Shown: positions 1 to 64,000 of the stretch, piece after piece
Layout: the number at the start of each line of letters is the position of its first letter
How positions within the stretch are numbered: position 1 is the first letter of the stretch
Assembly: GCA_034530615.2 (NCBI GenBank)
Contig: JAVRCV020000056.1
Location: 13,034 to 77,033, forward strand
Length of the DNA stretch: 64,000 bases
From: Aulosira sp. ZfuVER01
Lineage (GTDB): Bacteria > Cyanobacteriota > Cyanobacteriia > Cyanobacteriales > Nostocaceae
Reading direction: 5' to 3'
Program-made: the position numbers and the translations under genes
The notes under the pieces: model-generated
What the model was told of the DNA's origin: nothing
The model's input: the letters and a program-made list of their open reading frames with translations, nothing else
Database searches by the model: none

Positions 1-1318
1 CCGTCAGGAAAATTCCTTGCTCTCGCTTCTGTTCAATTAATCGTGTCAGTTCGGCATCGCTAGAAACACCAACATTAAAATCTCCATCGGTAGCTAAAAT
101 GACTCTATTATTAGCAGATTTGATGAAGCTTTGTTTGGCTATTTTGTAGGCGAGTTCAATACCTTGTCCACCAGCAGTGGAGCCTCCAGCCTTTAAGCGA
201 TCGATTGCTGAGTGAATTTTTGCTTTCTGACTACCAGGAGTAGCAGGTAACACCAATCCAGCATTCCCTGCATAGACTACCAAACTTACCCTGTCTTCAG
301 GACGCAGTTGATTTACTAGCAATTTCAAGGACTGTTGCACCAAGGGTAATTTGTTGGGTTCATCCATAGAACCGGAGACATCAATCAAAAATACTAGGTT
401 GCTAGGTGGTAAAGCTGCACTCTCTAGGCGTTTACCTTGCAAACCTACCTGTACCAGCTTGTGTTGCGAATTCCAGGGAGCAGTAGCAACTTCCGTAGTC
501 ACAGAAAAAGGGCGATCGCCTTTTGGTTGGGGATAATTGTAAATAAAATAGTTAATCAATTCTTCAATTCGTACTGCATCCTTTGGCGGTAAGTCTCCTT
601 GAGTAATAAACCGTCGCACGTTGCTGTAGGATGCTGTATCAACATCAATAGAAAAGGTAGAAAGTGAGTCATTACTGACAAGATGAAAGGGATTGTCATC
701 AATCCGGTTGTAGTTTTCTGTGTTGAATCTACCCGTTTGCGGTTCAGCAGCAACCGTTCCCATACGTCTAACAGCTTGAAGTTTAGGGCTGGCAGGGCGG
801 TTAACAAATTGCTCTTGAGCAGATGAGCTAGACGGAATACTAGGAAGTGGGGGTAAGGCTTGAGTCTTGCGATTAGTCCTAGTAGGAGTGATGTTACTAC
901 GGGCATCCAACTCATCTGTCCGATTTCTGAGGGTTGCTAACTCTGGTGCAAATTCGTACTGCAAGCGTTGCAGGGTTTTCAGATCTGCTGGGTTGGGATT
1001 AGTCGCTATTAGCTCATTGCTGCGATTCACACAGGCATTTAAGACGCTGGCAAACTCAGCCCGGGTTATAGGCAGAGTGCCAAAGTTTTGGATTGAGACG
1101 ACACAACTATATTTTTGTACCAATGCCTGGAGTGACTGGTAGTCAGGGTGATTGGGTAGAATGGAGGTAGCTGGGGTAGAACTTTGAAGAGTCCGATCGG
1201 CTGGAATCGCAACCGTAGCAGGCTGACGTAAAATGGCAATTCCGACTGACGGTATCAATAATAACACAGTCACAATACTGATTCGCTGCCAGAGTTTGGA
1301 TGGAATCGGGTAAGACAT
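1..1318 (-). CDS. Secreted VWA-domain protein (YfbK-like) with N-terminal porin-type SLH/coiled-coil region; runs off the left edge
   Basis: Own translation from ATG 1318: signal-like N-terminus, then QSLQALVQKYSC..TRAEFASVLNAC, then STFSIDVDTASYSNVRR, NLVFLIDVSGSM (MIDAS) and ILATDGDFNVG; not in the ORF track because it has no stop inside the window. Confidence 0.88.
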   Translation of the reverse strand, partial: MSYPIPSKLWQRISIVTVLLLIPSVGIAILRQPATVAIPADRTLQSSTPATSILPNHPDYQSLQALVQKYSCVVSIQNFGTLPITRAEFASVLNACVNRSNELIATNPNPADLKTLQRLQYEFAPELATLRNRTDELDARSNITPTRTNRKTQALPPLPSIPSSSSAQEQFVNRPASPKLQAVRRMGTVAAEPQTGRFNTENYNRIDDNPFHLVSNDSLSTFSIDVDTASYSNVRRFITQGDLPPKDAVRIEELINYFIYNYPQPKGDRPFSVTTEVATAPWNSQHKLVQVGLQGKRLESAALPPSNLVFLIDVSGSMDEPNKLPLVQQSLKLLVNQLRPEDRVSLVVYAGNAGLVLPATPGSQKAKIHSAIDRLKAGGSTAGGQGIELAYKIAKQSFIKSANNRVILATDGDFNVGVSSDAELTRLIEQKREQGIFLT

Positions 1319-1982
1319 GACTAAATTCTCACACTAATTCGGGTATCGGCTCAAAACTTCATAGGATGTGTGGCAGCCCTGTCTATTTAGACGGGGTTAC
1401 TGACATTTGAAGGCTATAATCTAGAATAATCTTGAGCAGCTTGAGATTTCATAGCTGTTGCAGTTTTGGTAACTGTAACTGGTGGCAGTGATTGTACTGA
1501 TACAGTGAGATTGCGTCACAACTGCCAGCCTATTGCTCATAATAAGTAGTCGTGCAAAATAAATTATGCATTTAGACAAGGGAACAGGTAACAGACAGTT
1601 TGGTTGAAAACCTTGATTTTCTTGTTGACGAATTTCTATATGCCAAGAGCCTTAATAACGACCAGTTTTAATAACAGACTTTGGAATATGAAAATTATTG
1701 GAAGATTGTGCAATAGCACGAACATCTTGTCTCCCTATTTAAATATTTGCCCAAAAATGTTAAAAATAATCTTCTAACTATCTATATATGAGATGAAGCT
1801 ATTCATGTTAGATAAAGGCTCTATTTCTTCTAGATTCATAATTATTTTGAAGGTTGAATTAAAAATATGTATCGAATTTGCATTATTAGTTTTTTCTACT
1901 CAGAAATTAATGATGCGTTGAACTATGATGCTTAAATTACAAGGGTTTGCTTCTAGCATCGCTTTTATAAAAATTGTGTTTA

Positions 1983-2237
1983 CTACTCCAAATTTAACAA
2001 TATTTTAGGTAATGATTTAAGAGCCTGAGTTAAACCTTTAGCACCTGTAATTTTCATTCCTGCGTATGGTCTTTTGGCTTTGAGGATTTGAAAACAATGC
2101 CGTTGTGCATCTCGTTTTAGTACTCTGTGTAGGTTCTTATTGGTGACTTTTTCACCTAAAGTTTGCGAAAGCGATCGCCACAGTTCGTAACCAACATCTT
2201 TGATGTGACTAGCATCATATTTAACCTCTCGTGTCAT
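1983..2237 (-). CDS. Small hypothetical protein
   Basis: 84-aa ORF with ATG start and an upstream AGGAGG-like sequence; no recognised motif. Confidence 0.45.
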   Translation of the reverse strand: MTREVKYDASHIKDVGYELWRSLSQTLGEKVTNKNLHRVLKRDAQRHCFQILKAKRPYAGMKITGAKGLTQALKSLPKILLNLE

Positions 2238-2428
2238 TTCTTGGTAAGTTTTACCCTCCTAGGAATAACGAAAGACAATTTCTTGAACTTTGGTTAAGCG
2301 TCCCCGTTCTAATAATTGCTCGACTAGTGCGATCGCCTCTTCTACGGTCATTTACCGACTTAAGAATACCAACATCTTTACAATCTTCGCACTATTTATT
2401 CATCAATTTTACGTAAATCAACTAACTT

Positions 2429-2468
2429 TTTTCGACTTTTCTCCGTCTTTTCTCCGTCTTTTTTCCGA
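2429..2468 (+). promoter_or_regulatory. 11-bp-period direct repeats, candidate OmpR-family binding site
   Basis: TTTTCGA-CTTT-TCTCCGT-CTTT-TCTCCGT-CTTT-TTTCCGA. Confidence 0.5.
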
Positions 2469-2607
2469 CCCTCAAACTTGATACCAGGCAGTAAAGTAGT
2501 GATAGCCTCAACTTTTTATACAGGAGAAGCGATGTCTACGGTAAGGCAGGCGATCTCTTTCTCCAACTAAATAAACTCTTAATTTACAGTTTTTTTGGAA
2601 AAACAAA

Positions 2608-2789
2608 TGATTCAGAAAGTCAAATCATCGAAGAAGTTATGCATCTTGCCTGGGTTGTCAGCAGTTCTATCAACTTGTGTTTTAAACACAGATTCTAGCC
2701 GACTACTGCCTTCTATTAACTCAAGCGCTTTAGCCAAAAACCCTAACAATCTTCCGGTTGGCTTTCGTGAAAGAAGAGAGCAGGGGTAG
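2608..2789 (+). CDS. Small, possibly secreted peptide
   Basis: Basic then hydrophobic N-terminus (MIQKVKSSKKLCILPGLSAVLSTCVL); start position approximate. Confidence 0.35.
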
Positions 2790-2856
2790 CTTTTGGATCT
2801 GACCGATGACAAAAAGCTCCAAAATCCAAAACTGTATCACTACAAACTCATCAAAA

Positions 2857-5202
2857 TTAATGCGATAGACCAATAGCAGCTTGATACAAAGATTGAATCT
2901 TTTGCCCATCATGGGGATACTCAACCACAGCACAATTGCAAGCTACTTGAAAGCGATCGCCTCCGGGAATTGTGAATATTTGTTGGCGAAGGGTAGTTAA
3001 AATGTTACCAAGGCGGTCTTTGACTTCTGTTTTTGTTAACCCAGAAATCCCTATTACAAATTCGCCATTGCCCCAATAACCGAGAACTTCACCACTGCAA
3101 AAGGCTGATTGAAATAGGCTACTCCATCTTTGCAATACTTGGTTTCCAGTTTCATGTCCGTACTTGCTATTAATTTGGCGTAACTCAGTCACACTCAATA
3201 TCGCCAAGCAAAGGGAGTGTTGATGTTTCTGGGCTTGAACAATCAACTTTTGTAAGTCGCGGCTAGACTGTAACTGATTTGCTAGTCCGGTTAAAGGGTC
3301 TTTGGTAGAGAGGGATTTAAGTAAGCGGCTGCGTTCTAAGCGATGGGTAATGCGTGCCAAAAGTTCTACCCCGACAACCGGTTTCACCACATAGTCATCT
3401 CCGCCAACAGCAAACACCTGCTGCACGGTTTCTATATCCCGGTGTGCGGTGAGAAACACAATTGGTAATTCCTGCCATTGGGGATCGGTGCGTACTGCTT
3501 GACACAGTTCTATCCCACTGATGTGGGGCATCTCTACATCCAAAATTAATAAATCTGGTGTGGTAGATTGCAGTACCTCCCAGAAACGCAGGGGTTCATC
3601 TAAGCCCACGATCCGCATACCCCAAGGTTCTAACATGGGGCGCAATGCTGCTAAAACTACAGGATCGTCATCTACTACTAATACATTTACCCGCAGAGTA
3701 TGGGTACGCTGTAATAATTGAGATGAACTATCCCAGATTTGAGCAGCTGTTACAGGCTTGGCTAAAAAACCCCGCGCCCCATACTGAGCCAAAGTTACAC
3801 GTTCTACTAGTTCATCAGCAGCAGCTATCACAAGAACGGGTATAGGCGGAGTACGGGTTGCTAACTCTGATAAAAGTGCCAAACTTTCTTGCCGACATCC
3901 CACCTCACCTACATTTAGCACCACTAGATCGGGTGATGTAGTTTGCAATAAGTTTTTTGCATCCTCTAACTTAGTAATTTGCTGCCAGTGAATTCCTAAG
4001 TTCTGAACAAGTTGTTGCAACTGAGAACCCAGTTGCGGATCGGGGTCAATTAGTAGCAGTCGCGTATTAATTTCTTCTACTATCAAATTGGTAGTTAGAT
4101 TCTCAACCTTTTGCCCCATCAAGTTGATTAAGTTACCCAACTCTTGAATTTGCGATCGCAACTGACTTTTTTGGGTTGAAGACAAATCTCCATCTTTGCT
4201 GAGAATCTGTTCAATTTCCCTGGCTATTTGAGTACCAGTTTCTTGCTCAAACATTCCCAAAACGCCAGCTAGCTTATGTGCTTCTTTTTCTGCGGCTTGG
4301 CGTAACTCCTGAGTTAAGTTGCTAGAGAGGGCGGCGGCGGCTTGTTGCAGTACTGCCATCCGTTGCTGCATCAGCCCTGCATATTGATGCCACAACTTAC
4401 TCATGGCTTGGTTGAACTGCTGTTCAATCTTCGAGATTGGTAATTTTTCTTGCTTTCCTCTAGTTACCGTTGTAGGTTCCTGTTTAGTTGATTTCGGGCT
4501 TTCCTGCTTTCCTTGCTCACCTGCTTCTTTTACAGATGGGTTTAATCGATATCCCAAACCATAAACGTTTTCAATCCAGTCTACTGCTCCGGCGGCTTTC
4601 AACTTTTGCCGTAAGCCTTTAATGTGCGATTTTACACTTTCTTCTTGAGGCGGATCGTCAAAAGTCCAGAGATGTTCGATAATGTTCCCGCGGCTGAAAA
4701 CCCGGGAAGGATTGCGGATAAATAGCTCTAGCAGGCTGTATTCTTTAGGTGTTAAATCTAGAACTTTACTGTTAAATGTTACTTCACAACTACTGGGGTC
4801 GAGACGCAATCCCCCAATTTCCAATACTAAGGAAACTGGAGTATCAGCCCGACGTAACAGCGCCCGAACTCTGGCTTGCAGTTCTCCTAAATCTAAAGGT
4901 TTAATCAGATAATCATCTGCACCAGCATCAAGCCCACGAATGCGATCGCTAGTTGCATCTTTTGCAGTCATTAACAAAATGGGAGTAGAATTGCCACTGG
5001 AGCGTAAGCGTTGACATAAGCTAATACCGTCCAGTTTGGGCAATCCCACATCTATTAATATCAAATCGTAGTTATAACTTTGAGTATATTCCCAACCCAC
5101 AGATCCATCTTGTGCGATGTCAACCACATAGTGTTGTTGCGTTAGCGAATTCAATAAGATATTTACTAAAACCTCATCATCTTCGATCAGCAAGATTTTC
5201 AT
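2857..5202 (-). CDS. Multidomain response regulator REC-wHTH(OmpR)-Hpt-REC-REC-degenerate GGDEF (RcaC-like architecture)
   Basis: MKILLIEDD REC; LTPKEYSLLE..IENVYGLGYRL wHTH; AHKLAGVLG Hpt; DPLTGLAN..YWGNGEF degenerate GGDEF. Confidence 0.92.
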   Translation of the reverse strand: MKILLIEDDEVLVNILLNSLTQQHYVVDIAQDGSVGWEYTQSYNYDLILIDVGLPKLDGISLCQRLRSSGNSTPILLMTAKDATSDRIRGLDAGADDYLIKPLDLGELQARVRALLRRADTPVSLVLEIGGLRLDPSSCEVTFNSKVLDLTPKEYSLLELFIRNPSRVFSRGNIIEHLWTFDDPPQEESVKSHIKGLRQKLKAAGAVDWIENVYGLGYRLNPSVKEAGEQGKQESPKSTKQEPTTVTRGKQEKLPISKIEQQFNQAMSKLWHQYAGLMQQRMAVLQQAAAALSSNLTQELRQAAEKEAHKLAGVLGMFEQETGTQIAREIEQILSKDGDLSSTQKSQLRSQIQELGNLINLMGQKVENLTTNLIVEEINTRLLLIDPDPQLGSQLQQLVQNLGIHWQQITKLEDAKNLLQTTSPDLVVLNVGEVGCRQESLALLSELATRTPPIPVLVIAAADELVERVTLAQYGARGFLAKPVTAAQIWDSSSQLLQRTHTLRVNVLVVDDDPVVLAALRPMLEPWGMRIVGLDEPLRFWEVLQSTTPDLLILDVEMPHISGIELCQAVRTDPQWQELPIVFLTAHRDIETVQQVFAVGGDDYVVKPVVGVELLARITHRLERSRLLKSLSTKDPLTGLANQLQSSRDLQKLIVQAQKHQHSLCLAILSVTELRQINSKYGHETGNQVLQRWSSLFQSAFCSGEVLGYWGNGEFVIGISGLTKTEVKDRLGNILTTLRQQIFTIPGGDRFQVACNCAVVEYPHDGQKIQSLYQAAIGLSH

Positions 5203-5480
5203 GACTAAACTAGTCTTCAATAACGTGAGTTACCGTCTTGTCTATCGATGCACCTATGACCTGTATCGTTAATCATAATCTCTATTGGTTCTTTTGTACC
5301 ATTTTGACAGCGTTAGCGATCGCTTGCGGTTTTTTCATATTTAGTAACACTCTGTGAATGAATTGCGTGCAAATCCAAAGATTGTATTAGGAAATATTGG
5401 CACTTACTCAAAAATATGATAACTAAGTAAAACCTTACATACCAAATATGAAATAGTTCTTGAAGGAGTAATACCAAGAA

Positions 5481-5849
5481 ATGTTAAGGAAATCCATCCT
5501 TATATGTGACGATCTTGTGGATAACTGTATTATCCTTCAAGTAATTTTAGAAATGGAAGGATATACAGTTGAGTGTGTAACCTCTGGTATAGAAGCCATC
5601 AATCAAATTAAATTAAATAAACCCGATTTGCTATTGCTAGATGTAATGATGCCGGGATTGAATGGTTTTGAAGTAGTTAAACTGCTCCGGCAAGATCAAC
5701 ATTTGCAAACTCTACCTATTTTGCTGATTACAGCATATAAACAAATGATTGTCCCGAAGTTAACTCACATAAAAGTTAATAAAGTTCTCCACAAACCTGT
5801 GAATAGTGACGACTTGGTTGAAACAGTTCATGAGGTTCTACAAGCTTAG
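5481..5849 (+). CDS. Single-domain response regulator
   Basis: ILICDD, LLLLDVMMPGLNG, ITA, KP receiver motifs. Confidence 0.9.
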   Translation: MLRKSILICDDLVDNCIILQVILEMEGYTVECVTSGIEAINQIKLNKPDLLLLDVMMPGLNGFEVVKLLRQDQHLQTLPILLITAYKQMIVPKLTHIKVNKVLHKPVNSDDLVETVHEVLQA

Positions 5850-5939
5850 AAATACGAGTAGCTGTAGATTAGTTCAACAGGTTTATGAAGAAAGCTATCA
5901 ACCTTTATATTGCTATTATATTTAAAATAAAAATCAACC

Positions 5940-7301
5940 TCATGCTAACCGTTCTGCTACAGTGCGATCGCTAGAAAATAGAGAAAGAAAATTATTATTT
6001 GTGCGTTTGCGTCCCCGTTTCATTTCTTTTTTGATTTCATCGATGTAAGGGCAAAAATCTACCTGCATTGTGTGTCGTTTGGAATTGACATACTGTTTTT
6101 GTGTCAGTCGCCGTTCTTTCTCTATATGGCGCAACATTTCTGCTTTGCTTGGTAAACTGACGTTTCCAGTAATCACTTCAGCAATCCACTTAGATTGCCA
6201 TTCGGCTAAAGGCATAATTGCACCTATGGGTTGCAACAAACCAATAAAGTAAAGATTGGGATGTTCTGGGTGTACAACTCGCTTGTACAGGGGAAATTCA
6301 TTATCTTGGGGATTAATAAACTCTTTGTCAAAAAACGGAAAAGCAATTTTATAACCCGTACCGTAAATAATGATATCTATTGGCAGTTCTGTACCATCTT
6401 CAAAACGCACGCGATCGCCTGCGAGTTCTTTGATGTTTGGTTTGATTTTTACCCTACCGTAGCCCACAAAATTCAGTAATTCTGAGGAGATTGTTGGATG
6501 TTCGCTTAAGAATTTATGGGTGGGATTGGGGAAACCATAAGCTGATTGCGGGCCGCGCGCTAGATATAACAGGATTTGACCATATAATCTTCGTAAGGCT
6601 AATGGCAACGCAAAAAACAAAGGTGTGAGGTAACTATCAAGAGTTCTACCTAAAATGTACTTTGGTAAAACATAGGCACTGCGACGAGTAGAAAGATAAG
6701 TTTGATTTGCCACTCGTGAAGTCTCACAAGCGATATCACAAGCTGAATTACCAACACCTACAACTAGAACATTTTTGTCATCCATCCCTTCTGGAGTTTT
6801 ATAGTCGTGGGTGTGCATTGTCTTTCCCGTAAATTCTCCCGGGAATTTAGGCAAATTTGGACACCAGTGATGGCCGTTAGCCACAATTACTGCACCATAG
6901 CGCTGCGTTCGTTCCCCGTTAGCGTTTTTGATAGTGACATCATAAGTACCATCGCCAACTGGCGCGACACGACAGACTTGCGTTTTGAAAGTGATTTTGT
7001 CTCGAAACCCAAAATGGTCAACATAAGACTCAAAATATTTGAGAACCTGGTTATGATTGGCATACTGCGGGTAGTCCTCCGGCATGGGAAAATCAGAGTA
7101 GGCCATCTGCCCCTTAGATGAATTGATATGCAAGGATTTATAAGCTGAAGACATCCCGTTATCATTCATGTAGCGCCAATTACCACCAATCCCAGAACCT
7201 TTTTCAAAGCAGTCAAAGGCTATGCCGCGCTCGTGTAAGATTTTAGCAGCAGCAATTCCGGATGAACCAGCACCGATAATACAAACGCGATCAAGAATCA
7301 T
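5940..7301 (-). CDS. Flavin-containing monooxygenase (FMO family)
   Basis: GAGSSG, FTGKTMHTHDYK (FxGxxxHxxxYK), GVGNSA. Confidence 0.92.
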   Translation of the reverse strand: MILDRVCIIGAGSSGIAAAKILHERGIAFDCFEKGSGIGGNWRYMNDNGMSSAYKSLHINSSKGQMAYSDFPMPEDYPQYANHNQVLKYFESYVDHFGFRDKITFKTQVCRVAPVGDGTYDVTIKNANGERTQRYGAVIVANGHHWCPNLPKFPGEFTGKTMHTHDYKTPEGMDDKNVLVVGVGNSACDIACETSRVANQTYLSTRRSAYVLPKYILGRTLDSYLTPLFFALPLALRRLYGQILLYLARGPQSAYGFPNPTHKFLSEHPTISSELLNFVGYGRVKIKPNIKELAGDRVRFEDGTELPIDIIIYGTGYKIAFPFFDKEFINPQDNEFPLYKRVVHPEHPNLYFIGLLQPIGAIMPLAEWQSKWIAEVITGNVSLPSKAEMLRHIEKERRLTQKQYVNSKRHTMQVDFCPYIDEIKKEMKRGRKRTNNNFLSLFSSDRTVAERLA

Positions 7302-7401
7302 ATTAGTAATTCCTCAAAATTTGTTATTGTTAATCTTTTTTCTTTTAAATTCTCTGCGGTTCGTAAAAATACAACCTATAAAAGTGATTTGGTATGAATA
7401 T

Positions 7402-8277
7402 TTATTGCTCAGAAATGCATAGCTTCTTTTCTATTATCCAACTTGTCAAAAGATTTTGGTAAGCTAGCGATCGCTCGGCAAAAAATAGATGCCCCATGCC
7501 CTGCAATACAATTAGTTCAGCGTTAGGAATCTGGCTAGTAAGAAATTTTGCGTGTGCAAGAAGGATAATTGGATCGCGATCGCCACTCAAAATCAGTGTA
7601 GGTGCTTGAATTTTGGGTAAGACATGGCTAATATCCATGTCTGCAAACCACTCAAACAAGTCAACAATATTGTTGAGATTGTGTTTGACGGCATCTGGAT
7701 ACACTGCTTCTACTGTTGTTTGTAGAGTAGGTGCATTCCAATAAGCTGCGCGATCGCCTGCGTTAAAACTACACGCCAACTTGTAGCCAGCTTGATTGAG
7801 CATCAACGCTTTGCAGAGAATTTTACAAAGGAATTTACCAATTACACTATTTTGAGTTAGCCTCTGTAACCATCCCAATAAACCGTGCCATTGTCCTTGA
7901 GAAAAACCAGAAATGCAGAAAACACCTTTTATTTGTTCGGGAAAATTAGCCGCGAGGTTTAAAGCAGCAAACCCACCTGTTGAATAACCAACTAAAGCCA
8001 CTGGTTGCTTACCTACCAATTTGTGAATTGCACTCATCAGGATATCGGCTAGCATATCTGCTGTTAATAACTCAGGTTGATAGGAGTCGGGATAATGGCC
8101 AGGCAAACTGAGGGAATACCAAGGAAGATGTTCTCTAACGAGGGGTGGTAAGTTTGCTATCCAAAAATTAGCAGACAGCGTTATTCCATGCAGAAAAATA
8201 ATTGGTATTCCTGGTTTATTTTGATTTGCACCAAGTGATATTAATTGATGTTCGCCAACTTCAATGTACTGTGACAT
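7402..8277 (-). CDS. Alpha/beta hydrolase (possible thioesterase)
   Basis: FLHG, GYSTGG nucleophile elbow, GDRDP, GMGH. Confidence 0.88.
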   Translation of the reverse strand: MSQYIEVGEHQLISLGANQNKPGIPIIFLHGITLSANFWIANLPPLVREHLPWYSLSLPGHYPDSYQPELLTADMLADILMSAIHKLVGKQPVALVGYSTGGFAALNLAANFPEQIKGVFCISGFSQGQWHGLLGWLQRLTQNSVIGKFLCKILCKALMLNQAGYKLACSFNAGDRAAYWNAPTLQTTVEAVYPDAVKHNLNNIVDLFEWFADMDISHVLPKIQAPTLILSGDRDPIILLAHAKFLTSQIPNAELIVLQGMGHLFFAERSLAYQNLLTSWIIEKKLCISEQ

Positions 8278-8734
8278 GAGAAGTAACTAATTCTTTTTCT
8301 GGCTGTATCTTACTTACACGCTGCCAAATTAAGCTACCAACAATCTCAATACCATTGACAAGCATAGGAGGTGTACTCAAAGTAAGTTGTTCGCCATTTA
8401 ATTGTACAAACCGGACTTGATTTACACCTACCCAGTTTTGGAAAAAACTCACTTCCACATGATGAATAACTCGTTCACCTTGAATTTCATAAGTTCCACA
8501 ATAAGAAACATAACTGTCAGTCGCAGCCACTTTTTCTTCCACAGTACCCGCTGCAATATCTCCGGCTTGAAATTGCGGACGGTTCGCTTTCATCATTGCT
8601 ACAGAAACATAGCCATTATCTGTATAAATAATGTAGCCACTGGGGTTATCTCCTAAAGGATAAAAAACTTGACCAGTTTCAGTTCTAGTTTCACAGCTAA
8701 GAAGTTTCCAAGTACCTACCAGATTATTTTGCAT
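8261..8734 (-). CDS. Lipocalin-like domain protein
   Basis: LVGTWKLLS..PSGYIIYT..YCGTY..W pattern of the Lipocalin_5 type. Confidence 0.8.
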   Translation of the reverse strand: MQNNLVGTWKLLSCETRTETGQVFYPLGDNPSGYIIYTDNGYVSVAMMKANRPQFQAGDIAAGTVEEKVAATDSYVSYCGTYEIQGERVIHHVEVSFFQNWVGVNQVRFVQLNGEQLTLSTPPMLVNGIEIVGSLIWQRVSKIQPEKELVTSHVTVH

Positions 8735-8789
8735 TTTGTTGAATATTCTATTTGCTAATTCTGTTTGATGAGTGAAAGCCTGTTAACTT

Positions 8790-9674
8790 TTAATCAATGC
8801 GGCGAAAAGTTAAGCGTAAAAGAAGTAAATCTCCAGTTAAAAAGCCTAGAAGTGCCAGATAAAGATAACGTTCGTAGCGATCGAAAACAGTTTTACCAAC
8901 CAAATTGATGATTTCTGTACGCTTGCTTCTGAAGTTAGTTAACCATGCTTGGAGAGTGCGGACATAATCTAGGCGATCGTTGCGAACTGTAATTACTTCA
9001 AAAATACCTTCTGCAGCGGCGGTAATTTCTGTGAGTCGCGGAGAATCAGATTCGGGAAATATTTCTTGATTAGCAAACTGAGCGCCTAAACTTTTTTGTA
9101 CTTCTTCTGGTTTTCTCTTCCCATAGGCGATAGTTTGAATGGACATCGAACCCCCGGGATTCAACCATTCATAACAGCGATTAAAGAAGGTACGATAAAC
9201 ATCAATTTTTTCCTGGCTGGATAATTCTGGTTTGACAAAATGTTCAAAAGCACCAATAGAAATAATGGCATCAAAAGGCTGTATTGGTGAGTAGTTTAAC
9301 CAGCTTTCGAGATTAACTTCAATTTGAGGATGCTTGTTAGCAGAAATCCAATTCTTTTGAGCTTCACTTAATGTTAGTCCTACAGCTTGCTCAACTCCAT
9401 GCACATCTACTAAACGTTTGAGTACTGTTCCCCAACCACAACCGATATCTAAAACTCGCTTGGCATTCTTGGCTTTAGCTTGATTAATATGAAAATCAAC
9501 TTTTCTAATTTGAGCTAATTCCAGTGCTTCCTCTGGTTCGCCTTCTTCCCAGATAGCACAAGAATAAATCATAGTACTATCTAGCCAAAGTTGATAAAAA
9601 TCATTGCCTACATCGTAATGGTGTTGGATTGCTTGAGGCGAAGCCCCAGGAGTTGCGGTGTTTGCAGTAGTCAT
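8790..9674 (-). CDS. Cyclopropane-fatty-acyl synthase family SAM methyltransferase
   Basis: IQHHYDVGNDFY, YSCA, VLDIGCGWG, ISIGAFEHF. Confidence 0.9.
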   Translation of the reverse strand: MTTANTATPGASPQAIQHHYDVGNDFYQLWLDSTMIYSCAIWEEGEPEEALELAQIRKVDFHINQAKAKNAKRVLDIGCGWGTVLKRLVDVHGVEQAVGLTLSEAQKNWISANKHPQIEVNLESWLNYSPIQPFDAIISIGAFEHFVKPELSSQEKIDVYRTFFNRCYEWLNPGGSMSIQTIAYGKRKPEEVQKSLGAQFANQEIFPESDSPRLTEITAAAEGIFEVITVRNDRLDYVRTLQAWLTNFRSKRTEIINLVGKTVFDRYERYLYLALLGFLTGDLLLLRLTFRRID

Positions 9675-9716
9675 GATGTTTATGTTTGTGATTAATCGAT
9701 ATGTTGAGCTAAAAAT

Positions 9717-10028
9717 CTAGAGCGCAATTTTAAGTTCTGTTGTGCCTGCTGCTAAACGTTGTGACAAAACTTCGATACTGGGTAAGTCATATAATAAAGT
9801 TGGCGATAAATCCTGTCCGATTAAACTTTCTAAATGGGAAATCAAACTGACTGATGATAATGAATCTAAACCGTATTCATTAAACCGAGCTTTAATATTA
9901 ACTTGATGTGGCTCAACTTCTAAAATTTCGGCAATATAAGCAACTATCGATTCTTGAATTACCTCTGCACTCAGAGTATTTTTTTGAGAGTCTAAGGCAT
10001 TATTAGTAACAGTACTGGTGAGTTCCAT
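9717..10028 (-). CDS. Acyl carrier protein
   Basis: YGLDSL phosphopantetheine motif, LLYDLPSI. Confidence 0.9.
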   Translation of the reverse strand: MELTSTVTNNALDSQKNTLSAEVIQESIVAYIAEILEVEPHQVNIKARFNEYGLDSLSSVSLISHLESLIGQDLSPTLLYDLPSIEVLSQRLAAGTTELKIAL

Positions 10029-10074
10029 CTTCAAAACCTTATTGAGTATCAGTTGAATTGCTTTGATACTTTAC

Positions 10075-10108
10075 AGATTAGAGATAAATCGGGGAGAACT
10101 AGGGGAGA
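10075..10108 (-). promoter_or_regulatory. Direct-repeat operator plus -10 upstream of ACP gene
   Basis: Minus strand TCTCCCC-TAGT-TCTCCCC-GATTTATCTC-TAATCT. Confidence 0.75.
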
Positions 10109-10235
10109 AGAATACCAGGTGTAGATTTTAGATTTGGATTGCAAGTAATCGCCTTAAAGCTAAAAGCCCACATAGGTGGGCTAAATGTGAAAAACAACTG
10201 TTATGCTCTGCGCAACCGTATAAGAAGTTACATCA

Positions 10236-11249
10236 TTAGTCAAAAGCTTGAGAATTCCATAAACGCCGCCAAGCTTCTGTAATTGTTAATTGATTATAGT
10301 CTTGAGGAAAGTGCTTTTTCAGCAGATCGCTGACTAATGGATAGTAAGAAGGATGCATTGCTGGAAATAGATGATGTTCGGTGTGATAAGAGAAATTGTT
10401 ATGAATCAAATTGAACAAGGGAGGTACTGTTACAGATGTAGTACCTTGCACAGAATTATTTTGCGCTTTTATAGGATTGAGGAAATGATTCGTCGCTACA
10501 TAAATGACTTCAATCACTGAAGCAATCAATATAGGTAATATCCCAACAAATAAGTACTTTAACCAGTTACATTGAACGGCTGAAAAAATTATAGTCTGGA
10601 TTAAAATGATAATGCCTGTTTCAATAATAATTGAGAATTTTTCTTTGAGAGTATATGGTACTTGATAAGGAACTATATACAGCTTGCTTTTTGGTGAGAT
10701 AAAAACAGCTATGAAATTACGCAAGATGTAAAAGACAAAGTGAATATAGGCGAAAGGATTAATGAATCTTAGTAGTAATTTGTTTTTCTGCGGATAGAAG
10801 ATCCAAGTATAAATCCATTTAATACAAGTTTTTTCTGAAGTTAACCATCGCCGATCGGGGTCTTTAAATGTTGCTGCATTAGGATGATGCGTTCGATGAT
10901 GAATATGTATCCACATCGTTAGAGGGATAAAATTTATTCCCCACACTAACACTTCTAGAAAATGTCTCTGCCAAGATTTTGCCATAACTGAGCCATGACT
11001 CAAATCGTGACCAAAAAAAACTAGACCTGGCAAGCAATTTCCTGACAATAAACTTGCAAGTAAAAATATCCAAATATTATTGGAGTAGTGTGTTAAGGTA
11101 ATTGCTGAGATAAATAGCGAAAAATTAGCCAGAAAATACCAGAGATAACTTGGCTTTTTTTGAAAAGCTTCTTTAGGTAAAAAAGGACGGATGGTTTGAA
11201 TATAGTATTGATCTGTATGTGTTAGGGGCTGTTGCTCTGTCGTATTCAT
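10236..11249 (-). CDS. Membrane fatty acid desaturase
   Basis: His boxes HDLSH, HIHHRTHH, HTEHH. Confidence 0.9.
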   Translation of the reverse strand: MNTTEQQPLTHTDQYYIQTIRPFLPKEAFQKKPSYLWYFLANFSLFISAITLTHYSNNIWIFLLASLLSGNCLPGLVFFGHDLSHGSVMAKSWQRHFLEVLVWGINFIPLTMWIHIHHRTHHPNAATFKDPDRRWLTSEKTCIKWIYTWIFYPQKNKLLLRFINPFAYIHFVFYILRNFIAVFISPKSKLYIVPYQVPYTLKEKFSIIIETGIIILIQTIIFSAVQCNWLKYLFVGILPILIASVIEVIYVATNHFLNPIKAQNNSVQGTTSVTVPPLFNLIHNNFSYHTEHHLFPAMHPSYYPLVSDLLKKHFPQDYNQLTITEAWRRLWNSQAFD

Positions 11250-11308
11250 AATTAAATTCTGCTTCGCTGATTATAGATTTGCTTTTGAAGAGCTAGAACT
11301 ACACTTAT

Positions 11309-12277
11309 TTATAGCAATCGCACGCTTTTTGATTGCATCATTTCCGGTGTAGGTTGATTCACATCCCAAACTAAACCTAGACTCTGCAATACCACAATTA
11401 CCCAATAGCCAATGTCAATTTGCCACCATTGCAACCCAAATTTAGCTGAGTTTTGAAAAGCGTGATGATTGTTGTGCCAAGATTCGCCAAAAGTAGGTAA
11501 AGCCAGCCAAAGATTATTTGTGCTTTTTTCTTTGGTATCAAAACTACGAGTACCATAAAGATGGCAAATTGAGTTAATGCACCAAGTTGTGTGCTGTCCT
11601 AAATATAGACGAATAACTCCACCCCACAAAAAACCATGCCAAGCACCAATCCAATTTCCTGTAAGAATAAAAGCGACAACCGCCGGAAAAACCAGACCCA
11701 AAATCACCCAAACAAAATACAGTTGGTTAAGCTTGCAAATTGTTTTGTCTCGTAGCAGTTCCGGTGCATAGTAAAGTGGGTTGGGATAATCGTACTCAAC
11801 TTTCCACCACAGATGAGCGTGCCAAAATCCGGAAAGCTGATTGCGCCAACCTGTACCGTGTAAATGTGGAGAATGGGTATCCCCAACCTCATCACTATAG
11901 CGATGGTGGTGTCTGTGGTTAGCAACCCAAGAAAGCACAGGGCCTTCCGCACCTGTGGAACCGAGAATTACTAGCAGAATCCGAATAATTGGATGTGCTT
12001 GAAAAGCACGATGGGTAAAGTAGCGGTGATAGCCAACGGTAATTCCTACAGAGGTGAGAAACCACATCCCTAGAAACACTGTGATATCAACTATACCGAT
12101 TGGCTTGCCCCATAAACAGGCGATCGCTAAAATAAACCCAACAAAAGGTAGAACATCACACAATAAAAAATGACGCTTTTGCAACAACTTAATGTAGCTG
12201 TTGCTCATGGTTTTCTTCTTTAATAAATCAGTAGCACGATTAATTGATGCAGATTCAACGCTAATACTGGTTTCCAT
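11309..12277 (-). CDS. Delta9-type acyl desaturase (possible JamB-like acetylenase)
   Basis: GYHRYFTH, HRHHH, GESWHNNHH. Confidence 0.9.
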   Translation of the reverse strand: METSISVESASINRATDLLKKKTMSNSYIKLLQKRHFLLCDVLPFVGFILAIACLWGKPIGIVDITVFLGMWFLTSVGITVGYHRYFTHRAFQAHPIIRILLVILGSTGAEGPVLSWVANHRHHHRYSDEVGDTHSPHLHGTGWRNQLSGFWHAHLWWKVEYDYPNPLYYAPELLRDKTICKLNQLYFVWVILGLVFPAVVAFILTGNWIGAWHGFLWGGVIRLYLGQHTTWCINSICHLYGTRSFDTKEKSTNNLWLALPTFGESWHNNHHAFQNSAKFGLQWWQIDIGYWVIVVLQSLGLVWDVNQPTPEMMQSKSVRLL

Positions 12278-12317
12278 ATTCCCAACTTTGATAACTGATG
12301 CAAGATTTATGCAGAGC

Positions 12318-12401
12318 TAGGGTGTGTTATGCCGTAGGCTAACGCACCATCAAAAATTCAAGCTGCGTCGGTGCGTTGCGCTGCGCGACAACACACCCTA
12401 C
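12318..12401. repeat. REP-like palindromic dispersed repeat
   Basis: TAGGGTGTGTTATGCCGTAGGCTAACGCACC...GGTGCGTTGCGCTGCGCGACAACACACCCTA; near-identical copy at 43135-43211, partial inverted copy near 26145-26177. Confidence 0.8.
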
Positions 12402-12406
12402 TGCGA

Positions 12407-14173
12407 TTATGCAGATAAAGGATGATTTACACTTGCAACTGGCGCTAAACTTGGCAAAATCTCTAATTTCTGAGCTAAAAACTGCTCTCTGCAAGCATAG
12501 CGCTGGATTTTACCGCTAGAAGTTTTCGGGAGAGTGGCTGTTTTAATCAACGCTACAGTATGAATCTGTAACTCATGCTGTTGTAAAACCGCTTGCCGAA
12601 TTTTCCCTACCACTTCTGCAACGTTGAGATGGCGCAGATATTGTCGCTCAACTTCTTGCACAATTACTAGCCGTAGTACATTTTCGCGCTCAATGGTAAA
12701 AGCTGCACCAGCGCCAAGTCTGAGGGATGGATGAGCTTGAGCAACTGTTAATTCGATATCGTGGGGATAATAGTTGCGTCCCCGAATAATGATTAAATCT
12801 TTGATACGTCCTGTAACGAAGAGTTCGCCTTGATGTAAAAAGCCTAAGTCTCCTGTGCGTAAAAATGGCCCTTGTTGGCTATCTGCCAAGTATGCTTGGA
12901 AATATTCTTTTGTAGCTTCGGGATTATTCCAGTATCCTTGAGCGACACTAGCACCTGACACCCAAATTTCTCCGACTTCATTGGGCGAACATGGAGTTAA
13001 AGTTTCTGGATTGACAATGACAACTTGCAGATTTGCTAAACTTTGCCCACAACTCACAAGATTTTGGCTATCAAGATGATTATCGCTAGGAATCACTTGA
13101 TGCTGTTTCAAAGCTTTTTCCGCTACCGTTTCCACAATGGGTAAAGCGGCTTTATCTCCCCCAGCAATAATCAGCGTAGTTTCTGCCATCCCGTAACAGG
13201 GATAAAACGCTTCGCGACGGAAACCACAAGGTGTAAATAGAGTAGCAAACTGCTCCATTGTTTCTGCGCGTACGGGTTCCGCACCATTAAAAGCAACTTC
13301 CCAACTGCTCAAATCGAGAGTGGCACGTTGTTCTGGGGTAATTTTACGCACACATAAATCATAAGCAAAGTTGGGGCCGCCACTGGTAGTTGCTTGGTAA
13401 CGCGAAATCGCTTGCAACCAGTAAAAAGGCTTTTGTAAGAAAATCATTGGCGGCATGAGGAAGACGGAAAAACCACCGTAAAGCGGTTGTAAAATACCGC
13501 CAATCAAGCCCATGTCATGGTAAGCAGGTAGCCAAATAACACCCCGACTCTCTGGAGAATGCTGAAACGATTGATAAATTAAAGAGGAATTGTGCAGTAA
13601 ATTAGCGTGGCTGATCGTCACACCTTTTGGTGTGGAGGTGGAGCCAGAAGTGTACTGTAAGAAGGCGAGGGTATCACTACTAACTTCCACTCGTCGCCAA
13701 TCTTGCGCCCAATTGTTATCTAGGTTATCGGTAGCTTGCCATTGTAGCGATCGCAAATCCGCAAACTCTTGTAACTGCGGCTGAACCAGGGCTAAAACCG
13801 CTTTAGTTGTGAGTGCAATCTTAGCTTGAGCATTCGCTGCGATCGCTTGTAGTCGTGAGATAGATTGATTGGGGCGCGGAGGATAAGCCGGAACCGCAAC
13901 TGCACCTGCATACAAACAGCCAAAGAAAGCCGCAGCAAAATCTAATCCTGGTGGATAAAGTAATAAAACTCGCTCTTGGTAGGCTTTTTGGCTTTGCAAA
14001 TATGCTGCGATCGCTTGGGCTTTTTGATGTAATTCCCTATATGTAAAACTGCTATCTTCAGTAATCCCATCTGCAAGGAAGGTATAAGCTGTTTGCTGCG
14101 GCTGATGGCTGGCTCGATACTCCAACAGATCTACCAAAGTAGTCACGCTCGCATCGATTGATGTATGTCTCAT
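12407..14173 (-). CDS. Fatty acyl-AMP ligase (FAAL)
   Basis: LAFLQYTSGSTSTPKGV, WLPAYHDMGLIGG, PCYGMAE, FLRTGDLG, KTSSGKIQR. Confidence 0.93.
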   Translation of the reverse strand: MRHTSIDASVTTLVDLLEYRASHQPQQTAYTFLADGITEDSSFTYRELHQKAQAIAAYLQSQKAYQERVLLLYPPGLDFAAAFFGCLYAGAVAVPAYPPRPNQSISRLQAIAANAQAKIALTTKAVLALVQPQLQEFADLRSLQWQATDNLDNNWAQDWRRVEVSSDTLAFLQYTSGSTSTPKGVTISHANLLHNSSLIYQSFQHSPESRGVIWLPAYHDMGLIGGILQPLYGGFSVFLMPPMIFLQKPFYWLQAISRYQATTSGGPNFAYDLCVRKITPEQRATLDLSSWEVAFNGAEPVRAETMEQFATLFTPCGFRREAFYPCYGMAETTLIIAGGDKAALPIVETVAEKALKQHQVIPSDNHLDSQNLVSCGQSLANLQVVIVNPETLTPCSPNEVGEIWVSGASVAQGYWNNPEATKEYFQAYLADSQQGPFLRTGDLGFLHQGELFVTGRIKDLIIIRGRNYYPHDIELTVAQAHPSLRLGAGAAFTIERENVLRLVIVQEVERQYLRHLNVAEVVGKIRQAVLQQHELQIHTVALIKTATLPKTSSGKIQRYACREQFLAQKLEILPSLAPVASVNHPLSA

Positions 14174-14910
14174 TTGACGCCTACCAATTCAGGTTTAGCA
14201 GTAATTTTCTCACCTTGCCACTTAATAGCAGCTTCCAGTTCTGAACCTAAGTAGGGACGAATATTTAATTCAGCCCGAATTTCTTCTAAAGGTTTTTCCC
14301 ATAATGTATTCCAAGGAACGCCAAACAGAGGTTGTGCTTGTTGTCCCATAATCCAGCCGCGCACAAAAGCTTCCATGTGCTGACTGCACAAATCCATATC
14401 TTCAATCGCAGTTTTGAGGAAATTTTTCGCCAGTAACACCACCCAAAAACGAGCAGGATAAAACTGAGTCAAAGAAAATGTCTCTACTTGAATTTCTCCA
14501 GCTTTGTCTGTATTGCTACCAGTAACCACGTGCCAGATATCATGCGTTTCCATCACATAATTGAACAAATATCTATAGGTATCTGATGTATGTTCGCGCA
14601 CTGGCGGCGGAGTTAATCTGTTTCTCAGCATGTGATCGGCGTAAATATAGCCAAAGGTGTTGGTAGGTAATTGATGGAGTTGCTGTAAATCAATCTTACC
14701 CAGGAGCTTTTTTTCAGCTAGGGCTATTCTTCCCCGTTCCGTGCGAGAGAGAAACTGCACAATTTGATTGAGACTCTTGGGATCGATTGCTGCATCAGAT
14801 AAATTGCCACCTGCGCCAAAGGAACCGTAAGGTAGCTGGACAATGCGCATGAAGCGATAGGCGAATATCAGCTTTTTTAGCTCTTTTTTGAGATTTTGTA
14901 GAATTTGCAT
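14170..14910 (-). CDS. Coq4-family metalloprotein
   Basis: LHQLPTNTFGYIY, ETHDIWHVVTG..GEI (HDxxH..E); stop overlaps FAAL start (ATGA). Confidence 0.8.
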   Translation of the reverse strand: MQILQNLKKELKKLIFAYRFMRIVQLPYGSFGAGGNLSDAAIDPKSLNQIVQFLSRTERGRIALAEKKLLGKIDLQQLHQLPTNTFGYIYADHMLRNRLTPPPVREHTSDTYRYLFNYVMETHDIWHVVTGSNTDKAGEIQVETFSLTQFYPARFWVVLLAKNFLKTAIEDMDLCSQHMEAFVRGWIMGQQAQPLFGVPWNTLWEKPLEEIRAELNIRPYLGSELEAAIKWQGEKITAKPELVGVK

Positions 14911-14943
14911 TTGATTGATCTCCCAGCGATGCTTGTGTTTTTT

Positions 14944-15006
14944 AAGTTAAAGAGCGATCGGGGAGAACTAGGGGAGAAATGAGAATCAGATGAGAAGAAG
15001 ATGAGA
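14944..15006 (-). promoter_or_regulatory. Direct-repeat operator plus -10 for the coq4-FAAL operon, with a second 11-bp-period array upstream
   Basis: Minus strand TCTCATC-N4-TCTCATC-N4-TCTCATT, then TCTCCCC-TAGT-TCTCCCC-GATCGCTCTT-TAACTT. Confidence 0.75.
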
Positions 15007-15030
15007 GAGTTAAGATTGTAGGAGCACTTC

Positions 15031-15061
15031 AGATCCCCGACTTCTTGAAGAAGTCGGGGAT
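15031..15061. repeat. Palindromic dispersed repeat or terminator
   Basis: ATCCCCGACTTCTTGAAGAAGTCGGGGAT; degenerate relatives near 23741-23771 and 54584-54615. Confidence 0.6.
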
Positions 15062-15089
15062 ATAGGCAACCATTCTTGCTTAAGTTATA

Positions 15090-15482
15090 TCAACTCTCTA
15101 TTTCGCTATAAGCCCAACCCAATACTTCACTGATTTGCCCTGCCAGTTTTAAAGGACGAAAAGGCTTGGCAAATATAGCGGCTACATCTAATCCAGTAAA
15201 GCAGTCTTGATCTGAATCTTGAACTTTGGCAGTGAGTAAAATTACTGGAATTTGCTGAGTAACAGGGTTAGCCTTTAATTTTTGCAAGGTGGCACGCCCA
15301 TCCATATCAGGCATCATCATATCTAGCAGGATGACATCAACTTGTGAGTTGGCAGCTATATTCAACGCTTCCCGTCCAGAACAAGCCGTCAACACATTCC
15401 AACCAGCACCCAATTCTAATCCCAATTTAGCGATCGCCTGCACATCTTCTTCATCATCAACAATCAAGATATTTCTGCTCAT
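15090..15482 (-). CDS. Single-domain response regulator (RcaF/CheY-like)
   Basis: MSRNILIVDDEED, ILLDMMMPDMDG, LTA, KPF; ATG at 15482 preferred. Confidence 0.9.
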   Translation of the reverse strand: MSRNILIVDDEEDVQAIAKLGLELGAGWNVLTACSGREALNIAANSQVDVILLDMMMPDMDGRATLQKLKANPVTQQIPVILLTAKVQDSDQDCFTGLDVAAIFAKPFRPLKLAGQISEVLGWAYSEIES

Positions 15483-15534
15483 GGTGCCATCCTTGCATGA
15501 TATGTGATGCTGACTAGCTTGATTACCTGGAGCT

Positions 15535-15568
15535 ATTCTAAAATGCAATCGGGGAGAAGTGGGGGAGA
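15535..15568 (-). promoter_or_regulatory. Direct-repeat operator plus -10 upstream of REC gene
   Basis: Minus strand TCTCCCC-CACT-TCTCCCC-GATTGCATTT-TAGAAT. Confidence 0.75.
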
Positions 15569-15587
15569 TTGAAGCAGCGATTAGTTG

Positions 15588-17117
15588 CTAATTAGAGACA
15601 GCTAAAGGTAAAAGTACATAAAAGGTGCTACCTTCCCCTAAAACGCTTTGAACCCAGATTTTACCGTTATGTTGCTGCACAATATTCCGGCAAATCGCCA
15701 GTCCTAAACCTGTTCCGCCTTTGTTGCGAGAATCAGATGCATCTACCTGCTGAAAGCGCTCAAAGATAATTTGTAATTTATCTTCAGGAATTCCTCGCCC
15801 TTCATCTCGAATAGTAATCAACAGGTAGCTGGGTGTATCTTTTTGAGACTCAACACCTTGATTTTCTGAAAGTGTCGCACCGATCCAAACAGTATCCCCT
15901 GGTTCCGAAAACTTAATCGCATTGCTGAGTAAGTTAGTCAAGGTTTGCAAAAGGCGATCGGAATCTGCCCAAAGTTCAACTGCTAAAGGATTAACAATTA
16001 GTTTGACTTGGAGTTTATCTGCCATTGCTTGCATGGCTTCTGTTGCTGTAATCAGCAGTTCAGCAGCGTTGCACTTGCCCATACGCATGAAGATTTTGCC
16101 CGATTTCATCCGTTCTAAATCGAGAATATCGTTCACCAAACGAATTAGACGTTCCGTGTTATTGGTAGCAATGCTCAAAACTTTTTGTCCCTGTGCAGTT
16201 AAAGTTCCTAGTTGTCCTGCACCCAATAAATCTAATGCTCCCATTGTTGAAGTTAAAGGTGTACGTAACTCATGACTGACTAAAGAAATAAACTCGTTTT
16301 CTAGGCGTTTGCGTTCGGTGATGTCATTGGCAATTAATAAAGCGCATGGTACTCCCGCTAGATCAATTAATTCGATAGAAAGTAAGATGGTTTTGATTTC
16401 GGCAGATTTGGTAGAAAATTCAAATTCCAGATTGTACAGTGAACCACTATCAGGTAAACGTTGAATTGTTTGGGCGATCGCTGCTGTATTTTTACCTAAA
16501 TCGAGTTCTGCAACTGTATGTCCAATTACCTCTTCTAAACAATAGCCACTCATTTTTAAGAAGCTGGGATTGACATCAAGAACCCGCGCTTCCGAAATTG
16601 TGGCGATCACGATCGGGTTAGGACTAGAACGAAAAACTTTAGCAAACTTCTCTTCGGCTTTAGCGCGCTCTCTTATTTCTTGCTGTAACTGCTGATTTTG
16701 CGCTTGGAGTTGCTTTTGGAGTTGGCGAATCGTCAAGTGATTTTCAATTCTGGCTAAAACTTCTTCTAGTTGAAAAGGCTTAGTAATATAGTCAACCCCG
16801 CCAACTGCAAACGCCTTCACCTTATCCAACACATCACCCAAAGCGCTGATAAAAATTACCGGAATCTCACAAGTGCGATCGCTTGTCTTTAATTGTTGAC
16901 AAACTTCATAACCATTCATCTCTGGCATATTCACATCTAGCAAAATCAAATCAGGAGGAACTGCATTTGCTCCCCGCAACCCTGTAGAACCTTTAGTCAC
17001 GCTGCGAACTTTATATCCTTGTTCGGTCAGCATCGCAGATAAAAGATTTAGATTTTCCGGTGTATCATCAATTACCAATATGTCTGCTTTCGGAGAGTTG
17101 GATAATTGTTTGGGCAT
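15588..17117 (-). CDS. Hybrid histidine kinase REC-PAS-HisKA-HATPase
   Basis: ILVIDD REC, PAS, SHELRTPL, NAIKFS, DEGRG, GGTGLGL. Confidence 0.93.
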   Translation of the reverse strand: MPKQLSNSPKADILVIDDTPENLNLLSAMLTEQGYKVRSVTKGSTGLRGANAVPPDLILLDVNMPEMNGYEVCQQLKTSDRTCEIPVIFISALGDVLDKVKAFAVGGVDYITKPFQLEEVLARIENHLTIRQLQKQLQAQNQQLQQEIRERAKAEEKFAKVFRSSPNPIVIATISEARVLDVNPSFLKMSGYCLEEVIGHTVAELDLGKNTAAIAQTIQRLPDSGSLYNLEFEFSTKSAEIKTILLSIELIDLAGVPCALLIANDITERKRLENEFISLVSHELRTPLTSTMGALDLLGAGQLGTLTAQGQKVLSIATNNTERLIRLVNDILDLERMKSGKIFMRMGKCNAAELLITATEAMQAMADKLQVKLIVNPLAVELWADSDRLLQTLTNLLSNAIKFSEPGDTVWIGATLSENQGVESQKDTPSYLLITIRDEGRGIPEDKLQIIFERFQQVDASDSRNKGGTGLGLAICRNIVQQHNGKIWVQSVLGEGSTFYVLLPLAVSN

Positions 17118-17308
17118 CGCAATCTTAGCTTGAGCCAGAATCGGCTACGTAATTGTGAATAAAAATTCTAACGTTAATTTCTTAGCTTAATAATCCTTTA
17201 TAAAAACTTCTTCATAGCTTTATCGTAAATAAAAGGGTTTAAGACCCCTACTTCGATACGTAGCATCAGTTTCAGTCGGGGTTTAAATCCCCGTCTGAAA
17301 ATATCTTT

Positions 17309-17347
17309 AATTTTGAATTTTGAATTTTGAATTTTGAATTTTGAATT
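17309..17347 (+). repeat. STRR heptamer tandem repeat (AATTTTG)n
   Basis: About five tandem copies; also at 26522-26547. Confidence 0.85.
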
Positions 17348-17354
17348 GTTAATG

Positions 17355-17388
17355 TCTCCCCCAGTTCTCCCCGATTGTTTTTTATTTT
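17355..17388 (+). promoter_or_regulatory. Direct-repeat operator plus -10
   Basis: TCTCCCC-CAGT-TCTCCCC-GATTGTTTTT-TATTTT. Confidence 0.72.
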
Positions 17389-17427
17389 GAAAACATCAAG
17401 CCAAAAGTTTAATTCCTGACTAATAAT

Positions 17428-17973
17428 ATGACAAATCAACAAATATCTTCTTTACCAAAAACCGCCCGTCTTTTTGCTGCTTTGGGTTTAACTCTCAGTG
17501 CTAGCCTTTTTGTTTACCCTAGTACCAGTCAAGCAGGTAAAAATGGTGGGGCGATACCTGCTGAACTCCAAGGTGAGTGGCTTTACGGTCGAATTTCTTC
17601 TATCCAATACCAAGACCAAATTACAGGACAGTCAGCAGCACCGAATGGTTCGAGCGATCGCTTCCTAGTCGCAGCTAACGGTAGCTACCAGCGACAAAGG
17701 TTAATTCAAATCAACACCTACAACTGTGCGTCTAACCTCTTCATACAAGAGAAAGGTAAAGTTAGCGCTGACGATCGACAACTCACCTTCCAACCGACTG
17801 AAAGCTCATCTAAAGGGCAAATCTGCAATACTGGTCGCACTTACTCTGGAAAGAACACAGCCAAGCCTGAAACCTACGCTTGGTCAATCTCTAAAAACGA
17901 ATACGGACAAGAAGTCCTCTTGCTTCAGACTACCGATGGTCAGGGTCAAGCTCATTATGGACGACCTCAGTAG
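17428..17973 (+). CDS. Secreted hypothetical protein, possibly a lipocalin-like beta-barrel
   Basis: Signal peptide ending SQA; ELQGEW motif; beta-rich; two Cys. Confidence 0.7.
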   Translation: MTNQQISSLPKTARLFAALGLTLSASLFVYPSTSQAGKNGGAIPAELQGEWLYGRISSIQYQDQITGQSAAPNGSSDRFLVAANGSYQRQRLIQINTYNCASNLFIQEKGKVSADDRQLTFQPTESSSKGQICNTGRTYSGKNTAKPETYAWSISKNEYGQEVLLLQTTDGQGQAHYGRPQ

Positions 17974-18069
17974 CTCAGTCACACAATTTTGGATTTATTC
18001 CGAGATAAATTTGCTTTCTCTAAGCTTGTTTAAATTTTTAAATCTAAAATTCGCTAGCAATTAGATTTT

Positions 18070-18103
18070 TCTCCCCTAGTTCTCCCCGATTGTTTCTTAA
18101 TCT
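18070..18103 (+). promoter_or_regulatory. Direct-repeat operator plus -10
   Basis: TCTCCCC-TAGT-TCTCCCC-GATTGTTTCT-TAATCT. Confidence 0.75.
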
Positions 18104-18129
18104 ATAAAATATCGAACAGAGGTTATTCT

Positions 18130-18612
18130 ATGATTCACCATATTTCTTTTGCTGTTAACAACCCTCAACACGTTGCCCAAGTTTTGGCAGAAATTTTAAA
18201 AGCAGAAGCTGTTCCATTTCCTCCTCACCCAGGTAGCTATATGGTTATACCTTTTGATGAACATGGTACAGCCATTGAACTTTATCCTTTAGGTACTCAA
18301 TTAGAACCTGGTGAAGGTGATGGACAATGTGCATTTGTACAAAATTCTATTTCTCCTAAGTTCGTAGATATTCATGCAGCTATTTCTGTACCTGCTAGTC
18401 AAGAAGAAATTCAAAAAATTGGTGCGCGTGAAGGTTGGCGTGTTGTACGCTGTACCCGTGAAACTTTTTTTGATGTCATTGAGTTCTGGGTAGAAAACAG
18501 ACTTATGATCGAACTGCTAACACCAGAAATGGCAACTCAATACGTAAAATTTACAACTCACCCAGAAACTCGAAAAATATTTACGGCAGAACCTGCTTTA
18601 GCCACAGCATAA
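18130..18612 (+). CDS. VOC/glyoxalase-like protein
   Basis: MIHHISFAV..AIELYP..HAAISV..VIEFW..MIELL metal-ligand pattern. Confidence 0.7.
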   Translation: MIHHISFAVNNPQHVAQVLAEILKAEAVPFPPHPGSYMVIPFDEHGTAIELYPLGTQLEPGEGDGQCAFVQNSISPKFVDIHAAISVPASQEEIQKIGAREGWRVVRCTRETFFDVIEFWVENRLMIELLTPEMATQYVKFTTHPETRKIFTAEPALATA

Positions 18613-18675
18613 GTTTTGTTCGCAACTTTAGCACAGTTTTTATTTGAATAAATTGAAGCTTTATACTTAACTTAA

Positions 18676-18708
18676 AACTTCTCCTTTTACCGATCAAGAG
18701 GAGAAGTA
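18676..18708. terminator. Hairpin between convergent genes
   Basis: ACTTCTCCT...AGGAGAAGT inverted repeat. Confidence 0.55.
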
Positions 18709-18803
18709 TATTTATTTTTGCGTTTTATTTGCGCAGTTGCGATCGCTATTAGTTTAATCAAGCAAATTATAGTCTGTTATGGACTTTCTACTTCAACTAG
18801 TAA

Positions 18804-21800
18804 TTAGTTAAATAGATGTGATGTCAGTTCGAGAATTTCATCAAAGCAGAAACTCCGGACTAAATTTAATAATTTTTCTGCTAAGTCAGCATGAGATTGC
18901 GGAATTTGCTCAATTAATTGAAAAATTCTCTCACCATCAACTGCAATAGCTGCTTGATGAAGTTCCCCTATCCATTCAGTGGGCATAATTGTAATTGCAG
19001 AATGAATATCTAACATAGAATATTGAACATTCTCTGACTTTTTATCTGTTATATTTTCGCTACTTTCTTCTGAGAAAAGATAGCTTAAATGTAAATATTC
19101 AGCTATCTTTTCAAAAATTATTTGTTCGCGGAATGGTTTGCGAATTAAGTCGTCGCACCCTGCGGCTAAAATACTTGCTTGTTGTTCTTCAAAAGCACTG
19201 GCTGTCAGAGCAATAATCACTGTGTGGGAATTTGTCTCTAAACTTCTCTCCCTAGCTCTAATTTCTTTAGTGGCATCGTAGCCGTTCATTACAGGCATCC
19301 GCATATCCATCCAAATTAACTGAGGTTGCCATTTCTGCCACATAGCGATCGCTTCTTGTCCGTTACTAGCAGCCTCAACTTCAAAGCCAACACCGCCTAG
19401 AAGTTGCATCATTAAATCGCGGTTTTCTTTGCGATCGTCAACTACGAGAATACGGTAAGTTGGTTGGTCTGCTGCTAGTTTGAGTACGCGCCCCCGACTC
19501 AACTTTGGTGTAACTTTTAATGGTGTGGCTAAATTAACTTGAATGTCAAAGCTAAAAGTAGATCCTTGCCCTAAATTACTGCAAAGGTGAATATCTCCTC
19601 CCAACAACCGCACAAACTGTCGGCTAATAGTTAGACCTAGCCCAGTACCCTCCTTGGTTTGAATACCACTGCTTGTCTGGACAAACGGCTGAAACAGATT
19701 ATTCATTTCTGCTGCTGCTATCCCCCGTCCAGTATCCTCAACTTCAAAGATGATGAATTGGGAATGGGGCATAGATTTGTAGTTATTCTCCTTGTCCCCC
19801 TTGTCTCTCTTGCCCCCCTTGTCCCCCGCATCCCCCTCATCCCCCAATCTCGCCCGCAACGTCACTCCCCCGGTTTGGGTGAACTTGATGGCGTTACCCA
19901 ACAGGTTGATCAAAACTTGGCGGAGTTTACCTTCATCTGTTTGGATATAACGCGGCAGATCGGCAGCAATTTCAAACTTGAGGTACAACTGTTTTGTCTG
20001 CGCCCGTACCTGAAACATTTCTTGTAATGTTTGCAACATCAGGTAGAGGTCGAAGTCTTCAGGATTGAAAACGATTTGTCCGGCCTCAATTTTGGACATT
20101 TCCAGGACATCGTTAATCAGGTTGAGTAGATGTTCTCCACTACGGTTAATCGTAGCTAAAGATTCACGCTGGTTTGAGTTGAGACTAGCGTCTCGCTCCA
20201 TCAACTGAGAAAAACCTAAGATGGCATTGAGAGGAGTGCGGAGTTCGTGGCTCATGTTAGCCAAGAAAGCACTTTTGGCACGGTTGGCAGTTTCGGCGGC
20301 TTCTTTTGCTACTCTCAAGGCTGCTTCTGCTTGATGTCTAGCCCTACCGATCGCAATGATTTCACCTACCAATTTCAGGAGATTCATCTCCTGTTGATTC
20401 CAGTTTTTCGTATAGTGAATAGTATCTGCGGCAATAAACCCGACTACTTTACCAGAATGAATCATTGGTACACCTAATGCAGATTTAATTGACTGATTTT
20501 CAAAGAATTCTTTCTCAGGTGTATCGGGTGGTAAATCGGCTATGCATGGCAAAACAGAATTTTGCCCTATAAGTATTGGTGCAAGTAAAGGGAACATTTC
20601 TAAATTGCCCCTTCTGGCATTACCGCTTAATGGTGGAATATCAGCAGCACGCCATTCATGGACTATGTAGACTTCCCTTGGCTGATCGGATAACTCAAAA
20701 ATCGAGCAGCGTTCAGCATTAATAAATTGAGCGATCGCCTGAAGTGTAAAATTAATTGCTGTGTCTATATCTTGGTCGATAAATTGGCGGGAAATACTGC
20801 TGAGTATACTTTCTAGTTGAGCGCGACTTTGCAAAGCTTGCTCTACTTGCTTGCGATCGCTGATATCTGTAAAGACAGAATCTAAACAAGATTCTTCGGC
20901 GTTGAGGCGCAGTGATAATAGTACCCAAACCACAGAGCCATCGCCACGCCGTAGTGCTAATTCAAAATTGCGAACTTCGCCAGATGCTGCTAACTCTGCT
21001 AACATCCGGGCGCGATCGTTGGGATTAACATACAATTCAGTTGTGAAATACCTGCCAATCAAGTCACTAGCAGCAGCGAAACCTAAGATATCAGCACCGC
21101 GTTGATTTGCATCGACAATTAATCCATCTTGTTGACGAGTGCGGAAAATCCCTACTTGGGAATTTTCAAAGATGTTGCGGTATTTCATTTCACTACGACG
21201 CAAGGCTTCTTCTGTTTGCTTGCGTTCTGTAATGTCCCGCCCCACACCAGCGATCGCAATTTCACCATCAGGAGTGTTAATGGTGGAAGTGTTAAAGCTG
21301 AACCATCGCCAGCTATTGTTTTTGTGTCTTAATCGCACCTCAATACCTGTCTGCTTTTCCCCAGCTATGGCTTTTTGTATACCTGCGGCGCTAATTGCTA
21401 AATCTTCAGGATAAGTAAATTCGACTACAGAATGTCCCTCGATTTCTGGCAGGGTGTAGCCCATAATTGGAGTCACATTAGGCGAGTGGTAAGTAAAAAT
21501 TCCCTCTGGAGAGATGGTAAAAATTAAGTCATTGGCATTCTCTACAATAGTGCGGAACTTGATTTCACTTTGTTGCAAAGCTGCTTGGGCGCGTTTACGT
21601 TCTGTAGCATCGGTACCAACTGAAAGTATTTCGATTAAGTTGCCTTGCTCGTCTAAAATAGGTTTATTTGCCCAAACTATCCAGACGCGATCGCCATTTT
21701 TGCACGAGTTTTCATTTTCATTGAATAGGTAGTTTTCTGGGTGCTGGCAAATATCAACCATTAAAGCCTGTAAGTCGCGCCCAGAAGTTTCAGTTTCGGG

Positions 21801-23525
21801 GACAATTGTCCCGACCACATTGCGTCCTATAATCTCTTGGGCATCAAAACCAAAAAGCTTTTGACCGTAGTCATTTAAGTATATGATGTCACCGTGACTG
21901 TCCCAACGCAGAATAATGCAGTTGGCTGTTTGTACCAAATCGCGATACTGGACTTCGCTTTGTCGCAAAGCTGCTTCTGTGCGTTTGCGATCGCTAATAT
22001 CTCGGACTATTGCCAAGACGTGTCGTTTGCCATTGTAAATGCAAGTCGTTCCTTTAACTTCCACATCTATTAAAGTGCCATCTTTGCAGATATCAACAGC
22101 TTGTCCATAAAATTGCCCCCCAGCGCGCGTTGTCTCAAGAAACTCATAGAAAACCGGATGTGAATTTGGGTGAATGTAAACTGATGGATGCAAAGTAATA
22201 AATTCTTCGTAAGTATAACCATGCATCTGACAAGCAGCGGGATTAACTTCGGCAACTGTTTCGGTTTCTATGTCAGTAATAAATAGTCCATCATTAATCG
22301 CTTCAAAAATACTGCGATATTGCAACTCACTTTGTCGCAATGCTGCTTCTGTTTTTTGGCGTTGGGTGACATCACGGAAACTCCACACTCTACCAATAAT
22401 CTGGTCTTTGATGCGCTGAGGACAGGAGTATCTCTCAAAAACCCTACCATCTTGCAATTCTAAAAAGTCGTAACTATCTAGCTCTGGCTGGGCGTATAAT
22501 TCTCGAACTCGCTGCAAAAATCCCTGAGGATCTTTTAACTGGTTTGCCAAATACGCCAGCCGCTTAGGATGGTCTGGTTCTGTTAAAAGTTCTGGTGGAA
22601 TTGACCACATTTCTAAGAACTTTTGATTGTAACTGGTGATATTTCCTAAGCTATCAATTGCTAAGATACCGTCTTGAATCGATTCCAAGATCGCGCTTAA
22701 CAAAGATAAGGAGTTTTCTAAAGCTACTTGGGTAAGTTTGCGATCGCTAACATCACGCCCTAAAACTACCAGCGCCTTGCGTCTACCATCTGGGTGAAAT
22801 ACAGGCACTTTAATCATATCCACAATGCTCACTGTACCATCAGGGCGAGGTACAACTTCTTCTACCCGATTTACAGATCCCTGCTGCCAAGCTTGTTCGT
22901 CTGTTTGGTCGCAATTGAGTAAAGTATCGTGATAAAAATCGCTAAATTGCGCTAGTTCGGAATCAGTTTTTCCTTTGTAATCAACACCATGTATCTCTAA
23001 AAATTCCAGGTTAGCTTGATTCGACTCCAGCCATTTTCCTTCGCTGTCCTTTAAACAGATAATATCTGGTGTCGCGTTAATTAGCGTGCGTAAACGTTCT
23101 TCACTCTCTTGGAAGGATTTTTGAGCTTGTTGAGCCAGCGTAATATCCTGAATTACTAGTACAGCACAATCATCCTCATTCAGTCCCGCACGACTACCAG
23201 AGATTTGCAGCACCAAAGAACGCTTACCTTGATGAAACTCATACTCTGTAGTTTCGTACTTTCCATTTTGGATCAGCACATCAGGGTAGGAGTTTAAAGC
23301 AACAGGTTTTCCTAATTTTAATAAGGGTAGTAACTCACTTAGCTGCCAGCCTGCGATCGCACTTTTGGGCCGATTCACCAGACACTCAAAGCTAGAATTA
23401 CACCATTGAACACGTCGGTCTTCCCCAACCCAGACTACAGCATCAGCGATCGCACCTAGCGTTACTTCCATCTTGGTAAGGGTTGCTTGCAATAGCTTAA
23501 CCTGCTCTAGCTGTTCAGCGCTCAT
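18804..23525 (-). CDS. Cytoplasmic hybrid histidine kinase: multiple PAS, GAF, HisKA, HATPase, REC
   Basis: Repeated PAS/PAC units (..DISDRK..), GAF, MSHELRTPLN, NAIKFT, GTGLGL, C-terminal REC (MDMRMP); no obvious transmembrane segment. Confidence 0.93.
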   Translation of the reverse strand: MSAEQLEQVKLLQATLTKMEVTLGAIADAVVWVGEDRRVQWCNSSFECLVNRPKSAIAGWQLSELLPLLKLGKPVALNSYPDVLIQNGKYETTEYEFHQGKRSLVLQISGSRAGLNEDDCAVLVIQDITLAQQAQKSFQESEERLRTLINATPDIICLKDSEGKWLESNQANLEFLEIHGVDYKGKTDSELAQFSDFYHDTLLNCDQTDEQAWQQGSVNRVEEVVPRPDGTVSIVDMIKVPVFHPDGRRKALVVLGRDVSDRKLTQVALENSLSLLSAILESIQDGILAIDSLGNITSYNQKFLEMWSIPPELLTEPDHPKRLAYLANQLKDPQGFLQRVRELYAQPELDSYDFLELQDGRVFERYSCPQRIKDQIIGRVWSFRDVTQRQKTEAALRQSELQYRSIFEAINDGLFITDIETETVAEVNPAACQMHGYTYEEFITLHPSVYIHPNSHPVFYEFLETTRAGGQFYGQAVDICKDGTLIDVEVKGTTCIYNGKRHVLAIVRDISDRKRTEAALRQSEVQYRDLVQTANCIILRWDSHGDIIYLNDYGQKLFGFDAQEIIGRNVVGTIVPETETSGRDLQALMVDICQHPENYLFNENENSCKNGDRVWIVWANKPILDEQGNLIEILSVGTDATERKRAQAALQQSEIKFRTIVENANDLIFTISPEGIFTYHSPNVTPIMGYTLPEIEGHSVVEFTYPEDLAISAAGIQKAIAGEKQTGIEVRLRHKNNSWRWFSFNTSTINTPDGEIAIAGVGRDITERKQTEEALRRSEMKYRNIFENSQVGIFRTRQQDGLIVDANQRGADILGFAAASDLIGRYFTTELYVNPNDRARMLAELAASGEVRNFELALRRGDGSVVWVLLSLRLNAEESCLDSVFTDISDRKQVEQALQSRAQLESILSSISRQFIDQDIDTAINFTLQAIAQFINAERCSIFELSDQPREVYIVHEWRAADIPPLSGNARRGNLEMFPLLAPILIGQNSVLPCIADLPPDTPEKEFFENQSIKSALGVPMIHSGKVVGFIAADTIHYTKNWNQQEMNLLKLVGEIIAIGRARHQAEAALRVAKEAAETANRAKSAFLANMSHELRTPLNAILGFSQLMERDASLNSNQRESLATINRSGEHLLNLINDVLEMSKIEAGQIVFNPEDFDLYLMLQTLQEMFQVRAQTKQLYLKFEIAADLPRYIQTDEGKLRQVLINLLGNAIKFTQTGGVTLRARLGDEGDAGDKGGKRDKGDKENNYKSMPHSQFIIFEVEDTGRGIAAAEMNNLFQPFVQTSSGIQTKEGTGLGLTISRQFVRLLGGDIHLCSNLGQGSTFSFDIQVNLATPLKVTPKLSRGRVLKLAADQPTYRILVVDDRKENRDLMMQLLGGVGFEVEAASNGQEAIAMWQKWQPQLIWMDMRMPVMNGYDATKEIRARERSLETNSHTVIIALTASAFEEQQASILAAGCDDLIRKPFREQIIFEKIAEYLHLSYLFSEESSENITDKKSENVQYSMLDIHSAITIMPTEWIGELHQAAIAVDGERIFQLIEQIPQSHADLAEKLLNLVRSFCFDEILELTSHLFN

Positions 23526-23923
23526 TAGCGATTCCTTATTGCCTCTGGGATAGATTGAATACCAGTTTGGTATAGAGATTGTATCGCTAATTATAAATGC
23601 TTGAACAAGTTTCTAGAATTGCTTCATAGTATTCTGTTACACGAAATTACAGCAAGAGTATTAGCTTGTTTGAATTCTCGAAAATTTTAATAATGCTTTT
23701 TGAATAAGTTAATTTCTTTGCTTTATTGGTGTGGATTTAGTACCTCGACTTCTTTAATAATTCGGGGTTCTAGGCAATAATCTCCAATTCTCTCAACCAT
23801 TACTAGGTATATAGGTGATACCACGATATTTAAGTGCAGATTTAGGTCGATTTTGAACTGGTTTCAATTTTACAATCTGGTAACTAAATCCACTATCCTT
23901 TGCTGACTATTCCCACTACACAA

Positions 23924-24721
23924 CTACGAATACAGGCTTCCGGATTTATCTGTAGGCTGATTAATTTTACATTTTGAATTTTGAATTGTCTCAAGGGGTT
24001 GACGGCTTTTAATTACTCGTGCTGGTACACCCACAGCTACTGAAAATGGAGGAATATCTTTAGTAACAACAGCGCCAGCACCTATTACACTACCTCTACC
24101 AATGGTCACGCCATCTAATACTTTCACCCCATGACCTAGCCAGCAGTCATCCTCAATTACGATCCCCTTACAAGTAATACCTTGGTATTTGATTGGCTCA
24201 CTTGGATCTGCAAAGTTGTGATTATTTGCATATATTCCAGTGTGGGCTGCAATTAAGCAGTGCTTACCAATTTTAATTTCTCCAGGGCCAGCAATACAAA
24301 CGCTAGGGCCAATAAAAGTATCTTGACCGATGTGAATACAAGTGTTGTTTAATGCCCCTATGAGAACATTACGCTCAAGAACAACTCCATTTTCTAGATG
24401 AATTCTATTATTCTCGTGTCCTTTTCCATCTATACGAACACCTTTGAAAATATATGCTCCATTGCCAATCTCAATAGCATCAGTACTAATAAATTCAACG
24501 CCATCTTGAATATAAACTGAGCTACCTAGCCGGGCAAAAATTGCGCGATACATCAAATTACGTAACTTTACGCCTCCAAAAATTGTGGGAATATCACCTA
24601 GAAAAGTAATTAGCAAAAGTTGTTGAAACCGCTTCAGTTTTGAAAAATATCTCAAGTCATTCATGGCTCTATTATTCTTGATTGCGTTATTGGAGATTTT
24701 TGGAATTGTGAAATACCTCAC
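23924..24721 (-). CDS. Hexapeptide-repeat (left-handed beta-helix) acyltransferase
   Basis: IEDDCWLG, IGRGSVIGAGAVVTKDIP, GVPA; start uncertain. Confidence 0.88.
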   Translation of the reverse strand: MRYFTIPKISNNAIKNNRAMNDLRYFSKLKRFQQLLLITFLGDIPTIFGGVKLRNLMYRAIFARLGSSVYIQDGVEFISTDAIEIGNGAYIFKGVRIDGKGHENNRIHLENGVVLERNVLIGALNNTCIHIGQDTFIGPSVCIAGPGEIKIGKHCLIAAHTGIYANNHNFADPSEPIKYQGITCKGIVIEDDCWLGHGVKVLDGVTIGRGSVIGAGAVVTKDIPPFSVAVGVPARVIKSRQPLETIQNSKCKINQPTDKSGSLYS

Positions 24722-25706
24722 AATATCCTGTATTTGAGTCTTGCTATGTATTGCCTATATTGCTGTCTTTTGAGATTGCAAGTCCACGAATAAACAAGAT
24801 AGCCGATCTAAAGTTTTTCAAACATTTGAAAAACCCAAAGCAAGCTCTCAGGTTAGAAGCTATTAAATCTAGGGGCTATTTAATTATTAGCAATAGCTTT
24901 ACAAGAGATGTCGTATATTTATTTACAAGCTTATGATTGAATCTATGTACTTGTTGAGAAATTCGAGCAAATACTTTTTCTATCTGTCACTGATGACTAC
25001 TGAAGCTTAATGTTTCCCCACAAAATCAAATACTTAACTCTCGATGTGGATTAGTTAGTAATTTGACAAGCTACTATAATTCAGTATTCAGTTATCAAAT
25101 ATCAAAGTAGTGATTTCAATTCAATTACATCTATTTATGCTGTTTCCAAGCAAGCATAAAATTTCCTCGCTAACTTCAAGATGCAATTGTTGAATTACTC
25201 ATAAAATTTCCCAGCAAGTACAAGCACGTTAACTTAGGGGGGAGTGTCTCCAACTTCAGCCATCACATTGAAGTTAACCATCGGAGCATACAAATAAACA
25301 CTTCCCCGATTACTATAACGGCTTACTTGCAGCCAGTTTTTATAGTCTGCTGCTGTTCTCATCATTACGTACACAGAGAATTTACATATTCACTAAAGCG
25401 CCTTTATAGTGACACCATTAGTGTGCTTTCCCCATCCTAGAAGAGACTGATAAAAGTATTGTTAAGGAACAGTAAAGTTTAAAGGAAAAATATAAAGATT
25501 TCAAAATAGACTTGATTTTGTAATCAGTATTTTTCTGGCTTTAGGCATTAATTATACTATCGATAATACCCAATTAAGCAAATAAATAAGCACTAAAAAT
25601 CAGGGTAAATATTTCCTATGTGGTGCTGCATTAGACTAGAAAATTTACCATTGATTTATAATATTAAGTATTGTCGGTAAAAAGTTAACTAGTTTTTGAT
25701 AAAAAC

Positions 25707-25965
25707 CTACTTAAAGAGCAATACAGGAATGTGGCTGCTGCGTCGCATTTGGGCTGTAGTACTGCTAATGACTAAGTGCCGAATACATCTGTGTCCGTAG
25801 GCTTCTATAATCAGTAAATTCATATCTTGCTGTTCTACGTAGCTGGCTATAACCCTTTCTGGTTCGCCATGTATGATTTGACAAATTGGTACAAAACCAC
25901 CTTTACGCGCTTCTATTTCAGCAGTTTGTAGGCGAGACATCGCTGCTGCATCTGGTTGTTTAGAG
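25707..25965 (-). pseudogene. C-terminal remnant of a universal stress protein
   Basis: GEPERVIASYV..LLIIEAYGH..ISSTTAQMRRSSHIPVLL; N-terminal part absent and conserved glycines substituted. Confidence 0.65.
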
Positions 25966-26289
25966 GCTAAGTCAACAACATTAGGAATTGATGAGCGATC
26001 GCTTCATCAATCCAAGTTTACAATCTTGATGCAGATTTTAATTCAGACAGGCGATCGCCTAGTGCATCTTCATTAGGGATCAATATAATGTAGTATCTTT
26101 TTTCTTCGTTTTGGCAGCTTTCCTGAAATACCTTGACTTGAACTAGTGCGTTAGGCTACGCCATAACACACGCTACAAATACCTAATATTTTTTCAAAAT
26201 TTAAATCGGATTTTTATAGTTGATTTTTACTACATAAAAAAAGCTTACAGCTAACAGAAATTTTTGGGTTCCTCGCTATTTTTAAAGTA

Positions 26290-26478
26290 ATGATGGAGCC
26301 GCTTCAAATGAAACGATGTGAAACACTAGCTGAATTGGTCGCACGAACTGTGGTTGAATTTGAGCAACGCGAGCTAGAACTACAAAAAGCTCAGGTGCAT
26401 CAAGTAAAGCCACAAGAAAAAGCTACTAAGCAGCGTAAATCGAATCAAGTTGCTTATACCATTTCACCAAAAATATGA
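26290..26478 (+). CDS. Small hypothetical protein convergent on the recombinase
   Basis: 62-aa ORF with helical, coiled-coil-like N-terminus and basic tail. Confidence 0.5.
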   Translation: MMEPLQMKRCETLAELVARTVVEFEQRELELQKAQVHQVKPQEKATKQRKSNQVAYTISPKI

Positions 26479-26550
26479 TGCAGACGCAAACCTTGGAACC
26501 TTTGCTGAGTCTCAATTTCTTAATTTTGAATTTTGAATTTTGAATTGGTA

Positions 26551-28113
26551 TTAGTGTAGGTATAACAGTTCAACTCCTGTTACTAGGTTGCCATCTACCA
26601 CTATTCTTTTGATACATCCTTTAAGTAAAGCTTGTTTGTCCTGTTGTTCTAAACCTTGCCAATATCTCTCGTTAGAAAATGCAACAACAATTCGCTCTTT
26701 AGCTATGAGATATTGTTTAGATGTGTTGTTTGTTGTAGCGACAGCCGTTGCTATCTGCATCCTGATATCCTCTTTAGCTTTTTCAATTGCTGGATTTGAT
26801 GGTAATGCTTCTAATGTATTTAAAGAAGCCCGCAGTGTTTTAACCTCTGGTGATTCCTCGCAAGAATCAACTTTTTGTTCTACTAATCCAGCTAACCTTT
26901 CTGCTTCCCGAATTAAATGATTAATTACTTGTTTTTCTAATTCATCTGAAGAAATCATGCGTCCGTTTTGACAAGCACCAGTACGATAAAAACTGCATTG
27001 ATAGTGATGACGGACATAATTTTTACGTTTAACCAATTTCTTGCACTGGCGACTATAAGCAGCACCACAATGAGCGCATTTAACTAAGTTGGCGAATGGG
27101 TTGACATATTTTTGCTCGGTAGCCCATCGGTTATTTCGGTTCTCACGGATCGTGGCTTTAATGCTTTCGTGTTCCTCACGGGTGATAATCGTTTCATCTT
27201 CGTGGGTTCCCCATGTTACTTCCCATTCATCGAAGGGTTTGCGATGTCCTTTGGGGCGAACCATCACATTATATGGTGTCCCCCCTGCATAAATAGGATT
27301 TACGAGGATAGAGCGTAACCCAGAAACCGACCACTTCAATCCTGTGTGCGGATAACGCAGATTTAACGCACCTCCACGAGATTTGTTGATATTCTCTAGT
27401 ACAATTTCCTCTGATTCCTTTAGGAGGTTAATTCTGGTATCGGTGGCTTTGGGAATGGCGTTTGCTTGTATACCAAAAGTCTCATGCAGTACTTTCACTG
27501 TTTGAGATACTGTACCTACTGCTAAAAAGGTATCAAATACAAATCGCATCAATTGCGATCGCGTGAATTCTCTCTTCCCCTCAATTAAACAAACACAGGG
27601 ACGCTCATCTCGTTTGTATTTGTCATCCTCAACCATATACCCCAATGGTGCATTCCAGTGAGGTTTTTTATTTTCTTTACGGGTGTCGCGTTCTTTTTTG
27701 ACTCGCATTGCTAGCATTTTCACCTCATACTTAGATGCTGCTAGTCGCACATCGATTGTTAACTCACCACCAATACTCGATAAGTCGAAAGGCTCATCTA
27801 GCGCATAGGGTTGTATACTTTTCTTTTTTAACGCATCCATCAAACGATAAAAAGTCATTGATGAAGATGTTAAACGGTCGATGCGAATAAATAACAACTT
27901 CGATACTTTACCTGGTGCAGATGCATTAATATCTTCAATCAACTGTAACAGCCCTTTACGGCGATCGCTGGTACGGCTTTCTACGTCGTAATATATGTGC
28001 GTTGCACCAGCCTCACGCAACCGCCGCATTTGTTTGATTAACGCGCCTTTATCTTCCGCCTGCTCATCTGTTGAAACCCGTGCGTAACCCAAAACGTCCA
28101 TATACCAAACCAT
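26551..28113 (-). CDS. Large serine recombinase (XisF-like) of the nifK-interrupting element
   Basis: YARVST catalytic Ser, RIDRL, recombinase domain, Zn ribbon CAHC..C..C, coiled coil. Confidence 0.92.
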   Translation of the reverse strand: MVWYMDVLGYARVSTDEQAEDKGALIKQMRRLREAGATHIYYDVESRTSDRRKGLLQLIEDINASAPGKVSKLLFIRIDRLTSSSMTFYRLMDALKKKSIQPYALDEPFDLSSIGGELTIDVRLAASKYEVKMLAMRVKKERDTRKENKKPHWNAPLGYMVEDDKYKRDERPCVCLIEGKREFTRSQLMRFVFDTFLAVGTVSQTVKVLHETFGIQANAIPKATDTRINLLKESEEIVLENINKSRGGALNLRYPHTGLKWSVSGLRSILVNPIYAGGTPYNVMVRPKGHRKPFDEWEVTWGTHEDETIITREEHESIKATIRENRNNRWATEQKYVNPFANLVKCAHCGAAYSRQCKKLVKRKNYVRHHYQCSFYRTGACQNGRMISSDELEKQVINHLIREAERLAGLVEQKVDSCEESPEVKTLRASLNTLEALPSNPAIEKAKEDIRMQIATAVATTNNTSKQYLIAKERIVVAFSNERYWQGLEQQDKQALLKGCIKRIVVDGNLVTGVELLYLH

Positions 28114-28155
28114 AGAAGCGTTATCCTAATATAACTTGATAACTAGCGCATTAGT

Positions 28156-28413
28156 TCTCTTCTGTTCACCGAGCCTGTAGACCTGTTAATCGGTAACTCC
28201 TACGGTAAGTACCTGTGGCGCGATTGTAAGGTTCCCCTCGTAAGAATTGGCTATCCCATCATGGATCGTCACCACCTGCACCGCTACAGCACCATCGGTT
28301 ATCAAGGTGTAATCAACCTCCTCAACTGGGTTGTTAATACAATCTTCGAGGAAATCGATCACAACACTAACATTCCTTCTAAGACCGACATTTCCTACGA
28401 CTTGATTCGTTAA
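28156..28413 (+). CDS. nifK: 3' fragment of nitrogenase MoFe protein beta chain (interrupted gene)
   Basis: SLLFTEPVDLLIGNSYGKYLWRDCKVPLVRIGYPIMDRHHLHRYSTIGYQGVINLLNWVVNTIFEEIDHNTNIPSKTDISYDLIR*; no start codon; not in ORF track. Confidence 0.95.
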   Translation, partial: SLLFTEPVDLLIGNSYGKYLWRDCKVPLVRIGYPIMDRHHLHRYSTIGYQGVINLLNWVVNTIFEEIDHNTNIPSKTDISYDLIR

Positions 28414-28438
28414 GAATCACATTCACTCGCGACGTGTC

Positions 28439-28492
28439 TAAAAAGTAAAAAGTAAAAAGTTAAAAAGAAATATCTTTTTACTTTTTACTTTT
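28439..28492. repeat. STRR-type (AAAAAGT)n inverted array forming a hairpin after nifK
   Basis: AAAAAGT repeats followed by ACTTTTT repeats. Confidence 0.7.
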
Positions 28493-28515
28493 TCCTCGTA
28501 CCTGAAGTATTGATT

Positions 28516-28860
28516 ATGGAAACTATCACCAAACATCACTCTCATTCTCATCCTCATCCTCAGCCTAACTACCATCCACCCAACTATAAACGCTCTGGTA
28601 CTTTTGATATCTTGAATCCCTTGCGTCGGTTGGTTGATGGCATTACAGTAAAAAATGCTCGTTTTGCCCATATAATTTGTCAGGTAATACCTTGCTGTTG
28701 TCCCTTTGAGCGCAATATTCAATTATTAGGCAAGACTTTTCATATTCCCGCACTGTGCAAACTCAATCCTTTGTATGATGAGTTTGTGATGTTGCGTTTT
28801 CGTGCGCTCTCTTATCTTGCAGATGAATGTGGAGAGGATGTCACAAAATACATTTGTTAG
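28516..28860 (+). CDS. Mo-dependent nitrogenase C-terminal domain protein
   Basis: ICQVIPCCCPFER..IPALCKLNPLYDE..LRFRALSYLADECGED; sits between nifK and nifE. Confidence 0.85.
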   Translation: METITKHHSHSHPHPQPNYHPPNYKRSGTFDILNPLRRLVDGITVKNARFAHIICQVIPCCCPFERNIQLLGKTFHIPALCKLNPLYDEFVMLRFRALSYLADECGEDVTKYIC

Positions 28861-28989
28861 AAATTAGTTGCTACTCATTACTCATTACCATTAGTCAAAA
28901 GTCATTAGTCATTGGTTATTAATTATTAATTATTAGTTATTCAAATGACAAATGACAAATAACAACTGCCATCCAGCAAGAGAAGAGAG

Positions 28990-29553
28990 ATGAAAATCAC
29001 CCAAGGCAAAATTAACGAGCTGCTTAGTGAGCCAGGATGCGAACATAATCAGCACAAACAAAGCGAAAAGAAAAACAAGTCTTGTACCCAACAGGCGCAA
29101 CCAGGCGCGGCTCAAGGGGGTTGTGCTTTTGATGGCGCAATGATTGCCTTAGTGCCAATTACTGATGCGGCTCATTTAGTCCACGGGCCGATCGCCTGTG
29201 CTGGTAATTCCTGGGGAAGTCGTGGTAGTCTCTCTTCAGGCCCCATGCTCTACAAAACGGGGTTTACCACTGACTTAAGTGAAAATGATGTAATCTTTGG
29301 GGGCGAAAAGAAACTCTACAAAGCCATCCTCGAAATACATAAACGCTACAATCCAGCCGCAGTTTTTGTTTACGCTACCTGCGTGACTGCTTTGATTGGT
29401 GATGATATCGATGCTGTTTGCAAAACTGCGGCAGAAAAAATTGGCACTCCTGTTATTCCGGTAATTGCTCCGGGATTTATTGGGAGTAAAAATCTGGGTA
29501 ATCGCTTTGGCGGTGAAGCTTTGCTGGAATATGTAGTAGGTACAGCAGAACCA
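28990..29553 (+). CDS. nifE: 5' fragment of FeMo-cofactor scaffold NifE (interrupted gene)
   Basis: [31 protein letters not shown]; homology ends at VGTAEP, then non-Nif[11 protein letters not shown] to 29586. Confidence 0.95.
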
Positions 29554-29613
29554 CAACACTTACAACCACACCTTGTTATGATATGATTTTGGGACTGATT
29601 TAAATAAATTCCC

Positions 29614-31020
29614 ATGAGAGTTTACGGTTACGCCCGCGTTAGCACGCAAGAACAAGCTGAGGAGTTTGACGCACTAAATCAGCAAATAGCTAGATTAAAG
29701 GCGGCGGGTGCAACGGAAGTATTAATAGATATTGAGTCGGGACGCAACGATGGGAGAAAACAGTATAACGAGTTGCTCAAGTTGACGCAACAAAACCAAG
29801 TTGACGAAATTATCATAACTCGCGTCGATCGCTTAGGTAGGAGTGTGATAGCTATCCATAAGGCGATCGATATTTTCGTGAAGCATAATGTTAATCTGCG
29901 AATATTGGATGCACCTGTCGATCCTAATTCCCCTTTCGGCTGGTTTAGTATTAATCAAATGTCTGGGTTGGCAGAATTTGAATCAAGGTTATTATCTCAG
30001 AGGATTAAGCATGGAAATAATTATTTTCGACAGCAACTAAAGTTTTGCAGTCCGCCATTTGGATATGCTAAAGACGAAAATCAGCGGTTAATTCCTAATA
30101 ACAATATTCACGAAAAATCAGGGAAAACTTACTTTGAACTAGCTAAGATTATTATTGATTTAACACTCTCGATGCGATCGCTTAAGGATGTCTGCAATCA
30201 TATTTACACTGAATACGAAGTAGTTTTTAGTGTTGCAGGCTTGCGAGATTGGGTGAAAAACCCGGCACTGCAAGGACATACAGCTTATTTCGTCAAAAAG
30301 AAGAAAGGCGTTAATCGCGAACCAATCATAAATTTCAACACCCACGAAGCCTTAATTACCGCAGACACAGTAGACGCAATCCAACGTAAGTTGTTAGCAA
30401 ATAAGAAGTATCGCAGTTCCGCACAATCAACTCGTGGCGACTATCCCCTCGCAGGCTTAATTAAATGTGCCTATTGTGGGGGAGGTATGTATCGTAACTT
30501 TTCCCGCCACAAAACTAGAACCGAGTACATACGCTGCGTTAATTACAACAAACCGGGAAAGTATCACTGCGAAAATTCCAAATGTACCCGACTGCGGGAA
30601 ATTATCGCCCAGACGATCGCGGCTTTATGTGCAAATGCGCCGAATTTAATTGAGTATCTAGAAACTCAGTCAACCACAATGCAGGCGATTAATACCAAAG
30701 AAATCGAAAACTTAACCAATGAATTGTCCGTTATGCGGGGGCTACGCAGCTCCAACCCCGATATCATTGAAGCGATCGCCAAAATCGAGGCGACAATTAA
30801 CACCCTATCAAGTCCCACTAGAATTGTTGATAGGGATGCTTTTGAGAATGCTAAGAGGAAAATAGCGATCGCATCTCAGGCTACATTCTGGGAATCTTTG
30901 GATGATTCGGAATTGCGATCGGCGTTGGCTGAGTTTGTCGAGAAGGTTGAGGTGGATTCGTCGGGGGATATAACTCCTGCTTTTAAATTGCCATTAACCC
31001 TATCTTCAATGCGTCCGTAG
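29614..31020 (+). CDS. Large serine recombinase (XisF-like) of the nifE-interrupting element
   Basis: YARVST, TRVDRLGR, PPFGY, Zn ribbon CAYC..C..C. Confidence 0.92.
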   Translation: MRVYGYARVSTQEQAEEFDALNQQIARLKAAGATEVLIDIESGRNDGRKQYNELLKLTQQNQVDEIIITRVDRLGRSVIAIHKAIDIFVKHNVNLRILDAPVDPNSPFGWFSINQMSGLAEFESRLLSQRIKHGNNYFRQQLKFCSPPFGYAKDENQRLIPNNNIHEKSGKTYFELAKIIIDLTLSMRSLKDVCNHIYTEYEVVFSVAGLRDWVKNPALQGHTAYFVKKKKGVNREPIINFNTHEALITADTVDAIQRKLLANKKYRSSAQSTRGDYPLAGLIKCAYCGGGMYRNFSRHKTRTEYIRCVNYNKPGKYHCENSKCTRLREIIAQTIAALCANAPNLIEYLETQSTTMQAINTKEIENLTNELSVMRGLRSSNPDIIEAIAKIEATINTLSSPTRIVDRDAFENAKRKIAIASQATFWESLDDSELRSALAEFVEKVEVDSSGDITPAFKLPLTLSSMRP

Positions 31021-31142
31021 GTTTTGATGAACTCTTCGGGAGACATATCCCCAACCTTCAAGTCTCCGTAGTATTTTTCATAAGCTTCCAGCAACTTGTC
31101 ACTGAGCATTTTTAGTACTTTTTGGGAATGTGTGGAAGTCAT
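30876..31142 (-). CDS. Small hypothetical protein overlapping the recombinase 3' end
   Basis: 88-aa ORF with ATG start; N-terminal half outside the overlap looks protein-like. Confidence 0.45.
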   Translation of the reverse strand: MTSTHSQKVLKMLSDKLLEAYEKYYGDLKVGDMSPEEFIKTYGRIEDRVNGNLKAGVISPDESTSTFSTNSANADRNSESSKDSQNVA

Positions 31143-31860
31143 AAAACATTCTGTAGCGATGTTTTTAGATTATTTGTTGGCTGGAATTTTTCTGTTAGCA
31201 GTGAACGACTTGAAAATGCCAACATTGATGAAGCAACATCCTGAAAGCTCAAATTTTCACATTAGGTAGTAATGTTGACATTGTTTGTTGAGTCAAATTA
31301 CTAACCTCTTTGAGTTATTTTTTAATTTAAGAATGAATTACTTTTTATAGTGCGATCGCAATAGTTTTACTTACATCCACAAAGACTTTGCGTAAGCACA
31401 ATTATTATTTGAGAGAATTCCCAGCTTAAGCATATCTCAAATTTTTATTCAGGGCTTTGAGTGAATTGTCAAAAGTAGCCAGGATGTTGCCGAAGCCGGA
31501 GCATCAGGAATGGCTGACGCAGATATCAGTACGGCATCGGTGGTCTTGAGCGATCGCAACTATATCAAAATCAACACAATAGAGCGTATTAGATCGGTCG
31601 TTAATCAGGTAACAACATCAATGAGTAAGGGAAAAAGGGGAAAGGCTTGAATTCATTTCCCCCTTAAACTTTTTTCAAAGCATAACAAACAGAGATGAAA
31701 ATTGCTGCTTTGAACCTTGATTTGTAGGTATTTTAGGCTAACAATAGCTGTCGATTTTCTTAAAAAAAAGTCTTAATATAGCAATCCTTGTAAGAGTTAC
31801 AAACATCTCTCTTTCTTGTCACCTTCGTTCCTATATCAAATAGGATTGCTATATTGAAAA

Positions 31861-32655
31861 TTAAGGCAGAATAAAGCCGTATTTTTGGAGTACTGCTTTA
31901 GCTTGACTGCTAGAGAGAAATTTGGCAAAATCCTTGGCAGCATCAGCATTTTTGCTACTTTTAAGGACTGCAAGTGGATAAACAATCGCAGAATGATATT
32001 TTTCGTCAGCCGCCACTACAACTTTTACCTTATCGGAAATTTTGGCATCAGTGATATAAACTAAACCTGCATCAGCGTTGCCACTTTCTACAGATGCTAG
32101 TACTTGACGTACATTGTTAGCGTAAACCAATTTTGACTTGACCTGTGGCAAAAGTTTGAGCTTCTGAAGTACTTGCTCACCATATTGTCCTGCGGGTACA
32201 CTTCTAGGTTCACCAATGGCAATTTTCTTAATTTTGGCGTCTTTGAGGTTGTAGAAGCTGGTGATGCCCACAACATTTTTAGGTACTATCAAAACCAGAC
32301 GGTTCTTAGCCAAGATAGAACGTGTTCCAGATAGTAAGAGTCCTTTTTCTTCTAGAGCATCCACTTGCTTTTTAGCAGCCGAAATAAAGATATCTGCGGG
32401 CGCACCCTGCTCAATCTGTTGCTGCAATGCACCAGAAGCCCCAAAATTATAATTAATGTTGGTCTTTGGTTGAGTTTGTTGGTAAAGAGGCTTAAGCTCT
32501 TCCAGCGCATCTTTCAAACTGGCGGCGGCTGACACAAGAAGCTTGGCCTGTGACTGTGCTAATACAGGTGAGGGAGCAACTGCTGGTAAACAAGTGGTTA
32601 CTAGCACACTAGCAACTGCTGTACTAATTAAGGTAAGAATTCGTCTTCTGTTCAT
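31861..32655 (-). CDS. modA: Molybdate ABC transporter substrate-binding protein
   Basis: SAAASL, FGASGAL, GAPADIFISA, SVPAGQY, NVRQVL, ADAGLVY. Confidence 0.93.
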   Translation of the reverse strand: MNRRRILTLISTAVASVLVTTCLPAVAPSPVLAQSQAKLLVSAAASLKDALEELKPLYQQTQPKTNINYNFGASGALQQQIEQGAPADIFISAAKKQVDALEEKGLLLSGTRSILAKNRLVLIVPKNVVGITSFYNLKDAKIKKIAIGEPRSVPAGQYGEQVLQKLKLLPQVKSKLVYANNVRQVLASVESGNADAGLVYITDAKISDKVKVVVAADEKYHSAIVYPLAVLKSSKNADAAKDFAKFLSSSQAKAVLQKYGFILP

Positions 32656-32729
32656 AGAAAAAACTACAAGCCAAAGATTTGTTTATAAAATTGACACTTG
32701 GTAAAATCGTACAAGATAACCAAAATATT

Positions 32730-33046
32730 ACCAACTTAATTGGTGATGCTATTTAAGATATTACACAGTCTTAATCAGTACTCCTCAGCATCACTATAAT
32801 TACCAACTCCACCGTTTCACTATTACTCTGCACTCCTGAATAAGCTTAGTTTTTAGCATTTGTTTTGGTATTGTAAATGCTTGGTGTTTGCAAATTGGTA
32901 ACTAGTGCTACATTTTTTCCAACTTAATTGGTATAAGTTGTATACCAACTAAATTGGTTTAGATAGACAACCGTAATACTGCGAGAAACGTAGTGTGATG
33001 GTTGCAATAGCTGTAATTCTTGTTACTTTATACCAACTATGTTGGT
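32730..33046. promoter_or_regulatory. Four palindromic ACCAA-N5-TTGGT operators in the modA/porin divergent promoter
   Basis: 32730 ACCAACTTAATTGGT; 32918 TCCAACTTAATTGGT; 32944 ACCAACTAAATTGGT; 33032 ACCAACTATGTTGGT. Confidence 0.75.
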
Positions 33047-33062
33047 CAAATATATTTGAGGT

Positions 33063-34901
33063 GTGAGGGTAATGTCCACTTTTGTACGGTCTTCGTTGTT
33101 ACTACTGCTAGCTAGTATGATGACAGCTAAAGCTGCATCAGCAACTCCAGCGGGAGGAGATACCAAGCAATTACAAGCTGATAGCCAACTAAATAATTCA
33201 CAGACAGAACTATCCCAACAGAGTCAGCAGGTTCCAGATGACAACGCACAACCAAGCTCTTTGATGGATCAGGTAACATCAGTATCGCAACTCTCTGATG
33301 TGCAACCGACAGATTGGGCCTTTCAAGCTTTACAGTCTTTAGTTGAGCGCTATGGTTGTATTGCTGGATATCCAGACAGCAGCTTTCGAGGTAATCGCGC
33401 AATGACTCGCTATGAGTTTGCAGCAGGTTTGAATGCTTGTTTGAATAGAGTCAACGAACTGATTGCGACTGGTACAGCCGACTTAGTAAGCAAGCAAGAC
33501 TTGGAAACTCTGCAAAAATTGCAACAAGAGTTTGCTGATGGATTAGTAGAACTGCGGGGAAGGTTGGATGGTTTAGAAGGTCGTACTGATACCTTAGAAA
33601 GTCAACAATTTTCCACTACTACCAAGTTGAATGGAGAGGTAATTTTCAGTGTTGGTGGTGTATTTGGTGAAGATAGAGCATTAAACTCAGATGTTTGGAA
33701 CGAAATTAATGCTAGGCCCGCAGGCGCAACCAGGGAGGCTTTCACAAACAATCAGTATGCAGCATCAGGAGGACGAAGGTTACAAGATAGAGCAGTTTTT
33801 AGCGATCGCATCCGACTCAATTTAATTACTAGCTTTACTGGTAAAGACCAATTATTTACTCGTTTAGAAGCCAATAACACCATTGCCTTTAGTGGTGCTG
33901 TCACAGGTACAAACATGACTCGCACATCCTGGGACACCACTAATAATGCTGACAACAGTGTTCAGTTAGGTAAGTTATTTTATCGCTTTCCTGTAGGCGA
34001 TCGCCTCAACGTGATTGTGGATGCCATTGGTGGAGAATTTTACGACAACTTCAATACATTGAACCCCTTGTTGTCTTCAACTCCTGTTGGTTCTTTGTCT
34101 CGCTTCGGTCGCTTTTCTCCGATTTATCGCGCAAGTAACACTGGTTCTGGTAGCAATATAGGTTCAGGTGTAAGTGCGATTTTCAAGTTGAGTGACACAA
34201 TCACTTTATCAGGTGGTTATCTGGCTCGCAGAGCTAACGATCCGATTTCTGGAAAGGGCTTATTTGACGGTAGTTATGGCGCATTAGCCCAATTGGCATT
34301 TCAGCCAAACAAAAACTTTAACCTTGGTTTGACTTATGCTCACTCCTACCTCAGAGGTGCGAACAATGATGGTGATGTCGTAGTTTCCGGAGCCTATGGG
34401 AGTGCATTTGCGAACAATCCCTTTAACTCTACTGCGACTACTCCGGTTAACACTACCGCCAATCACTACGGCTTAGAAGCTAACTATCGTTTTAGCCCAC
34501 AATTTACCCTTGCAGGTTGGGTTGGATATACTCAGGCGATCGCAGAAAATAGTTCTGGTGCTAATGTTAATCGTGGCGATAAAGCAGATATTTGGAATTG
34601 GGCAGTTACTTTCGCCTTTCCCGACCTAGGTAAAAAGGGTAATTTAGGGGGTATCATCTTTGGACAACCGCCGAAGGTAACTGGTAACGACTTTGGAACG
34701 AATACTGTTACTGCAACAAATCTTGTACCTGACAGACGTATAGACACTGATACCTCTTTCCATTTAGAGGCTTTATATCGTTATCAAGTTAATAGCAATC
34801 TTTCAATTACGCCAGGATTGATTGTGATATTTAATCCAGAGCATAACAGCGATAACGACACCATCTATACAGGTGTTCTTCGCACTACATTCCGCTTCTA
34901 A
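33063..34901 (+). CDS. Cyanobacterial SLH-domain outer-membrane porin (OprB-like)
   Basis: QVTSVSQLSDVQPTDWAFQALQSLVERYGC, QFSTTTKL, terminal LRTTFRF. Confidence 0.95.
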   Translation: MRVMSTFVRSSLLLLLASMMTAKAASATPAGGDTKQLQADSQLNNSQTELSQQSQQVPDDNAQPSSLMDQVTSVSQLSDVQPTDWAFQALQSLVERYGCIAGYPDSSFRGNRAMTRYEFAAGLNACLNRVNELIATGTADLVSKQDLETLQKLQQEFADGLVELRGRLDGLEGRTDTLESQQFSTTTKLNGEVIFSVGGVFGEDRALNSDVWNEINARPAGATREAFTNNQYAASGGRRLQDRAVFSDRIRLNLITSFTGKDQLFTRLEANNTIAFSGAVTGTNMTRTSWDTTNNADNSVQLGKLFYRFPVGDRLNVIVDAIGGEFYDNFNTLNPLLSSTPVGSLSRFGRFSPIYRASNTGSGSNIGSGVSAIFKLSDTITLSGGYLARRANDPISGKGLFDGSYGALAQLAFQPNKNFNLGLTYAHSYLRGANNDGDVVVSGAYGSAFANNPFNSTATTPVNTTANHYGLEANYRFSPQFTLAGWVGYTQAIAENSSGANVNRGDKADIWNWAVTFAFPDLGKKGNLGGIIFGQPPKVTGNDFGTNTVTATNLVPDRRIDTDTSFHLEALYRYQVNSNLSITPGLIVIFNPEHNSDNDTIYTGVLRTTFRF

Positions 34902-34964
34902 TTCAACCCCAATTCGAGTAGTGCGAATTTTTTCAATATTCAATAGTAAACGGAGAAATGTTTT

Positions 34965-35642
34965 ATGCGTTTTAGCCGCAAGATACCTATTGCATCTTTA
35001 ATACTATCGATACTGGTTTTATGGCAGCCTACTTTAGCTGACTCCAGGGCTGATGTTCCTTGGAATCGAGAAGAAACACCATCTATTTGGTGGAATAAAA
35101 ATAAGTGTACTGGAGGCTTTTCGCAAAGTTTTCGCTTGGGTGGAGAACTCAATAATCCAACCACCTATAACTTGCAAAACCTGAGAAATTTGCGAGATGC
35201 TTTAAAAAACCAAAATCCCGCAATAGTTACGGAAATCACTGTTAGCTTTCAAACAGGCTCAGGCCCACGCACAGAAACATACTATGGAGTTCCCCTCTGG
35301 GAGTTGATTAATAATCCACAAGCCGCAGGTGGTCTAAAACCTGGGAATTCTGGGGTGAATTCTAAAAACTCTTTTCTGAGGCAATATGTTCTAGTTGAAG
35401 CCACAGATTGTTATGGTGCAGTTGTAGCTATTGGTGAAATTCAACCGAACTTTGAAGGAAAAACAGTGCTAGTTGCATTTGAAAAAAAAGGTAGTGATGG
35501 TAAAGTCACAACTTTAATAGATGAAGGATTTGCTCGCTTAGTAGTTCCTCTTGACAAAGCTGGAGGTCGTTACGTTAGTAATGTGAGAAATATTCTCGTC
35601 TTTTCTGCTCCTCCATCTCCTTTGAAACCAAAAGATTTCTGA
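34965..35642 (+). CDS. Secreted protein resembling a molybdopterin-dependent oxidoreductase catalytic fold
   Basis: Signal peptide; YYGVPLWEL, VEATDCY, ARLVVP.DK.GGRYVSNV. Confidence 0.7.
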   Translation: MRFSRKIPIASLILSILVLWQPTLADSRADVPWNREETPSIWWNKNKCTGGFSQSFRLGGELNNPTTYNLQNLRNLRDALKNQNPAIVTEITVSFQTGSGPRTETYYGVPLWELINNPQAAGGLKPGNSGVNSKNSFLRQYVLVEATDCYGAVVAIGEIQPNFEGKTVLVAFEKKGSDGKVTTLIDEGFARLVVPLDKAGGRYVSNVRNILVFSAPPSPLKPKDF

Positions 35643-35738
35643 TAACTTTTTCTACCTTTGTGATTAAAGACGCTGCACGAACGGAGAGTTATTTCCGTTA
35701 TCGGGGTAATAGTAAGTTAAAAAAAATGTGACAGATGG

Positions 35739-35768
35739 GTAAGGGCACAACAATGTTGTGCCCTTACG
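35739..35768. repeat. Palindromic dispersed repeat
   Basis: GTAAGGGCACAACAATGTTGTGCCCTTAC. Confidence 0.65.
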
Positions 35769-36052
35769 AATAATTTATCTTTTGCAAACATTATTTGAAT
35801 TAGGATAACTTCTTATCTGCGTAATCAGCTACTGTGTTTTCATCATCTTGGTTGCAATATGTAATTCTCAAGTACTATTTACCTGACGCCAGTTTAATTA
35901 CTATTACTTATAGCTGTAAGCATTTTCACTTGAAAAATCTGACATATTCAGATAGAATCTTCATATAATCAAGTAGTTCTATCAATTTAACTTAGTATTT
36001 TAAATATTTATGAATAAATTGCCAAAGTTGTATAACTATTGCCTTGTCCAAT

Positions 36053-36856
36053 ATGAAACAAATTAAATTTGTAAATAATGCTGGAAAAATAACTGCACTT
36101 TTATTTTTAATCACAATTTTACTGACACCTTTTGTGGTTGTAAATGCTGGAGAACGCGGAGTTTTAATGCAGTTTGGCAAGGTTCAGGAAACAGTATTGG
36201 GCGAAGGAATACATATTATAATTCCCATTGTCAATACAGTTAAAAAAATCAGTGTCAGAGTTCAAAAACAAGAAATCTCTGCTGAAGCTTCTTCTAAGGA
36301 TTTGCAAGATGTTTTTACAGATGTAGCATTAAACTGGCACGCTATTCCGGAAGAAACTAATATAATGTTTCAAGAAATAGGTGATGAAAAAGCTTTAGTT
36401 GATAAAATTATCAATCCTGCGGTAGAAGAAGTTTTAAAAGCTATTATAGCAAGGTATACAGCAGAAGAAGTAGTTACTAAACGAGGAGAAGTAAAATCTG
36501 GTGTTGATGATACTTTAAAAGCGAGATTGCATGACTACCATATTGCGGTTGATGATATTTCTCTGGTTCATGTCAATTTTTCGGATAAGTTTAGTGAAGC
36601 AGTTGAGGCAAAACAAATTGCAGAACAAGATGCCAAACGAGCAGATTTTATAGCACTAAAAGCAGCAAAACAAGCAGAAGCTAAGGTTAATTTAGCTAGG
36701 GGAGAAGCAGAAATAAACAGATTACTACGTGATAGTTTGACTAATGAGATTTTAGAAAGGCAAGCAATAGAAAAATGGGATGGTAAATTACCTTTGATTA
36801 TGTCTAAAGATGCTCCTAAGCTTTTAAATATGAATGAAATTTTAAAATTAAAGTAA
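36053..36856 (+). CDS. Prohibitin/SPFH family protein
   Basis: VNAGERGV, SKDLQDV, AVEAKQIAEQ, IEKWDGKLP. Confidence 0.9.
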   Translation: MKQIKFVNNAGKITALLFLITILLTPFVVVNAGERGVLMQFGKVQETVLGEGIHIIIPIVNTVKKISVRVQKQEISAEASSKDLQDVFTDVALNWHAIPEETNIMFQEIGDEKALVDKIINPAVEEVLKAIIARYTAEEVVTKRGEVKSGVDDTLKARLHDYHIAVDDISLVHVNFSDKFSEAVEAKQIAEQDAKRADFIALKAAKQAEAKVNLARGEAEINRLLRDSLTNEILERQAIEKWDGKLPLIMSKDAPKLLNMNEILKLK

Positions 36857-36981
36857 TTTGGCTATAGCAAGCCTATTTCAGTTGTGAAAAACAATCAGTG
36901 TTGACAGTCTGTATTCGATATTCCACAAATTATTTATAAAATTTATATAAAATAACCCAGTATGGTGAACTGGGTTTTTCA

Positions 36982-37410
36982 TTAACTACCAGAGAAGAAA
37001 CTAGGAGTATCGAGAATTTTAAAATGGATTAATGCCATAATCAAAAATGTATAGGCAGTTGAAGAAACTAAACCTGTCAATAGTTCTTTTTTGACATTAC
37101 GTTCTTGAGTTTGTTTTTGTAACATATCAATTGCACCTGCTTGCATCAATAGAATACCAATAATGTTAGATAGCCAGTAACCAATGATGACACCAGGCAT
37201 AAGTAATTTAGGTGCAAAAAGACTACAAATATAACCGAAAAAATAAGCAATTGGTAAATTGAATACTAAATCATTCCACCAGCATAATGGTGATAATAAA
37301 TATCCAATCACTAAGAAAAATCCACCTCTGAGCTTCTGGAGTAATGTTTTAGGTAAATTTTCTGGAGTTGGTGATAACAACTCTTGACCACTCTCTTTGA
37401 TTTCATTCAT
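36982..37410 (-). CDS. Hypothetical membrane protein
   Basis: GYLLSPLCWWNDL; several hydrophobic helices. Confidence 0.8.
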   Translation of the reverse strand: MNEIKESGQELLSPTPENLPKTLLQKLRGGFFLVIGYLLSPLCWWNDLVFNLPIAYFFGYICSLFAPKLLMPGVIIGYWLSNIIGILLMQAGAIDMLQKQTQERNVKKELLTGLVSSTAYTFLIMALIHFKILDTPSFFSGS

Positions 37411-37558
37411 ATTTGTACACTATTTCTACCAACTAACCGTACTTTAAAACAAAAATTTCAAAAAGTCTAGAGTCACACAGAAATTTAAATTCCAAAAACC
37501 TGTTAATTGTAAGTAAAGTTTCTGTATTAATAAACTCTGTAATTACAACTGAAAATTT

Positions 37559-38350
37559 TTATTCTTGATTGAGAAATTGCTGTTCTTCAGGGAGTAACTT
37601 CGTTTCACTCACTGGTTTTTCAGTTGTAATATTTGCTGACTGTGATAATGGTCGAATAATGAAACTCACGCCAATTGCCCAAGCGATCGCCACCATCCAA
37701 CCTGCAATAATATCACTGGGAAAATGTACCCCTAGATATAGACGTGTCCAGGCTATGGCAAAGACATACAAACTACCTAAAATCACTGTTAACCAGCACC
37801 AAACGCTACCCCAAGTTAAAACTACCAAAAGAGTAATCAACGTCATACTTGTCATAGCATGACCACTGGGAAAAGAATAATCAAACTCTGGTGCAACTGA
37901 AGTCCACAAATCAGGACGGACTCTGTGCCAGAATTCTTTGGCGGTGCGGTTGATAGCGATATTACCAGCAGCAGTAATCAGTAAATAGGTGAGCGATCGC
38001 CAGCGTCGTTGTCCTAGTAAAAGAAGTGCGATCGCGCTCAGAATGGGTAACACAGTCCAAACAGAACCCAATTTTGTCAATATCAGGGCAAAGACATCTA
38101 ACTGTGGCTGTGCTAGAGAGTGAATAGTCACCAAAATCGGTAAATCCCAAGGGAAACCACCCTCGTTGTAGCGCACCTCTAACGCTAGCAGTCCAAAAAT
38201 TTGTAGTGGTACATATACCCCTATAAACAGCAGCAACAAAGAACGCCAATAGGTAATTAACAATTTTTGCACAAACCCGAGGGGCGATTGCGGCTTTGGC
38301 AAAGATGCGGCTTGTTGATTTTTATCCTTGGCTCTTTCTAACTCTGGCAT
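37559..38350 (-). CDS. PAP2-family phosphatase
   Basis: K..HRVRP, SFPSGHA, TRLYLGVHFPSD. Confidence 0.92.
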   Translation of the reverse strand: MPELERAKDKNQQAASLPKPQSPLGFVQKLLITYWRSLLLLFIGVYVPLQIFGLLALEVRYNEGGFPWDLPILVTIHSLAQPQLDVFALILTKLGSVWTVLPILSAIALLLLGQRRWRSLTYLLITAAGNIAINRTAKEFWHRVRPDLWTSVAPEFDYSFPSGHAMTSMTLITLLVVLTWGSVWCWLTVILGSLYVFAIAWTRLYLGVHFPSDIIAGWMVAIAWAIGVSFIIRPLSQSANITTEKPVSETKLLPEEQQFLNQE

Positions 38351-38701
38351 ACAAACTACGGTATTGCAATTGAATTAAAGTAGTTTTTTGAGATACTATC
38401 ATTTAGTCTACTACTGAAGTACCAATATCTTCCAAAATCCTATTGCTCGCAAAAAAGCTTTTTTTATTAAGTATAAATTACAACTAATTGTTAATCAAAC
38501 TTTACAAAAATAATAGACTTTGGCTATTTTTCGCTTTAAAATACGGTAAGTCGATGAGGTTTTAGTGTTTGATGAATTTATCCCAGGGGTTCTTCAAAAC
38601 TTGCAATTACATGAAAGCTTCTGCACGACAGCGTTACAGCCAATCTTTTAGTTTCAGCTAAACAAAGTCACATTCGCAAAACCCCACTTAAGGACAGGAG
38701 T

Positions 38702-39493
38702 ATGGATTTTTTATTGTTGCCTCTTTTCAGCTTTCTCGTTGGTATTGTCGTTGGTCTGACAGGCATTGGTGGTGCTTCTCTCATCACTCCCATGTTGATT
38801 TTTGTTTTCCAAGTACCACCTGCGGTAGCAGTCAGTTCTGATGTTGTAGCGGCGACGTTAATGAAACTCGTTGGTAGCATCAAACATTGGCAACAACAAA
38901 CCCTCGATACAGAAGTAGTAAAATGGCTGGCTTTGGGGAGCGTTCCTGGTTCTTTGTTGGGAGTAGGAATCTTGCACCTGATTAAATTCAAGGCCGAATA
39001 TAACCTGAATAACATAATGCTGCATTTGTTGGGTGTGGCGATTTTATCAGTCACTCTTTTGGCATTAGTGCAAATGCTGCTATTGACCTTTTTTCCACAA
39101 TTGCAACTACCCGAACTACCCAAATTTGACTTAACCACTCGAGTAGGACGCTTGCAGACGGTAAGTATAGGAGCATTTTTAGGCTGTGTTGTCGGTCTAA
39201 CAAGTGTTGCTTCTGGTTCAATGTTTGCCTTGGTACTGATTGCATTTTTTCGTTTGGATGCGCGGAAGTTAGTGGGTACAGATATTTCCCAAGCTGCAAT
39301 CTTATTATTATTCACTGCTGTTGGCCATCTCACCTTGGGAACAGTTGATTGGAATTTAGTATTACCAATATGGCTTGGTTCAGTACCAGGAGTATTGTTA
39401 GGGGCTAAAGTCTGTCAAATTGTGCCACAAAAACCACTGCGGTTTATGGTTTATTTTATATTGATGATGGTAAGTTTAAAGTTGGTTTATTAG
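38702..39493 (+). CDS. Sulfite exporter TauE/SafE (TSUP) family
   Basis: VGLTGIGGASLITP, VGLTSVASGS, LVGTD. Confidence 0.9.
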   Translation: MDFLLLPLFSFLVGIVVGLTGIGGASLITPMLIFVFQVPPAVAVSSDVVAATLMKLVGSIKHWQQQTLDTEVVKWLALGSVPGSLLGVGILHLIKFKAEYNLNNIMLHLLGVAILSVTLLALVQMLLLTFFPQLQLPELPKFDLTTRVGRLQTVSIGAFLGCVVGLTSVASGSMFALVLIAFFRLDARKLVGTDISQAAILLLFTAVGHLTLGTVDWNLVLPIWLGSVPGVLLGAKVCQIVPQKPLRFMVYFILMMVSLKLVY

Positions 39494-39574
39494 ACAAAAA
39501 TTGTCAAAAAATTTTGGATTGCAAAAATAATGATGAACTAATAAAAAATCAGCAACAAATCAGGATAGTTTGGA

Positions 39575-40261
39575 ATGAGTGAGTTACTTACTACACTTTT
39601 AGTGGGAATCTCAGCCTTTGTTGCCACTAATATTGATGATATCGTTATTTTATTAATACTGTTTTCTCAGCTAAATTCTAGCTTTAGGTATCGGCACATT
39701 ATTGCTGGTCAATATTTAGGCTTTACAGTGTTAATTATTGCCAGTCTTCCTGGGTTATTAAGTGGGTTAATCTTACCACCCAACTGGATTGGACTGCTGG
39801 GATTAATACCGATGACGATAGGTATCAGCAGTTTGATTAATCGCGAAGAAAATGAAAAGCTAGAGGTTGAAACTATAACAGCAGAGTATCAGGATGCAAA
39901 CACTTCCAGTTTGTTTAATGTGAAAACTTACAGCGTTGCAGCCATAACCATCGCTAATGGTAGCGATAATATCAGCGTCTATGTACCATTATTTGCAAGT
40001 AGTAATGCAGGTGATTTTATAATTATTATTGGAGTATTTTTTCTACTAATAGCAATTTGGTGTTATTTAGCTTATAAATTGACCTATCAAACAAAGATAG
40101 CAAATTTATTAACTCAGTATAGCAATTATATTTTGCCTTTCGCATTAATAATCTTGGGTGGGATAATTATTTTAAAAACCGCAGCTTTAAGTTCAATCAA
40201 GTTAGCGGCTAGTTGTATTTGTTTAGCAATTTTAGTAAAAAAGCAACCATTATCGAACTAA
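39575..40261 (+). CDS. CadD-family (cadmium resistance) transporter
   Basis: FVATNIDD, GQYLGF, TIANGSDNISVYVP. Confidence 0.88.
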   Translation: MSELLTTLLVGISAFVATNIDDIVILLILFSQLNSSFRYRHIIAGQYLGFTVLIIASLPGLLSGLILPPNWIGLLGLIPMTIGISSLINREENEKLEVETITAEYQDANTSSLFNVKTYSVAAITIANGSDNISVYVPLFASSNAGDFIIIIGVFFLLIAIWCYLAYKLTYQTKIANLLTQYSNYILPFALIILGGIIILKTAALSSIKLAASCICLAILVKKQPLSN

Positions 40262-41193
40262 GCCACCTGTACATTCTCTTGCATCAAGATTGATTCAAAA
40301 GCTGTCATGACTCGCGTATGAAAACGTTGACGATGTTTCAGTTTCCAAACAGGCTGGACAATTTCTAATTTCTTCGTAGATTTTTTTTGCGGATCGATAA
40401 TTTGCACAGAGTGTAATGTCCCTATTTGTAATTCTTTTTTCACCATTGATTCTGGAAGTGCAGCCGCACCAACACCACTTTCTACAACTGCTTTCACCAT
40501 TTCACTAGTGTTGAGGTTAAGTACAACATCTAGGTTATTAGGTTCAATTCCCCAAGTTTGTAAGGCTCTTTCAAACATCTGCTGTGCGCCAGAACCAGAT
40601 TCACGCATTACCCAATTTGTGCTGAATAATTCATCTAAATAAATTTCGGTACGCTGATACCAAGAGTGAGACTTACCTACAACAATTTGCAGGCGATCGC
40701 TTCCTACTTGGTCTTTCTCTAAAGATTGCTGTAACGATGGTTTAATCTCCCCTGTTACTAAACCTAAATCATACATACCTACAGCAGTTCCTTCACAAAT
40801 TTCTTCCGCATTTCCTAGCCGACAATTGATAAAAATGCCAGGATACAACTGCTTAAACTGGCTAATTTTTTCGGGTAGCCAATAGTTACCAACTGTCAGA
40901 CTTGCACCTATTTTTAATTCTCCCCGTTGCAGATTATTTAATTCCTTCAAGCCACGTTCTGTTAACTCTACATGGTCGAGAATTTTTTGCGCCTCACCCT
41001 GTAATAATTTACCTGCATCTGTGATTTCAATATGACGACCAATGCGATGAAATAACCTGACACCATATTCTGTCTCTAGACTTTGGATCGCAGCACTGAC
41101 TGCTGGTTGAGTGATATAAAGTGCTTCTGCTGCACGGGTAAAGTGCAACATTTCTGCTACAGCTAAAAAAATTCGCAATTGTTCCAATGTCAT
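40258..41193 (-). CDS. LysR-family regulator (CysL-like)
   Basis: MTLEQLRIF..FTRAAEALYITQPAVS HTH; MRESGSG. Confidence 0.92.
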   Translation of the reverse strand: MTLEQLRIFLAVAEMLHFTRAAEALYITQPAVSAAIQSLETEYGVRLFHRIGRHIEITDAGKLLQGEAQKILDHVELTERGLKELNNLQRGELKIGASLTVGNYWLPEKISQFKQLYPGIFINCRLGNAEEICEGTAVGMYDLGLVTGEIKPSLQQSLEKDQVGSDRLQIVVGKSHSWYQRTEIYLDELFSTNWVMRESGSGAQQMFERALQTWGIEPNNLDVVLNLNTSEMVKAVVESGVGAAALPESMVKKELQIGTLHSVQIIDPQKKSTKKLEIVQPVWKLKHRQRFHTRVMTAFESILMQENVQVA

Positions 41194-41506
41194 TTGGACT
41201 ATATACAGGCTTGTATGGTAATGATTTTTCACACCCTGAGAGAATTATACGGTAAATTTAGCGGAAAGCTGTAGTTAAGTGTAATTGTTTTAAATTACAT
41301 ACTTGCAATCATATCTGTGTATCGATAAATTCAATCTATGGATTTAACAAAAAAGACTGTTTGCTCTTATTGATGGGTAGCCATAGAGTGAAACTATGCC
41401 TTTCACACAGGTTCCTTAGTCAAGCAAATCGTCAGTTAGATTAAACCTCCGTATCACTGATACAGATGCTTGAGAGGCACTACCATTGAGGAGACACAAC
41501 GCACCC

Positions 41507-42259
41507 ATGAGTGGATTACTGACCGCTATACCTACAGGACTCACCGCCTTCGCTGCTACTAATCTTGATGATATCGTCGTCCTATCACTATTTTTCTCAC
41601 AGATAAATGCTTGCTTTCGCCGTCGTCACATCGTTATCGGTCAGTATTTGGGTTTTAGTGCGTTAGTAGTTGCCAGCTTACCCAGCTTTTTTGGCAGATT
41701 CATTCTACCAGAATCCTGGATTGGGTTACTCGGTATTGTGCCAATCATCATCGGTATGAATCGCTTACTCAATCAAGAGACTAACGATACAGAAGATTTA
41801 AACACCCCTGAATCTTCGCAAGCTTGGTGGAGCAATTTCCTTTCACCACAAGCCTATGGTGTAGCAGCAGTTACCATTGCCAATGGTAGTGACAACATTA
41901 GTATCTATATGCCTTTATTTGCCACCCATACCTGGGATAGCTTACTTGTGATTTTGGTAGTTTTCTTCCTGTTGGTAGGTGTGTGGTGTTATACAGCTTA
42001 TCACTTAACTCAAATAAGTGCGATCGCCTCTGCAATTACTCGCTACGGTAACTCTTTAGTTCCCTTTATTTTAATGGGATTGGGTGTTTCCATTTTAATA
42101 GAAAGCCAAACCTTACAAACTCCTGCTTTAGTTTTCATTACCTGTGTAGGTATTGGTTCTTACCTGTTAATTTTAGGCAAGAACATTTGGCGAGAAAATT
42201 ATGGCTTTTCTTTGGGAGCGTCTGAAGCTGAAGTTATACCCAGAGTTAAACAAAAATGA
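41507..42259 (+). CDS. CadD-family transporter (second paralog)
   Basis: FAATNLDD, GQYLGF, TIANGSDNISIYMP. Confidence 0.88.
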   Translation: MSGLLTAIPTGLTAFAATNLDDIVVLSLFFSQINACFRRRHIVIGQYLGFSALVVASLPSFFGRFILPESWIGLLGIVPIIIGMNRLLNQETNDTEDLNTPESSQAWWSNFLSPQAYGVAAVTIANGSDNISIYMPLFATHTWDSLLVILVVFFLLVGVWCYTAYHLTQISAIASAITRYGNSLVPFILMGLGVSILIESQTLQTPALVFITCVGIGSYLLILGKNIWRENYGFSLGASEAEVIPRVKQK

Positions 42260-42366
42260 GTTTTGATGTTTATAACTTCCACCAACAGACAGATGAACAA
42301 ATGTTTAATTAATACCTTAAATTAGGTAATTAGTACTGAGAAAAATTAATTTCTGAGGAAAAACAC

Positions 42367-42990
42367 ATGAAATTTTTCAAAAATACTCTTGTTAAAATTA
42401 CGCTGGTTTGCTTATTACTATTGATAAACTTGACGATTGCTCAACCATCTTGGGCAGGAAAAAAATTAGCTGATGACCCAGACTATATAGAAATTACCAA
42501 ATCACTAGAATCTGCTTTACAGGATAAGCAAACCCAAGGAACTACACCAGAAATTGAGCAAAAAATTTCTAATTTGAGATACCAAAAGTACATTGTGGAA
42601 AATAGTGAAGATCCTGTAGCAATTTGTCGCAATGAAACAGATAAAACCCTGTTAATATACGGTCAAAAACCCAAAAAATCTACCTCATCTTATGACAATG
42701 AATTGTATCTGCTACCCAGTGGCGCAGAAACAGATGACGAGTGGGACTGCCAAGGCGTTTATATTCCTGGAAAACCAGCTACAGAACAACAAGCAGCCAC
42801 ATCAGCTAAAGCTTTGAAGATTGTTCATGGAACTCGGTTAGTTGTCACAACCAACCCCGAAACTGGAGAAATTGATTTCAATCTTCCGCCTGCGAAGGTT
42901 TTTCAATCTGGCGAAGCTAACTGGTTTATTCCTGACGATTTGCAAGCCACACTAGATGCGGGAATTACCACAGCAAAAATTAACGATTAA
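42367..42990 (+). CDS. Secreted hypothetical protein
   Basis: Signal peptide ending PSWA; CRNET..WDCQG Cys pair. Confidence 0.8.
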   Translation: MKFFKNTLVKITLVCLLLLINLTIAQPSWAGKKLADDPDYIEITKSLESALQDKQTQGTTPEIEQKISNLRYQKYIVENSEDPVAICRNETDKTLLIYGQKPKKSTSSYDNELYLLPSGAETDDEWDCQGVYIPGKPATEQQAATSAKALKIVHGTRLVVTTNPETGEIDFNLPPAKVFQSGEANWFIPDDLQATLDAGITTAKIND

Positions 42991-43134
42991 GCGAATAGTA
43001 TAGATTGAATAGGCAAATTCAACCAGAATTTTCAATAAAAAACTCCATCCCCTTGTGGGTGGATTTTTTGTTAGTAAGTAAGTGAGTGAGAAAAATTCAA
43101 CATTTCTGAATAAAGATAAATAATTCGTAGATTC

Positions 43135-43211
43135 GTAGGGTGTGTTATGCCGTAGGCTAACGCACCTTAAAATGTTGGCGGTGCGTTGCGCTGCGCGACA
43201 ACACACCCTAC
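43135..43211. repeat. REP-like palindromic dispersed repeat (copy 2)
   Basis: GTAGGGTGTGTTATGCC...ACACACCCTAC. Confidence 0.8.
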
Positions 43212-43396
43212 AAATGACTACTGTAATGCGAATTACAATAAAATAAATTGATTAAAAGCTTAAAGTTAATCAATAAGTTTTATTGTGTATCAATAAAATG
43301 CTATTTAATTGCCAAATAAATTATTGATATAGTTTTTTTAGTGGAAAATAAATAAATATAGAAAATTTTGAGTAATTAATTCAACAAGTAAATCTC

Positions 43397-43822
43397 ATGA
43401 AGATAGAAGCAGCAAAAGTAGAAACAAATAATTCAGAAAAAAAGAAGTACAGGTCAGACCGAGTTCGGGATCACTTAGCAAATGAGCGTACCTATCTAGC
43501 ATGGATGCGCAGTGGTATTGCGCTCATGGGTTTTGGTGTTTTGATTGTACGATTGCGAATAATTCGACCTCCATTAGCACCACAACCTCCAGGTAGTGGT
43601 TGGAAGCTAGGTTTAGCATTTGCTTTAGTTGGTGTGTTAACAGTATTACTTTCAACTCAGCATTATTTCGCTGTCCGTCGAGACATTGACGAGGATACTT
43701 ATCAGCCGCCAGACCGTTGGATACTTCTGGCGAGTTTAGCTGTGGTTCTCCTCGGTGGGGGTGTACTATACTATGTGTTCACGGTTCCTCTAGATTATTT
43801 GAATAGTTTTATACTAGAGTGA
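43397..43822 (+). CDS. YidH/DUF202 membrane protein
   Basis: RDHLANERTYLAWMR. Confidence 0.9.
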   Translation: MKIEAAKVETNNSEKKKYRSDRVRDHLANERTYLAWMRSGIALMGFGVLIVRLRIIRPPLAPQPPGSGWKLGLAFALVGVLTVLLSTQHYFAVRRDIDEDTYQPPDRWILLASLAVVLLGGGVLYYVFTVPLDYLNSFILE

Positions 43823-43898
43823 GAAATTTACCTGCAATCCTTGTAAAGACGGAGCATCGCTACGTCTCTACATTATTTTTCAGCCAGATTGGAAGTTT

Positions 43899-44861
43899 CT
43901 AATTGAATATAGGTATTTCCAACTCTGATAAATCCTTAAACAACGTGGTACTCAAGTAGCGTTCGCCAAAACTAGGTTGAACTATAACAATCAACTTACC
44001 GTTATTTTCTGGACGCTTTGCCACCTGAATAGCTGCATACAAAGCTGCACCTGTAGAGATACCCGATAATAAACCTTCTTCTCTTGCTAATCTCCGACTA
44101 TATGCGATCGCATCTTCATCCGACACCGCAATCACTTCATCAATAAGTTCTAGCCGACAAATTGCTGGGACAAATCCTGCGCCAATCCCTTGAATTTTAT
44201 GCGCTCCCGATTGTCCTCCCGACAGCACCCGACTATTACTTGGTTCTACAGCAATAGCTTGAAAACTGGGCTTACGTTGTTTAATTACCTCAGCTACACC
44301 AGTTAATGTTCCCCCAGTACCAACTCCTGCTACCAAAATATCTACCTGTCCATCGGTATCTTGCCAAATTTCTTCAGCAGTTGTTTGACGATGGATTTTA
44401 GGATTAGCTGGGTTACGGAACTGTTGCAACATATAGGCATTGGGCAATTCTGCCACAATTTGCTCGGCTCTAGCGATCGCTCCCCGCATCCCCTCTAAAC
44501 CAGGAGTTAATTCTAACTGTGCGCCATAAGCTCGCAACATCGCCTGTCTTTCTGTACTCATCGTATCTGGCATAGTCAGAATCAAATGATAGCCTTTAGC
44601 CGCAGCCACCATTGCCAAAGCGATACCCGTATTCCCAGAAGTTGGTTCTACTAATGTTGTCTTACCTGGATGAATTAAACCCGCCTGTTCTGCATTTTCC
44701 ACCATACTCACGCCAATTCTGTCTTTTACAGATGCAGATGGATTCATGCTTTCTAACTTCACCACAATATCTGCTACAGCTCCCTCTGCTTGAGGAATCC
44801 TGTTTAACTGCACCAGTGGTGTGCGCCCAACTAACTCTGTCATATCTTTGGCAATTTTCAT
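43899..44861 (-). CDS. cysK: Cysteine synthase A
   Basis: [33 protein letters not shown]. Confidence 0.95.
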
Positions 44862-45141
44862 CACAACTCCTCACGTCAAAATCTCACAAAAAAATATAAA
44901 AATTCTTACCCCTTCTGCCTTGAAAGAGGCAATAGGCAAGAGTCATTAATTAATTATTCTTCCGATCTCCCTTGTCCACGCCACTTGCTACAACGCGACG
45001 GCACTTCCTTCAAGTCGGCAAAGCCGCCCAACGGAGTGCCTTGGAAACCCGCACAACGCAGTGGCTCCCCTTGTCTTCCTTGTCCTTTTTCATGCATGGC
45101 GATGAAATTTTTTCATTGGGACTGCCCTCTGCCTTCTGTTG

Positions 45142-45612
45142 CTAAATGTAATACATCTGACTTTTCTGTAAACGTGCTTCTCGTTGGTCACACAAGTCTT
45201 GGATGGTATATTGGCTCAAAACAGCTTGTGCTGCTACATCCGCTTGTCGCCAAATCTCCGACACCAAGGTTTTTTCTAAATTTTCTGGCGAAGGGGATTC
45301 TTTTTCTTTTTGCTCTCCATCCAACATAATTACGACTTCTAACAATGTCAGTTGCCGAGGTTCGCGCACCAAAATAAAGCCACCCCTAGAGCCACGTTGA
45401 CTCTGCACCACACCCGCCCGCCGTAGATTGGAAAGAATCTGCTCCAGATAACGCTCTGGTATTGGATGCTTGGCGGAGATGTCACTCATGGTGGTGGGCG
45501 TTTTGTGAGCATAATGGTTGGCTAGTTCTAAAAGTGCCAATAACGCATATTCCACTTTGGCAGACAAATCCAAGAGGGTATAGTTTTGTTTTTTTAAGCT
45601 CTCTGTCATCAT
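45142..45612 (-). CDS. Rrf2-family transcriptional regulator (CymR-like)
   Basis: EYALLALLEL, IPERYLEQIL, SQRGSRGGF, C-terminal MYYI; no IscR Cys triad. Confidence 0.92.
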   Translation of the reverse strand: MMTESLKKQNYTLLDLSAKVEYALLALLELANHYAHKTPTTMSDISAKHPIPERYLEQILSNLRRAGVVQSQRGSRGGFILVREPRQLTLLEVVIMLDGEQKEKESPSPENLEKTLVSEIWRQADVAAQAVLSQYTIQDLCDQREARLQKSQMYYI

Positions 45613-45865
45613 ACTACTGTTAGCTGGTAGACTTATTGTACTTTAAACGAGAAAATTGCTAAAAACAATGTTTAATGAGATACAGTTATCTAACTCATAC
45701 TAAATTACTATAATTCTATCAACTTATCGGGGTTTATTTGTAAAGCTCTTGATTTAAGGCTGAATTAGTCTATACAAACTTCATCTAATCAAACATAGCT
45801 ATTTTCAGCTTGTAACAAATATCACTACAAAATCAAACCACATCTTCATTTGCCAAGGCAAAAAT

Positions 45866-46588
45866 ATGCTTTTAACTGACTTACGCACAATTTCTGAACG
45901 CGATCCCGCAGCCCGTAATTGGCTAGAGATTGTATTCTGTTATCCTGGCGTTCAAGCTTTGATGTTTCATCGCCTTACCCACTGGTTGTACAAAATCGGG
46001 ATTCCCTTTGTACCAAGATTTATTTCTACTATCAGTCGGTTTTTGACAGGGATTGAAATTCACCCTGGCGCAAAAATTGGTAAAGGTGTATTTATCGATC
46101 ACGGTATGGGTGTAGTCATTGGGGAAACAGCTATCGTGGGTGATTATGCACTGATTTATCAAGGTGTCACCCTTGGCGGTACAGGAAAAGAAAGTGGTAA
46201 GCGTCATCCTACATTGGGTGAGAATGTCGTTGTAGGAGCAGGTGCAAAAGTCTTAGGTAATATTCAAATTGGTAATAATGTTCGTATTGGTGCCGGTTCA
46301 GTAGTTTTGCGCGATGTTCCCAGTAATACAACTGTGGTAGGAATTCCAGGACGTTTGATTCGCACAGATAATACTAATGTTTTAGAGCATGGAAAAGTCC
46401 GAGATGTCGAAGCAGAGGTAATTCGCGCCCTCTTTGAACGTGTCAAAAACCTAGAACACCAGGTAGAACAGTTAGACGTTAATAATATTCATCTATCCCA
46501 CAACCAAGCGAACAATGAACACATTGACGAAACTAAAGCCGAGAGTGACTTAGTGATTGAAGAGTTTTTAGATGGCGCAGGAATTTAG
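45866..46588 (+). CDS. cysE: Serine O-acetyltransferase
   Basis: RDPAAR, GIEIHPGA, FIDHGMG, KRHPTLG, C-terminal DGAGI. Confidence 0.95.
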   Translation: MLLTDLRTISERDPAARNWLEIVFCYPGVQALMFHRLTHWLYKIGIPFVPRFISTISRFLTGIEIHPGAKIGKGVFIDHGMGVVIGETAIVGDYALIYQGVTLGGTGKESGKRHPTLGENVVVGAGAKVLGNIQIGNNVRIGAGSVVLRDVPSNTTVVGIPGRLIRTDNTNVLEHGKVRDVEAEVIRALFERVKNLEHQVEQLDVNNIHLSHNQANNEHIDETKAESDLVIEEFLDGAGI

Positions 46589-46838
46589 GAAAACGCCAAC
46601 CTCCTCAATCAATTTTTGATGTTCACAAAGAGACGCGGAGAAAGGGAGACGCGGAGACACGGGGACAGAAATTGGAAGAGGATTGTGACCTCGCCCAATT
46701 TCAAGCGTCTGAATAAAAGATTCAGACGGGGTTTCAGATCCGTGGAGCTTCCACTCCGGACACGGGGACGCATCAAACGCTCCGCGTCTCCGCGTCCCTG
46801 TATCTTCTTTGATGAGTGAGGAGGTCAGAACACAGCCA

Positions 46839-47858
46839 CTACCTTAAGCCATTAGCAGTAGCAAACACCTTTGTTTGTTTGGGTTTGATATAGACACGTT
46901 GACCCTTTTGTAACTGAAGTTGATAAAACTGTTCTCGGCTAAGATGAGCATTGAGTATTTCACCAGACCGTAAAACTAACTCCACACGAATTTCCCAACC
47001 AAGGTGAGTAATTCGCTCAACGATCGCAAGAGTACTATTTTCATCGTCATTCTTACCAATTAAGATATCGTGTGGTCGCAAAAATACTTTTTCACTAGGA
47101 GACACAGCACTTGTGTCAGGAATGATATCGACATGACTGGATAGAACATTCACCGGGCCGATAAAACTCATCACAAACGGTGTAGCTGGGTTATCATAAA
47201 TCTCCGCCGGAGTCCCAACTTGTTCTACTCTTCCTTTATTCATCACCACAATTTCGTCAGCCACTTCCATTGCTTCTTCTTGATCGTGGGTGACAAATAC
47301 AGTCGTGACATGAACTTCTGAATGCAGATTGCGTAACCACATACGCAAATCCTTACGGACTTTGGCATCTAATGCGCCAAAAGGCTCATCTAACAATAAT
47401 ATTTGGGGTTGCACAGCTAATGAGCGTGCTAATGCAACTCGTTGTCTTTGTCCACCAGATAGTTGAGAAGGATAGCGATCGCCAAATCCCTGCATCTGTA
47501 CCAATTCCAAAAGTTCATCAACCCTCTGACGGATGCGGTTTTTAGGATGTTTACGCAAATCCATAGCGAAGGCAATATTCTCACGTACTGTCAGGTGTTT
47601 AAACAGCGCGTAATGCTGGAAAACAAAGCCAATGTTCCGTTCTTGTACGCTGCGGTATGTAGCATTTTCACCCACTAACCAAATTTCGCCATTATCTGGT
47701 GTTTCTAAACCAGCAATGATGCGCAGTAGTGTGGATTTTCCTGAACCGGAAGGGCCTAACAACGCTACCAGAGAATCTGTCTTGATCTCTAAACTCACAT
47801 TATCAACAGCATAAAAACTTCCATAGTGCTTAGAAACGTTTTCAACTAAGATTCCCAT
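46839..47858 (-). CDS. cysA: Sulfate ABC transporter ATP-binding protein
   Basis: [39 protein letters not shown] tail. Confidence 0.9.
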
Positions 47859-48013
47859 ATTCTTTGCTTCTAAATTTGGTATTTAGTTAATTTAACTACG
47901 ATTATTCTACTGATTTTTAGTATTTAATTAAAATGGCAATTATTTTGTATCATAAAATACATAAAATTTTACTACTAAAAAATTAAATATTTTGCCGATT
48001 CAAGTTACATAAC

Positions 48014-48304
48014 TTAACAGTACCAACTATCGCCATCTGTATTTGGTTTACCCACAATTTTGATATTTAAAGTTTCCAAATAATTTAAACTCTCCTGTAT
48101 TTGAGACATATAACCTCGCAATTCTAAATCAAAACATCCTGGGAGATTAGTATTTTTTTCTAGTTGTGCCCCAGTAATATTAACAGTTAAGTTGAACCGC
48201 GAAATAATTTGAGAAATAATTGGCTCTTGCCAGTAAGATTTAGGAATATATAAACGCACGCGCAGTTGAGTCATACTGCCATTTTTAGTCAAAAATGAAA
48301 TCAT
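48014..48304 (-). CDS. NIL-domain protein
   Basis: EPIISQIISRFNLTVNITGA..FDLELRG. Confidence 0.8.
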   Translation of the reverse strand: MISFLTKNGSMTQLRVRLYIPKSYWQEPIISQIISRFNLTVNITGAQLEKNTNLPGCFDLELRGYMSQIQESLNYLETLNIKIVGKPNTDGDSWYC

Positions 48305-48319
48305 AGATAAATATTCGCT

Positions 48320-48958
48320 TTAAATGACATATCCATGTAAAAAAGACGAGTCCAACCACAGTGGTAACTGTAGTTTTTTTAAATAATTGAAACTAGAAAA
48401 AAGTTGCTGTGGTTTACCCCAAAGGTCTAAATCAAACCAACCATCATCTTGCTGATTTGCTGGTAGTGATGCTTCAATAATATTGACTGTAATTCCATAG
48501 CGTGAAACTAAGTTAAAGATGATTGGTTGCTTGTAGTAATCTTTCAAGATGCAAATCTGTAAGCGTAGTCGGCAAGATTGACTGTTGCGAATGTTGTAGG
48601 CTGGAGTGTTTAAAGTTGTTGGTAAAGGTGCAAGTTCTTTACTTACTTGAGGAAACATCTGAGAACTAGGATTATGCTCCACATTGCCAGGGATACTTAG
48701 ATGCATGACATCTACTCCCAAATTCTGCAAATACAACAAACCATCACAGATCTGTTCTGAATTGCCTTGGAGTTGCAAGTCAAACCAACCATAATTTTCT
48801 GTAGCTGTCAGCATCGCCGCCATGATATTGACTGTGACACCATAGCGCGATACCAAACGGGAAATTAAAGGTTGACGTTGATAATGCTGAGGTATCCGAA
48901 TACGGCTATCAACTGGAGTGGGTTGAGGTAATTTCTTACGCGGCATAGGAATCTGCAA
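48320..48958 (-). CDS. Tandem NIL-domain protein
   Basis: Two copies of QP.I..LVSRYG.TVNI..A..GWFDL.L.G. Confidence 0.82.
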   Translation of the reverse strand: MQIPMPRKKLPQPTPVDSRIRIPQHYQRQPLISRLVSRYGVTVNIMAAMLTATENYGWFDLQLQGNSEQICDGLLYLQNLGVDVMHLSIPGNVEHNPSSQMFPQVSKELAPLPTTLNTPAYNIRNSQSCRLRLQICILKDYYKQPIIFNLVSRYGITVNIIEASLPANQQDDGWFDLDLWGKPQQLFSSFNYLKKLQLPLWLDSSFLHGYVI

Positions 48959-48973
48959 GGGGAGAACGTTTAA

Positions 48974-49240
48974 TCACCAATTACCAACGCTGTTTTCGTC
49001 CCAGATTTCTAGTTCAATCTCCTGAAGATGATTGATAGCACGATCTATCTGTGCTGTTGTACCTTGTAACTCGAGGTCAAACCAACCGTCACCAACAGCG
49101 TTTGCACCTAAAATCGCGGCTGTAATATTTATAGTTAGACCATAATCTGAAACTAAGCGGGAAATTACAGGTTCTTGATGAAAATTCCTCGGAATTCGCA
49201 GGCGAATTTGTTTGTGAACGATCTGATTGTCAGTAACCAT
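48974..49240 (-). CDS. NIL-domain protein
   Basis: EPVISRLVSDYGLTINITAA..GWFDLELQG. Confidence 0.82.
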   Translation of the reverse strand: MVTDNQIVHKQIRLRIPRNFHQEPVISRLVSDYGLTINITAAILGANAVGDGWFDLELQGTTAQIDRAINHLQEIELEIWDENSVGNW

Positions 49241-49841
49241 ATCTCAATTACCTATTCTTCAGAAATCAAAGAAGTAAATATAGCCTCCGCACCACAGCCA
49301 AATTAGTGTGTGCGATCGCCAATAACCTATTTTTCGTTTAGACTGGCTTCTGTATTGTTTGTAGATGACGCAATTTCGCCGTTAACAGAACAGGCTACCC
49401 TACACTTAAAATTACTCACACCCAAAATCAAGAGGTGCGTTTCCATCGATGCTAGATATCCCTCCAAATAGCCACTTTCTGCTTCTGGCTTTAAACTACA
49501 GTTTGTCTATCAATTATTTGTACTTTAAGGTCTTAGTAATACATACTACAGATATTTAGATGAAATAGCAATAGGAAACACCATAATCCCGGTCAAATAT
49601 GTGGTAATTCCATTATTGTTCAGAATGCAAGCTGGGTAATACCATTTTGGATTTTAGATTTTGGATTGTAAAAGATTGATTGACCAAGCTTTTGGGCGCT
49701 CCATCTGTCGCAATCATTTTTCAAATTGGTATTAGGCATCTGCGATCGCTCTCACTCATCTAAAAAATGATAAAAAAATAGCAGATGGGGATGGACTTAC
49801 CCAACTGCTATTGAGGAAGGAGTAACAAGAACTCTGAACAA

Positions 49842-50411
49842 CTAACCAGCATGGGTCAATTCTTTAGCCAGATTCTGGGAATGATTCACTGCTAAAGCAA
49901 ACTCGTTGACGACATCTTGCAACCTGTGGTCTATTTCCTCATCAAATTGCACGCTACCATCAGGCTGAATTTTAATTTGCTTATCGACTGCGTAAACTGT
50001 ACTCAATATATGCCGTGCGCCTAATTCAGATAACACAGGTTTTAATGCATACTCTACTGATAATAAATGGGCGATTGTGCCACCTACGGCTAGAGGTAGC
50101 ACAACTTTGCCTGCTAAAGCTTTCTGGGGTAATAAATCTAAAAATGCTTTGAGTACACCTGTGTAGGCTGCTTTATAAATGGGAGTTGCAATAATTACAC
50201 CGCTTGCTTTTTCTAGCAGTGCTTTTGGTTGTTCTAATGCGGGACTATCATAACGTCCATAGGCTAAGACTTCAGCAGGTATATCTCGGACTGAGATGAT
50301 ATTTGTGGATAAATCTTTTTGCTGTGACAGAAGTTGAGCAGCGTATTCCACAAGGGCGTAGGTTCTGGAAGGATGAGTGGGACTACCAGCGATCGCTAAT
50401 ATTTGTGTCAT
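49842..50411 (-). CDS. ssuE: NAD(P)H-dependent FMN reductase
   Basis: AGSPTHPSRT, ATPIYKAAYTGVLK, GGTIAH; downstream of ssuD. Confidence 0.9.
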   Translation of the reverse strand: MTQILAIAGSPTHPSRTYALVEYAAQLLSQQKDLSTNIISVRDIPAEVLAYGRYDSPALEQPKALLEKASGVIIATPIYKAAYTGVLKAFLDLLPQKALAGKVVLPLAVGGTIAHLLSVEYALKPVLSELGARHILSTVYAVDKQIKIQPDGSVQFDEEIDHRLQDVVNEFALAVNHSQNLAKELTHAG

Positions 50412-50654
50412 GTTGAGTGAGACCTTTTAGGGTTTTTAAACGCAGAGGTGTGAGGAGGGAAGTGCAGCGAAAAGTTACAAGGAAGCCACCCGCAAGCAAG
50501 CGACTCAACTTTTCAAGATAGCCGATCGTGGGAAAAACCCACAAACATACATGAAAATATGATACCTTCTGGAGAGAGGACAAGGGGGACAAAGAGATGC
50601 AAAGACGCGGAGACGCGGAGAAATAATCAATGCTCCATGCCCAATGCCCAATTT

Positions 50655-51815
50655 TTAGTCTACGGTGGCGATTGTCTTTTCTTTGATCGGTTGGCTGGGG
50701 AATTCTTGGTTAGCTACAACTTCGCCAAAGGGACTCAGTAGTTGTGGTTCTACTGGTGGTTGATTCTGTAGTGGTAAACGAGGGAAGAGTAATTCTGCTA
50801 CTCGATAGGCTTCTTCTAGATGGGGATAACCAGAGAAGATAAAGGTGTCGATACCTAATTCTTGATATTCCAGCATTCTTTGAGCTACTGTATCAGGATC
50901 GCCTACTAAGGCAGTTCCGGCACCACCACGCACTAAGCCAATTCCTGCCCACAAATTTGGGCTAATTTCTAAGGCTTCCCGACTGCCGTTATGTAATGTT
51001 GTCATCCTACTTTGTCCTTCGGAATCCATGCGTGCGTAGGCTTGTTGGGCTTGAGCGATCGCGGAATCATCTACGTAGCGAATCAAATCGTTGGCTGCAT
51101 CCCAGGCTTTACTTTCAGTCTCTCGTACAATTACGTGTAAACGAATCCCAAAGCGCAATGTTCTACCTTGCGCTTCTGCTAGTCGGCGTACAGAGGCAAT
51201 TTTTTGAGCAACTTGTTCTGGTGTCTCTCCCCAAGTTAAATATACGTCTACGTGTTTAGCAGCAATTTCTTGAGCGATGGGGGAAGAACCGCCAAACCAC
51301 AGAGGTGGATGGGGTTTCTGGACTGTAGGAAATAACAGCTTACCACTTTGGATATTGAGATAATCTCCCTGGAAGTCGGCAGTTTTTCCGGCGGCTATCT
51401 GTCGCCACACTCCTAAAAATTCATCAGTTAATCTGTAGCGATCGTCATGGGAAAGATGCAATCCATCTCCCGCCAATTCTACCGGATCGCCCCCTGTGAC
51501 GACGTTAATTAACAATCTTCCACCAGAAATGCGATCGAAAGTTGCTGCCATTCTTGCTGCTACTCCCGGCGACATTAAACCCGGACGTATGGCCACCAAG
51601 AACTTCATCTGCTTGGTATGTGTTACCAAAGTTGATGCCAAAATCCACGCATCTTCACAAGAACGTCCTGTAGGTAGTAATGCCCCTGTAAAACCTAAAT
51701 GATCCACAGCTTGAGCAATTTGTCGCCAGTAATCAAAGTTGACTACGCGCCCACCTATGGCAGTACCAAGATAGCGCCCTTCACCGTGAGTCGGAATAAA
51801 CCAAAGTAGCTGCAT
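50655..51815 (-). CDS. ssuD: FMNH2-dependent alkanesulfonate monooxygenase
   Basis: [42 protein letters not shown]. Confidence 0.95.
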
Positions 51816-52100
51816 GATATCTACGTCAGAGCAAGATTTCCGGGTTCTTCTATAATTTACGATAAATCTATCGAGTTACCGTATTACTTGGATTACTTTT
51901 AGACTATTGCACAGGTAGAGTGGGTAAATCAATACCTTTACAAAATTAAATCCGGTTACTCTATCAAATTTTAGTAGTTTACTGTTGCGGTTTGCTGCTG
52001 GGTGTGACATACTTATGGCACAAAGTACATTAATTCGACCGACTTGCCGTAGTTTAAAATCTGCCAGCACCTCTATAGATTTGGGTGTAAGAAATTAATC

Positions 52101-53348
52101 ATGCTTAAAGATGCACAAGGACTGATAGTTACAACAGATTCAGCCAAAGCGATCGCAGCTATTAACCGTTTCGTCGATCAAATGCTTGGTTATGGTAAAG
52201 ATGCAGAAACCGCAATTTTACAAGCTATTGCCGCAGATCCCACTTGTGCATTAGCTCATGCTTATGCCGCCGCCTATTACCTCACCCAAGAAAACAGCAA
52301 AGCTTGGCAGCAAGCTCAACCATATCTGCAAACAGCACAACAGAATTTAGCCAAGATTACGGAAAGAGAAAAGTTATATGTGCAAGCAATTTTAGCTTGG
52401 GCAAATCAAGAGATTGATTTAGCGATCGCTTTTCATGAAGAGATTACCAATCAGTTTCCCCACGATCTAATATCTGTGCAGCAAGGACAGTATCACTATT
52501 TTTACATGGGTGACAAAGAGAAATTACTGCAAATTGCCCAGAAAGTTTTACCTAGCAATCCCCAGCATCATTATTTATACGGTATGGTGGCGTTTGGTTT
52601 AGAACAATGTCACCAACTCAAAGCAGCAGAGAAAATGGCACGTCAGGCGATCGCCTTAAATAGATCCGATCCTTGGGCGCATCATGCAATTAGTCATATC
52701 ATGGAAACTCAGGGAAGAGTCGCTGAGGGAATAGCTTGGATGGAAAGTTTTGCAGACACCTGGGAAAACTGCAACTCCATGCTCTATACGCATAACTGGT
52801 GGCACATTGCCCTATATTATTTGAAGCAAGAAAACTACCAAAAAGTCCTGCGACTATACGATACGCACATTTGGGAACGCGCTAATAAACAATCTCCCAA
52901 AGACCAAGTAGGAGCTATTTCATTATTATTACGCCTAGAATTGCACGGTGTAGATGTGGGGAACCGTTGGCAAGAAATCAGTCCTTATCTTTACAGCCGG
53001 ATTGAAGAACACGCCTTACCATTTCAGGACTTGCATTATGTCTATGCCCTTACCAAAGCCGGACATGATGATTGGGTAAATCAGATGCTTATAAGTATGC
53101 AGTATCACACTTTGAGAATCAATCCTTTTTTGCGACAGCGTTGGATAGAGGTAGCAATTCCCGCAGCTAGAGGCATGGTAGCTCATGCCAAAGGAGATTT
53201 CCATACGACTGTTGCAGAACTCAAATTGGTTTTACCACGCTTGCATGAGATTGGTGGGAGTCATGCACAGCAAGTATTATTTGGGCAAGTTTATCAAGAT
53301 GCAGTGTTGTCGGCTCAAAAGCAGAGTTGGGTTTATGCCGTATCTTAA
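52101..53348 (+). CDS. TTC38-like tetratricopeptide-repeat protein
   Basis: AFGLEQC, DPWAHHA.SH..E, HNWWH.AL, IGGSHAQ. Confidence 0.85.
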   Translation: MLKDAQGLIVTTDSAKAIAAINRFVDQMLGYGKDAETAILQAIAADPTCALAHAYAAAYYLTQENSKAWQQAQPYLQTAQQNLAKITEREKLYVQAILAWANQEIDLAIAFHEEITNQFPHDLISVQQGQYHYFYMGDKEKLLQIAQKVLPSNPQHHYLYGMVAFGLEQCHQLKAAEKMARQAIALNRSDPWAHHAISHIMETQGRVAEGIAWMESFADTWENCNSMLYTHNWWHIALYYLKQENYQKVLRLYDTHIWERANKQSPKDQVGAISLLLRLELHGVDVGNRWQEISPYLYSRIEEHALPFQDLHYVYALTKAGHDDWVNQMLISMQYHTLRINPFLRQRWIEVAIPAARGMVAHAKGDFHTTVAELKLVLPRLHEIGGSHAQQVLFGQVYQDAVLSAQKQSWVYAVS

Positions 53349-53407
53349 GCGCCACGGACACTTGTTAAAAGTGTCCTCTTCTGCGTGAACTTTTCTTTTA
53401 TTTCTTA

Positions 53408-54205
53408 CTAACAACAGGCTACGCCTACGCTATACATCTGATTTAATAAGTAATAATCTTTTAATTCCACTGCGGCAAAACGCCTGACTCCAAATTGTTT
53501 CATCACTCTTTTTAACTCTGCATCTGGTTGGAGTAACGCTAACTGCATTTGCTGAATTAAAGATACACCCAAATGCTGTGCTACTACCAACGGTGGCATA
53601 GGAGAAGGCCCTAGCACCTCCACCACACGCAAATGCTGTGATAACTCGGGAAAATCCTTTAATTCTTGTTCTAAAACTACACTATCAATCGCTGCACAAT
53701 CTGCCAATCCCTCAACTACCCAGCGAATTGAACGCTGATGAGAGCCTGATTGTAGCGTTTTGCCAAAGAAATTTTTCGGAGATGTTTCTTGAGTTACTCT
53801 ATGACAGAGTAAATTGTAACCACTATTAGAACCAGGGTCGTTATAGCAAAATGTTTTCCCTGATAAATCTGCAAATTTTTGGATATTACTATTAGCATTG
53901 ACAATAACATCTGCATAGTAAATAGGATGGTTGCCATACCTTGATAATTGCATCACAGGGGCAACCAATGTCTGCAATTGATTTAAGACTATTTGACTAT
54001 AGCGAATTAGTGGTAATCCACAAATAAAAGCTAGGTCTATCTGGTCTTGAAATAATAGAGGGTCTTCTAAAGGGTCGCATTCACCTTGCTGTAGTTGAAA
54101 TTCTACTTTGAAAACACGACCTAAATAGTTGGCGATCGCTTGATAGAATTCAAACCAATGGGGAGCCAGATAAGATATAACCCGCAACCTTTTATATATA
54201 CTCAT
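53408..54205 (-). CDS. PhnD/SsuA-type substrate-binding-fold protein
   Basis: DLAFICGLP, SNSGYN, SGSHQRS, ADCAAIDS; ATG 54205 overlaps upstream stop. Confidence 0.82.
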   Translation of the reverse strand: MSIYKRLRVISYLAPHWFEFYQAIANYLGRVFKVEFQLQQGECDPLEDPLLFQDQIDLAFICGLPLIRYSQIVLNQLQTLVAPVMQLSRYGNHPIYYADVIVNANSNIQKFADLSGKTFCYNDPGSNSGYNLLCHRVTQETSPKNFFGKTLQSGSHQRSIRWVVEGLADCAAIDSVVLEQELKDFPELSQHLRVVEVLGPSPMPPLVVAQHLGVSLIQQMQLALLQPDAELKRVMKQFGVRRFAAVELKDYYLLNQMYSVGVACC

Positions 54206-54453
54206 TTTTGCTCTATAACAGTGCGATTCGGGAACACTTGAGTTAACTTTTTCCCAGACCAATGGATATATAAAAATACGAGGCTGGAAAAGGTCAACAA
54301 CATAATACCGAAAACTGTCGTGTACGCTTTAGTATGCCACCACAGCCGCTTTATTAAAGCTGTGCTGATTTGTGATATCTTCCCCCAGAAATAACGATCT
54401 ACTGGTTGACTGACTTGGATGTCTTCGACATTAATATCTTGAGCTAATGCCAT
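54202..54453 (-). CDS. Small membrane protein
   Basis: One hydrophobic helix; ATGA overlap with the next gene; operator at 54480 just upstream. Confidence 0.6.
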   Translation of the reverse strand: MALAQDINVEDIQVSQPVDRYFWGKISQISTALIKRLWWHTKAYTTVFGIMLLTFSSLVFLYIHWSGKKLTQVFPNRTVIEQK

Positions 54454-54647
54454 TTCTACTTTTACCTTCTATCTTAAATTACGATAAACCTACTGACTTA
54501 CTGTAGATTATAATTCATTTTATCTTATTTCGTCAAAAACAAAAGCAGCCAGAAGGCGATAAACTGCAAAGCAGCATAAATTTAGAACCCCAGATTATTG
54601 AAAAACTGGGGTTCTGCAATCCTAAATTACTCTTTCAATTAACTATC

Positions 54648-54809
54648 TCAAAATGGACGACTACCTGCTAAACTGATCCGTTTCATGACTCGGCGTTGAT
54701 TGGGGTCAAATGCTTGACGATAATGCAAAGTAGCTTGGTTATCCCAATAGACAATATCCCCTACAGACCATTTGTGTTGATAATAAAACTGAGGTTGATG
54801 TAAATGCGA
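54648..54809 (-). pseudogene. C-terminal remnant of a TauD/TfdA-family dioxygenase
   Basis: HLHQPQFYYQHKWSVGDIVYWDNQATLHYRQAFDPNQRRVMKRISLAGSRPF*; begins at a HIP1 site. Confidence 0.8.
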
Positions 54810-54919
54810 TCGCATTTTGCCTAAATTAACCCATCTTTTAAAAATTCAAGAAGAAATAAGGTGGAATAACCCACCTTCAACAGCAGAATTCGAGGTTTAC
54901 TGTGGCTGCAACTTTAAAC

Positions 54920-56107
54920 TCAAGAATATTGTGTAACTAGAGGTAATTCTTCATTCAGTACCCAATTCCCAATGTCACGCAATTTATAATCTACAGGGTC
55001 ATGGAGAGTGAAAGTACGCAAATCTCGCCAGTAACGGTCAAAGCCGTATTTATTTCCTGTAGAACGAGTTCCCATAACTTCAAAAATACCTGTGGTAATA
55101 TCCAAACCAACACGGGTAGCAAAAGCCTTGGCTGCAAAAACAGAAATTGCTACTTCTCCCCTTTCTTCAACTGTTAGGTTAAATTCTTTTTCCCATGCTT
55201 GTTGCACTTGGATAGCAGCTTTGTCAGCTAAACTAATTGCTGCTTGCAATTGAGTCCATAAGTTTCCATAGTGATGCAAAATATAAGGGTCTTGAGTAGC
55301 ACTATCTACACCAGATGTAATCCAAGGTTTTGTTTGAGTAATTGTGTATTGTTTGGCAGATGCTAATGCTCCTTCAGCAATTCCTAAATAAATATAGGTT
55401 TTAGTCAGTTGAGCGATGATTCCCAAAAATGTACTAAAAGCACCATGAGGAGGATGAGGATATCCCAAAATTTCATCTTTTTTCACCAAAACATCGTAAA
55501 AAGTGAATGTATCGCTATCTGTGCGTCTTTGCCCAATATTGTCCCAATCTTGGTTAGAAGCGATACCAGCCCTATCTTTGGGAATTACGAATACTAAGGG
55601 TATTTCTACACCCTCTTGAATGGCAGAGAAAACACGGAAATCTGCAATGGCGACACCTGTACCAAAACTTTTGATACCATGAACCCGAAAATCGTCACCC
55701 TCTGGGGTAATTTTCAGCCTGCTATCTCTAGTGTTGATGGCATTTGCCCAAAATAAATTTTTCTCGGCAGTCTCCCGATAATATCTTTCTTTTTGCTCTG
55801 GTGTTCCCGAAACATGAGCCAAGGTAGTCAAATTCAGATGGTTGCCATACAACTGTCCAATGGAACCGTCTGCTTTTGAGAGTTCTTGGACTATTTTTAA
55901 AGCTTCTGCCCAAGTTGCACCTATACCACCATACTCTTTTGGTACAACCAAAGAGAGTAAACCAGTTTCTCTCAGCCTTTGGATTTCTACATCTGGTAGC
56001 CCTGCTTTGTTATCCCTTTCAACTGCGGTGGCTGCCAATTCCGTAGATAAAGAAGTAGCAACATTAATCCAGTATTTGGATTCTGCTTTAACTAATAGTT
56101 GCACCAT
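54920..56107 (-). CDS. Acyl-CoA dehydrogenase-fold organosulfur monooxygenase (DszC/SfnB-like)
   Basis: ADGSIGQL, DWDNIGQRRTDS, DRYWRDLRTFTLHDPVDYK. Confidence 0.88.
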   Translation of the reverse strand: MVQLLVKAESKYWINVATSLSTELAATAVERDNKAGLPDVEIQRLRETGLLSLVVPKEYGGIGATWAEALKIVQELSKADGSIGQLYGNHLNLTTLAHVSGTPEQKERYYRETAEKNLFWANAINTRDSRLKITPEGDDFRVHGIKSFGTGVAIADFRVFSAIQEGVEIPLVFVIPKDRAGIASNQDWDNIGQRRTDSDTFTFYDVLVKKDEILGYPHPPHGAFSTFLGIIAQLTKTYIYLGIAEGALASAKQYTITQTKPWITSGVDSATQDPYILHHYGNLWTQLQAAISLADKAAIQVQQAWEKEFNLTVEERGEVAISVFAAKAFATRVGLDITTGIFEVMGTRSTGNKYGFDRYWRDLRTFTLHDPVDYKLRDIGNWVLNEELPLVTQYS

Positions 56108-56916
56108 TATCTATGATTCTCCTGCCGATGAGTATGGATGAGGAAATAGGAATTGGGCAACAACTTGGTGTTCATATCAGTTGCGGCACGATGAGGCATA
56201 GTTCCCCCAACTCCCAAGATTCAATCCTTAGTTTTGCTGATTTTAAATATGCACTAGTCTCACGCACAGAGAAATTACGTTGCGGAGCTATTATCCAGGG
56301 TTTGTACACAATAATCACCTGGCTGTTAACAAGCAAAATTAATTTCGCTGCTTAACGGCATCTACTATAAATCGATAGTTTTATAGTAGATTGTTTAGGG
56401 TTATATTAGCCTCGCATAGTTCCCTGCAAAAGGCAAGTATTTTTTGTCAAAGCGAGCGCTGGATGCAATATTCCTTAATAAAGTTATAGAACTATGACAT
56501 TAGACGATTATAAGAAAATATACTCATTGATTTTTTTAAATTAATTCCAGGCTTAATCACAGATATAGCTGGAAGCCTTACTAGATAAAAATTTCACACA
56601 TATATAGATTAAGCAATGAAAATAGCGTTATCTCTTAACTATTTTTCTATGGAGTAATACATCAACCAGACTGATCAAAAGTTGAATTTGTGATTCCAAA
56701 CGGCAACAGAAGCGTCTTAACTCTCAATTGATAAGGATTTTAGCAGTTAGATATTTAGCAAATATTCAAAACAGTTTAATTGACACACATATAGATGGGT
56801 TTACTGTGTTTACAATTGCCAAAGATTTAGAAACTATTGATTTCCCAAAATTAAAGTTTTAAGTTGATAGTTAAGCCAGCTACATCATCAACTGCAAAAA
56901 CCAGGAGACTATTTCT

Positions 56917-57324
56917 ATGATGACTACTGAATCTATACTCATCGAAATGGAAGCTTGTAAGGAAGTCTGCATCGAATGTCAAACTACTTGCATTGATACT
57001 CTCAAGTACTGCAAGAGTCAAGGTGGTAGATACATAGATATGGCGATGATGTCTATGATGCGGGACTGTGCAGAAATGTGCATGATGTGCGTCAACATGA
57101 TTAATGACGGCTCTGAATTTATGGGAAACACCTGTAGTTTGTGTGCCCAAATTTGCGATCGCACCGCAATGGCTTGTGAACAAATGAGCAACGATGCCAC
57201 AATGATGCTGTGTGCCGCTATTTGCCGCAAGTGCGCTGAGTCTTGCAACAAAATGGGACTCAATTCTGCTTCTTATTTCCGTAGATCGAGTGAATTGGCA
57301 GTAGATGCGCTACTGTCTAAGTAA
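56917..57324 (+). CDS. Cys-rich four-helix-bundle copper storage protein (Csp3/DUF326-like)
   Basis: Repeated CxxxCxxC motifs; Met-rich. Confidence 0.85.
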   Translation: MMTTESILIEMEACKEVCIECQTTCIDTLKYCKSQGGRYIDMAMMSMMRDCAEMCMMCVNMINDGSEFMGNTCSLCAQICDRTAMACEQMSNDATMMLCAAICRKCAESCNKMGLNSASYFRRSSELAVDALLSK

Positions 57325-57410
57325 TTTACTGACTCGATTGAGTTTCCTAATTCATCACAGATAAGTCCTTCTAGTTAAATCCATATCTTGCCCTACTATT
57401 TTTAGTTGTT

Positions 57411-57438
57411 CGCCACCCAGAGAGTTTTTTGGGTGGCG
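57411..57438. terminator. Bidirectional hairpin between convergent genes
   Basis: CGCCACCCA...TGGGTGGCG. Confidence 0.6.
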
Positions 57439-57457
57439 ATAAAATTATTAACCGACG

Positions 57458-58123
57458 CTAGGCAGCAACAGGAGTAGTAAATCTAGCATATCGCTCTATG
57501 TAGAATTCCTTACTGTTAGCGATCGCTACTACAGAATCACGTTGTTTTAAAGCTTTTTTCCACTGACGTAGACGAGTAAATTCCTCTGGTAGCCCAAAGC
57601 CTCGATAGTGTTTCAATGCAGGTAAGCGCTCAAACCAGGGATAAAAGGTAAAATCAACCAAACTGACAGATTCACCAAACCAGTAGGGGCCGTTTCCTGA
57701 TAACTTCCCTAGTCCTTCATTTTCGATGAATTCCAGATGTTTGTATAGTTCTTGTTTAGCTGCTTCTTGCTGTTGGATTTCCGGACTGCGCAAGAGAGTA
57801 GAAAAAGCCGGTACAAATCGAGTATTAGCAAAATCAATCCAGATGCGAGCCTGTGCTTTAGCGATGGGACTGCTAGGCAAAAGAGGCGGATTTGGGAATA
57901 CCTCATTCAGATATTCGTTAATTACTGCCGATTCCCAAACTCTCTGCTCGCCATGTACAAGTGCAGGCACTTTTCCATAGGGAGAAATATTTGTAAATCC
58001 CTCCGGCTTATTCTGCAAATCAATCTCAATCAAATCAAACTCGATGCCTTTTTCTTGCAATACCAAGCGCGAACGATGAGCATAAGGACAAACGACTGCA
58101 CTATATATCTTAATTTCAGCCAT
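57458..58123 (-). CDS. Glutathione S-transferase (omega-like)
   Basis: CPYAHR, GKVP, WESAVINEYL. Confidence 0.92.
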   Translation of the reverse strand: MAEIKIYSAVVCPYAHRSRLVLQEKGIEFDLIEIDLQNKPEGFTNISPYGKVPALVHGEQRVWESAVINEYLNEVFPNPPLLPSSPIAKAQARIWIDFANTRFVPAFSTLLRSPEIQQQEAAKQELYKHLEFIENEGLGKLSGNGPYWFGESVSLVDFTFYPWFERLPALKHYRGFGLPEEFTRLRQWKKALKQRDSVVAIANSKEFYIERYARFTTPVAA

Positions 58124-58291
58124 CTTGATGTTCCTCTATAAATAGGATTATTTGTCATTCTTGAATATGAGAATTGAAAATTAAACATTCAATCTCTCAA
58201 ACTCTTATTCTCTGCGCCTCTGCGTCTCTGCGTGAGAAAAAATCCCCCCACTAATCAGCAACGCCAATTAATTTATAATCCTCTTGCTTTC

Positions 58292-59413
58292 TTACAGCCA
58301 AGGTACTTCTTCAGGTGCATAACGAAAGGCGCGGAAGACTGAATTTTGCTCCCCACGAGCCACTGCTGACTTCTCTCCCAAATTCCTTACCGCAAAGTGG
58401 GGATTAACATATTCCCAAACAATCTCTCCTGTAACTGTCACCTCAAATATCCGCCCGAAAGCACCTTCTGTAATTAAAGTGTTGCCATTCCCTAGACGCT
58501 GTGCGCCTGAGATATACGAACTGAAGAAATTTTGCGGTGGTTTGTCAGTGTACTCCCAAACTATTTCTTTAGTTTGACGGCTGACTTCAATTACACGAGA
58601 GAAATTCAGCGCCGTGTGACGACGATGTGCGCCATTGTCGAAAATTAGGATATTGCCGTTAGCTAATTCGTTAGGAAAATGTTGCTGTGCTAATACATCG
58701 TCTGTGAGTGTCCAGATAATATCTCCTGTTTTGCGATCGATAATTGCGACGGTAGAGATGTTGCGGAAGCTGACTACAATATTGCCATCAACGAGTTCGC
58801 CTACAGTATTGCCATGCGTCCATTCATGCCGTTGATCCTGGGGAGTGATAGTAAAAATATCTGGATCTAGATGTTCGTAGGCGTGCCAAGTCCAGACAAT
58901 TTCACCCCCAGGAGTAACTTCATAAAGCACATCCCCATAGATATCTCCGTCTGCTTCCGTTCCTGGTACACCACCTTTAATGTGGGGAATTAAAGACTGA
59001 GGTATCTTTTCCAGAGCTAACAGAATAGTGTTACCGTTGCGTAATCTGCGTCCGTCGTGATGGTGGTCTGGATGCTTATATTCCCAGATAATATTGCCCT
59101 TGGGATCTACCTCTAAGACGACACCACCTTTAAAAGCCGCCCATAAAGGAAACCGTGGAGGAACCTCTGGAGTTTTACCGTTATAAAAGAGGTTGCCATT
59201 GGGTAAGAGATAACCATATAAACCTGGTGAATACGGTAGATTCCATTGATGTTCCACTTCTCCTTCTAGGTTTAGAAGATAGACTTCTCCATTACCTGTA
59301 AGTGGGGTAAAAAGTGTATAACCCTTGAATACTTTGTCAGGATTATAAGCTCTTAAACCAGTACCACGGCGACGAATAGTATTTTGGTCTACTGATGCTG
59401 TTGCAATCGTCAT
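58292..59413 (-). CDS. Arylsulfotransferase (ASST)-like beta-propeller
   Basis: HHHD, WTHGN, QQH, IFDNG, SGAQRL.NGNTLITEG. Confidence 0.85.
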   Translation of the reverse strand: MTIATASVDQNTIRRRGTGLRAYNPDKVFKGYTLFTPLTGNGEVYLLNLEGEVEHQWNLPYSPGLYGYLLPNGNLFYNGKTPEVPPRFPLWAAFKGGVVLEVDPKGNIIWEYKHPDHHHDGRRLRNGNTILLALEKIPQSLIPHIKGGVPGTEADGDIYGDVLYEVTPGGEIVWTWHAYEHLDPDIFTITPQDQRHEWTHGNTVGELVDGNIVVSFRNISTVAIIDRKTGDIIWTLTDDVLAQQHFPNELANGNILIFDNGAHRRHTALNFSRVIEVSRQTKEIVWEYTDKPPQNFFSSYISGAQRLGNGNTLITEGAFGRIFEVTVTGEIVWEYVNPHFAVRNLGEKSAVARGEQNSVFRAFRYAPEEVPWL

Positions 59414-59537
59414 AATTTTAAGTGGATATAAGGACTAGAAACTGTTTCAAACCCAAAATTTGCATTGCTTTGTTGCGCTGCGCTTAACCCAACCTACTTT
59501 TTATCACTCAAAACTTAGCACTCAGCACTCAGCACTT

Positions 59538-60575
59538 TTATGGTGCTGGATTTGGATATTGAGTATGAACGGCATCCAATTCTGCCAAAATATCTTTATC
59601 GAGAACTACATTAATACTGTCTATATTTTCTTTGAGTTGTTCTAGTGTGGTAGCACCAATAATCGTACTAGCAACAAACCAACGACTCCGCACAAATGCT
59701 ATAGCTAATTGTGCAGGACTTAATTGATGGCGTTGAGCTATTTCTACATAAGCTGTGACAGCTTCCTTCACATTTGGTTTTAAATAACGCTGACCAAAGT
59801 TTTCAAACAAAGTTACTCTGGTTTTCTCTGGTTTACCGCTGAGGTATTTACCAGTTAAATAACCAAATCCTAAAGGACTATACGCTAATAAAGGAATATT
59901 TTCGTAATAAACTGTCTCTGCAAGTGCGCCATCAAAAACTCGATTGAGTAAGTTATAAGCATTTTGTATGGAAACAACTTTAGGCAATCCTAATTGTTTT
60001 GCTGCTTGACTAAATTGGACAATGCCCCAAGGTGTTTCATTACTTAAGCCGATATAGCGAATTTTACCTGCTTTGATAACATCAGCAAAAACTTCTAGTT
60101 GTTCAACGATGGGAACTGTTTCCTTTTCTTGAGTGGGGTCAAACACTGTTTGTCCAAAACGAGGGACATAGCGATCGGGCCAATGGATTTGATATAAATC
60201 AATATAGTCTGTCTGTAATCTTTTAAGGCTATCATCTATCGCTTGTTTGATATTATCTCGGTCAATTCCTTCAGCACCACCACGTAACCATTTAAAAGCA
60301 CGACCAGGCCCCGCAATTTTAGTAGCAATTATTAATTTATCTCGCTGTTGATGTTTTAACCATTCTCCAATATAAGTTTCGGTTAAACCATAGGTTTCTC
60401 CACTGGGTGGTACAGGGTACATTTCAGCCGCATCTATAAAATTAATTCCTTGATTAATTGCATAATCTAGTTGCTGATGCGCTTCTTCTATAGTATTTTG
60501 TCGCCCATAGGTCATTGTGCCGAGGCAAATTTCAGAAACTTTGAGGTCACTATCGCCTAGTTGGTTATATTGCAT
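59538..60575 (-). CDS. Aldo/keto reductase (Tas-like)
   Basis: CLGTMTYG, DAAEMYPVP, YQIHWPDR, IGLSNET. Confidence 0.92.
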   Translation of the reverse strand: MQYNQLGDSDLKVSEICLGTMTYGRQNTIEEAHQQLDYAINQGINFIDAAEMYPVPPSGETYGLTETYIGEWLKHQQRDKLIIATKIAGPGRAFKWLRGGAEGIDRDNIKQAIDDSLKRLQTDYIDLYQIHWPDRYVPRFGQTVFDPTQEKETVPIVEQLEVFADVIKAGKIRYIGLSNETPWGIVQFSQAAKQLGLPKVVSIQNAYNLLNRVFDGALAETVYYENIPLLAYSPLGFGYLTGKYLSGKPEKTRVTLFENFGQRYLKPNVKEAVTAYVEIAQRHQLSPAQLAIAFVRSRWFVASTIIGATTLEQLKENIDSINVVLDKDILAELDAVHTQYPNPAP

Positions 60576-60865
60576 AGTTTCGGGATAATTTTACTATTGA
60601 ATTGACAAGTTTTATTGCTCGGTTGGTGTTGCTCAATAATTACTGCTTATGCTATGAAATATTTTTCCTTTTGAGAACCCATGAGACTTATTTAGATGAT
60701 ACTACGGTAAGTTTATCAAATTACTTTTATTTATAATAAAATTTACAAGATTTTTCAAAAATACTTATTTGAATACTTGACAAATATCAGCGATCGCCAT
60801 AATCAAAACCTTGACTTCGATATAATTTGAGTGATTGCTATATCTACAATTAGGAGAATACAAAC

Positions 60866-61870
60866 ATGAATATCTTACAAGTTCCTATCATCGATATTAG
60901 TGGGTTAATTTCTCAAAATAAAATCTCTACTGATGTAATTGCAGACCAAATCAGACAAGCGTGCCGAGATTACGGATTCTTCTATATTGTTGGACATGGA
61001 GTTGATGAACAACTACAACAGAAGCTAGAACATCTTAGTCAACAGTTCTTCGCGCAAAATGTAGAAACTAAACTAAAAATTCGTATGGCTCTTGGTGGTA
61101 GAGTATGGCGAGGATATTTCCCTGTAGGTAACGAGTTAACATCAGGTAGGCCAGACTTAAAAGAAGGTATTTATTTTGGTGCAGAACTAGCAGAAAATCA
61201 CCCACTTGTGAAAGCTGGTACACCAATGCACGGTCGCAATCTCTTTCCCTCGAATATTCCCCAATTTAGGGAAACGGTTCTTGAATATATAGAGTCAATG
61301 ACTAGACTCGGACATATTCTTATGGCTGGTATTGCTCTGAGTCTAGGTTTAGAAAAGTCCTACTTTGCAGACCGTTATACAAAAGACCCATTGATATTAT
61401 TTCGGATTTTCAATTACCCTCCTAATTCATCATCGCAATCTGCATGGGGTGTTGGCGAACATACAGATTATGGAGTATTAACTATTCTCAAGCAAGATAA
61501 AGTCGGCGGATTGCAAGTCAAATCAAAGTCTGGTTGGATAGATGCACCTCCTATTCCTGGTTCCTTTGTTTGCAACATTGGCGATATGCTCGATCGCATG
61601 ACTCAAGGACTGTATTGCTCAACACCCCACCGCGTTCAAAACCTATCAGCAACTAATCGCCTATCATTTCCCTTCTTCTTTGACCCTAATTTCAACGTTG
61701 AAGTCAAACCCATTGAACTGAATGACACAGTAGTGAACGATAACAAAGACGAACGATGGGATAAAGCCAGTGTTCACGAATTTCGTGGGACATACGGCGA
61801 TTATCTCTTAAATAAAGTCTCCAAAGTCTTTCCAGAACTACGCCAAACAGTGCTTGAGAGTGCTGAGTAA
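60866..61870 (+). CDS. 2-oxoglutarate/Fe(II) oxygenase (isopenicillin N synthase family)
   Basis: HTDYG, NIGDML, STPHRV, RLSFPFF. Confidence 0.92.
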   Translation: MNILQVPIIDISGLISQNKISTDVIADQIRQACRDYGFFYIVGHGVDEQLQQKLEHLSQQFFAQNVETKLKIRMALGGRVWRGYFPVGNELTSGRPDLKEGIYFGAELAENHPLVKAGTPMHGRNLFPSNIPQFRETVLEYIESMTRLGHILMAGIALSLGLEKSYFADRYTKDPLILFRIFNYPPNSSSQSAWGVGEHTDYGVLTILKQDKVGGLQVKSKSGWIDAPPIPGSFVCNIGDMLDRMTQGLYCSTPHRVQNLSATNRLSFPFFFDPNFNVEVKPIELNDTVVNDNKDERWDKASVHEFRGTYGDYLLNKVSKVFPELRQTVLESAE

Positions 61871-61873
61871 AAG

Positions 61874-63097
61874 TTAATAAACAGATGTCAACAGCTTATC
61901 GATCGCAGTCCGAAACGCCATTGCTGCACCAGCACTCATATCACGAGGAGCGCAGATGCGATTTCTCAAATATGCGAAAGCGATCGCCCCCACAGCAGCG
62001 AAGATAGGATCGACAGTGCTATTTTTACCACCAGTCCGTCCACCTGGCAAAGTTTCGCCATTGCTATTAAGTAAATAATCAGCCAATTGTCGCAGGTGAA
62101 AGTCAACAGCTTCCTTAACTATGGAAAAGTCCCCATCTGCTGCTAAAGCTTGGACTCCAGAGTTTTTGATAATATCTGCGATCGCAACTTCCCGATTATC
62201 ACTCAATCTCTCAGCTGCCTCTGCCTTATATTCAATCTTCTCACTATCTGCTACATCTAAAGCTAAAGGATTGGCGATCGGTTCCACACCCCATCTGCGA
62301 CGCAATAGTAAATTGTTGGTAATATTATCCGACTTCACCCTGTGATAAGCAGGACGCTGATTCAATGCTTCAAACCAAGCATTGATCCGAGGATAGCGAG
62401 GATTTCCTTTGAGGTGATATCCGCGATACACAGGTAAATTGGCCGCCAATCTATCCAGATGGGGGCTATACATAATATCTACTAAGCTAAACGTACTAAC
62501 AAAGTAGGGGCCGGGGTATTTAACCAAAGCTTGCTCAAGTTCATCTAACTTCGCCTCAAATGCTGCTTGTAAGTTTGCTAACTCATCAGCATCTACAGGT
62601 GCTTCTCTGACGAATTTGTAGGCAATTTCTCGAAAACCGTTAGTTTCAGCATCCTCAACCAACTGCCTAGCAACAGCGTTTTCCTCTGGATTTTCCGGCA
62701 ATAATGCAGGATGAGGAAACCTTTCTTCTAAAGCTAAGAGAATATCTTTGGATTCATATACTAACTTCCCCTCAATCTTTGCACCTGGGACAAGGGTTGT
62801 AGGAACTAGGTCAGTGTACCATTTGGGTTTATTACTTAAATCAATAAACTCCGTTGCAAAGGGAATTTCCTTTTCTTCCAGAGCAAACCAAACCCTCTCA
62901 CAGAAAGGACACCAAGAATTAGTATCTCGATAAAGCAGGACTGGTGGTTCTGTATTTGGGGGAAGTTTGTGTAAACTGCTGGGAATTGGTGCAGTAGAAG
63001 GAGATTGTCCCGGCCTCTTTACCCTACGCGCAGGAGTATTTTTTCTAGCAGTTTCTAAAAGTTCTTCCCAACTCGATACTGTGTTTTGAATAGACAT
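61874..63097 (-). CDS. Glutathione S-transferase family protein with C-terminal extension
   Basis: WCPFCERV, LVP, YESKDI, PRDMS. Confidence 0.88.
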   Translation of the reverse strand: MSIQNTVSSWEELLETARKNTPARRVKRPGQSPSTAPIPSSLHKLPPNTEPPVLLYRDTNSWCPFCERVWFALEEKEIPFATEFIDLSNKPKWYTDLVPTTLVPGAKIEGKLVYESKDILLALEERFPHPALLPENPEENAVARQLVEDAETNGFREIAYKFVREAPVDADELANLQAAFEAKLDELEQALVKYPGPYFVSTFSLVDIMYSPHLDRLAANLPVYRGYHLKGNPRYPRINAWFEALNQRPAYHRVKSDNITNNLLLRRRWGVEPIANPLALDVADSEKIEYKAEAAERLSDNREVAIADIIKNSGVQALAADGDFSIVKEAVDFHLRQLADYLLNSNGETLPGGRTGGKNSTVDPIFAAVGAIAFAYLRNRICAPRDMSAGAAMAFRTAIDKLLTSVY

Positions 63098-63100
63098 TTT

Positions 63101-63811
63101 TTACCTCGCTTTATTAGGAATGCCAGAAAACACAAATAACTGTTGCTCTTTGGGTTGAGGTAAATTTTCACCAAGGTATCGATGAAGACCTACTCTCCTT
63201 CGGATTCGCAGTCGCCTGCGGAGGGAAACCCTCCCGCAGCGCTGTCTCACCATATCTCCTGTAGCTGTGAGTTTGAAGTTAACTTCCTCAAATCCAGATG
63301 CACTCAAAATTTTCCGCACATTATCAGAGTAGGGAATACCGTTAGAGTGTCCGCGAGTCCAGATAACAAAAGCGCCTGGTTTAGTTAGAAAACTCAGGTT
63401 ATCTAGTAAGCAATTGAGTTCTCCTTCATCAGCCAGATTGCCCAACACACCACACACAATCGCAATATCTGCTGGTACTGCACCTACATAGTTAGTAGAA
63501 AGAGTTGCATCACCATTAATAAACTCAATTTGCTTGGCTAAACCCAAAGATTCTATAGTTGCTCGTCCACGTTCAACTAAATTTGAATTTATTTCCACAA
63601 GCCTTGCAGAAACATCTTTTGCACGTGGGTGATTTTTTAAAGTTCCTAGTAAATCTCGTCCATCGCCCGCGCAAACACTCACTATCCGAATAGCTCCATC
63701 TGGGGACGCATTCAAGCTATAAGCAATATATTCCCGCACGATTTCTAGACGCTGCTGCAATTTTGGCTCAGTGTTGTAGAGGTCGTGCCATTCATACCAA
63801 TCTTTTGGCAT
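63101..63811 (-). CDS. SAM-dependent methyltransferase-like protein carrying an in-frame repeat insertion
   Basis: DWYEWHDLY, SVCAGDGRD, GDA, CGVLGN, VIWTR. Confidence 0.82.
   Translation of the reverse strand: MPKDWYEWHDLYNTEPKLQQRLEIVREYIAYSLNASPDGAIRIVSVCAGDGRDLLGTLKNHPRAKDVSARLVEINSNLVERGRATIESLGLAKQIEFINGDATLSTNYVGAVPADIAIVCGVLGNLADEGELNCLLDNLSFLTKPGAFVIWTRGHSNGIPYSDNVRKILSASGFEEVNFKLTATGDMVRQRCGRVSLRRRLRIRRRVGLHRYLGENLPQPKEQQLFVFSGIPNKAR
63196..63249. repeat. 54-bp GC-rich palindromic repeat inserted in a CDS
   Basis: CTGCGGAGGGAAACCCTCCCGCAG hairpin; encodes an Arg-rich insert. Confidence 0.7.
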
Positions 63812-64000
63812 AAGGGGTAATTCCCGTTTGATGCACACTGTTTAGCTAAAACTACGGTTATTTTATCAAGTAACAGTAGTTTAAAGATGAAGGCAGATTA
63901 TCACAGATATTCATATAAAATCAAGTCCGATTCTGTGCGATCACCTTTAATATCATGTTCGTATAATCACTTATGATAAAAGTAGGTAGTAAAATTATAA

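Follow-up and report, generated by a model that had tools for sequence, protein, structure and literature searches.

RcaC, of the RcaE-RcaF-RcaC phosphorelay, has the domain layout REC-wHTH-Hpt-REC, and the L-box reads TTGCACA-N4-TTGCACA. A second cyanobacterial system, that of type 2 chromatic acclimation, consists of CcaR, a 225-aa OmpR-class wHTH protein encoded beside phycobilisome linker genes, and the G-box, used here for comparison as printed, TCTTTCC-GATT-TCTTTAC (PMC8256508). In E. coli, the pho boxes of PhoB are pairs of 7-bp repeats separated by 4 bp; they lie 10 bp before the -10 element (PMC1906773). Two papers have also shown that Nostoc turns on cryptic lanthipeptide clusters upon touch by its plant host or in response to its own density signals; the DNA site and the pathway are unnamed in the available text of that work.

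Comparison with known regulators and boxes

The stretch of DNA analyzed here (the window) covers 64,000 nt of the Aulosira sp. ZfuVER01 genome and contains five copies of the direct repeat TCTCCCC-N4-TCTCCCC, which an initial annotation had likened to the L-box. The setting resembles that of RcaC: the regulator encoded at 2857-5202 has the REC-wHTH-Hpt-REC arrangement with the conserved Asp and His residues, a kinase and a lone REC protein are linked to it, and both boxes are 7-4-7 repeats. It differs from RcaC in an extra REC and a degenerate GGDEF domain, and its half-site is unrelated. Elsewhere in the genome, contig C28 has a locus resembling rcaE-rcaF-rcaC as well as an L-box that precedes cpcB2-like genes; the RcaC-like wHTH encoded there is 46% identical to that of the regulator and falls outside the regulator clade in a quick tree. 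RcaC was consequently rejected as the binder of the box, and membership in the L-box regulon was rejected as well.

The nearest known box in sequence is not the L-box but the G-box, and the geometry is that of the pho box. CcaR belongs to the same cyanobacterial wHTH subfamily, the regulator wHTH is 58% identical to the ccaR-like gene product of the genome, and the two 11-bp direct repeats align in register (TCTTTCC-GATT-TCTTTAC and TCTCCCC-TAGT-TCTCCCC-GAT). The differences concern half-site positions 4-5, the recognition helix (Val in CcaR, Ser in the regulator), the multidomain architecture of the regulator, and the targets, which are biosynthetic rather than phycobilisome genes. A G-box match lies beside the ccaR-like gene on contig C36, where TAnnnT is absent at offset 10, and assignment of the box to a CcaR regulon was rejected on the basis of this separate pair.

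The best PDB match of the regulator wHTH is PhoB, whose pho box shares the repeat length, spacer and distance to the -10 element; the half-site and the signal differ, and a four-protein relay is predicted here. The same-genome controls are the G-box match and the L-box described above and a TACCC repeat around another OmpR gene. The H box of Hrr1 is a different 11-nt repeat (PMC13079394). The box is undescribed in the literature covered on RcaC, the L-box and the G-box, on Nostoc lanthipeptide regulation and on the lipid cargo (subscription papers and closed supplements were outside the scope), and the motif strings retrieved no cyanobacterial paper from the literature searched.

Sequence and geometry of the box

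The five copies lie within 8 kb and are all the exact ones in the 8.03-Mb genome. Their positions and strands (Table 1) are as first annotated, with 0 mismatches in the 7-N4-7 core, and all five have the expected -10-like hexamer exactly 10 nt 3' of the second half-site. The gaps to the ATG for boxes 1-5 are 62, 49, 68, 55 and 42 nt, in line with the earlier estimate of about 43-69 bp. The spacer, previously regarded as free, has to be corrected: it reads YA(G/C)T, and GAT follows the second half-site in 5/5 copies. Consequently, the box is a nearly invariant 21-mer, and the full element is TCTCCCC-YAST-TCTCCCC-GAT-N7-TAnnnT. A genome scan with the 21-mer plus TAnnnT at up to 2 mismatches gave no site beyond the five, and one weak additional site appeared at 3 mismatches. 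No box was found 5' of the regulator gene or either kinase gene, nor within the cargo units (best match 8-10/18). Chance was rejected as the origin of the box, 100 shuffles having given 0 matches.

Table 1. Boxes, signalling genes and cargo genes in window coordinates.
Feature	Coordinates	Strand	Description
Box 1 and -10	10075..10108	-	Core 10091-10108; 21-mer 10088-10108, TCTCCCC-TAGT-TCTCCCC-GAT; TAATCT 10075-10080; predicted to drive ACP-CMAS-lipocalin-hydrolase-FMO unit
Box 2 and -10	14944..14977	-	Core 14960-14977; 21-mer 14957-14977; TAACTT 14944-14949; predicted to drive Coq4-like-FAAL-desaturase-desaturase unit
Box 3 and -10	15535..15568	-	Core 15551-15568; 21-mer 15548-15568, spacer CACT; TAGAAT 15535-15540; precedes lone REC gene
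Box 4 and -10	17355..17388	+	Core 17355-17372; 21-mer 17355-17375, spacer CAGT; TATTTT 17383-17388; precedes 181-aa gene
Box 5 and -10	18070..18103	+	Core 18070-18087; 21-mer 18070-18090; TAATCT 18098-18103; precedes 160-aa gene
RcaC-like regulator, 781 aa	2857..5202	-	REC(D51)-OmpR wHTH-Hpt(H309)-pseudo-REC-REC(D555)-degenerate GGDEF (Pfam, motifs); wHTH at residues about 126-225
Second lone REC protein, 122 aa	5481..5849	+	Divergent from regulator; without box; in some relatives only
Cargo unit B	5940..10028	-	ACP 9717-10028; CFAS/CMAS methyltransferase 8790-9674; lipocalin-like 8261-8734; alpha/beta hydrolase 7402-8277; flavin monooxygenase 5940-7301
Cargo unit A	10236..14910	-	Coq4-like 14170-14910; fatty acyl-AMP ligase (FAAL) 12407-14173; membrane desaturases 11309-12277, 10236-11249
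Single-domain REC protein, 130 aa	15090..15482	-	Boxed; putative RcaF-like relay role
REC-PAS-HisKA-HATPase kinase, 509 aa	15588..17117	-	Pfam
181-aa protein	17428..17973	+	No Pfam family; hydrophobic N-terminus (likely exported); conserved cassette member; Atlas search gave unnamed clusters alone
160-aa protein	18130..18612	+	No Pfam hit; UniRef calls relatives 'VOC domain-containing'; conserved cassette member
Multi-PAS/GAF hybrid histidine kinase, 1573 aa	18804..23525	-	Proposed sensor (Pfam)

The tandem direct repeat with its 11-bp period has the form of an OmpR/PhoB-type activator box, and it is found co-oriented with its gene at a fixed 10 bp before the -10 element. It is conceivable that the adjacent regulator binds the box yet represses, covering the -35 region until a signal frees the promoter, since the box overlaps the -35 position and RcaC is an activator or a repressor depending on the position of its site (PMC8256508). 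However, a fixed 10-bp register to the -10 element is required for contact with polymerase rather than for steric blocking, and the box itself takes the -35 position in the geometry of activating pho boxes, which makes repression highly improbable. Scarcely credible is the view that the regulator plays no part and that the 21-mer is a copied repeat or belongs to an alternative sigma factor as its upstream element. In its favour, transcription-factor sites are seldom conserved to this degree, and CCCC repeats abound in the intergenic DNA of Nostocales. However, an 11-bp period is a hallmark of OmpR/PhoB sites (PMC4415409), the flanks vary between box sites, and both the presence of the box and its base at position 4 go with the regulator in different host families. 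The repeats common in the genome have a 9-bp period, and a common Nostoc repeat was rejected as the origin.

Distribution in other cyanobacteria

The element recurs across cyanobacteria. Of 155 class A sites, 151 have TAnnnT 10 nt downstream, although the hexamer was absent from the search pattern. Removal of similar flanks left 23 sites, 19 of them with TAnnnT at this offset; the other offsets between 4 and 19 each had it in 2/23 at most. Of 101 sites, 2 lay within long ORFs.

Thirteen of 61 relatives encode a wHTH at least 87% identical; 12 of them carry the exact box, and the remaining one, G027, carries copies ending in TAT. The exact class A box was found in 0/42 genomes without a clade hit, the best 48 candidates per genome being scored. 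In a set of 401 genomes, with the best 12 candidates per genome scored, the box occurred in 6, all of which belong to the at least 29 genomes that have a clade hit; the five strongest regulator protein hits all come from box-positive genomes. In these genome sequences, the presence of the box tracks the clade of the 2857-5202 regulator, whose Trans_reg_C (wHTH) domain is the putative cognate partner. The exceptions are G171 (one T-type box) and G220 (two), which have no clade regulator; their best hits reach 57-60% in the wHTH and 43% in the C-terminal part.

The box travels with a cassette comprising the multi-PAS hybrid kinase, the REC-PAS kinase, the lone REC protein and the RcaC-like regulator. 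The cargo varies, from the FAAL-ACP-desaturase lipid cluster here to Nif11/LanM lanthipeptide clusters in other genomes. Relatives carry the box at distant genes as well, namely lanthipeptide, graspetide-maturase, protease and NRPS/PKS-associated ones. The local regulon first proposed consequently holds for the Aulosira genome but not for the relatives. The cassette thus appears to be portable and, in many Nostoc, would control nostolanthin-type lanthipeptide clusters.

Recognition helix and box base

The recognition helix of the regulator, the candidate box binder, reads ESVKSHIKGLR. Genomes with Ser in this helix have TCTCCCC, and those with Ala have TCTTC(C/T)C at unchanged -10 spacing. With looser box patterns, chosen after the data had been seen and run on few regulator-less genomes, the T-type box was found in 5/5 Ala genomes, 0/5 Ser genomes and 0/4 regulator-less genomes, and the C-type in 0/5 Ala genomes at 1 mismatch. 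The variable residue aligns with Val197 of PhoB, which contacts a thymine (PMC3973317). Ser or Ala at this position goes with C or T at box position 4, probably as one evolutionary switch. The Ala rows form one clade (support only 80 in the quick tree), so that the co-variation probably arose once, and any linked gene would share it. Single half-sites with T were found in the Ser genomes L234 and L280; consequently, the helix-box code is not strict.

Another candidate binder is the stand-alone OmpR protein of a CHASE3-kinase pair on contig C33, with the RcaC-like gene as a bystander or sharing the job. Its helix (ETVKSHIKSLR) almost matches that of the regulator, and its family flanks (TCTCCCCGATT)n arrays in Stigonema, Phormidesmis, Desertifilum and others; as the Aulosira genome has one member, cross-binding is possible. 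However, the sites near this gene read TCTACCC/TACCCGAT, and TAnnnT lies at offset 10 in 0/12 class B arrays. The family occurs in at least 21/61 genomes, nine of which (G017, G018, G024, G029, G030, G032, G033, G042 and G048) have neither the exact box nor the clade regulator, although misses are unreliable with the best 48 candidates per genome scored. Binding by this protein also leaves the C/T switch unexplained and is very unlikely.

Links to nostolanthin and lipid clusters

At locus L280/L281 the whole cassette occurs with five boxes and a core peptide that has the residue pattern of nostolanthin A, the product of the nlt (ripp4) cluster of Nostoc punctiforme, and a computed mass of 1920.749 (published 1920.75). 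A 614-bp upstream intergenic region of this locus holds an exact box and equals the published contact-inducible reporter in length. All four signalling genes have orthologues there (regulator 73%, kinase 65-71%, REC-PAS kinase 86%, REC 79%), so a sensor kinase and a response regulator homologous at 65-86% are shared with an nlt-type module. Unlike that module, the window is without a Nif11 precursor, LanM and three transporters, and its cargo is a lipid pathway. The nostolanthin preprint notes a two-component pair, NltR1/NltR2, and calls the response regulator PAS-containing; its main text gives no binding site ('binding site', 0 hits) (bioRxiv 10.64898/2026.08.14.744816). The PAS-containing description suits the REC-PAS kinase more than it does the wHTH protein. 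NpuA of nostolysamide was rejected as a boxed precursor, its 25-residue, four-Cys core being unlike theirs (PMC13060382).

The cargo in the window is a predicted FAAL-ACP-desaturase-CMAS modified-fatty-acid pathway with a putative lipid product. By description only, this cargo shares with the fischerazole fsh cluster a FAAL, an ACP, a membrane desaturase and a CFAS/CMAS enzyme that work on an ACP-bound fatty acid (PMC13548996); it differs in being without PKS, NRPS and halogenase.

Proposed mechanism

The most probable reading, at roughly 85%, is that the RcaC-like regulator encoded nearby activates transcription from the box, a 21-bp direct repeat 10 bp before TAnnnT at five promoters, to which it is predicted to bind as a head-to-tail wHTH pair that replaces the -35 element after activation by a phosphorelay. 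The assignment to this regulator, suggested initially, is supported by co-occurrence, physical linkage and helix-box co-variation. From the observed sequence, geometry, distribution and co-variation, a scheme can be proposed in which binding, activation, start sites, relay order and signal are predictions.

A small signal able to reach the cytoplasm would be sensed by the multi-PAS hybrid kinase (and the REC-PAS kinase). Phosphate would pass from the kinase to the lone REC protein and then to the Hpt and REC domains of the regulator. The regulator would occupy both 11-bp units, at about -40 to -20, and recruit RNA polymerase in the manner of PhoB. Co-induction would extend to the lipid units, both accessory genes and the lone REC of the relay, which, its gene being boxed, may be a feedback point.

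Biological meaning

If the regulator binds the box, this would explain how boxed natural-product clusters turn on. The box offers a 21-bp target, in a region of the length of an existing reporter, together with a candidate regulator. Its pattern allows scanning for co-regulated cryptic clusters (lipid, lanthipeptide, graspetide, NRPS/PKS) and proteases, and expression of the regulator is a possible route to their activation. The C-type and T-type boxes are a candidate orthogonal promoter pair beside the widely used CcaR system.

A wider interpretation is offered tentatively, at somewhat less than even odds. The box may serve as output element for a portable phosphorelay that senses host contact and cell density and that Nostocales place before unrelated natural-product clusters. 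It would then make the nostolanthin (ripp4) reporter answer Blasia contact and nostoclide/nostovalerolactone, and would explain the co-induction of a second lanthipeptide cluster, ripp3. One helix residue (Ser/Ala/Val) would set C or T, which would make the code of the RcaC/CcaR family readable, and the lipid cluster of the window may, on the same trigger, make a lipid for symbiosis or competition.

Sequence and layout of the box

All five box copies reported by the initial annotation at window 10075-18103 are present, and none occurs in shuffled sequence. The genome-wide scan proposed with it finds five exact copies in 8.03 Mb, every one inside the same 8-kb stretch. No further own-genome site has two or fewer mismatches to the 21-mer plus TAnnnT, and one weak extra site appears at three mismatches. 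The half-sites of the annotated motif TCTCCCC-N4-TCTCCCC-GAT stand as described; its free N4 spacer does not, the spacer being YA(G/C)T. The full element reads TCTCCCC-YA(G/C)T-TCTCCCC-GAT, followed by seven free bases and TAnnnT, and lies 62, 49, 68, 55 and 42 nt before the start codon at the five promoters. This layout is that of the PhoB pho box, described in the available parts of PMC4415409 as two 7-bp repeats with 4 bp between them and in those of PMC1906773 as sitting 10 bp ahead of the -10 element. The box is a real cis-element of the OmpR/PhoB box family, with the G-box nearest to it. A literature search found no published description of the box.

Cassette and cargo

Two of the window's boxes stand ahead of biosynthetic units, one Coq4-like/FAAL/desaturase/desaturase and the other ACP/CMAS/lipocalin/hydrolase/FMO; the remaining three stand ahead of a lone REC gene and of two small genes without a Pfam family. 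By pathway logic, the lipid product would start as a fatty acid bound to the ACP, undergo desaturation and methylation or cyclopropanation, and then be released and oxidised (compare the system in PMC13548996). Also encoded in this stretch are a multi-PAS/GAF hybrid kinase of 1573 aa, a REC-PAS kinase and the 781-aa regulator (REC-wHTH-Hpt-REC-REC-GGDEF-like), none of which has a box before it (best upstream score 9-10/18).

A pattern scan with one genome per species listed at least 139 loci, many overlapping, of which 131 carry cyanobacterial titles. The matches listed form two classes: class A has the YAST spacer, and class B consists of (TCTCCCCGATT)n next to an OmpR gene of 225 aa. The TAnnnT hexamer, absent from the search pattern, stands at offset 10 in 151/155 class A sites among the matches listed, in 19/23 once similar flanks are removed (other offsets at most 2/23) and in 0/12 class B sites. 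Among loci long enough to annotate, only 2 of 101 sites lie within long ORFs.

Gene maps reveal exchangeable cargo attached to a conserved cassette, which consists of genes for the big kinase, the REC-PAS kinase, the REC, the regulator, a cupin and the 181-aa and 160-aa proteins. Lipid-pathway cargo occurs in Tolypothrix tenuis PCC 7101, Calothrix membranacea FACHB-236 and Nostoc flagelliforme FACHB-838; many Nostoc and Fischerella carry lanthipeptide cargo (Nif11 precursors, LanM, NHLP exporters). Boxes also mark, among others, genes for a subtilase, a protease of thermolysin type, a GH44 and an ATP-grasp peptide maturase, as well as a gene next to an NRPS. The cargo varies whereas the sensor and the box stay the same, so the signal is probably something other than what the cargo makes. 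Loci L004, L009, L015, L030, L061, L063 and L070 carry a second boxed Nif11 precursor family in the same cassette, with cores of Lys-Leu-Cys-His-Thr type lacking the nostolanthin motif.

Further features in the window, on other contigs (C) of its genome (G000) and at locus L070
Location	Feature	Reading
window 556-1320 (-) and 1-560	Secreted-looking ORF fragment and von Willebrand A-like gene, upstream of cassette
window 2437-2470 (+)	11-bp-period repeat TCTCCGT-N4-TCTCCGT-N4-TTTCCGA just beyond regulator 3' end, facing short ORF (~65 codons) at about 2607; exact TCTCCGT pair unique in genome	Possibly site for related regulator
window 26551-31020	Two serine recombinase genes among nif genes
window 28990-29586	nifE-like ORF stopping short just ahead of second serine recombinase gene
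G000:C33:100185-106080 (L236)	Four (TCTACCCGATT)n clusters around CHASE3 kinase/225-aa OmpR pair	Second candidate regulon, without -10 at offset 10
G000:C52:158906 (-) (L237)	AAACCGC-TTAA-AAACCGC-GAT between RcaC-like gene and 1470-aa kinase plus REC	Candidate third box of family
G000:C6:25967 (-)	Second exact L-box, TAGGCT at offset 10, ahead of 338-aa non-phycobiliprotein gene	Possible extra RcaC target
L070:3725-5263	LCAT-family acyltransferase gene between LanM and boxed HlyD gene of lanthipeptide cluster	Possible lipidation enzyme

Assignment of the regulator

The 781-aa regulator is the sole DNA-binding protein named by Pfam among 19 proteins scanned at 2.8-31 kb. The exact pattern occurs in 14/61 relatives (class A in 12), and a wHTH match at E<=1e-43 in 19/61. 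At wHTH identities of at least 87%, 12/13 relatives have the exact box and the thirteenth, G027, has TAT-ending copies; the six relatives at 72-81% have box variants. An exact class A box was found in 0/42 relatives without a wHTH match, and looser patterns gave no match in four such genomes (G009, G019, G033, G049). Across 401 genomes from the order, six carry the box, and all six are within the 29 with a wHTH match among 12 protein candidates scored per genome; the five best wHTH matches are box-positive, and the sixth box genome ranks 17th. In a quick tree the regulators form one clade (49/67 rows, support 100), separate from RcaC-like and CcaR-like proteins. This clade is RcaC-like and unstudied.

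In the own genome the wHTH subfamily has six RcaC-like members and two shorter ones. Pairing a box with its neighbouring regulator recovers two known regulator/box pairs there, because an L-box lies 15 kb from the rcaE-rcaF-rcaC-like locus, ahead of cpcB2-like genes, and a G-box lies alongside the ccaR-like gene (gene names read from translations). Identity of the window box with the L-box or G-box was rejected: those boxes stand elsewhere, and it is neither. Binding of the box by the C33 OmpR family is a minor rival; the OmpR gene on C33 has TACCCGAT repeats all around. In relatives, at L003, L006, L017, L021, L028, L074 and L076, (TCTCCCCGATT)n occupies the place matching the L236 arrays.

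Co-variation of helix and box

Regulators with the recognition helix VKSHIK (Ser genomes) have TCTCCCC nearby, and those with VKAHIK (Ala genomes) TCTTCCC or TCTTCTC at the same -10 spacing. The exact T-box occurs in 5/401 genomes, none of them C-box genomes. One-mismatch searches gave T-type sites in 5/5 and C-type in 0/5 Ala genomes, and T-type in 0/5 Ser genomes. TAnnnT stands at offset 10 in 26/39 T-type sites, the T-pattern having been loosened after the data had been seen. The switching residue aligns to PhoB Val197, which contacts thymine according to the available text of PMC3973317; the own-genome CcaR-like protein carries Val at this position, and T is the base in its G-box. The helix and box changes probably represent one switch, since the Ala rows form one weakly supported clade. 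Single T half-sites are present in Ser genomes, which counts against a strict helix/box match.

Counter to the helix/box match, T-boxes without a clade regulator occur in G171 and G220. There (L227 and L228) a T-type box lies beside a big kinase and the assembly contains no clade regulator; a cassette remnant, an assembly gap and another binder are candidates. At L204, L226 and L263, in some Ala-type genomes, a box lies immediately ahead of the regulator gene, unlike in the window, which suggests that the regulator may control itself in such genomes.

Proposed mechanism

The regulator, rather than the C33 OmpR family, is predicted to bind the box, with a probability of about 0.85 for the scheme as a whole. 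The PAS kinases would pass the signal to the lone REC and thence to the regulator, which, paired in tandem on the box, would activate in the PhoB manner. The boxed promoter of the lone REC would provide feedback.

Link to symbiosis-linked lanthipeptides

In the available text of preprint 10.64898/2026.08.14.744816, Blasia contact induces two lanthipeptide clusters of Nostoc punctiforme, ripp3 and ripp4 (nostolanthin), a 614-bp upstream reporter responds, and a homologous two-component system is found in clusters of this kind; that text names no DNA site for their control. Nostoclide and nostovalerolactone also induce ripp3, ripp4 and other clusters (PMC9324945, accessible parts). These portions of the two sources suggest host contact or density signals as the trigger.

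The preprint's core motif, as available, is matched by boxed precursors in the loci, including Nostoc sp. ChiSLP01, a strain it names. G450, the single match in 121 genomes at E<=1e-45, has an 18-residue core with Ser/Cys/Asn/Thr positions as published there; the preprint text gives 19 residues. With three dehydrations the computed mass is 1920.749 versus the published 1920.75. The G450 cluster contains all four signalling genes (65-86% identity) and five boxes. Its REC-to-first-precursor region spans 614 bp and contains an exact box, which lies 120 bp ahead of the ATG. Boxes stand at 2/4 LanM clusters of this genome, and the second boxed one is predicted to be ripp3. With the box, the way symbiosis-linked clusters are switched on can be put directly to the test.

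Follow-up and report, generated by a model that had tools for sequence, protein, structure and literature searches.

Interruption of nifK at nucleotides 1277–1280 is a described variant (Hilton et al. 2016, PMC4874684, Table B), exemplified by elements of 64.8 kb in Calothrix desertica PCC 7102 and 84.7 kb in Rivularia PCC 7116. Elements of the nifK-1277 type are recognized there by flanking GTTC(T) repeats and by a serine recombinase located at the element end, on the opposite strand, 51–62 bp from the edge. A nifE variant broken at nucleotide 558 comes from Scytonema hofmanni PCC 7110, where the element is 9.5 kb in size (Hilton et al. 2016, PMC4874684). In Calothrix parasitica NIES-267, according to Table S4 of Uesaka 2024 (PMC11249958), an island comprising nifK 427–511 and nifE 1–184 lies between the nifK and nifE inserts, on one strand. 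The same article reports proof that a serine recombinase carries out a nifK excision in Calothrix sp. NIES-4101, leaving the order of recombinase action open, and describes an inverted nifD 3'–nifK 5' island in Fischerella PCC 9339.

The window, i.e., the whole stretch of DNA analysed, comprises 64,000 bp of contig C56 (JAVRCV020000056.1) of Aulosira sp. ZfuVER01; coordinates refer to it unless prefixed with C22 or C63, the other contigs carrying the elements discussed. It contains a 1,394-bp island bounded by the predicted crossover dinucleotides of a nifK and a nifE site, with a gene for a Mo-dependent nitrogenase C-terminal domain protein situated between two fragments, which are halves of an interrupted nifK and an interrupted nifE (Table 1). 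The original prediction of this gene order between two recombinases, clearly divergent from each other and each pointing into its own flank, is confirmed by profile matches, the opposite strands of xisK and xisE, and their identity of 25% (128/521). The segment 26525–31500 is covered, with no differences, by one Logan contig in each of two runs and by two overlapping contigs in a third, though these runs may themselves be the source of the assembly. The cassette composed of the island and both recombinase genes recurs in seven of 14 further congeneric genomes, and hence misassembly of the island, the objection foreseen in the prediction, is ruled out. The Mo-nitro_C stretch also aligns in relatives devoid of either element.

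Table 1. Features of the nifK–nifE island, its flanks and the partner loci in Aulosira sp. ZfuVER01
Feature	Position	Strand	Details
nifK element cargo, right part	1-26550	.	
xisK, XisF-family large serine recombinase of nifK element	26551-28113	-	520 aa, or 516 aa from ATG at 28101
Right nifK site (attR-like)	28131-28182	+	core GTTCTCTT at 28154-28161; predicted central dinucleotide TC at 28156-28157
Island	28156-29549		1,394 bp
nifK 3' fragment, codons 427-511 (85 codons)	28156-28413	+	stop at 28413; TIGR01286 positions 467-516 matched
Mo-nitro_C gene (PF06967)	28510-28860	+	E 1.3e-38
nifE 5' fragment, codons 1-187	28990-29549	+	TIGR01283 5-192
Left nifE site (attL-like)	29523-29574	+	core CAGAACC at 29546-29552; predicted central dinucleotide GA at 29548-29549
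xisE, XisF-family large serine recombinase of nifE element	29614-31020	+	468 aa; 61 bp from nifE core
DNA between nifE halves, left part	31021-64000	.	modA-like, porin, sulfur-assimilation and other accessory genes
nifK 5' half	C22:75742-77028		
nifK partner site, core	C22:77015-77022		same core GTTCTCTT
nifE 3' half	C63:28243-29049		
nifE partner site, core	C63:28244-28250		core CAGAACC
fdxN element XisF	C22:48967-50529		

The nifK element has the same break as nifK-1277 (nucleotide 1277), the repeat GTTCTCTT at both ends, and the recombinase on the same side and strand, lying 52 bp from the core if its start is the ATG at 28101 and 40 bp if it is that at 28113. Its halves are in direct orientation here too, as inferred across one insertion sequence (IS) gap, while the cargo is different (a contractile-tail cluster, a CRISPR array, a LanC-domain gene, and fatty-acid and two-component genes) and a nifE element lies 1.4 kb further on. 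The latter shares with nifE-558 the break at nucleotide 558, the GAACC core, and a recombinase at its beginning on the same strand, 61 bp away as against 66 bp; however, in contrast to the 9.5 kb of PCC 7110, it spans at least 62.7 kb if the halves are direct. The same island is found in NIES-267, in which nifH and nifB are split, whereas they are whole here, and nifD and nifK are split more often. The arrangement is thus already described, both breakpoints being published variants and the same island being tabulated for NIES-267. Aulosira sp. ZfuVER01 adds one more genome to the described class, with precisely located sites and four rearrangements counted over at least 192 kb.

Genome-wide HMM searches, directed at the intact copies that would have undermined the original prediction, found no intact nifK or nifE, the remaining matches being nif fragments or weak paralogues. 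Joining the nifK halves in silico at the core yields a 511-aa NifK with no internal stop, identical in 494 of 511 positions to the intact protein of one relative (G013), and the nifE halves likewise yield a 474-aa NifE with no internal stop, 464 residues of which match the intact NifE of another (G003). In a related strain (Logan run X4) a contig passes through nifK uninterrupted at exactly 28154. In the predicted circle junctions the dyad arms score best at the dinucleotides given in Table 1 (15/25 matches, with 11 for the runner-up centre); since the host-site arms also score 12/25 for dyad symmetry, the margin is only modest. Both sites are crossed by single contigs, in the unrejoined form, in two Logan runs, and no joint of a rejoined nifK or nifE, or of a circle, is listed for the Logan contigs of this organism; such contigs drop rare forms, so that the result is uninformative. 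It is what speaks for dead elements, with nifK and nifE never rejoined and the strain unable to fix nitrogen. That explanation is nevertheless very improbable, as neither recombinase frame is disrupted and both retain the catalytic-serine motif and the zinc-ribbon cysteines, the joined proteins are 97–98% identical to intact orthologues, the site arms are conserved across relatives, and nifB, nifS, nifU, nifH, nifN and the downstream nif genes are open frames.

The best explanation, which we regard as probable, is that the island separates two independent excisable inserts, each cut out in heterocysts by its own recombinase. It would be a remnant of the nitrogenase operon left between an insert in nifK and another in nifE, each of which its serine recombinase would release as a circle, likely when heterocysts form. 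Judging by what is known of the family, XisK and XisE would each pair their own two sites and cut at a central dinucleotide that is not palindromic (TC in nifK, GA in nifE), and the released circle would carry the recombinase gene of the element.

The original prediction held that excision and inversion could not be told apart, and proposed the orientation and distance of the partner halves as a check; for nifK this can now be decided, for nifE only in part. The nifK element starts at C22:77017 and has a length of 70.7 kb or more, to which the unassembled interior of one IS must be added. The right end of C22 and the left end of C56 represent the opposite termini of a single IS family and carry the same 6-bp duplication; in this family all six left ends are matched uniquely by duplication, with one of seven right ends left over. 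Moreover, the contractile-tail operon runs on across the gap on one strand and with the gene order usual for such operons (sheath, hub, spike on one side, gp25 and baseplate J on the other). The synteny of the tail cluster is unusable, because it has no DNA match in any of the 18 relatives searched. Although the C22–C56 join is inferred across one IS gap bridged by no read, the direct orientation of the nifK halves is well supported by the target duplication and the tail operon, and the event is therefore excision of about 71–72 kb.

The nifE halves lie at least 62.7 kb apart if direct, on C56 and C63, whose link is unassembled. The right end of C56, on the nifE side of the window, is an IS at the contig end, and the contigs that match it all stop at the IS. 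It cannot be linked to the left end of C63, as the two belong to different IS families, the partner end of C56 being apparently missing from the assembly, and the 3-bp duplications at these ends are not unique. Exact scans for an IS-free site gave no match in either of two collections, no direct overlap was found among the four relevant contig ends, and synteny gave no link, the cargo blocks being scattered in relatives. One relative (G003) hints that the left end of C63 runs into another contig, C35, which does not reach C56. In 18 relatives a single contig holds both nifE halves; in eight of them the halves are on opposite strands, and five of those eight belong to one clade. When only the 11 with nifK intact or direct are considered, the halves are direct in nine (G011, G013, G033, G113, G114, G169, G204, G255 and G259) and opposite in two (G061 and G093), a ratio that is a rough prior only, the genomes being kin and some possibly the published assemblies themselves. 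This comparison makes excision the probable event for nifE as well. The alternative, in which nifK is restored by excision but the nifE 3' half is opposite in the closed chromosome, so that XisE acts by inversion, is unlikely in view of the nine direct relatives; it draws on the unassembled nifE side, on the two opposite cases, and on the opposite nifE 3' reported for Calothrix NIES-3974 and PCC 6303 (PMC11249958).

In a clade of five same-genus, species-level genomes (G002, G004, G007, G010 and G014) the cassette is inverted, as seen with both outer halves on one contig in all except G010, in which the nifE side is seen. Misassembly as its source was rejected: in four genomes the inversion sits within contigs several megabases long, all five have homologous flanks, and the repeats at the breakpoints resemble each other to only about 85%. 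The inversion envisaged in the original prediction thus holds for these relatives, but not for the nifK of Aulosira sp. ZfuVER01. Since congeneric genomes show this layout, with recombinases about 90% identical, and the orientation of draft contigs is arbitrary, the whole island might be inverted here too, requiring inversion and then excision; this is extremely improbable, because C22 is tied to the left (xisK) end of C56 by the IS duplication as well as by the tail operon, and the nif gene tree places the genome outside the clade (the hupS-side recombinase being left out of the tree analysis). The flanking elements would make the island a cassette of indifferent orientation, and it is likely that one ancestral inversion between dispersed repeats of ca. 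150 bp flipped nifK 3'–nifE 5' and both recombinase genes in the clade, where the same enzymes would have to act as an interlocked invertase–excisionase pair, whereas here XisK would simply excise. A nifK/nifE island inverted with respect to both outer halves was found neither in the literature searched nor among the Table S4 rows examined (PMC11249958). The five relatives are predicted to share with NIES-4101 and PCC 9339 the logic of two interleaved site pairs, with inversion as the first event and excision as the second; those cases, however, concern nifH/nifB or nifD/nifK, while the nifK halves of our genome are direct. If true, the clade would provide a minimal and datable example of NIES-4101-like scrambled nif clusters arising from ordinary excision elements with no new enzyme. 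Close relatives with the same two recombinases have the island direct or inverted, one element missing, or the nifE element flipped, a natural series in which it becomes testable whether site orientation alone chooses between excision and inversion, and whether the order of events is enforced.

The original prediction asked for at least two rearrangements and suggested that nearly the whole window could be element cargo. The remainder of the window is indeed located between recombination sites, and four events are needed, since fdxN and nifD are also split, by elements of 39.7 kb and 19.1 kb, respectively; together with those in nifK and nifE they account for at least 192 kb that separate the vegetative layout from an intact nifB-to-nifN cluster.

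XisF is reported to need XisH and XisI for excision. The genome has 15 XisH matches, none of them on C22, C56 or C63. The NtcA-type box has the form GTAN8TAC; none is present upstream of xisK or xisE, the nearest lying inside xisK at 27971, and promoter-like matches are at chance level (3 vs. 4.1). XisK and XisE both contain Resolvase, Recombinase and zinc-ribbon domains (Pfam) and score 541.5 and 503.4 bits, respectively, in the NCBIfam XisF model (NF041201; cut-off 375), which assigns them to the same family as the XisF of the fdxN element in Anabaena PCC 7120; XisK is 51.5% identical to the fdxN XisF of its own genome. Orthologues of xisE are present in 10 of 15 genomes of the genus and absent from the five with an intact nifE.

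The nif island is real, as the original prediction had it: profile and domain searches recover it between two recombinases, and in Logan (contigs assembled from public sequencing runs) the whole cassette lies on a single contig in two runs and on two overlapping contigs in a third, runs that may be the assembly's source. The window corresponds to C56:13034-77033 in a genome of 8.03 Mb in 83 contigs, and its end is the contig end. Both recombinases, here called XisK and XisE, contain resolvase, recombinase, and zinc-ribbon domains, and at 25% identity in a pairwise comparison they are indeed divergent. Their ORFs enclose the 3' end of nifK (85 codons), a Mo-nitro_C gene, and the 5' end of nifE (187 codons).

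Coordinates of features (bare numbers, window positions; C, contigs; L, loci cut from contigs; G, genomes)
Feature	Location	Strand	Remark
XisK, XisF-family large serine recombinase	26551-28113	-	score above NCBIfam cut-off
XisE, XisF-family large serine recombinase	29614-31020	+	score above NCBIfam cut-off
nifK 5' half	C22:75742-77028
nifE 3' half	C63:28243-29049
Contractile-tail cluster	L018:1854-16440, L019:500-12249		C22 right end, C56 left end
Short CRISPR array	L017:5420-5870 (C22:~79420-79870)		labelled by eye
LanM-like protein gene	L017:12190-15435
modA-like gene	31861-32655
Sulfur-assimilation genes	38702-56107
Second full nifH	G000:C46:55704-56525		this genome
Second XisF-family recombinase, fdxN element	L015:4584-6125 (C22:42584-44125)
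Type III CRISPR-like genes	L013:13800-20000		labelled by eye
Island and nifE 3', G262	C270:19666-86225
Putative split hupS	C12:13350-15262 (L023)
Recombinase in two pieces	C57 (L024:1036-2369)
Inverted islands	L027 (G007), L028 (G014), L029/L030 (G002), L031 (G004), L032 (G010)

The missing gene halves are on two other contigs, and nifN, nifX, and the remaining cluster come after nifE 3' on C63. An intact copy elsewhere had been named as counting against the prediction; profile searches of the whole genome found no intact nifK or nifE. The nifK halves have a common core, GTTCTCTT, at C22:77015 and window 28154, and the nifE halves CAGAACC at window 29546 and C63:28244. A longer nifE match, TTATGATAT, was rejected as the core, being out of frame. 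In silico joining gives a NifK of 511 aa, 494 of them identical to intact NifK of the relative G013, and a NifE of 474 aa, 464 identical to intact NifE of G003, neither with internal stops. The recombination-site arms are kept in relatives. Symmetry at the predicted circle junctions peaks at TC 28156-57 (nifK) and GA 29548-49 (nifE), with 15/25 against 11 for the next best centre and 12/25 for the host sites. Both dinucleotides are non-palindromic; in serine recombinases a non-palindromic central dinucleotide leaves the outcome to be set by site orientation.

Contig breaks fall at insertion sequences (IS). One IS family accounts for both the C22 right end and the C56 left end, which are its two opposite ends and have the duplication AAATAA in common; in this family six of six left ends pair uniquely by 6-mer duplications, with one of seven right ends left over. 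As separate evidence, a contractile-tail operon spans the gap on one strand, with sheath, hub, and spike genes on C22 and gp25 and baseplate J on C56. Given this duplication and the continuous operon, the nifK halves are direct (on the same strand) when read across the IS gap, and the element, the IS interior not counted, measures at least 70,671 bp. Its excision we infer rather than observe. The tail cluster also includes a PAAR-like gene (by eye) and a 1,856-aa protein with OmpA, peptidoglycan-binding, Ig, and protein-arginine-deiminase domains; its hub-spike stretch matched no DNA of the 18 relatives searched. A short CRISPR array and a gene for a 1,081-aa DUF4135 and LanC-like protein are also present in the element.

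The proposed check of orientation and distance of the partner halves was thus answered for nifK; for nifE, neither synteny, alignment of contigs to the window end, nor pattern scans bridged C56 and C63. The IS family at the C56 right end makes 3-bp duplications and has eight left and six right ends, among which only that of C46 bears the C56 duplication. Since C46 appears, from an open frame across the flanks (by eye), to pair with C20 instead, the C56 partner is probably unassembled. The nifE element would be at least 62,698 bp if its halves are direct. Of 300 genomes sampled from the family, 33 have an xisE orthologue, 24 of them outside the genus; in ten of these 24 the two nifE halves share a contig (seven direct, three opposite). 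Across the genus and family sets, 11 genomes combine a whole or direct nifK with a resolved nifE, and in 9 of them nifE is direct; this count omits G001 and G262 (nifK halves on separate contigs) and five inverted genomes (nifK inverted or unresolved). As a rough prior, the halves are likely direct in ZfuVER01, the kin being non-independent and some possibly published assemblies. The DNA between the halves includes the genes for the modA-like binding protein and for sulfur assimilation, which would be lost from the heterocyst chromosome; C49 has another modA-like gene (54%).

A 39.7-kb element carrying XisF interrupts fdxN (TATTCTCAGAA at C22:10908 and 50559), and a 19.1-kb element carrying an XisA-like gene interrupts nifD (GGATTACTCCG at C22:56307 and 75370). 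The XisA-like gene is so labelled from its position and the repeat given in PMC11249958; a Pfam search gave no match for it. Because these two genes are split as well, and nifB and nifH are unbroken, an intact nif cluster needs four events (fdxN, nifD, nifK, and nifE); the predicted minimum of two holds, both nifK and nifE being split, and the total is higher. A second full nifH lies outside the cluster. Inside the fdxN element are a further intact XisF-family recombinase, which has no obviously interrupted gene upstream of it and possibly marks a nested element, and genes resembling type III CRISPR components.

The arrangement in ZfuVER01 is real and correctly read, and its kind is already known. 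Both elements match variants described by Hilton et al. 2016 (PMC4874684). In their list, nifK elements interrupt the gene at 1277-1279, have GTTC-type repeats, and carry a serine recombinase in reverse orientation at their end; the nifE element, at 558, carries a forward one at its start. The first nifK element is reported in PMC3667715. According to Uesaka et al. 2024 (PMC11249958), restoration by excision and inversion was shown in Calothrix NIES-4101, C. parasitica NIES-267 has the same nifK 427-511/nifE 1-184 island on one strand, two Calothrix strains have an opposite nifE 3', and Fischerella PCC 9339 has an inverted nifD/nifK island.

Among the 15 genomes of the genus, nifK is split at the same site in ten and whole in four, while G009 could not be assessed; ten have xisE, the five with whole nifE lack it, and eight have both elements. 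Both are direct in G011. In G002, G004, G007, and G014, on a multi-megabase contig, both outer halves are on one strand and the island with both recombinase genes is on the other; in G010 this layout is seen on the nifE side. The nif DNA tree (13 rows) unites these five as a single clade (100/100), and so does a 24-protein tree in both its XisK (98/93) and its XisE (98/100) part. They have homologous flanks in common and an inverted ~150-bp repeat, copies ~85% alike, one each side of the island, which, we infer, would mark where a single ancient inversion broke the DNA. Identity between their enzymes and those of ZfuVER01 is 90-91%; from the geometry, either would invert first and the other would then excise one circle. 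Literature searches that took in few subscription papers and neither figures nor bioRxiv supplements found no report of a nifK/nifE island running opposite to both of its outer halves, so the layout may be new. What deserves following up here is the sister clade with the inverted island. G262, of another genus, is possibly a second case: its nifK is split, and nifE 3' lies upstream of the island by 63 kb, on the other strand.

G013 has an unbroken nifK and a flipped nifE element of 42 kb (L036/L037), with xisE at the far end, beside nifE 3' on the opposite strand, as also, by coordinates, in G204, G238, G259, and G267. In G003 (L038/L039) a distance of ~410 kb separates the nifK halves, which are on one strand and have a 95%-identical xisK beside them. 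Two G009 contigs (L045, L046) have their starts a few bases at most from the nifE core, one leading to xisE and the other to nifE 3' with host-side bases; no upstream nifK-nifE 5' piece was found there, and the pair could come from a mixture of excised and unexcised DNA.

Elsewhere in ZfuVER01, a gene that we take, by sequence similarity, to be hupS is seemingly split near its start, and an XisF-family recombinase on the opposite strand adjoins its 3' part; hupL is a single 532-aa frame. On C57 an XisF-family recombinase in two overlapping pieces comes right after an apparent truncated dioxygenase frame.

Follow-up and report, generated by a model that had tools for sequence, protein, structure and literature searches.

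With a probability of roughly 0.85, the region described here is the right-hand junction between nifK and an interruption element that sits in the gene at nucleotide (nt) 1277 and is excised during development. The window (the whole 64-kb stretch of DNA that was analysed) holds the 3′ end of nifK, a large serine recombinase gene beside it and, a short distance downstream, a second interruption of the same general type in nifE. The family to which the nifK element belongs has been published and has been validated experimentally in a relative, and nif interruption of this kind is not new. Coordinates of the features are collected in Table 1.

Table 1. Features at the two interruptions, in window positions.
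Feature	Positions	Strand	Basis or remark
Body of presumed nifK element	1-28153		At least 28.1 kb; left end beyond the window
Large serine recombinase gene, xisK-like, 516 aa	26551-28101	-	Pfam, NCBIfam, relatives
Right end of element: 52-nt spacer from recombinase start to junction	28102-28153		Includes CGCATTA at 28147-28153
nifK 3′ fragment	28154-28413	+	Codons from 28156: 85 aa and TAA stop
GTTCT, probable crossover core	28154-28158	+	First five bases shared with intact nifK
Mo-nitro_C family ORF	28510-28860	+	Pfam PF06967, E 1.3e-38; between nifK and nifE as in intact clusters
nifE 5′ fragment, aa 1 to ~188	28990-29553	+	TIGR01283 nifE, E 2e-85, profile 2-192 of 459
Second large serine recombinase, start of nifE element	29614-31020	+	Pfam; NCBIfam NF041201, 503.4 bits; co-oriented with nifE

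The initial annotation had read a start-less frame at 28156-28413 as the C-terminus of NifK, with the gene split about 85 codons before its end, and both points hold. The fragment corresponds to residues ~426-511, the C-terminal end of the protein, and carries neither a stop nor a frameshift. It matches the NCBIfam nifK family TIGR01286 (E 6.8e-39, profile positions 431-516 of 516) and Pfam PF00148 (positions 334-398 of the 399 in the profile, E 1.9e-19), and over 87 amino acids it shares 96.6% identity with the NifK C-terminus encoded by the closest intact gene, that of Nostoc sp. T09 (locus L021). The lack of internal stops, likewise noted earlier, is borne out by a plus-strand frame that is open over 28147-28413, with a TAG before it at 28144-28146 and the TAA at 28411-28413 closing it. 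The remainder of the gene lies elsewhere. When two full-length NifK sequences (P0002 and P0006) were searched against all 64 kb with tblastn, only residues 425-511 were recovered, at 28150-28410, and residues 1-424 were absent from both strands of the whole window, which covers more than the 28 kb before the fragment from which a 5′ nifK had already been reported missing. The next match for these queries was a weak paralogy to the nifE fragment (24-25% identity, 29056-29487); P0002 gave one more at E 0.011 (33 aa, 59717-59815), and all others, for both queries, had E ≥ 0.35.

The fragment is under purifying selection like intact nifK, as expected of a gene part that is still in use. Over its 85 codons it differs from the Nostoc sp. 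T09 gene by seven synonymous and one non-synonymous changes. Its median dN/dS against 31 intact genes is 0.077 (range about 0.025-0.17), compared with a median of 0.091 for 464 pairs of intact genes at the same codons, the test being one of 85 codons in which pairwise distances include the time before the insertion.

The position of the break was fixed by comparison with intact nifK loci from other cyanobacteria. The set comprised the best 80 of 579 relatives (601 matched stretches with a full-length NifK query), all of them covering residues 1-511, and was compared with positions 27901-29900 of the window by blastn. Of the fifteen alignments that reach the nifK part, none goes further left than 28146; six have their start exactly at 28154, equivalent to nt 1277 of nifK (position 11277 in loci whose genes start at 10001). 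The best match, to the Nostoc sp. T09 locus, has 90.6% identity over 28154-29559. Base-by-base inspection of six intact loci gave the same result in every case: identity is high rightward of 28154 and at chance level leftward of it, with no similarity to intact nifK on that side. A crossover near 28154, as proposed in the initial annotation, agrees to the base with this start of homology and with the pentanucleotide found there (Table 1). Base composition marks neither the nifK nor the nifE junction, as G+C content shows no boundary at either.

The gene on the element side of this junction encodes a serine recombinase, as had been claimed, and one of the large type. On the minus-strand frame 26551-28113 Pfam recognises Resolvase (PF00239, 3.4e-17), Recombinase (PF07508, 3.9e-08) and Zn_ribbon_recom (PF13408, 9.1e-11) domains, so that a resolvase domain with the serine motif is combined with recombinase and zinc-ribbon domains, and the protein scores 541.5 bits against NCBIfam NF041201 recomb_XisF (cutoff 375). 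In alignments, its GYARVST motif coincides with the nucleophile region of gamma-delta resolvase (2gm4), and the YARVST part also pairs with TP901-1 integrase (3bvp); the C-terminal 200 residues align with A118 integrase (4kis). The ORF is intact and is also open to an upstream ATG at 28113; the ATG at 28101 is preferred because most relatives are 516 aa long. Measured to the first nifK base, the gap is 52 nt for the start at 28101 and 40 nt for that at 28113, and the earlier figure of about 40 bp therefore holds for the upstream ATG and not for the start that the relatives support. Scans for promoters, terminators and NtcA-type sites near the junction returned nothing on the recombinase strand upstream of the start. 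There is no sigma-70-like promoter on that strand over 28102-28450 and no GTA-N8-TAC (NtcA-type) site upstream of the start, the nearest such site (27971-27984) lying inside the ORF; both results count against the excision reading.

The arrangement closely follows that of published nifK elements, the first of which was reported by Hilton et al. (2013, PMC3667715) from Calothrix rhizosoleniae SC01. In a later survey of 38 genomes, eight nifK elements of two variants are reported, and six of the eight lie at nt 1277-1279, all of them direct, excisable insertions (Hilton, Meeks & Zehr, 2016, PMC4874684, Table B). According to the same survey, these six carry a serine xis gene at the element's end, opposite in orientation to nifK and 51-62 bp from the end; they have direct repeats of GTTC, GTTCT, TAG or TCTTT, and range from 16 to 85 kb, one being given only as > 20 kb. 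The window agrees with the nt 1277 variant in the insertion at nt 1277, in the serine recombinase at the 3′-proximal element end with the opposite orientation, and in the spacer, which has 52 nt against the published 51-62 bp. The GTTCT at the right junction of the window corresponds to the GTTC/GTTCT repeats of that variant, and the cargo is likewise of tens of kilobases, with a G+C content like that of the remaining sequence. The window differs in its host, which is a relative of Nostoc sp. T09 by its nifK-nifE DNA (90.6%).

The second point of comparison is Calothrix sp. NIES-4101, for which Uesaka et al. (2024, PMC11249958) give a nifK split into residues 1-426 and 425-511 by 8.6 kb in direct orientation, with cnxisK, a serine recombinase gene, 55 bp from nifK-II. 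Complete genes were recovered from nitrogen-fixing cultures of that strain by resequencing and PCR (PMC11249958). The likeness to the window extends to the split at residue 426 and to a recombinase gene that lies some 55 bp from the 3′ fragment and on the other strand, whereas the intervening DNA measures 8.6 kb there and at least 28.1 kb here, and nifE is intact there and split here. The claim that nifK carries a programmed excision element is thus supported in its essentials, since split position, recombinase type, place, orientation and distance all match both the nt 1277 variant and the NIES-4101 case.

The relationships of the recombinase point in the same direction. A search at E ≤ 0.001 returned 159 relatives. 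Relatives up to 93% identical exist (84-93%); identity is 90% to a protein of Calothrix brevissima NIES-22, 88% to one of Brasilonema angustatum, 86% to those of Fortiea contorta and Scytonema sp. PMC 1069.18, and 84% to a 516-aa protein of Calothrix sp. NIES-4101 (P0136), the candidate CnXisK. It is 78-80% to Rivularia proteins and 51-53% to a 514-aa group named XisF (Nostoc sp. PCC 7107 and others). A tree was built from 71 rows, namely four sequences translated here and 67 of the 119 relatives P0122-P0240, for which all named and every second unnamed relative of at least 480 aa were taken. The window recombinase falls into a 30-row clade (SH-aLRT 96) with proteins of NIES-4101, Fortiea contorta, Brasilonema, Scytonema, Rivularia and Calothrix brevissima NIES-22, while a recombinase encoded 387 bp upstream of nifS at locus L047 falls into a separate 11-row clade (SH-aLRT 100). 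Judged by gene order, the latter position is presumably where fdxN is to be expected, and we take Fortiea contorta to be the PCC 7126 strain of Hilton's table. On its sequence, the window recombinase appears to group with the nifK-element recombinases and apart from the fdxN-type XisF, where the link from clade to nifK is drawn from the papers, from three shared longest-contig sizes (see below) and from our assumption about Fortiea contorta.

NCBIfam applies a single label, 'fdxN element excision recombinase XisF' (NF041201), to the nifK clade, the XisF clade and the nifE recombinase, and this label is misleading for the recombinases of the window. The fdxN element of Anabaena/Nostoc sp. PCC 7120 is similar in that it, too, is a big element within a nif-cluster gene and bears a large serine recombinase at its end, and both window recombinases fall under recomb_XisF. 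The target here is nifK, identity to XisF is only about 52% and the clade is a separate one; the window element is not an fdxN element in the strict sense. CnXisK itself is 49.8% identical to XisF according to Uesaka et al. (PMC11249958), where XisF is also cited as requiring XisH and XisI. This is a further difference, as no Pfam match to either was found among the 88 window ORFs scanned, all of them ORFs not nested in larger ones, a result that also counts against the excision reading.

Counterparts of the missing 5′ half were sought in other genomes by a protein search with residues 1-424 of the Nostoc sp. T09 NifK, for which 120 relatives were listed. Among these listed matches, 15 of the 120 are shortened NifK 5′ halves: 13 of 434-467 aa, together with P0242 (484 aa, with 50 extra N-terminal residues) and P0292 (501 aa in all, 71 of them in its tail). 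In each of the 15 the match to NifK ends at residues 427-429 and a tail of 5-71 aa follows, and the pattern R[SR]LM[CR] runs across the break in 13 of them; such conserved tails imply that these elements have conserved left ends. For three of the shortened proteins the longest-contig size is shared with a recombinase of the clade (142,662, 24,592 and 56,617 bp), which suggests that in those three genomes both element ends lie on one contig. Assignment of any of the 15 listed halves to the genome of the window was rejected, none exceeding 88% identity.

These tails allow a tentative reconstruction of the recombination site. The conserved tail codons back-translate to CTN-ATG-YGN, from which the CGCATTA that ends the spacer in the window would be the element-side half-site. 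The junction of an excised circle would then read CGCATTA-GTTCTC-TNATGYG, a dyad in which a 7-bp inverted repeat surrounds a 6-bp spacer, and the 2-bp crossover would be at TC (28156-28157); the left-hand part of this reconstruction is taken from protein tails of other genomes. Within the window there is no second copy of the element end, the right end itself being the sole match, and no match to the degenerate left-junction pattern.

The DNA to the left of the junction encodes, among other products, hybrid histidine kinases, response regulators, fatty-acid desaturases, an AMP-ligase with ACP and a hexapeptide transferase. On both sides the cargo resembles ordinary chromosomal genes, and G+C content is uniform at 0.34-0.45. 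Between the two large elements lies a 1.4-kb nif islet that consists of the nifK 3′ end, the Mo-nitro_C ORF (85% identical to the ORF at the same place in Nostoc sp. T09) and the 5′ part of nifE. Both recombinase genes start within about 60 bp of this islet and read outward from it.

The interruption of nifE, 1.4 kb downstream of that of nifK, follows a published pattern as well. The nifE fragment is 96.4% identical to residues 1-194 of the Nostoc sp. T09 NifE, its similarity to intact nifE ends at 29553, and the recombinase gene begins 61 bp behind it. NifE residues 195-474, NifN and the downstream nif genes of the Nostoc sp. T09 locus are absent from the window, and the absence of the NifE remainder means that this element measures at least 34.4 kb. 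The break matches the nifE variant at nt 558 of Scytonema hofmanni PCC 7110, which in the survey (PMC4874684) has a serine recombinase at its beginning, on the same strand and at 66 bp. In the best 80 loci, 75 nifE genes are full-length, three are too short to tell and two are broken at residues 187-189. One of the latter (L032) has a recombinase 81.6% identical to that of the nifE element, 59 bp after the same break, and a conserved left end; in the other (L030) the 8.8 kb covered gave no recombinase match. A single recombinase serving both elements of the window was considered and rejected, as the two proteins are 25% identical to each other and the sites differ. The window has an nt 1277-type nifK element and a nifE element together; none of the rows naming nifK or nifE in Table B of PMC4874684 combines the two in one genome.

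Taken as an excision element, the region would work as follows. In vegetative cells nifK would be split, with its last 85 codons at least 28 kb from the 426 codons of the 5′ half, which would probably lie in direct orientation beyond the left end of the element, and the recombinase gene at the element end would read away from the junction. In differentiating heterocysts, to which excision would be confined, the recombinase would pair the element ends, cut at the 2-bp crossover inside GTTCT and rejoin the DNA, releasing a circle and restoring nifK in frame (...H-M/L-R-S-L-L-F-T-E-P...). To restore nifE, the unrelated serine recombinase of the nifE element would have to carry out a second, independent excision. 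In the Bacillus subtilis mother cell, sigK is restored when the skin element is removed by SpoIVCA, a large serine recombinase whose gene lies near the end of the element. There, too, a cell in terminal differentiation excises an element and so rebuilds a gene, but in a different phylum and with another target gene and cell fate programme.

Some of the same observations would also fit other accounts of the split gene. If the 5′ half were inverted, nifK could be restored by an inversion that the recombinase brings about by flipping the intervening segment, or by a rearrangement in several steps. The 5′ half was found neither in the window nor among the best 80 loci, and there are precedents in the literature: the two nifK parts of Fischerella sp. 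PCC 9339 lie in opposite directions, called an 'odd assembly' in one paper (PMC4874684) and re-read as an inversion in the other (PMC11249958), where two further inversions are proposed for nifH and nifB of NIES-4101. We nevertheless hold restoration by inversion to be unlikely, since all six elements at nt 1277-1279 are direct and excisable in Table B (PMC4874684), the nifK of NIES-4101 is itself split in direct orientation (PMC11249958), and the recombinase of the window is placed and oriented as in the excision type.

That the fragment is a dead remnant is very unlikely. In that case nifK would have been destroyed and its 5′ part lost or decayed, and the strain would either not fix nitrogen with this cluster or use another nitrogenase copy. 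The failure to find the 5′ half in the window or among the best 80 loci would agree with such a loss, and rejoining of the genes has been shown for the NIES-4101 relative only. Against decay stand a fragment that is free of stops and frameshifts and has a dN/dS like that of intact genes, an intact recombinase ORF, a Mo-nitro_C ORF and a nifE 5′ part that share 85% and 96% identity with their counterparts in an intact cluster, and a junction that coincides exactly with the site conserved in a functional family. An assembly chimera, in which unrelated DNA had been joined to the nifK 3′ end, is extremely unlikely, although the DNA seems to come from a draft contig. The sequence cluster that contains the window recombinase has a longest contig of 77,033 bp, so that no more than about 13 kb of additional sequence is likely to adjoin the window. 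To the base, the break coincides with a recombination site on record, and the cognate recombinase lies next to it at the distance on record, which is not to be expected of a chance misjoin. The excision element remains the preferred reading of the nifK junction.

The layout of the islet raises the further possibility of a coupled switch, triggered by transcription and self-limiting, that would set the order of the two excisions; we regard this as speculative and improbable. As both recombinase genes start about 60 bp from the islet and read outward, the control DNA upstream of each would belong to the nif cluster. On the nifE side, the recombinase gene has the same orientation as the nifE fragment directly before it, so that read-through of nif transcription past that fragment could trigger excision of the nifE element, while the recombinase of the nifK element would be transcribed in antisense from a start inside the nifK 3′ end. 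Each excision would swap the DNA upstream of each recombinase gene and might thereby reset its expression.

In practical terms, gene callers will miss or mislabel nifK in the genome from which the window comes, and the recombinase will be named 'fdxN element XisF' although it is sited in nifK. No new question is opened here, since element type, insertion site and excision have all been published already. For the biology of these cyanobacteria the region would be one more instance of programmed DNA rearrangement, curious mainly in that nifK and nifE are interrupted back to back, a case in which two adjacent nif genes would each require a separate excision.

Like nifK, nifE is split: over window positions 28990-31020 and onward to 64000, it breaks off at nt ~559 (aa ~188), and the interrupting element begins with a serine recombinase gene of its own. 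The encoded recombinase and that of the nifK element are 25% identical. Neither the 3' part of nifE nor nifN or nifX occurs within the 64-kb window, and the nifE element must therefore be at least 34.4 kb long. The element agrees with the nifE-558 variant of Hilton (PMC4874684).

Among the best 80 of 579 nifK-bearing relative loci, two are broken within nifE at the same codon as the window. In that of Rhizonema sp. NSF051 (L032, 11227-12725), where the left end of the nifE element is conserved, a recombinase 81.6% identical to the nifE-element enzyme lies 59 bp past the break. In that of Calothrix sp. NIES-2100 (L030, 12659-21533), there was no recombinase match in the 8.8 kb beyond the nifE break.

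Among the 120 relatives listed, 15 NifK 5' halves from other genomes (P0241-P0257, P0290-P0292) end at aa 427-429 and are closed by a conserved, element-coded tail, with the motif R[SR]LM[CR] in 13 of them. Judged from these shared protein sequences, the tails point to a conserved left end for elements inserted at nifK nucleotide 1277. The 248-aa predicted protein P0001, encoded outside the window, is 98% identical to the NifK fragment of the window; its NifK portion starts from ~aa 405 and is joined to ~140 residues without a Pfam match. P0001 may come from a close relative whose nifK is broken at another point, ~20 codons farther upstream; alternatively, it may be an ORF call that runs across a junction.

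Both recombinases of the window score above the cutoff of NF041201, an NCBIfam model of equivalog type with the title 'fdxN element excision recombinase XisF'. Since it matches two such dissimilar proteins, whose genes sit in nifK and nifE respectively, the automatic names of both genes are unreliable.

Features of the two elements, in window positions
Feature	Position	Strand	Remarks
77-aa ORF	25707-25940	-	Universal stress protein family match, C-terminal half only (profile 71-141 of 141)
nifK-element serine recombinase gene	26551-28101	-	
nifE-element serine recombinase gene	29614-31020	+	Element begins with this gene
1573-aa PAS/GAF hybrid histidine kinase	within 2857-23525		nifK-element cargo
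Additional kinases and response regulators, one with GGDEF	within 2857-23525		nifK-element cargo
Lipid-type cluster	within 2857-23525		nifK-element cargo
Molybdate-type periplasmic binding protein (SBP_bac_11) and OprB porin	within 31861-32655 and 43899-56107		nifE-element cargo
Sulfur/sulfonate gene block	within 31861-32655 and 43899-56107		nifE-element cargo

Beside the nifK-element recombinase lies a 1.8-kb stretch (24722-26550) with few ORFs apart from the universal-stress-protein-like one, which is probably a gene remnant. Four tandem copies of the heptamer TTGAATT (26515-26545) directly follow the recombinase stop, and similar repeats occur upstream of nifE (28870-28960). An A+T-rich inverted repeat (28438-28497) directly follows the nifK stop.

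The lipid-type cluster of the nifK element comprises two fatty-acid desaturases, an AMP-ligase, an ACP, a CMAS-type methyltransferase, a Coq4-like protein and a flavin monooxygenase. The sulfur/sulfonate block of the nifE element encodes a PALP cysteine-synthase-like enzyme, a hexapeptide transferase, a luciferase-like monooxygenase, an FMN reductase and a TauD fragment, along with an Rrf2 regulator, an ABC ATPase and NIL-domain proteins. Upon excision of the nifE element, the heterocyst chromosome would lose these sulfur/sulfonate genes together with SBP_bac_11 and OprB.
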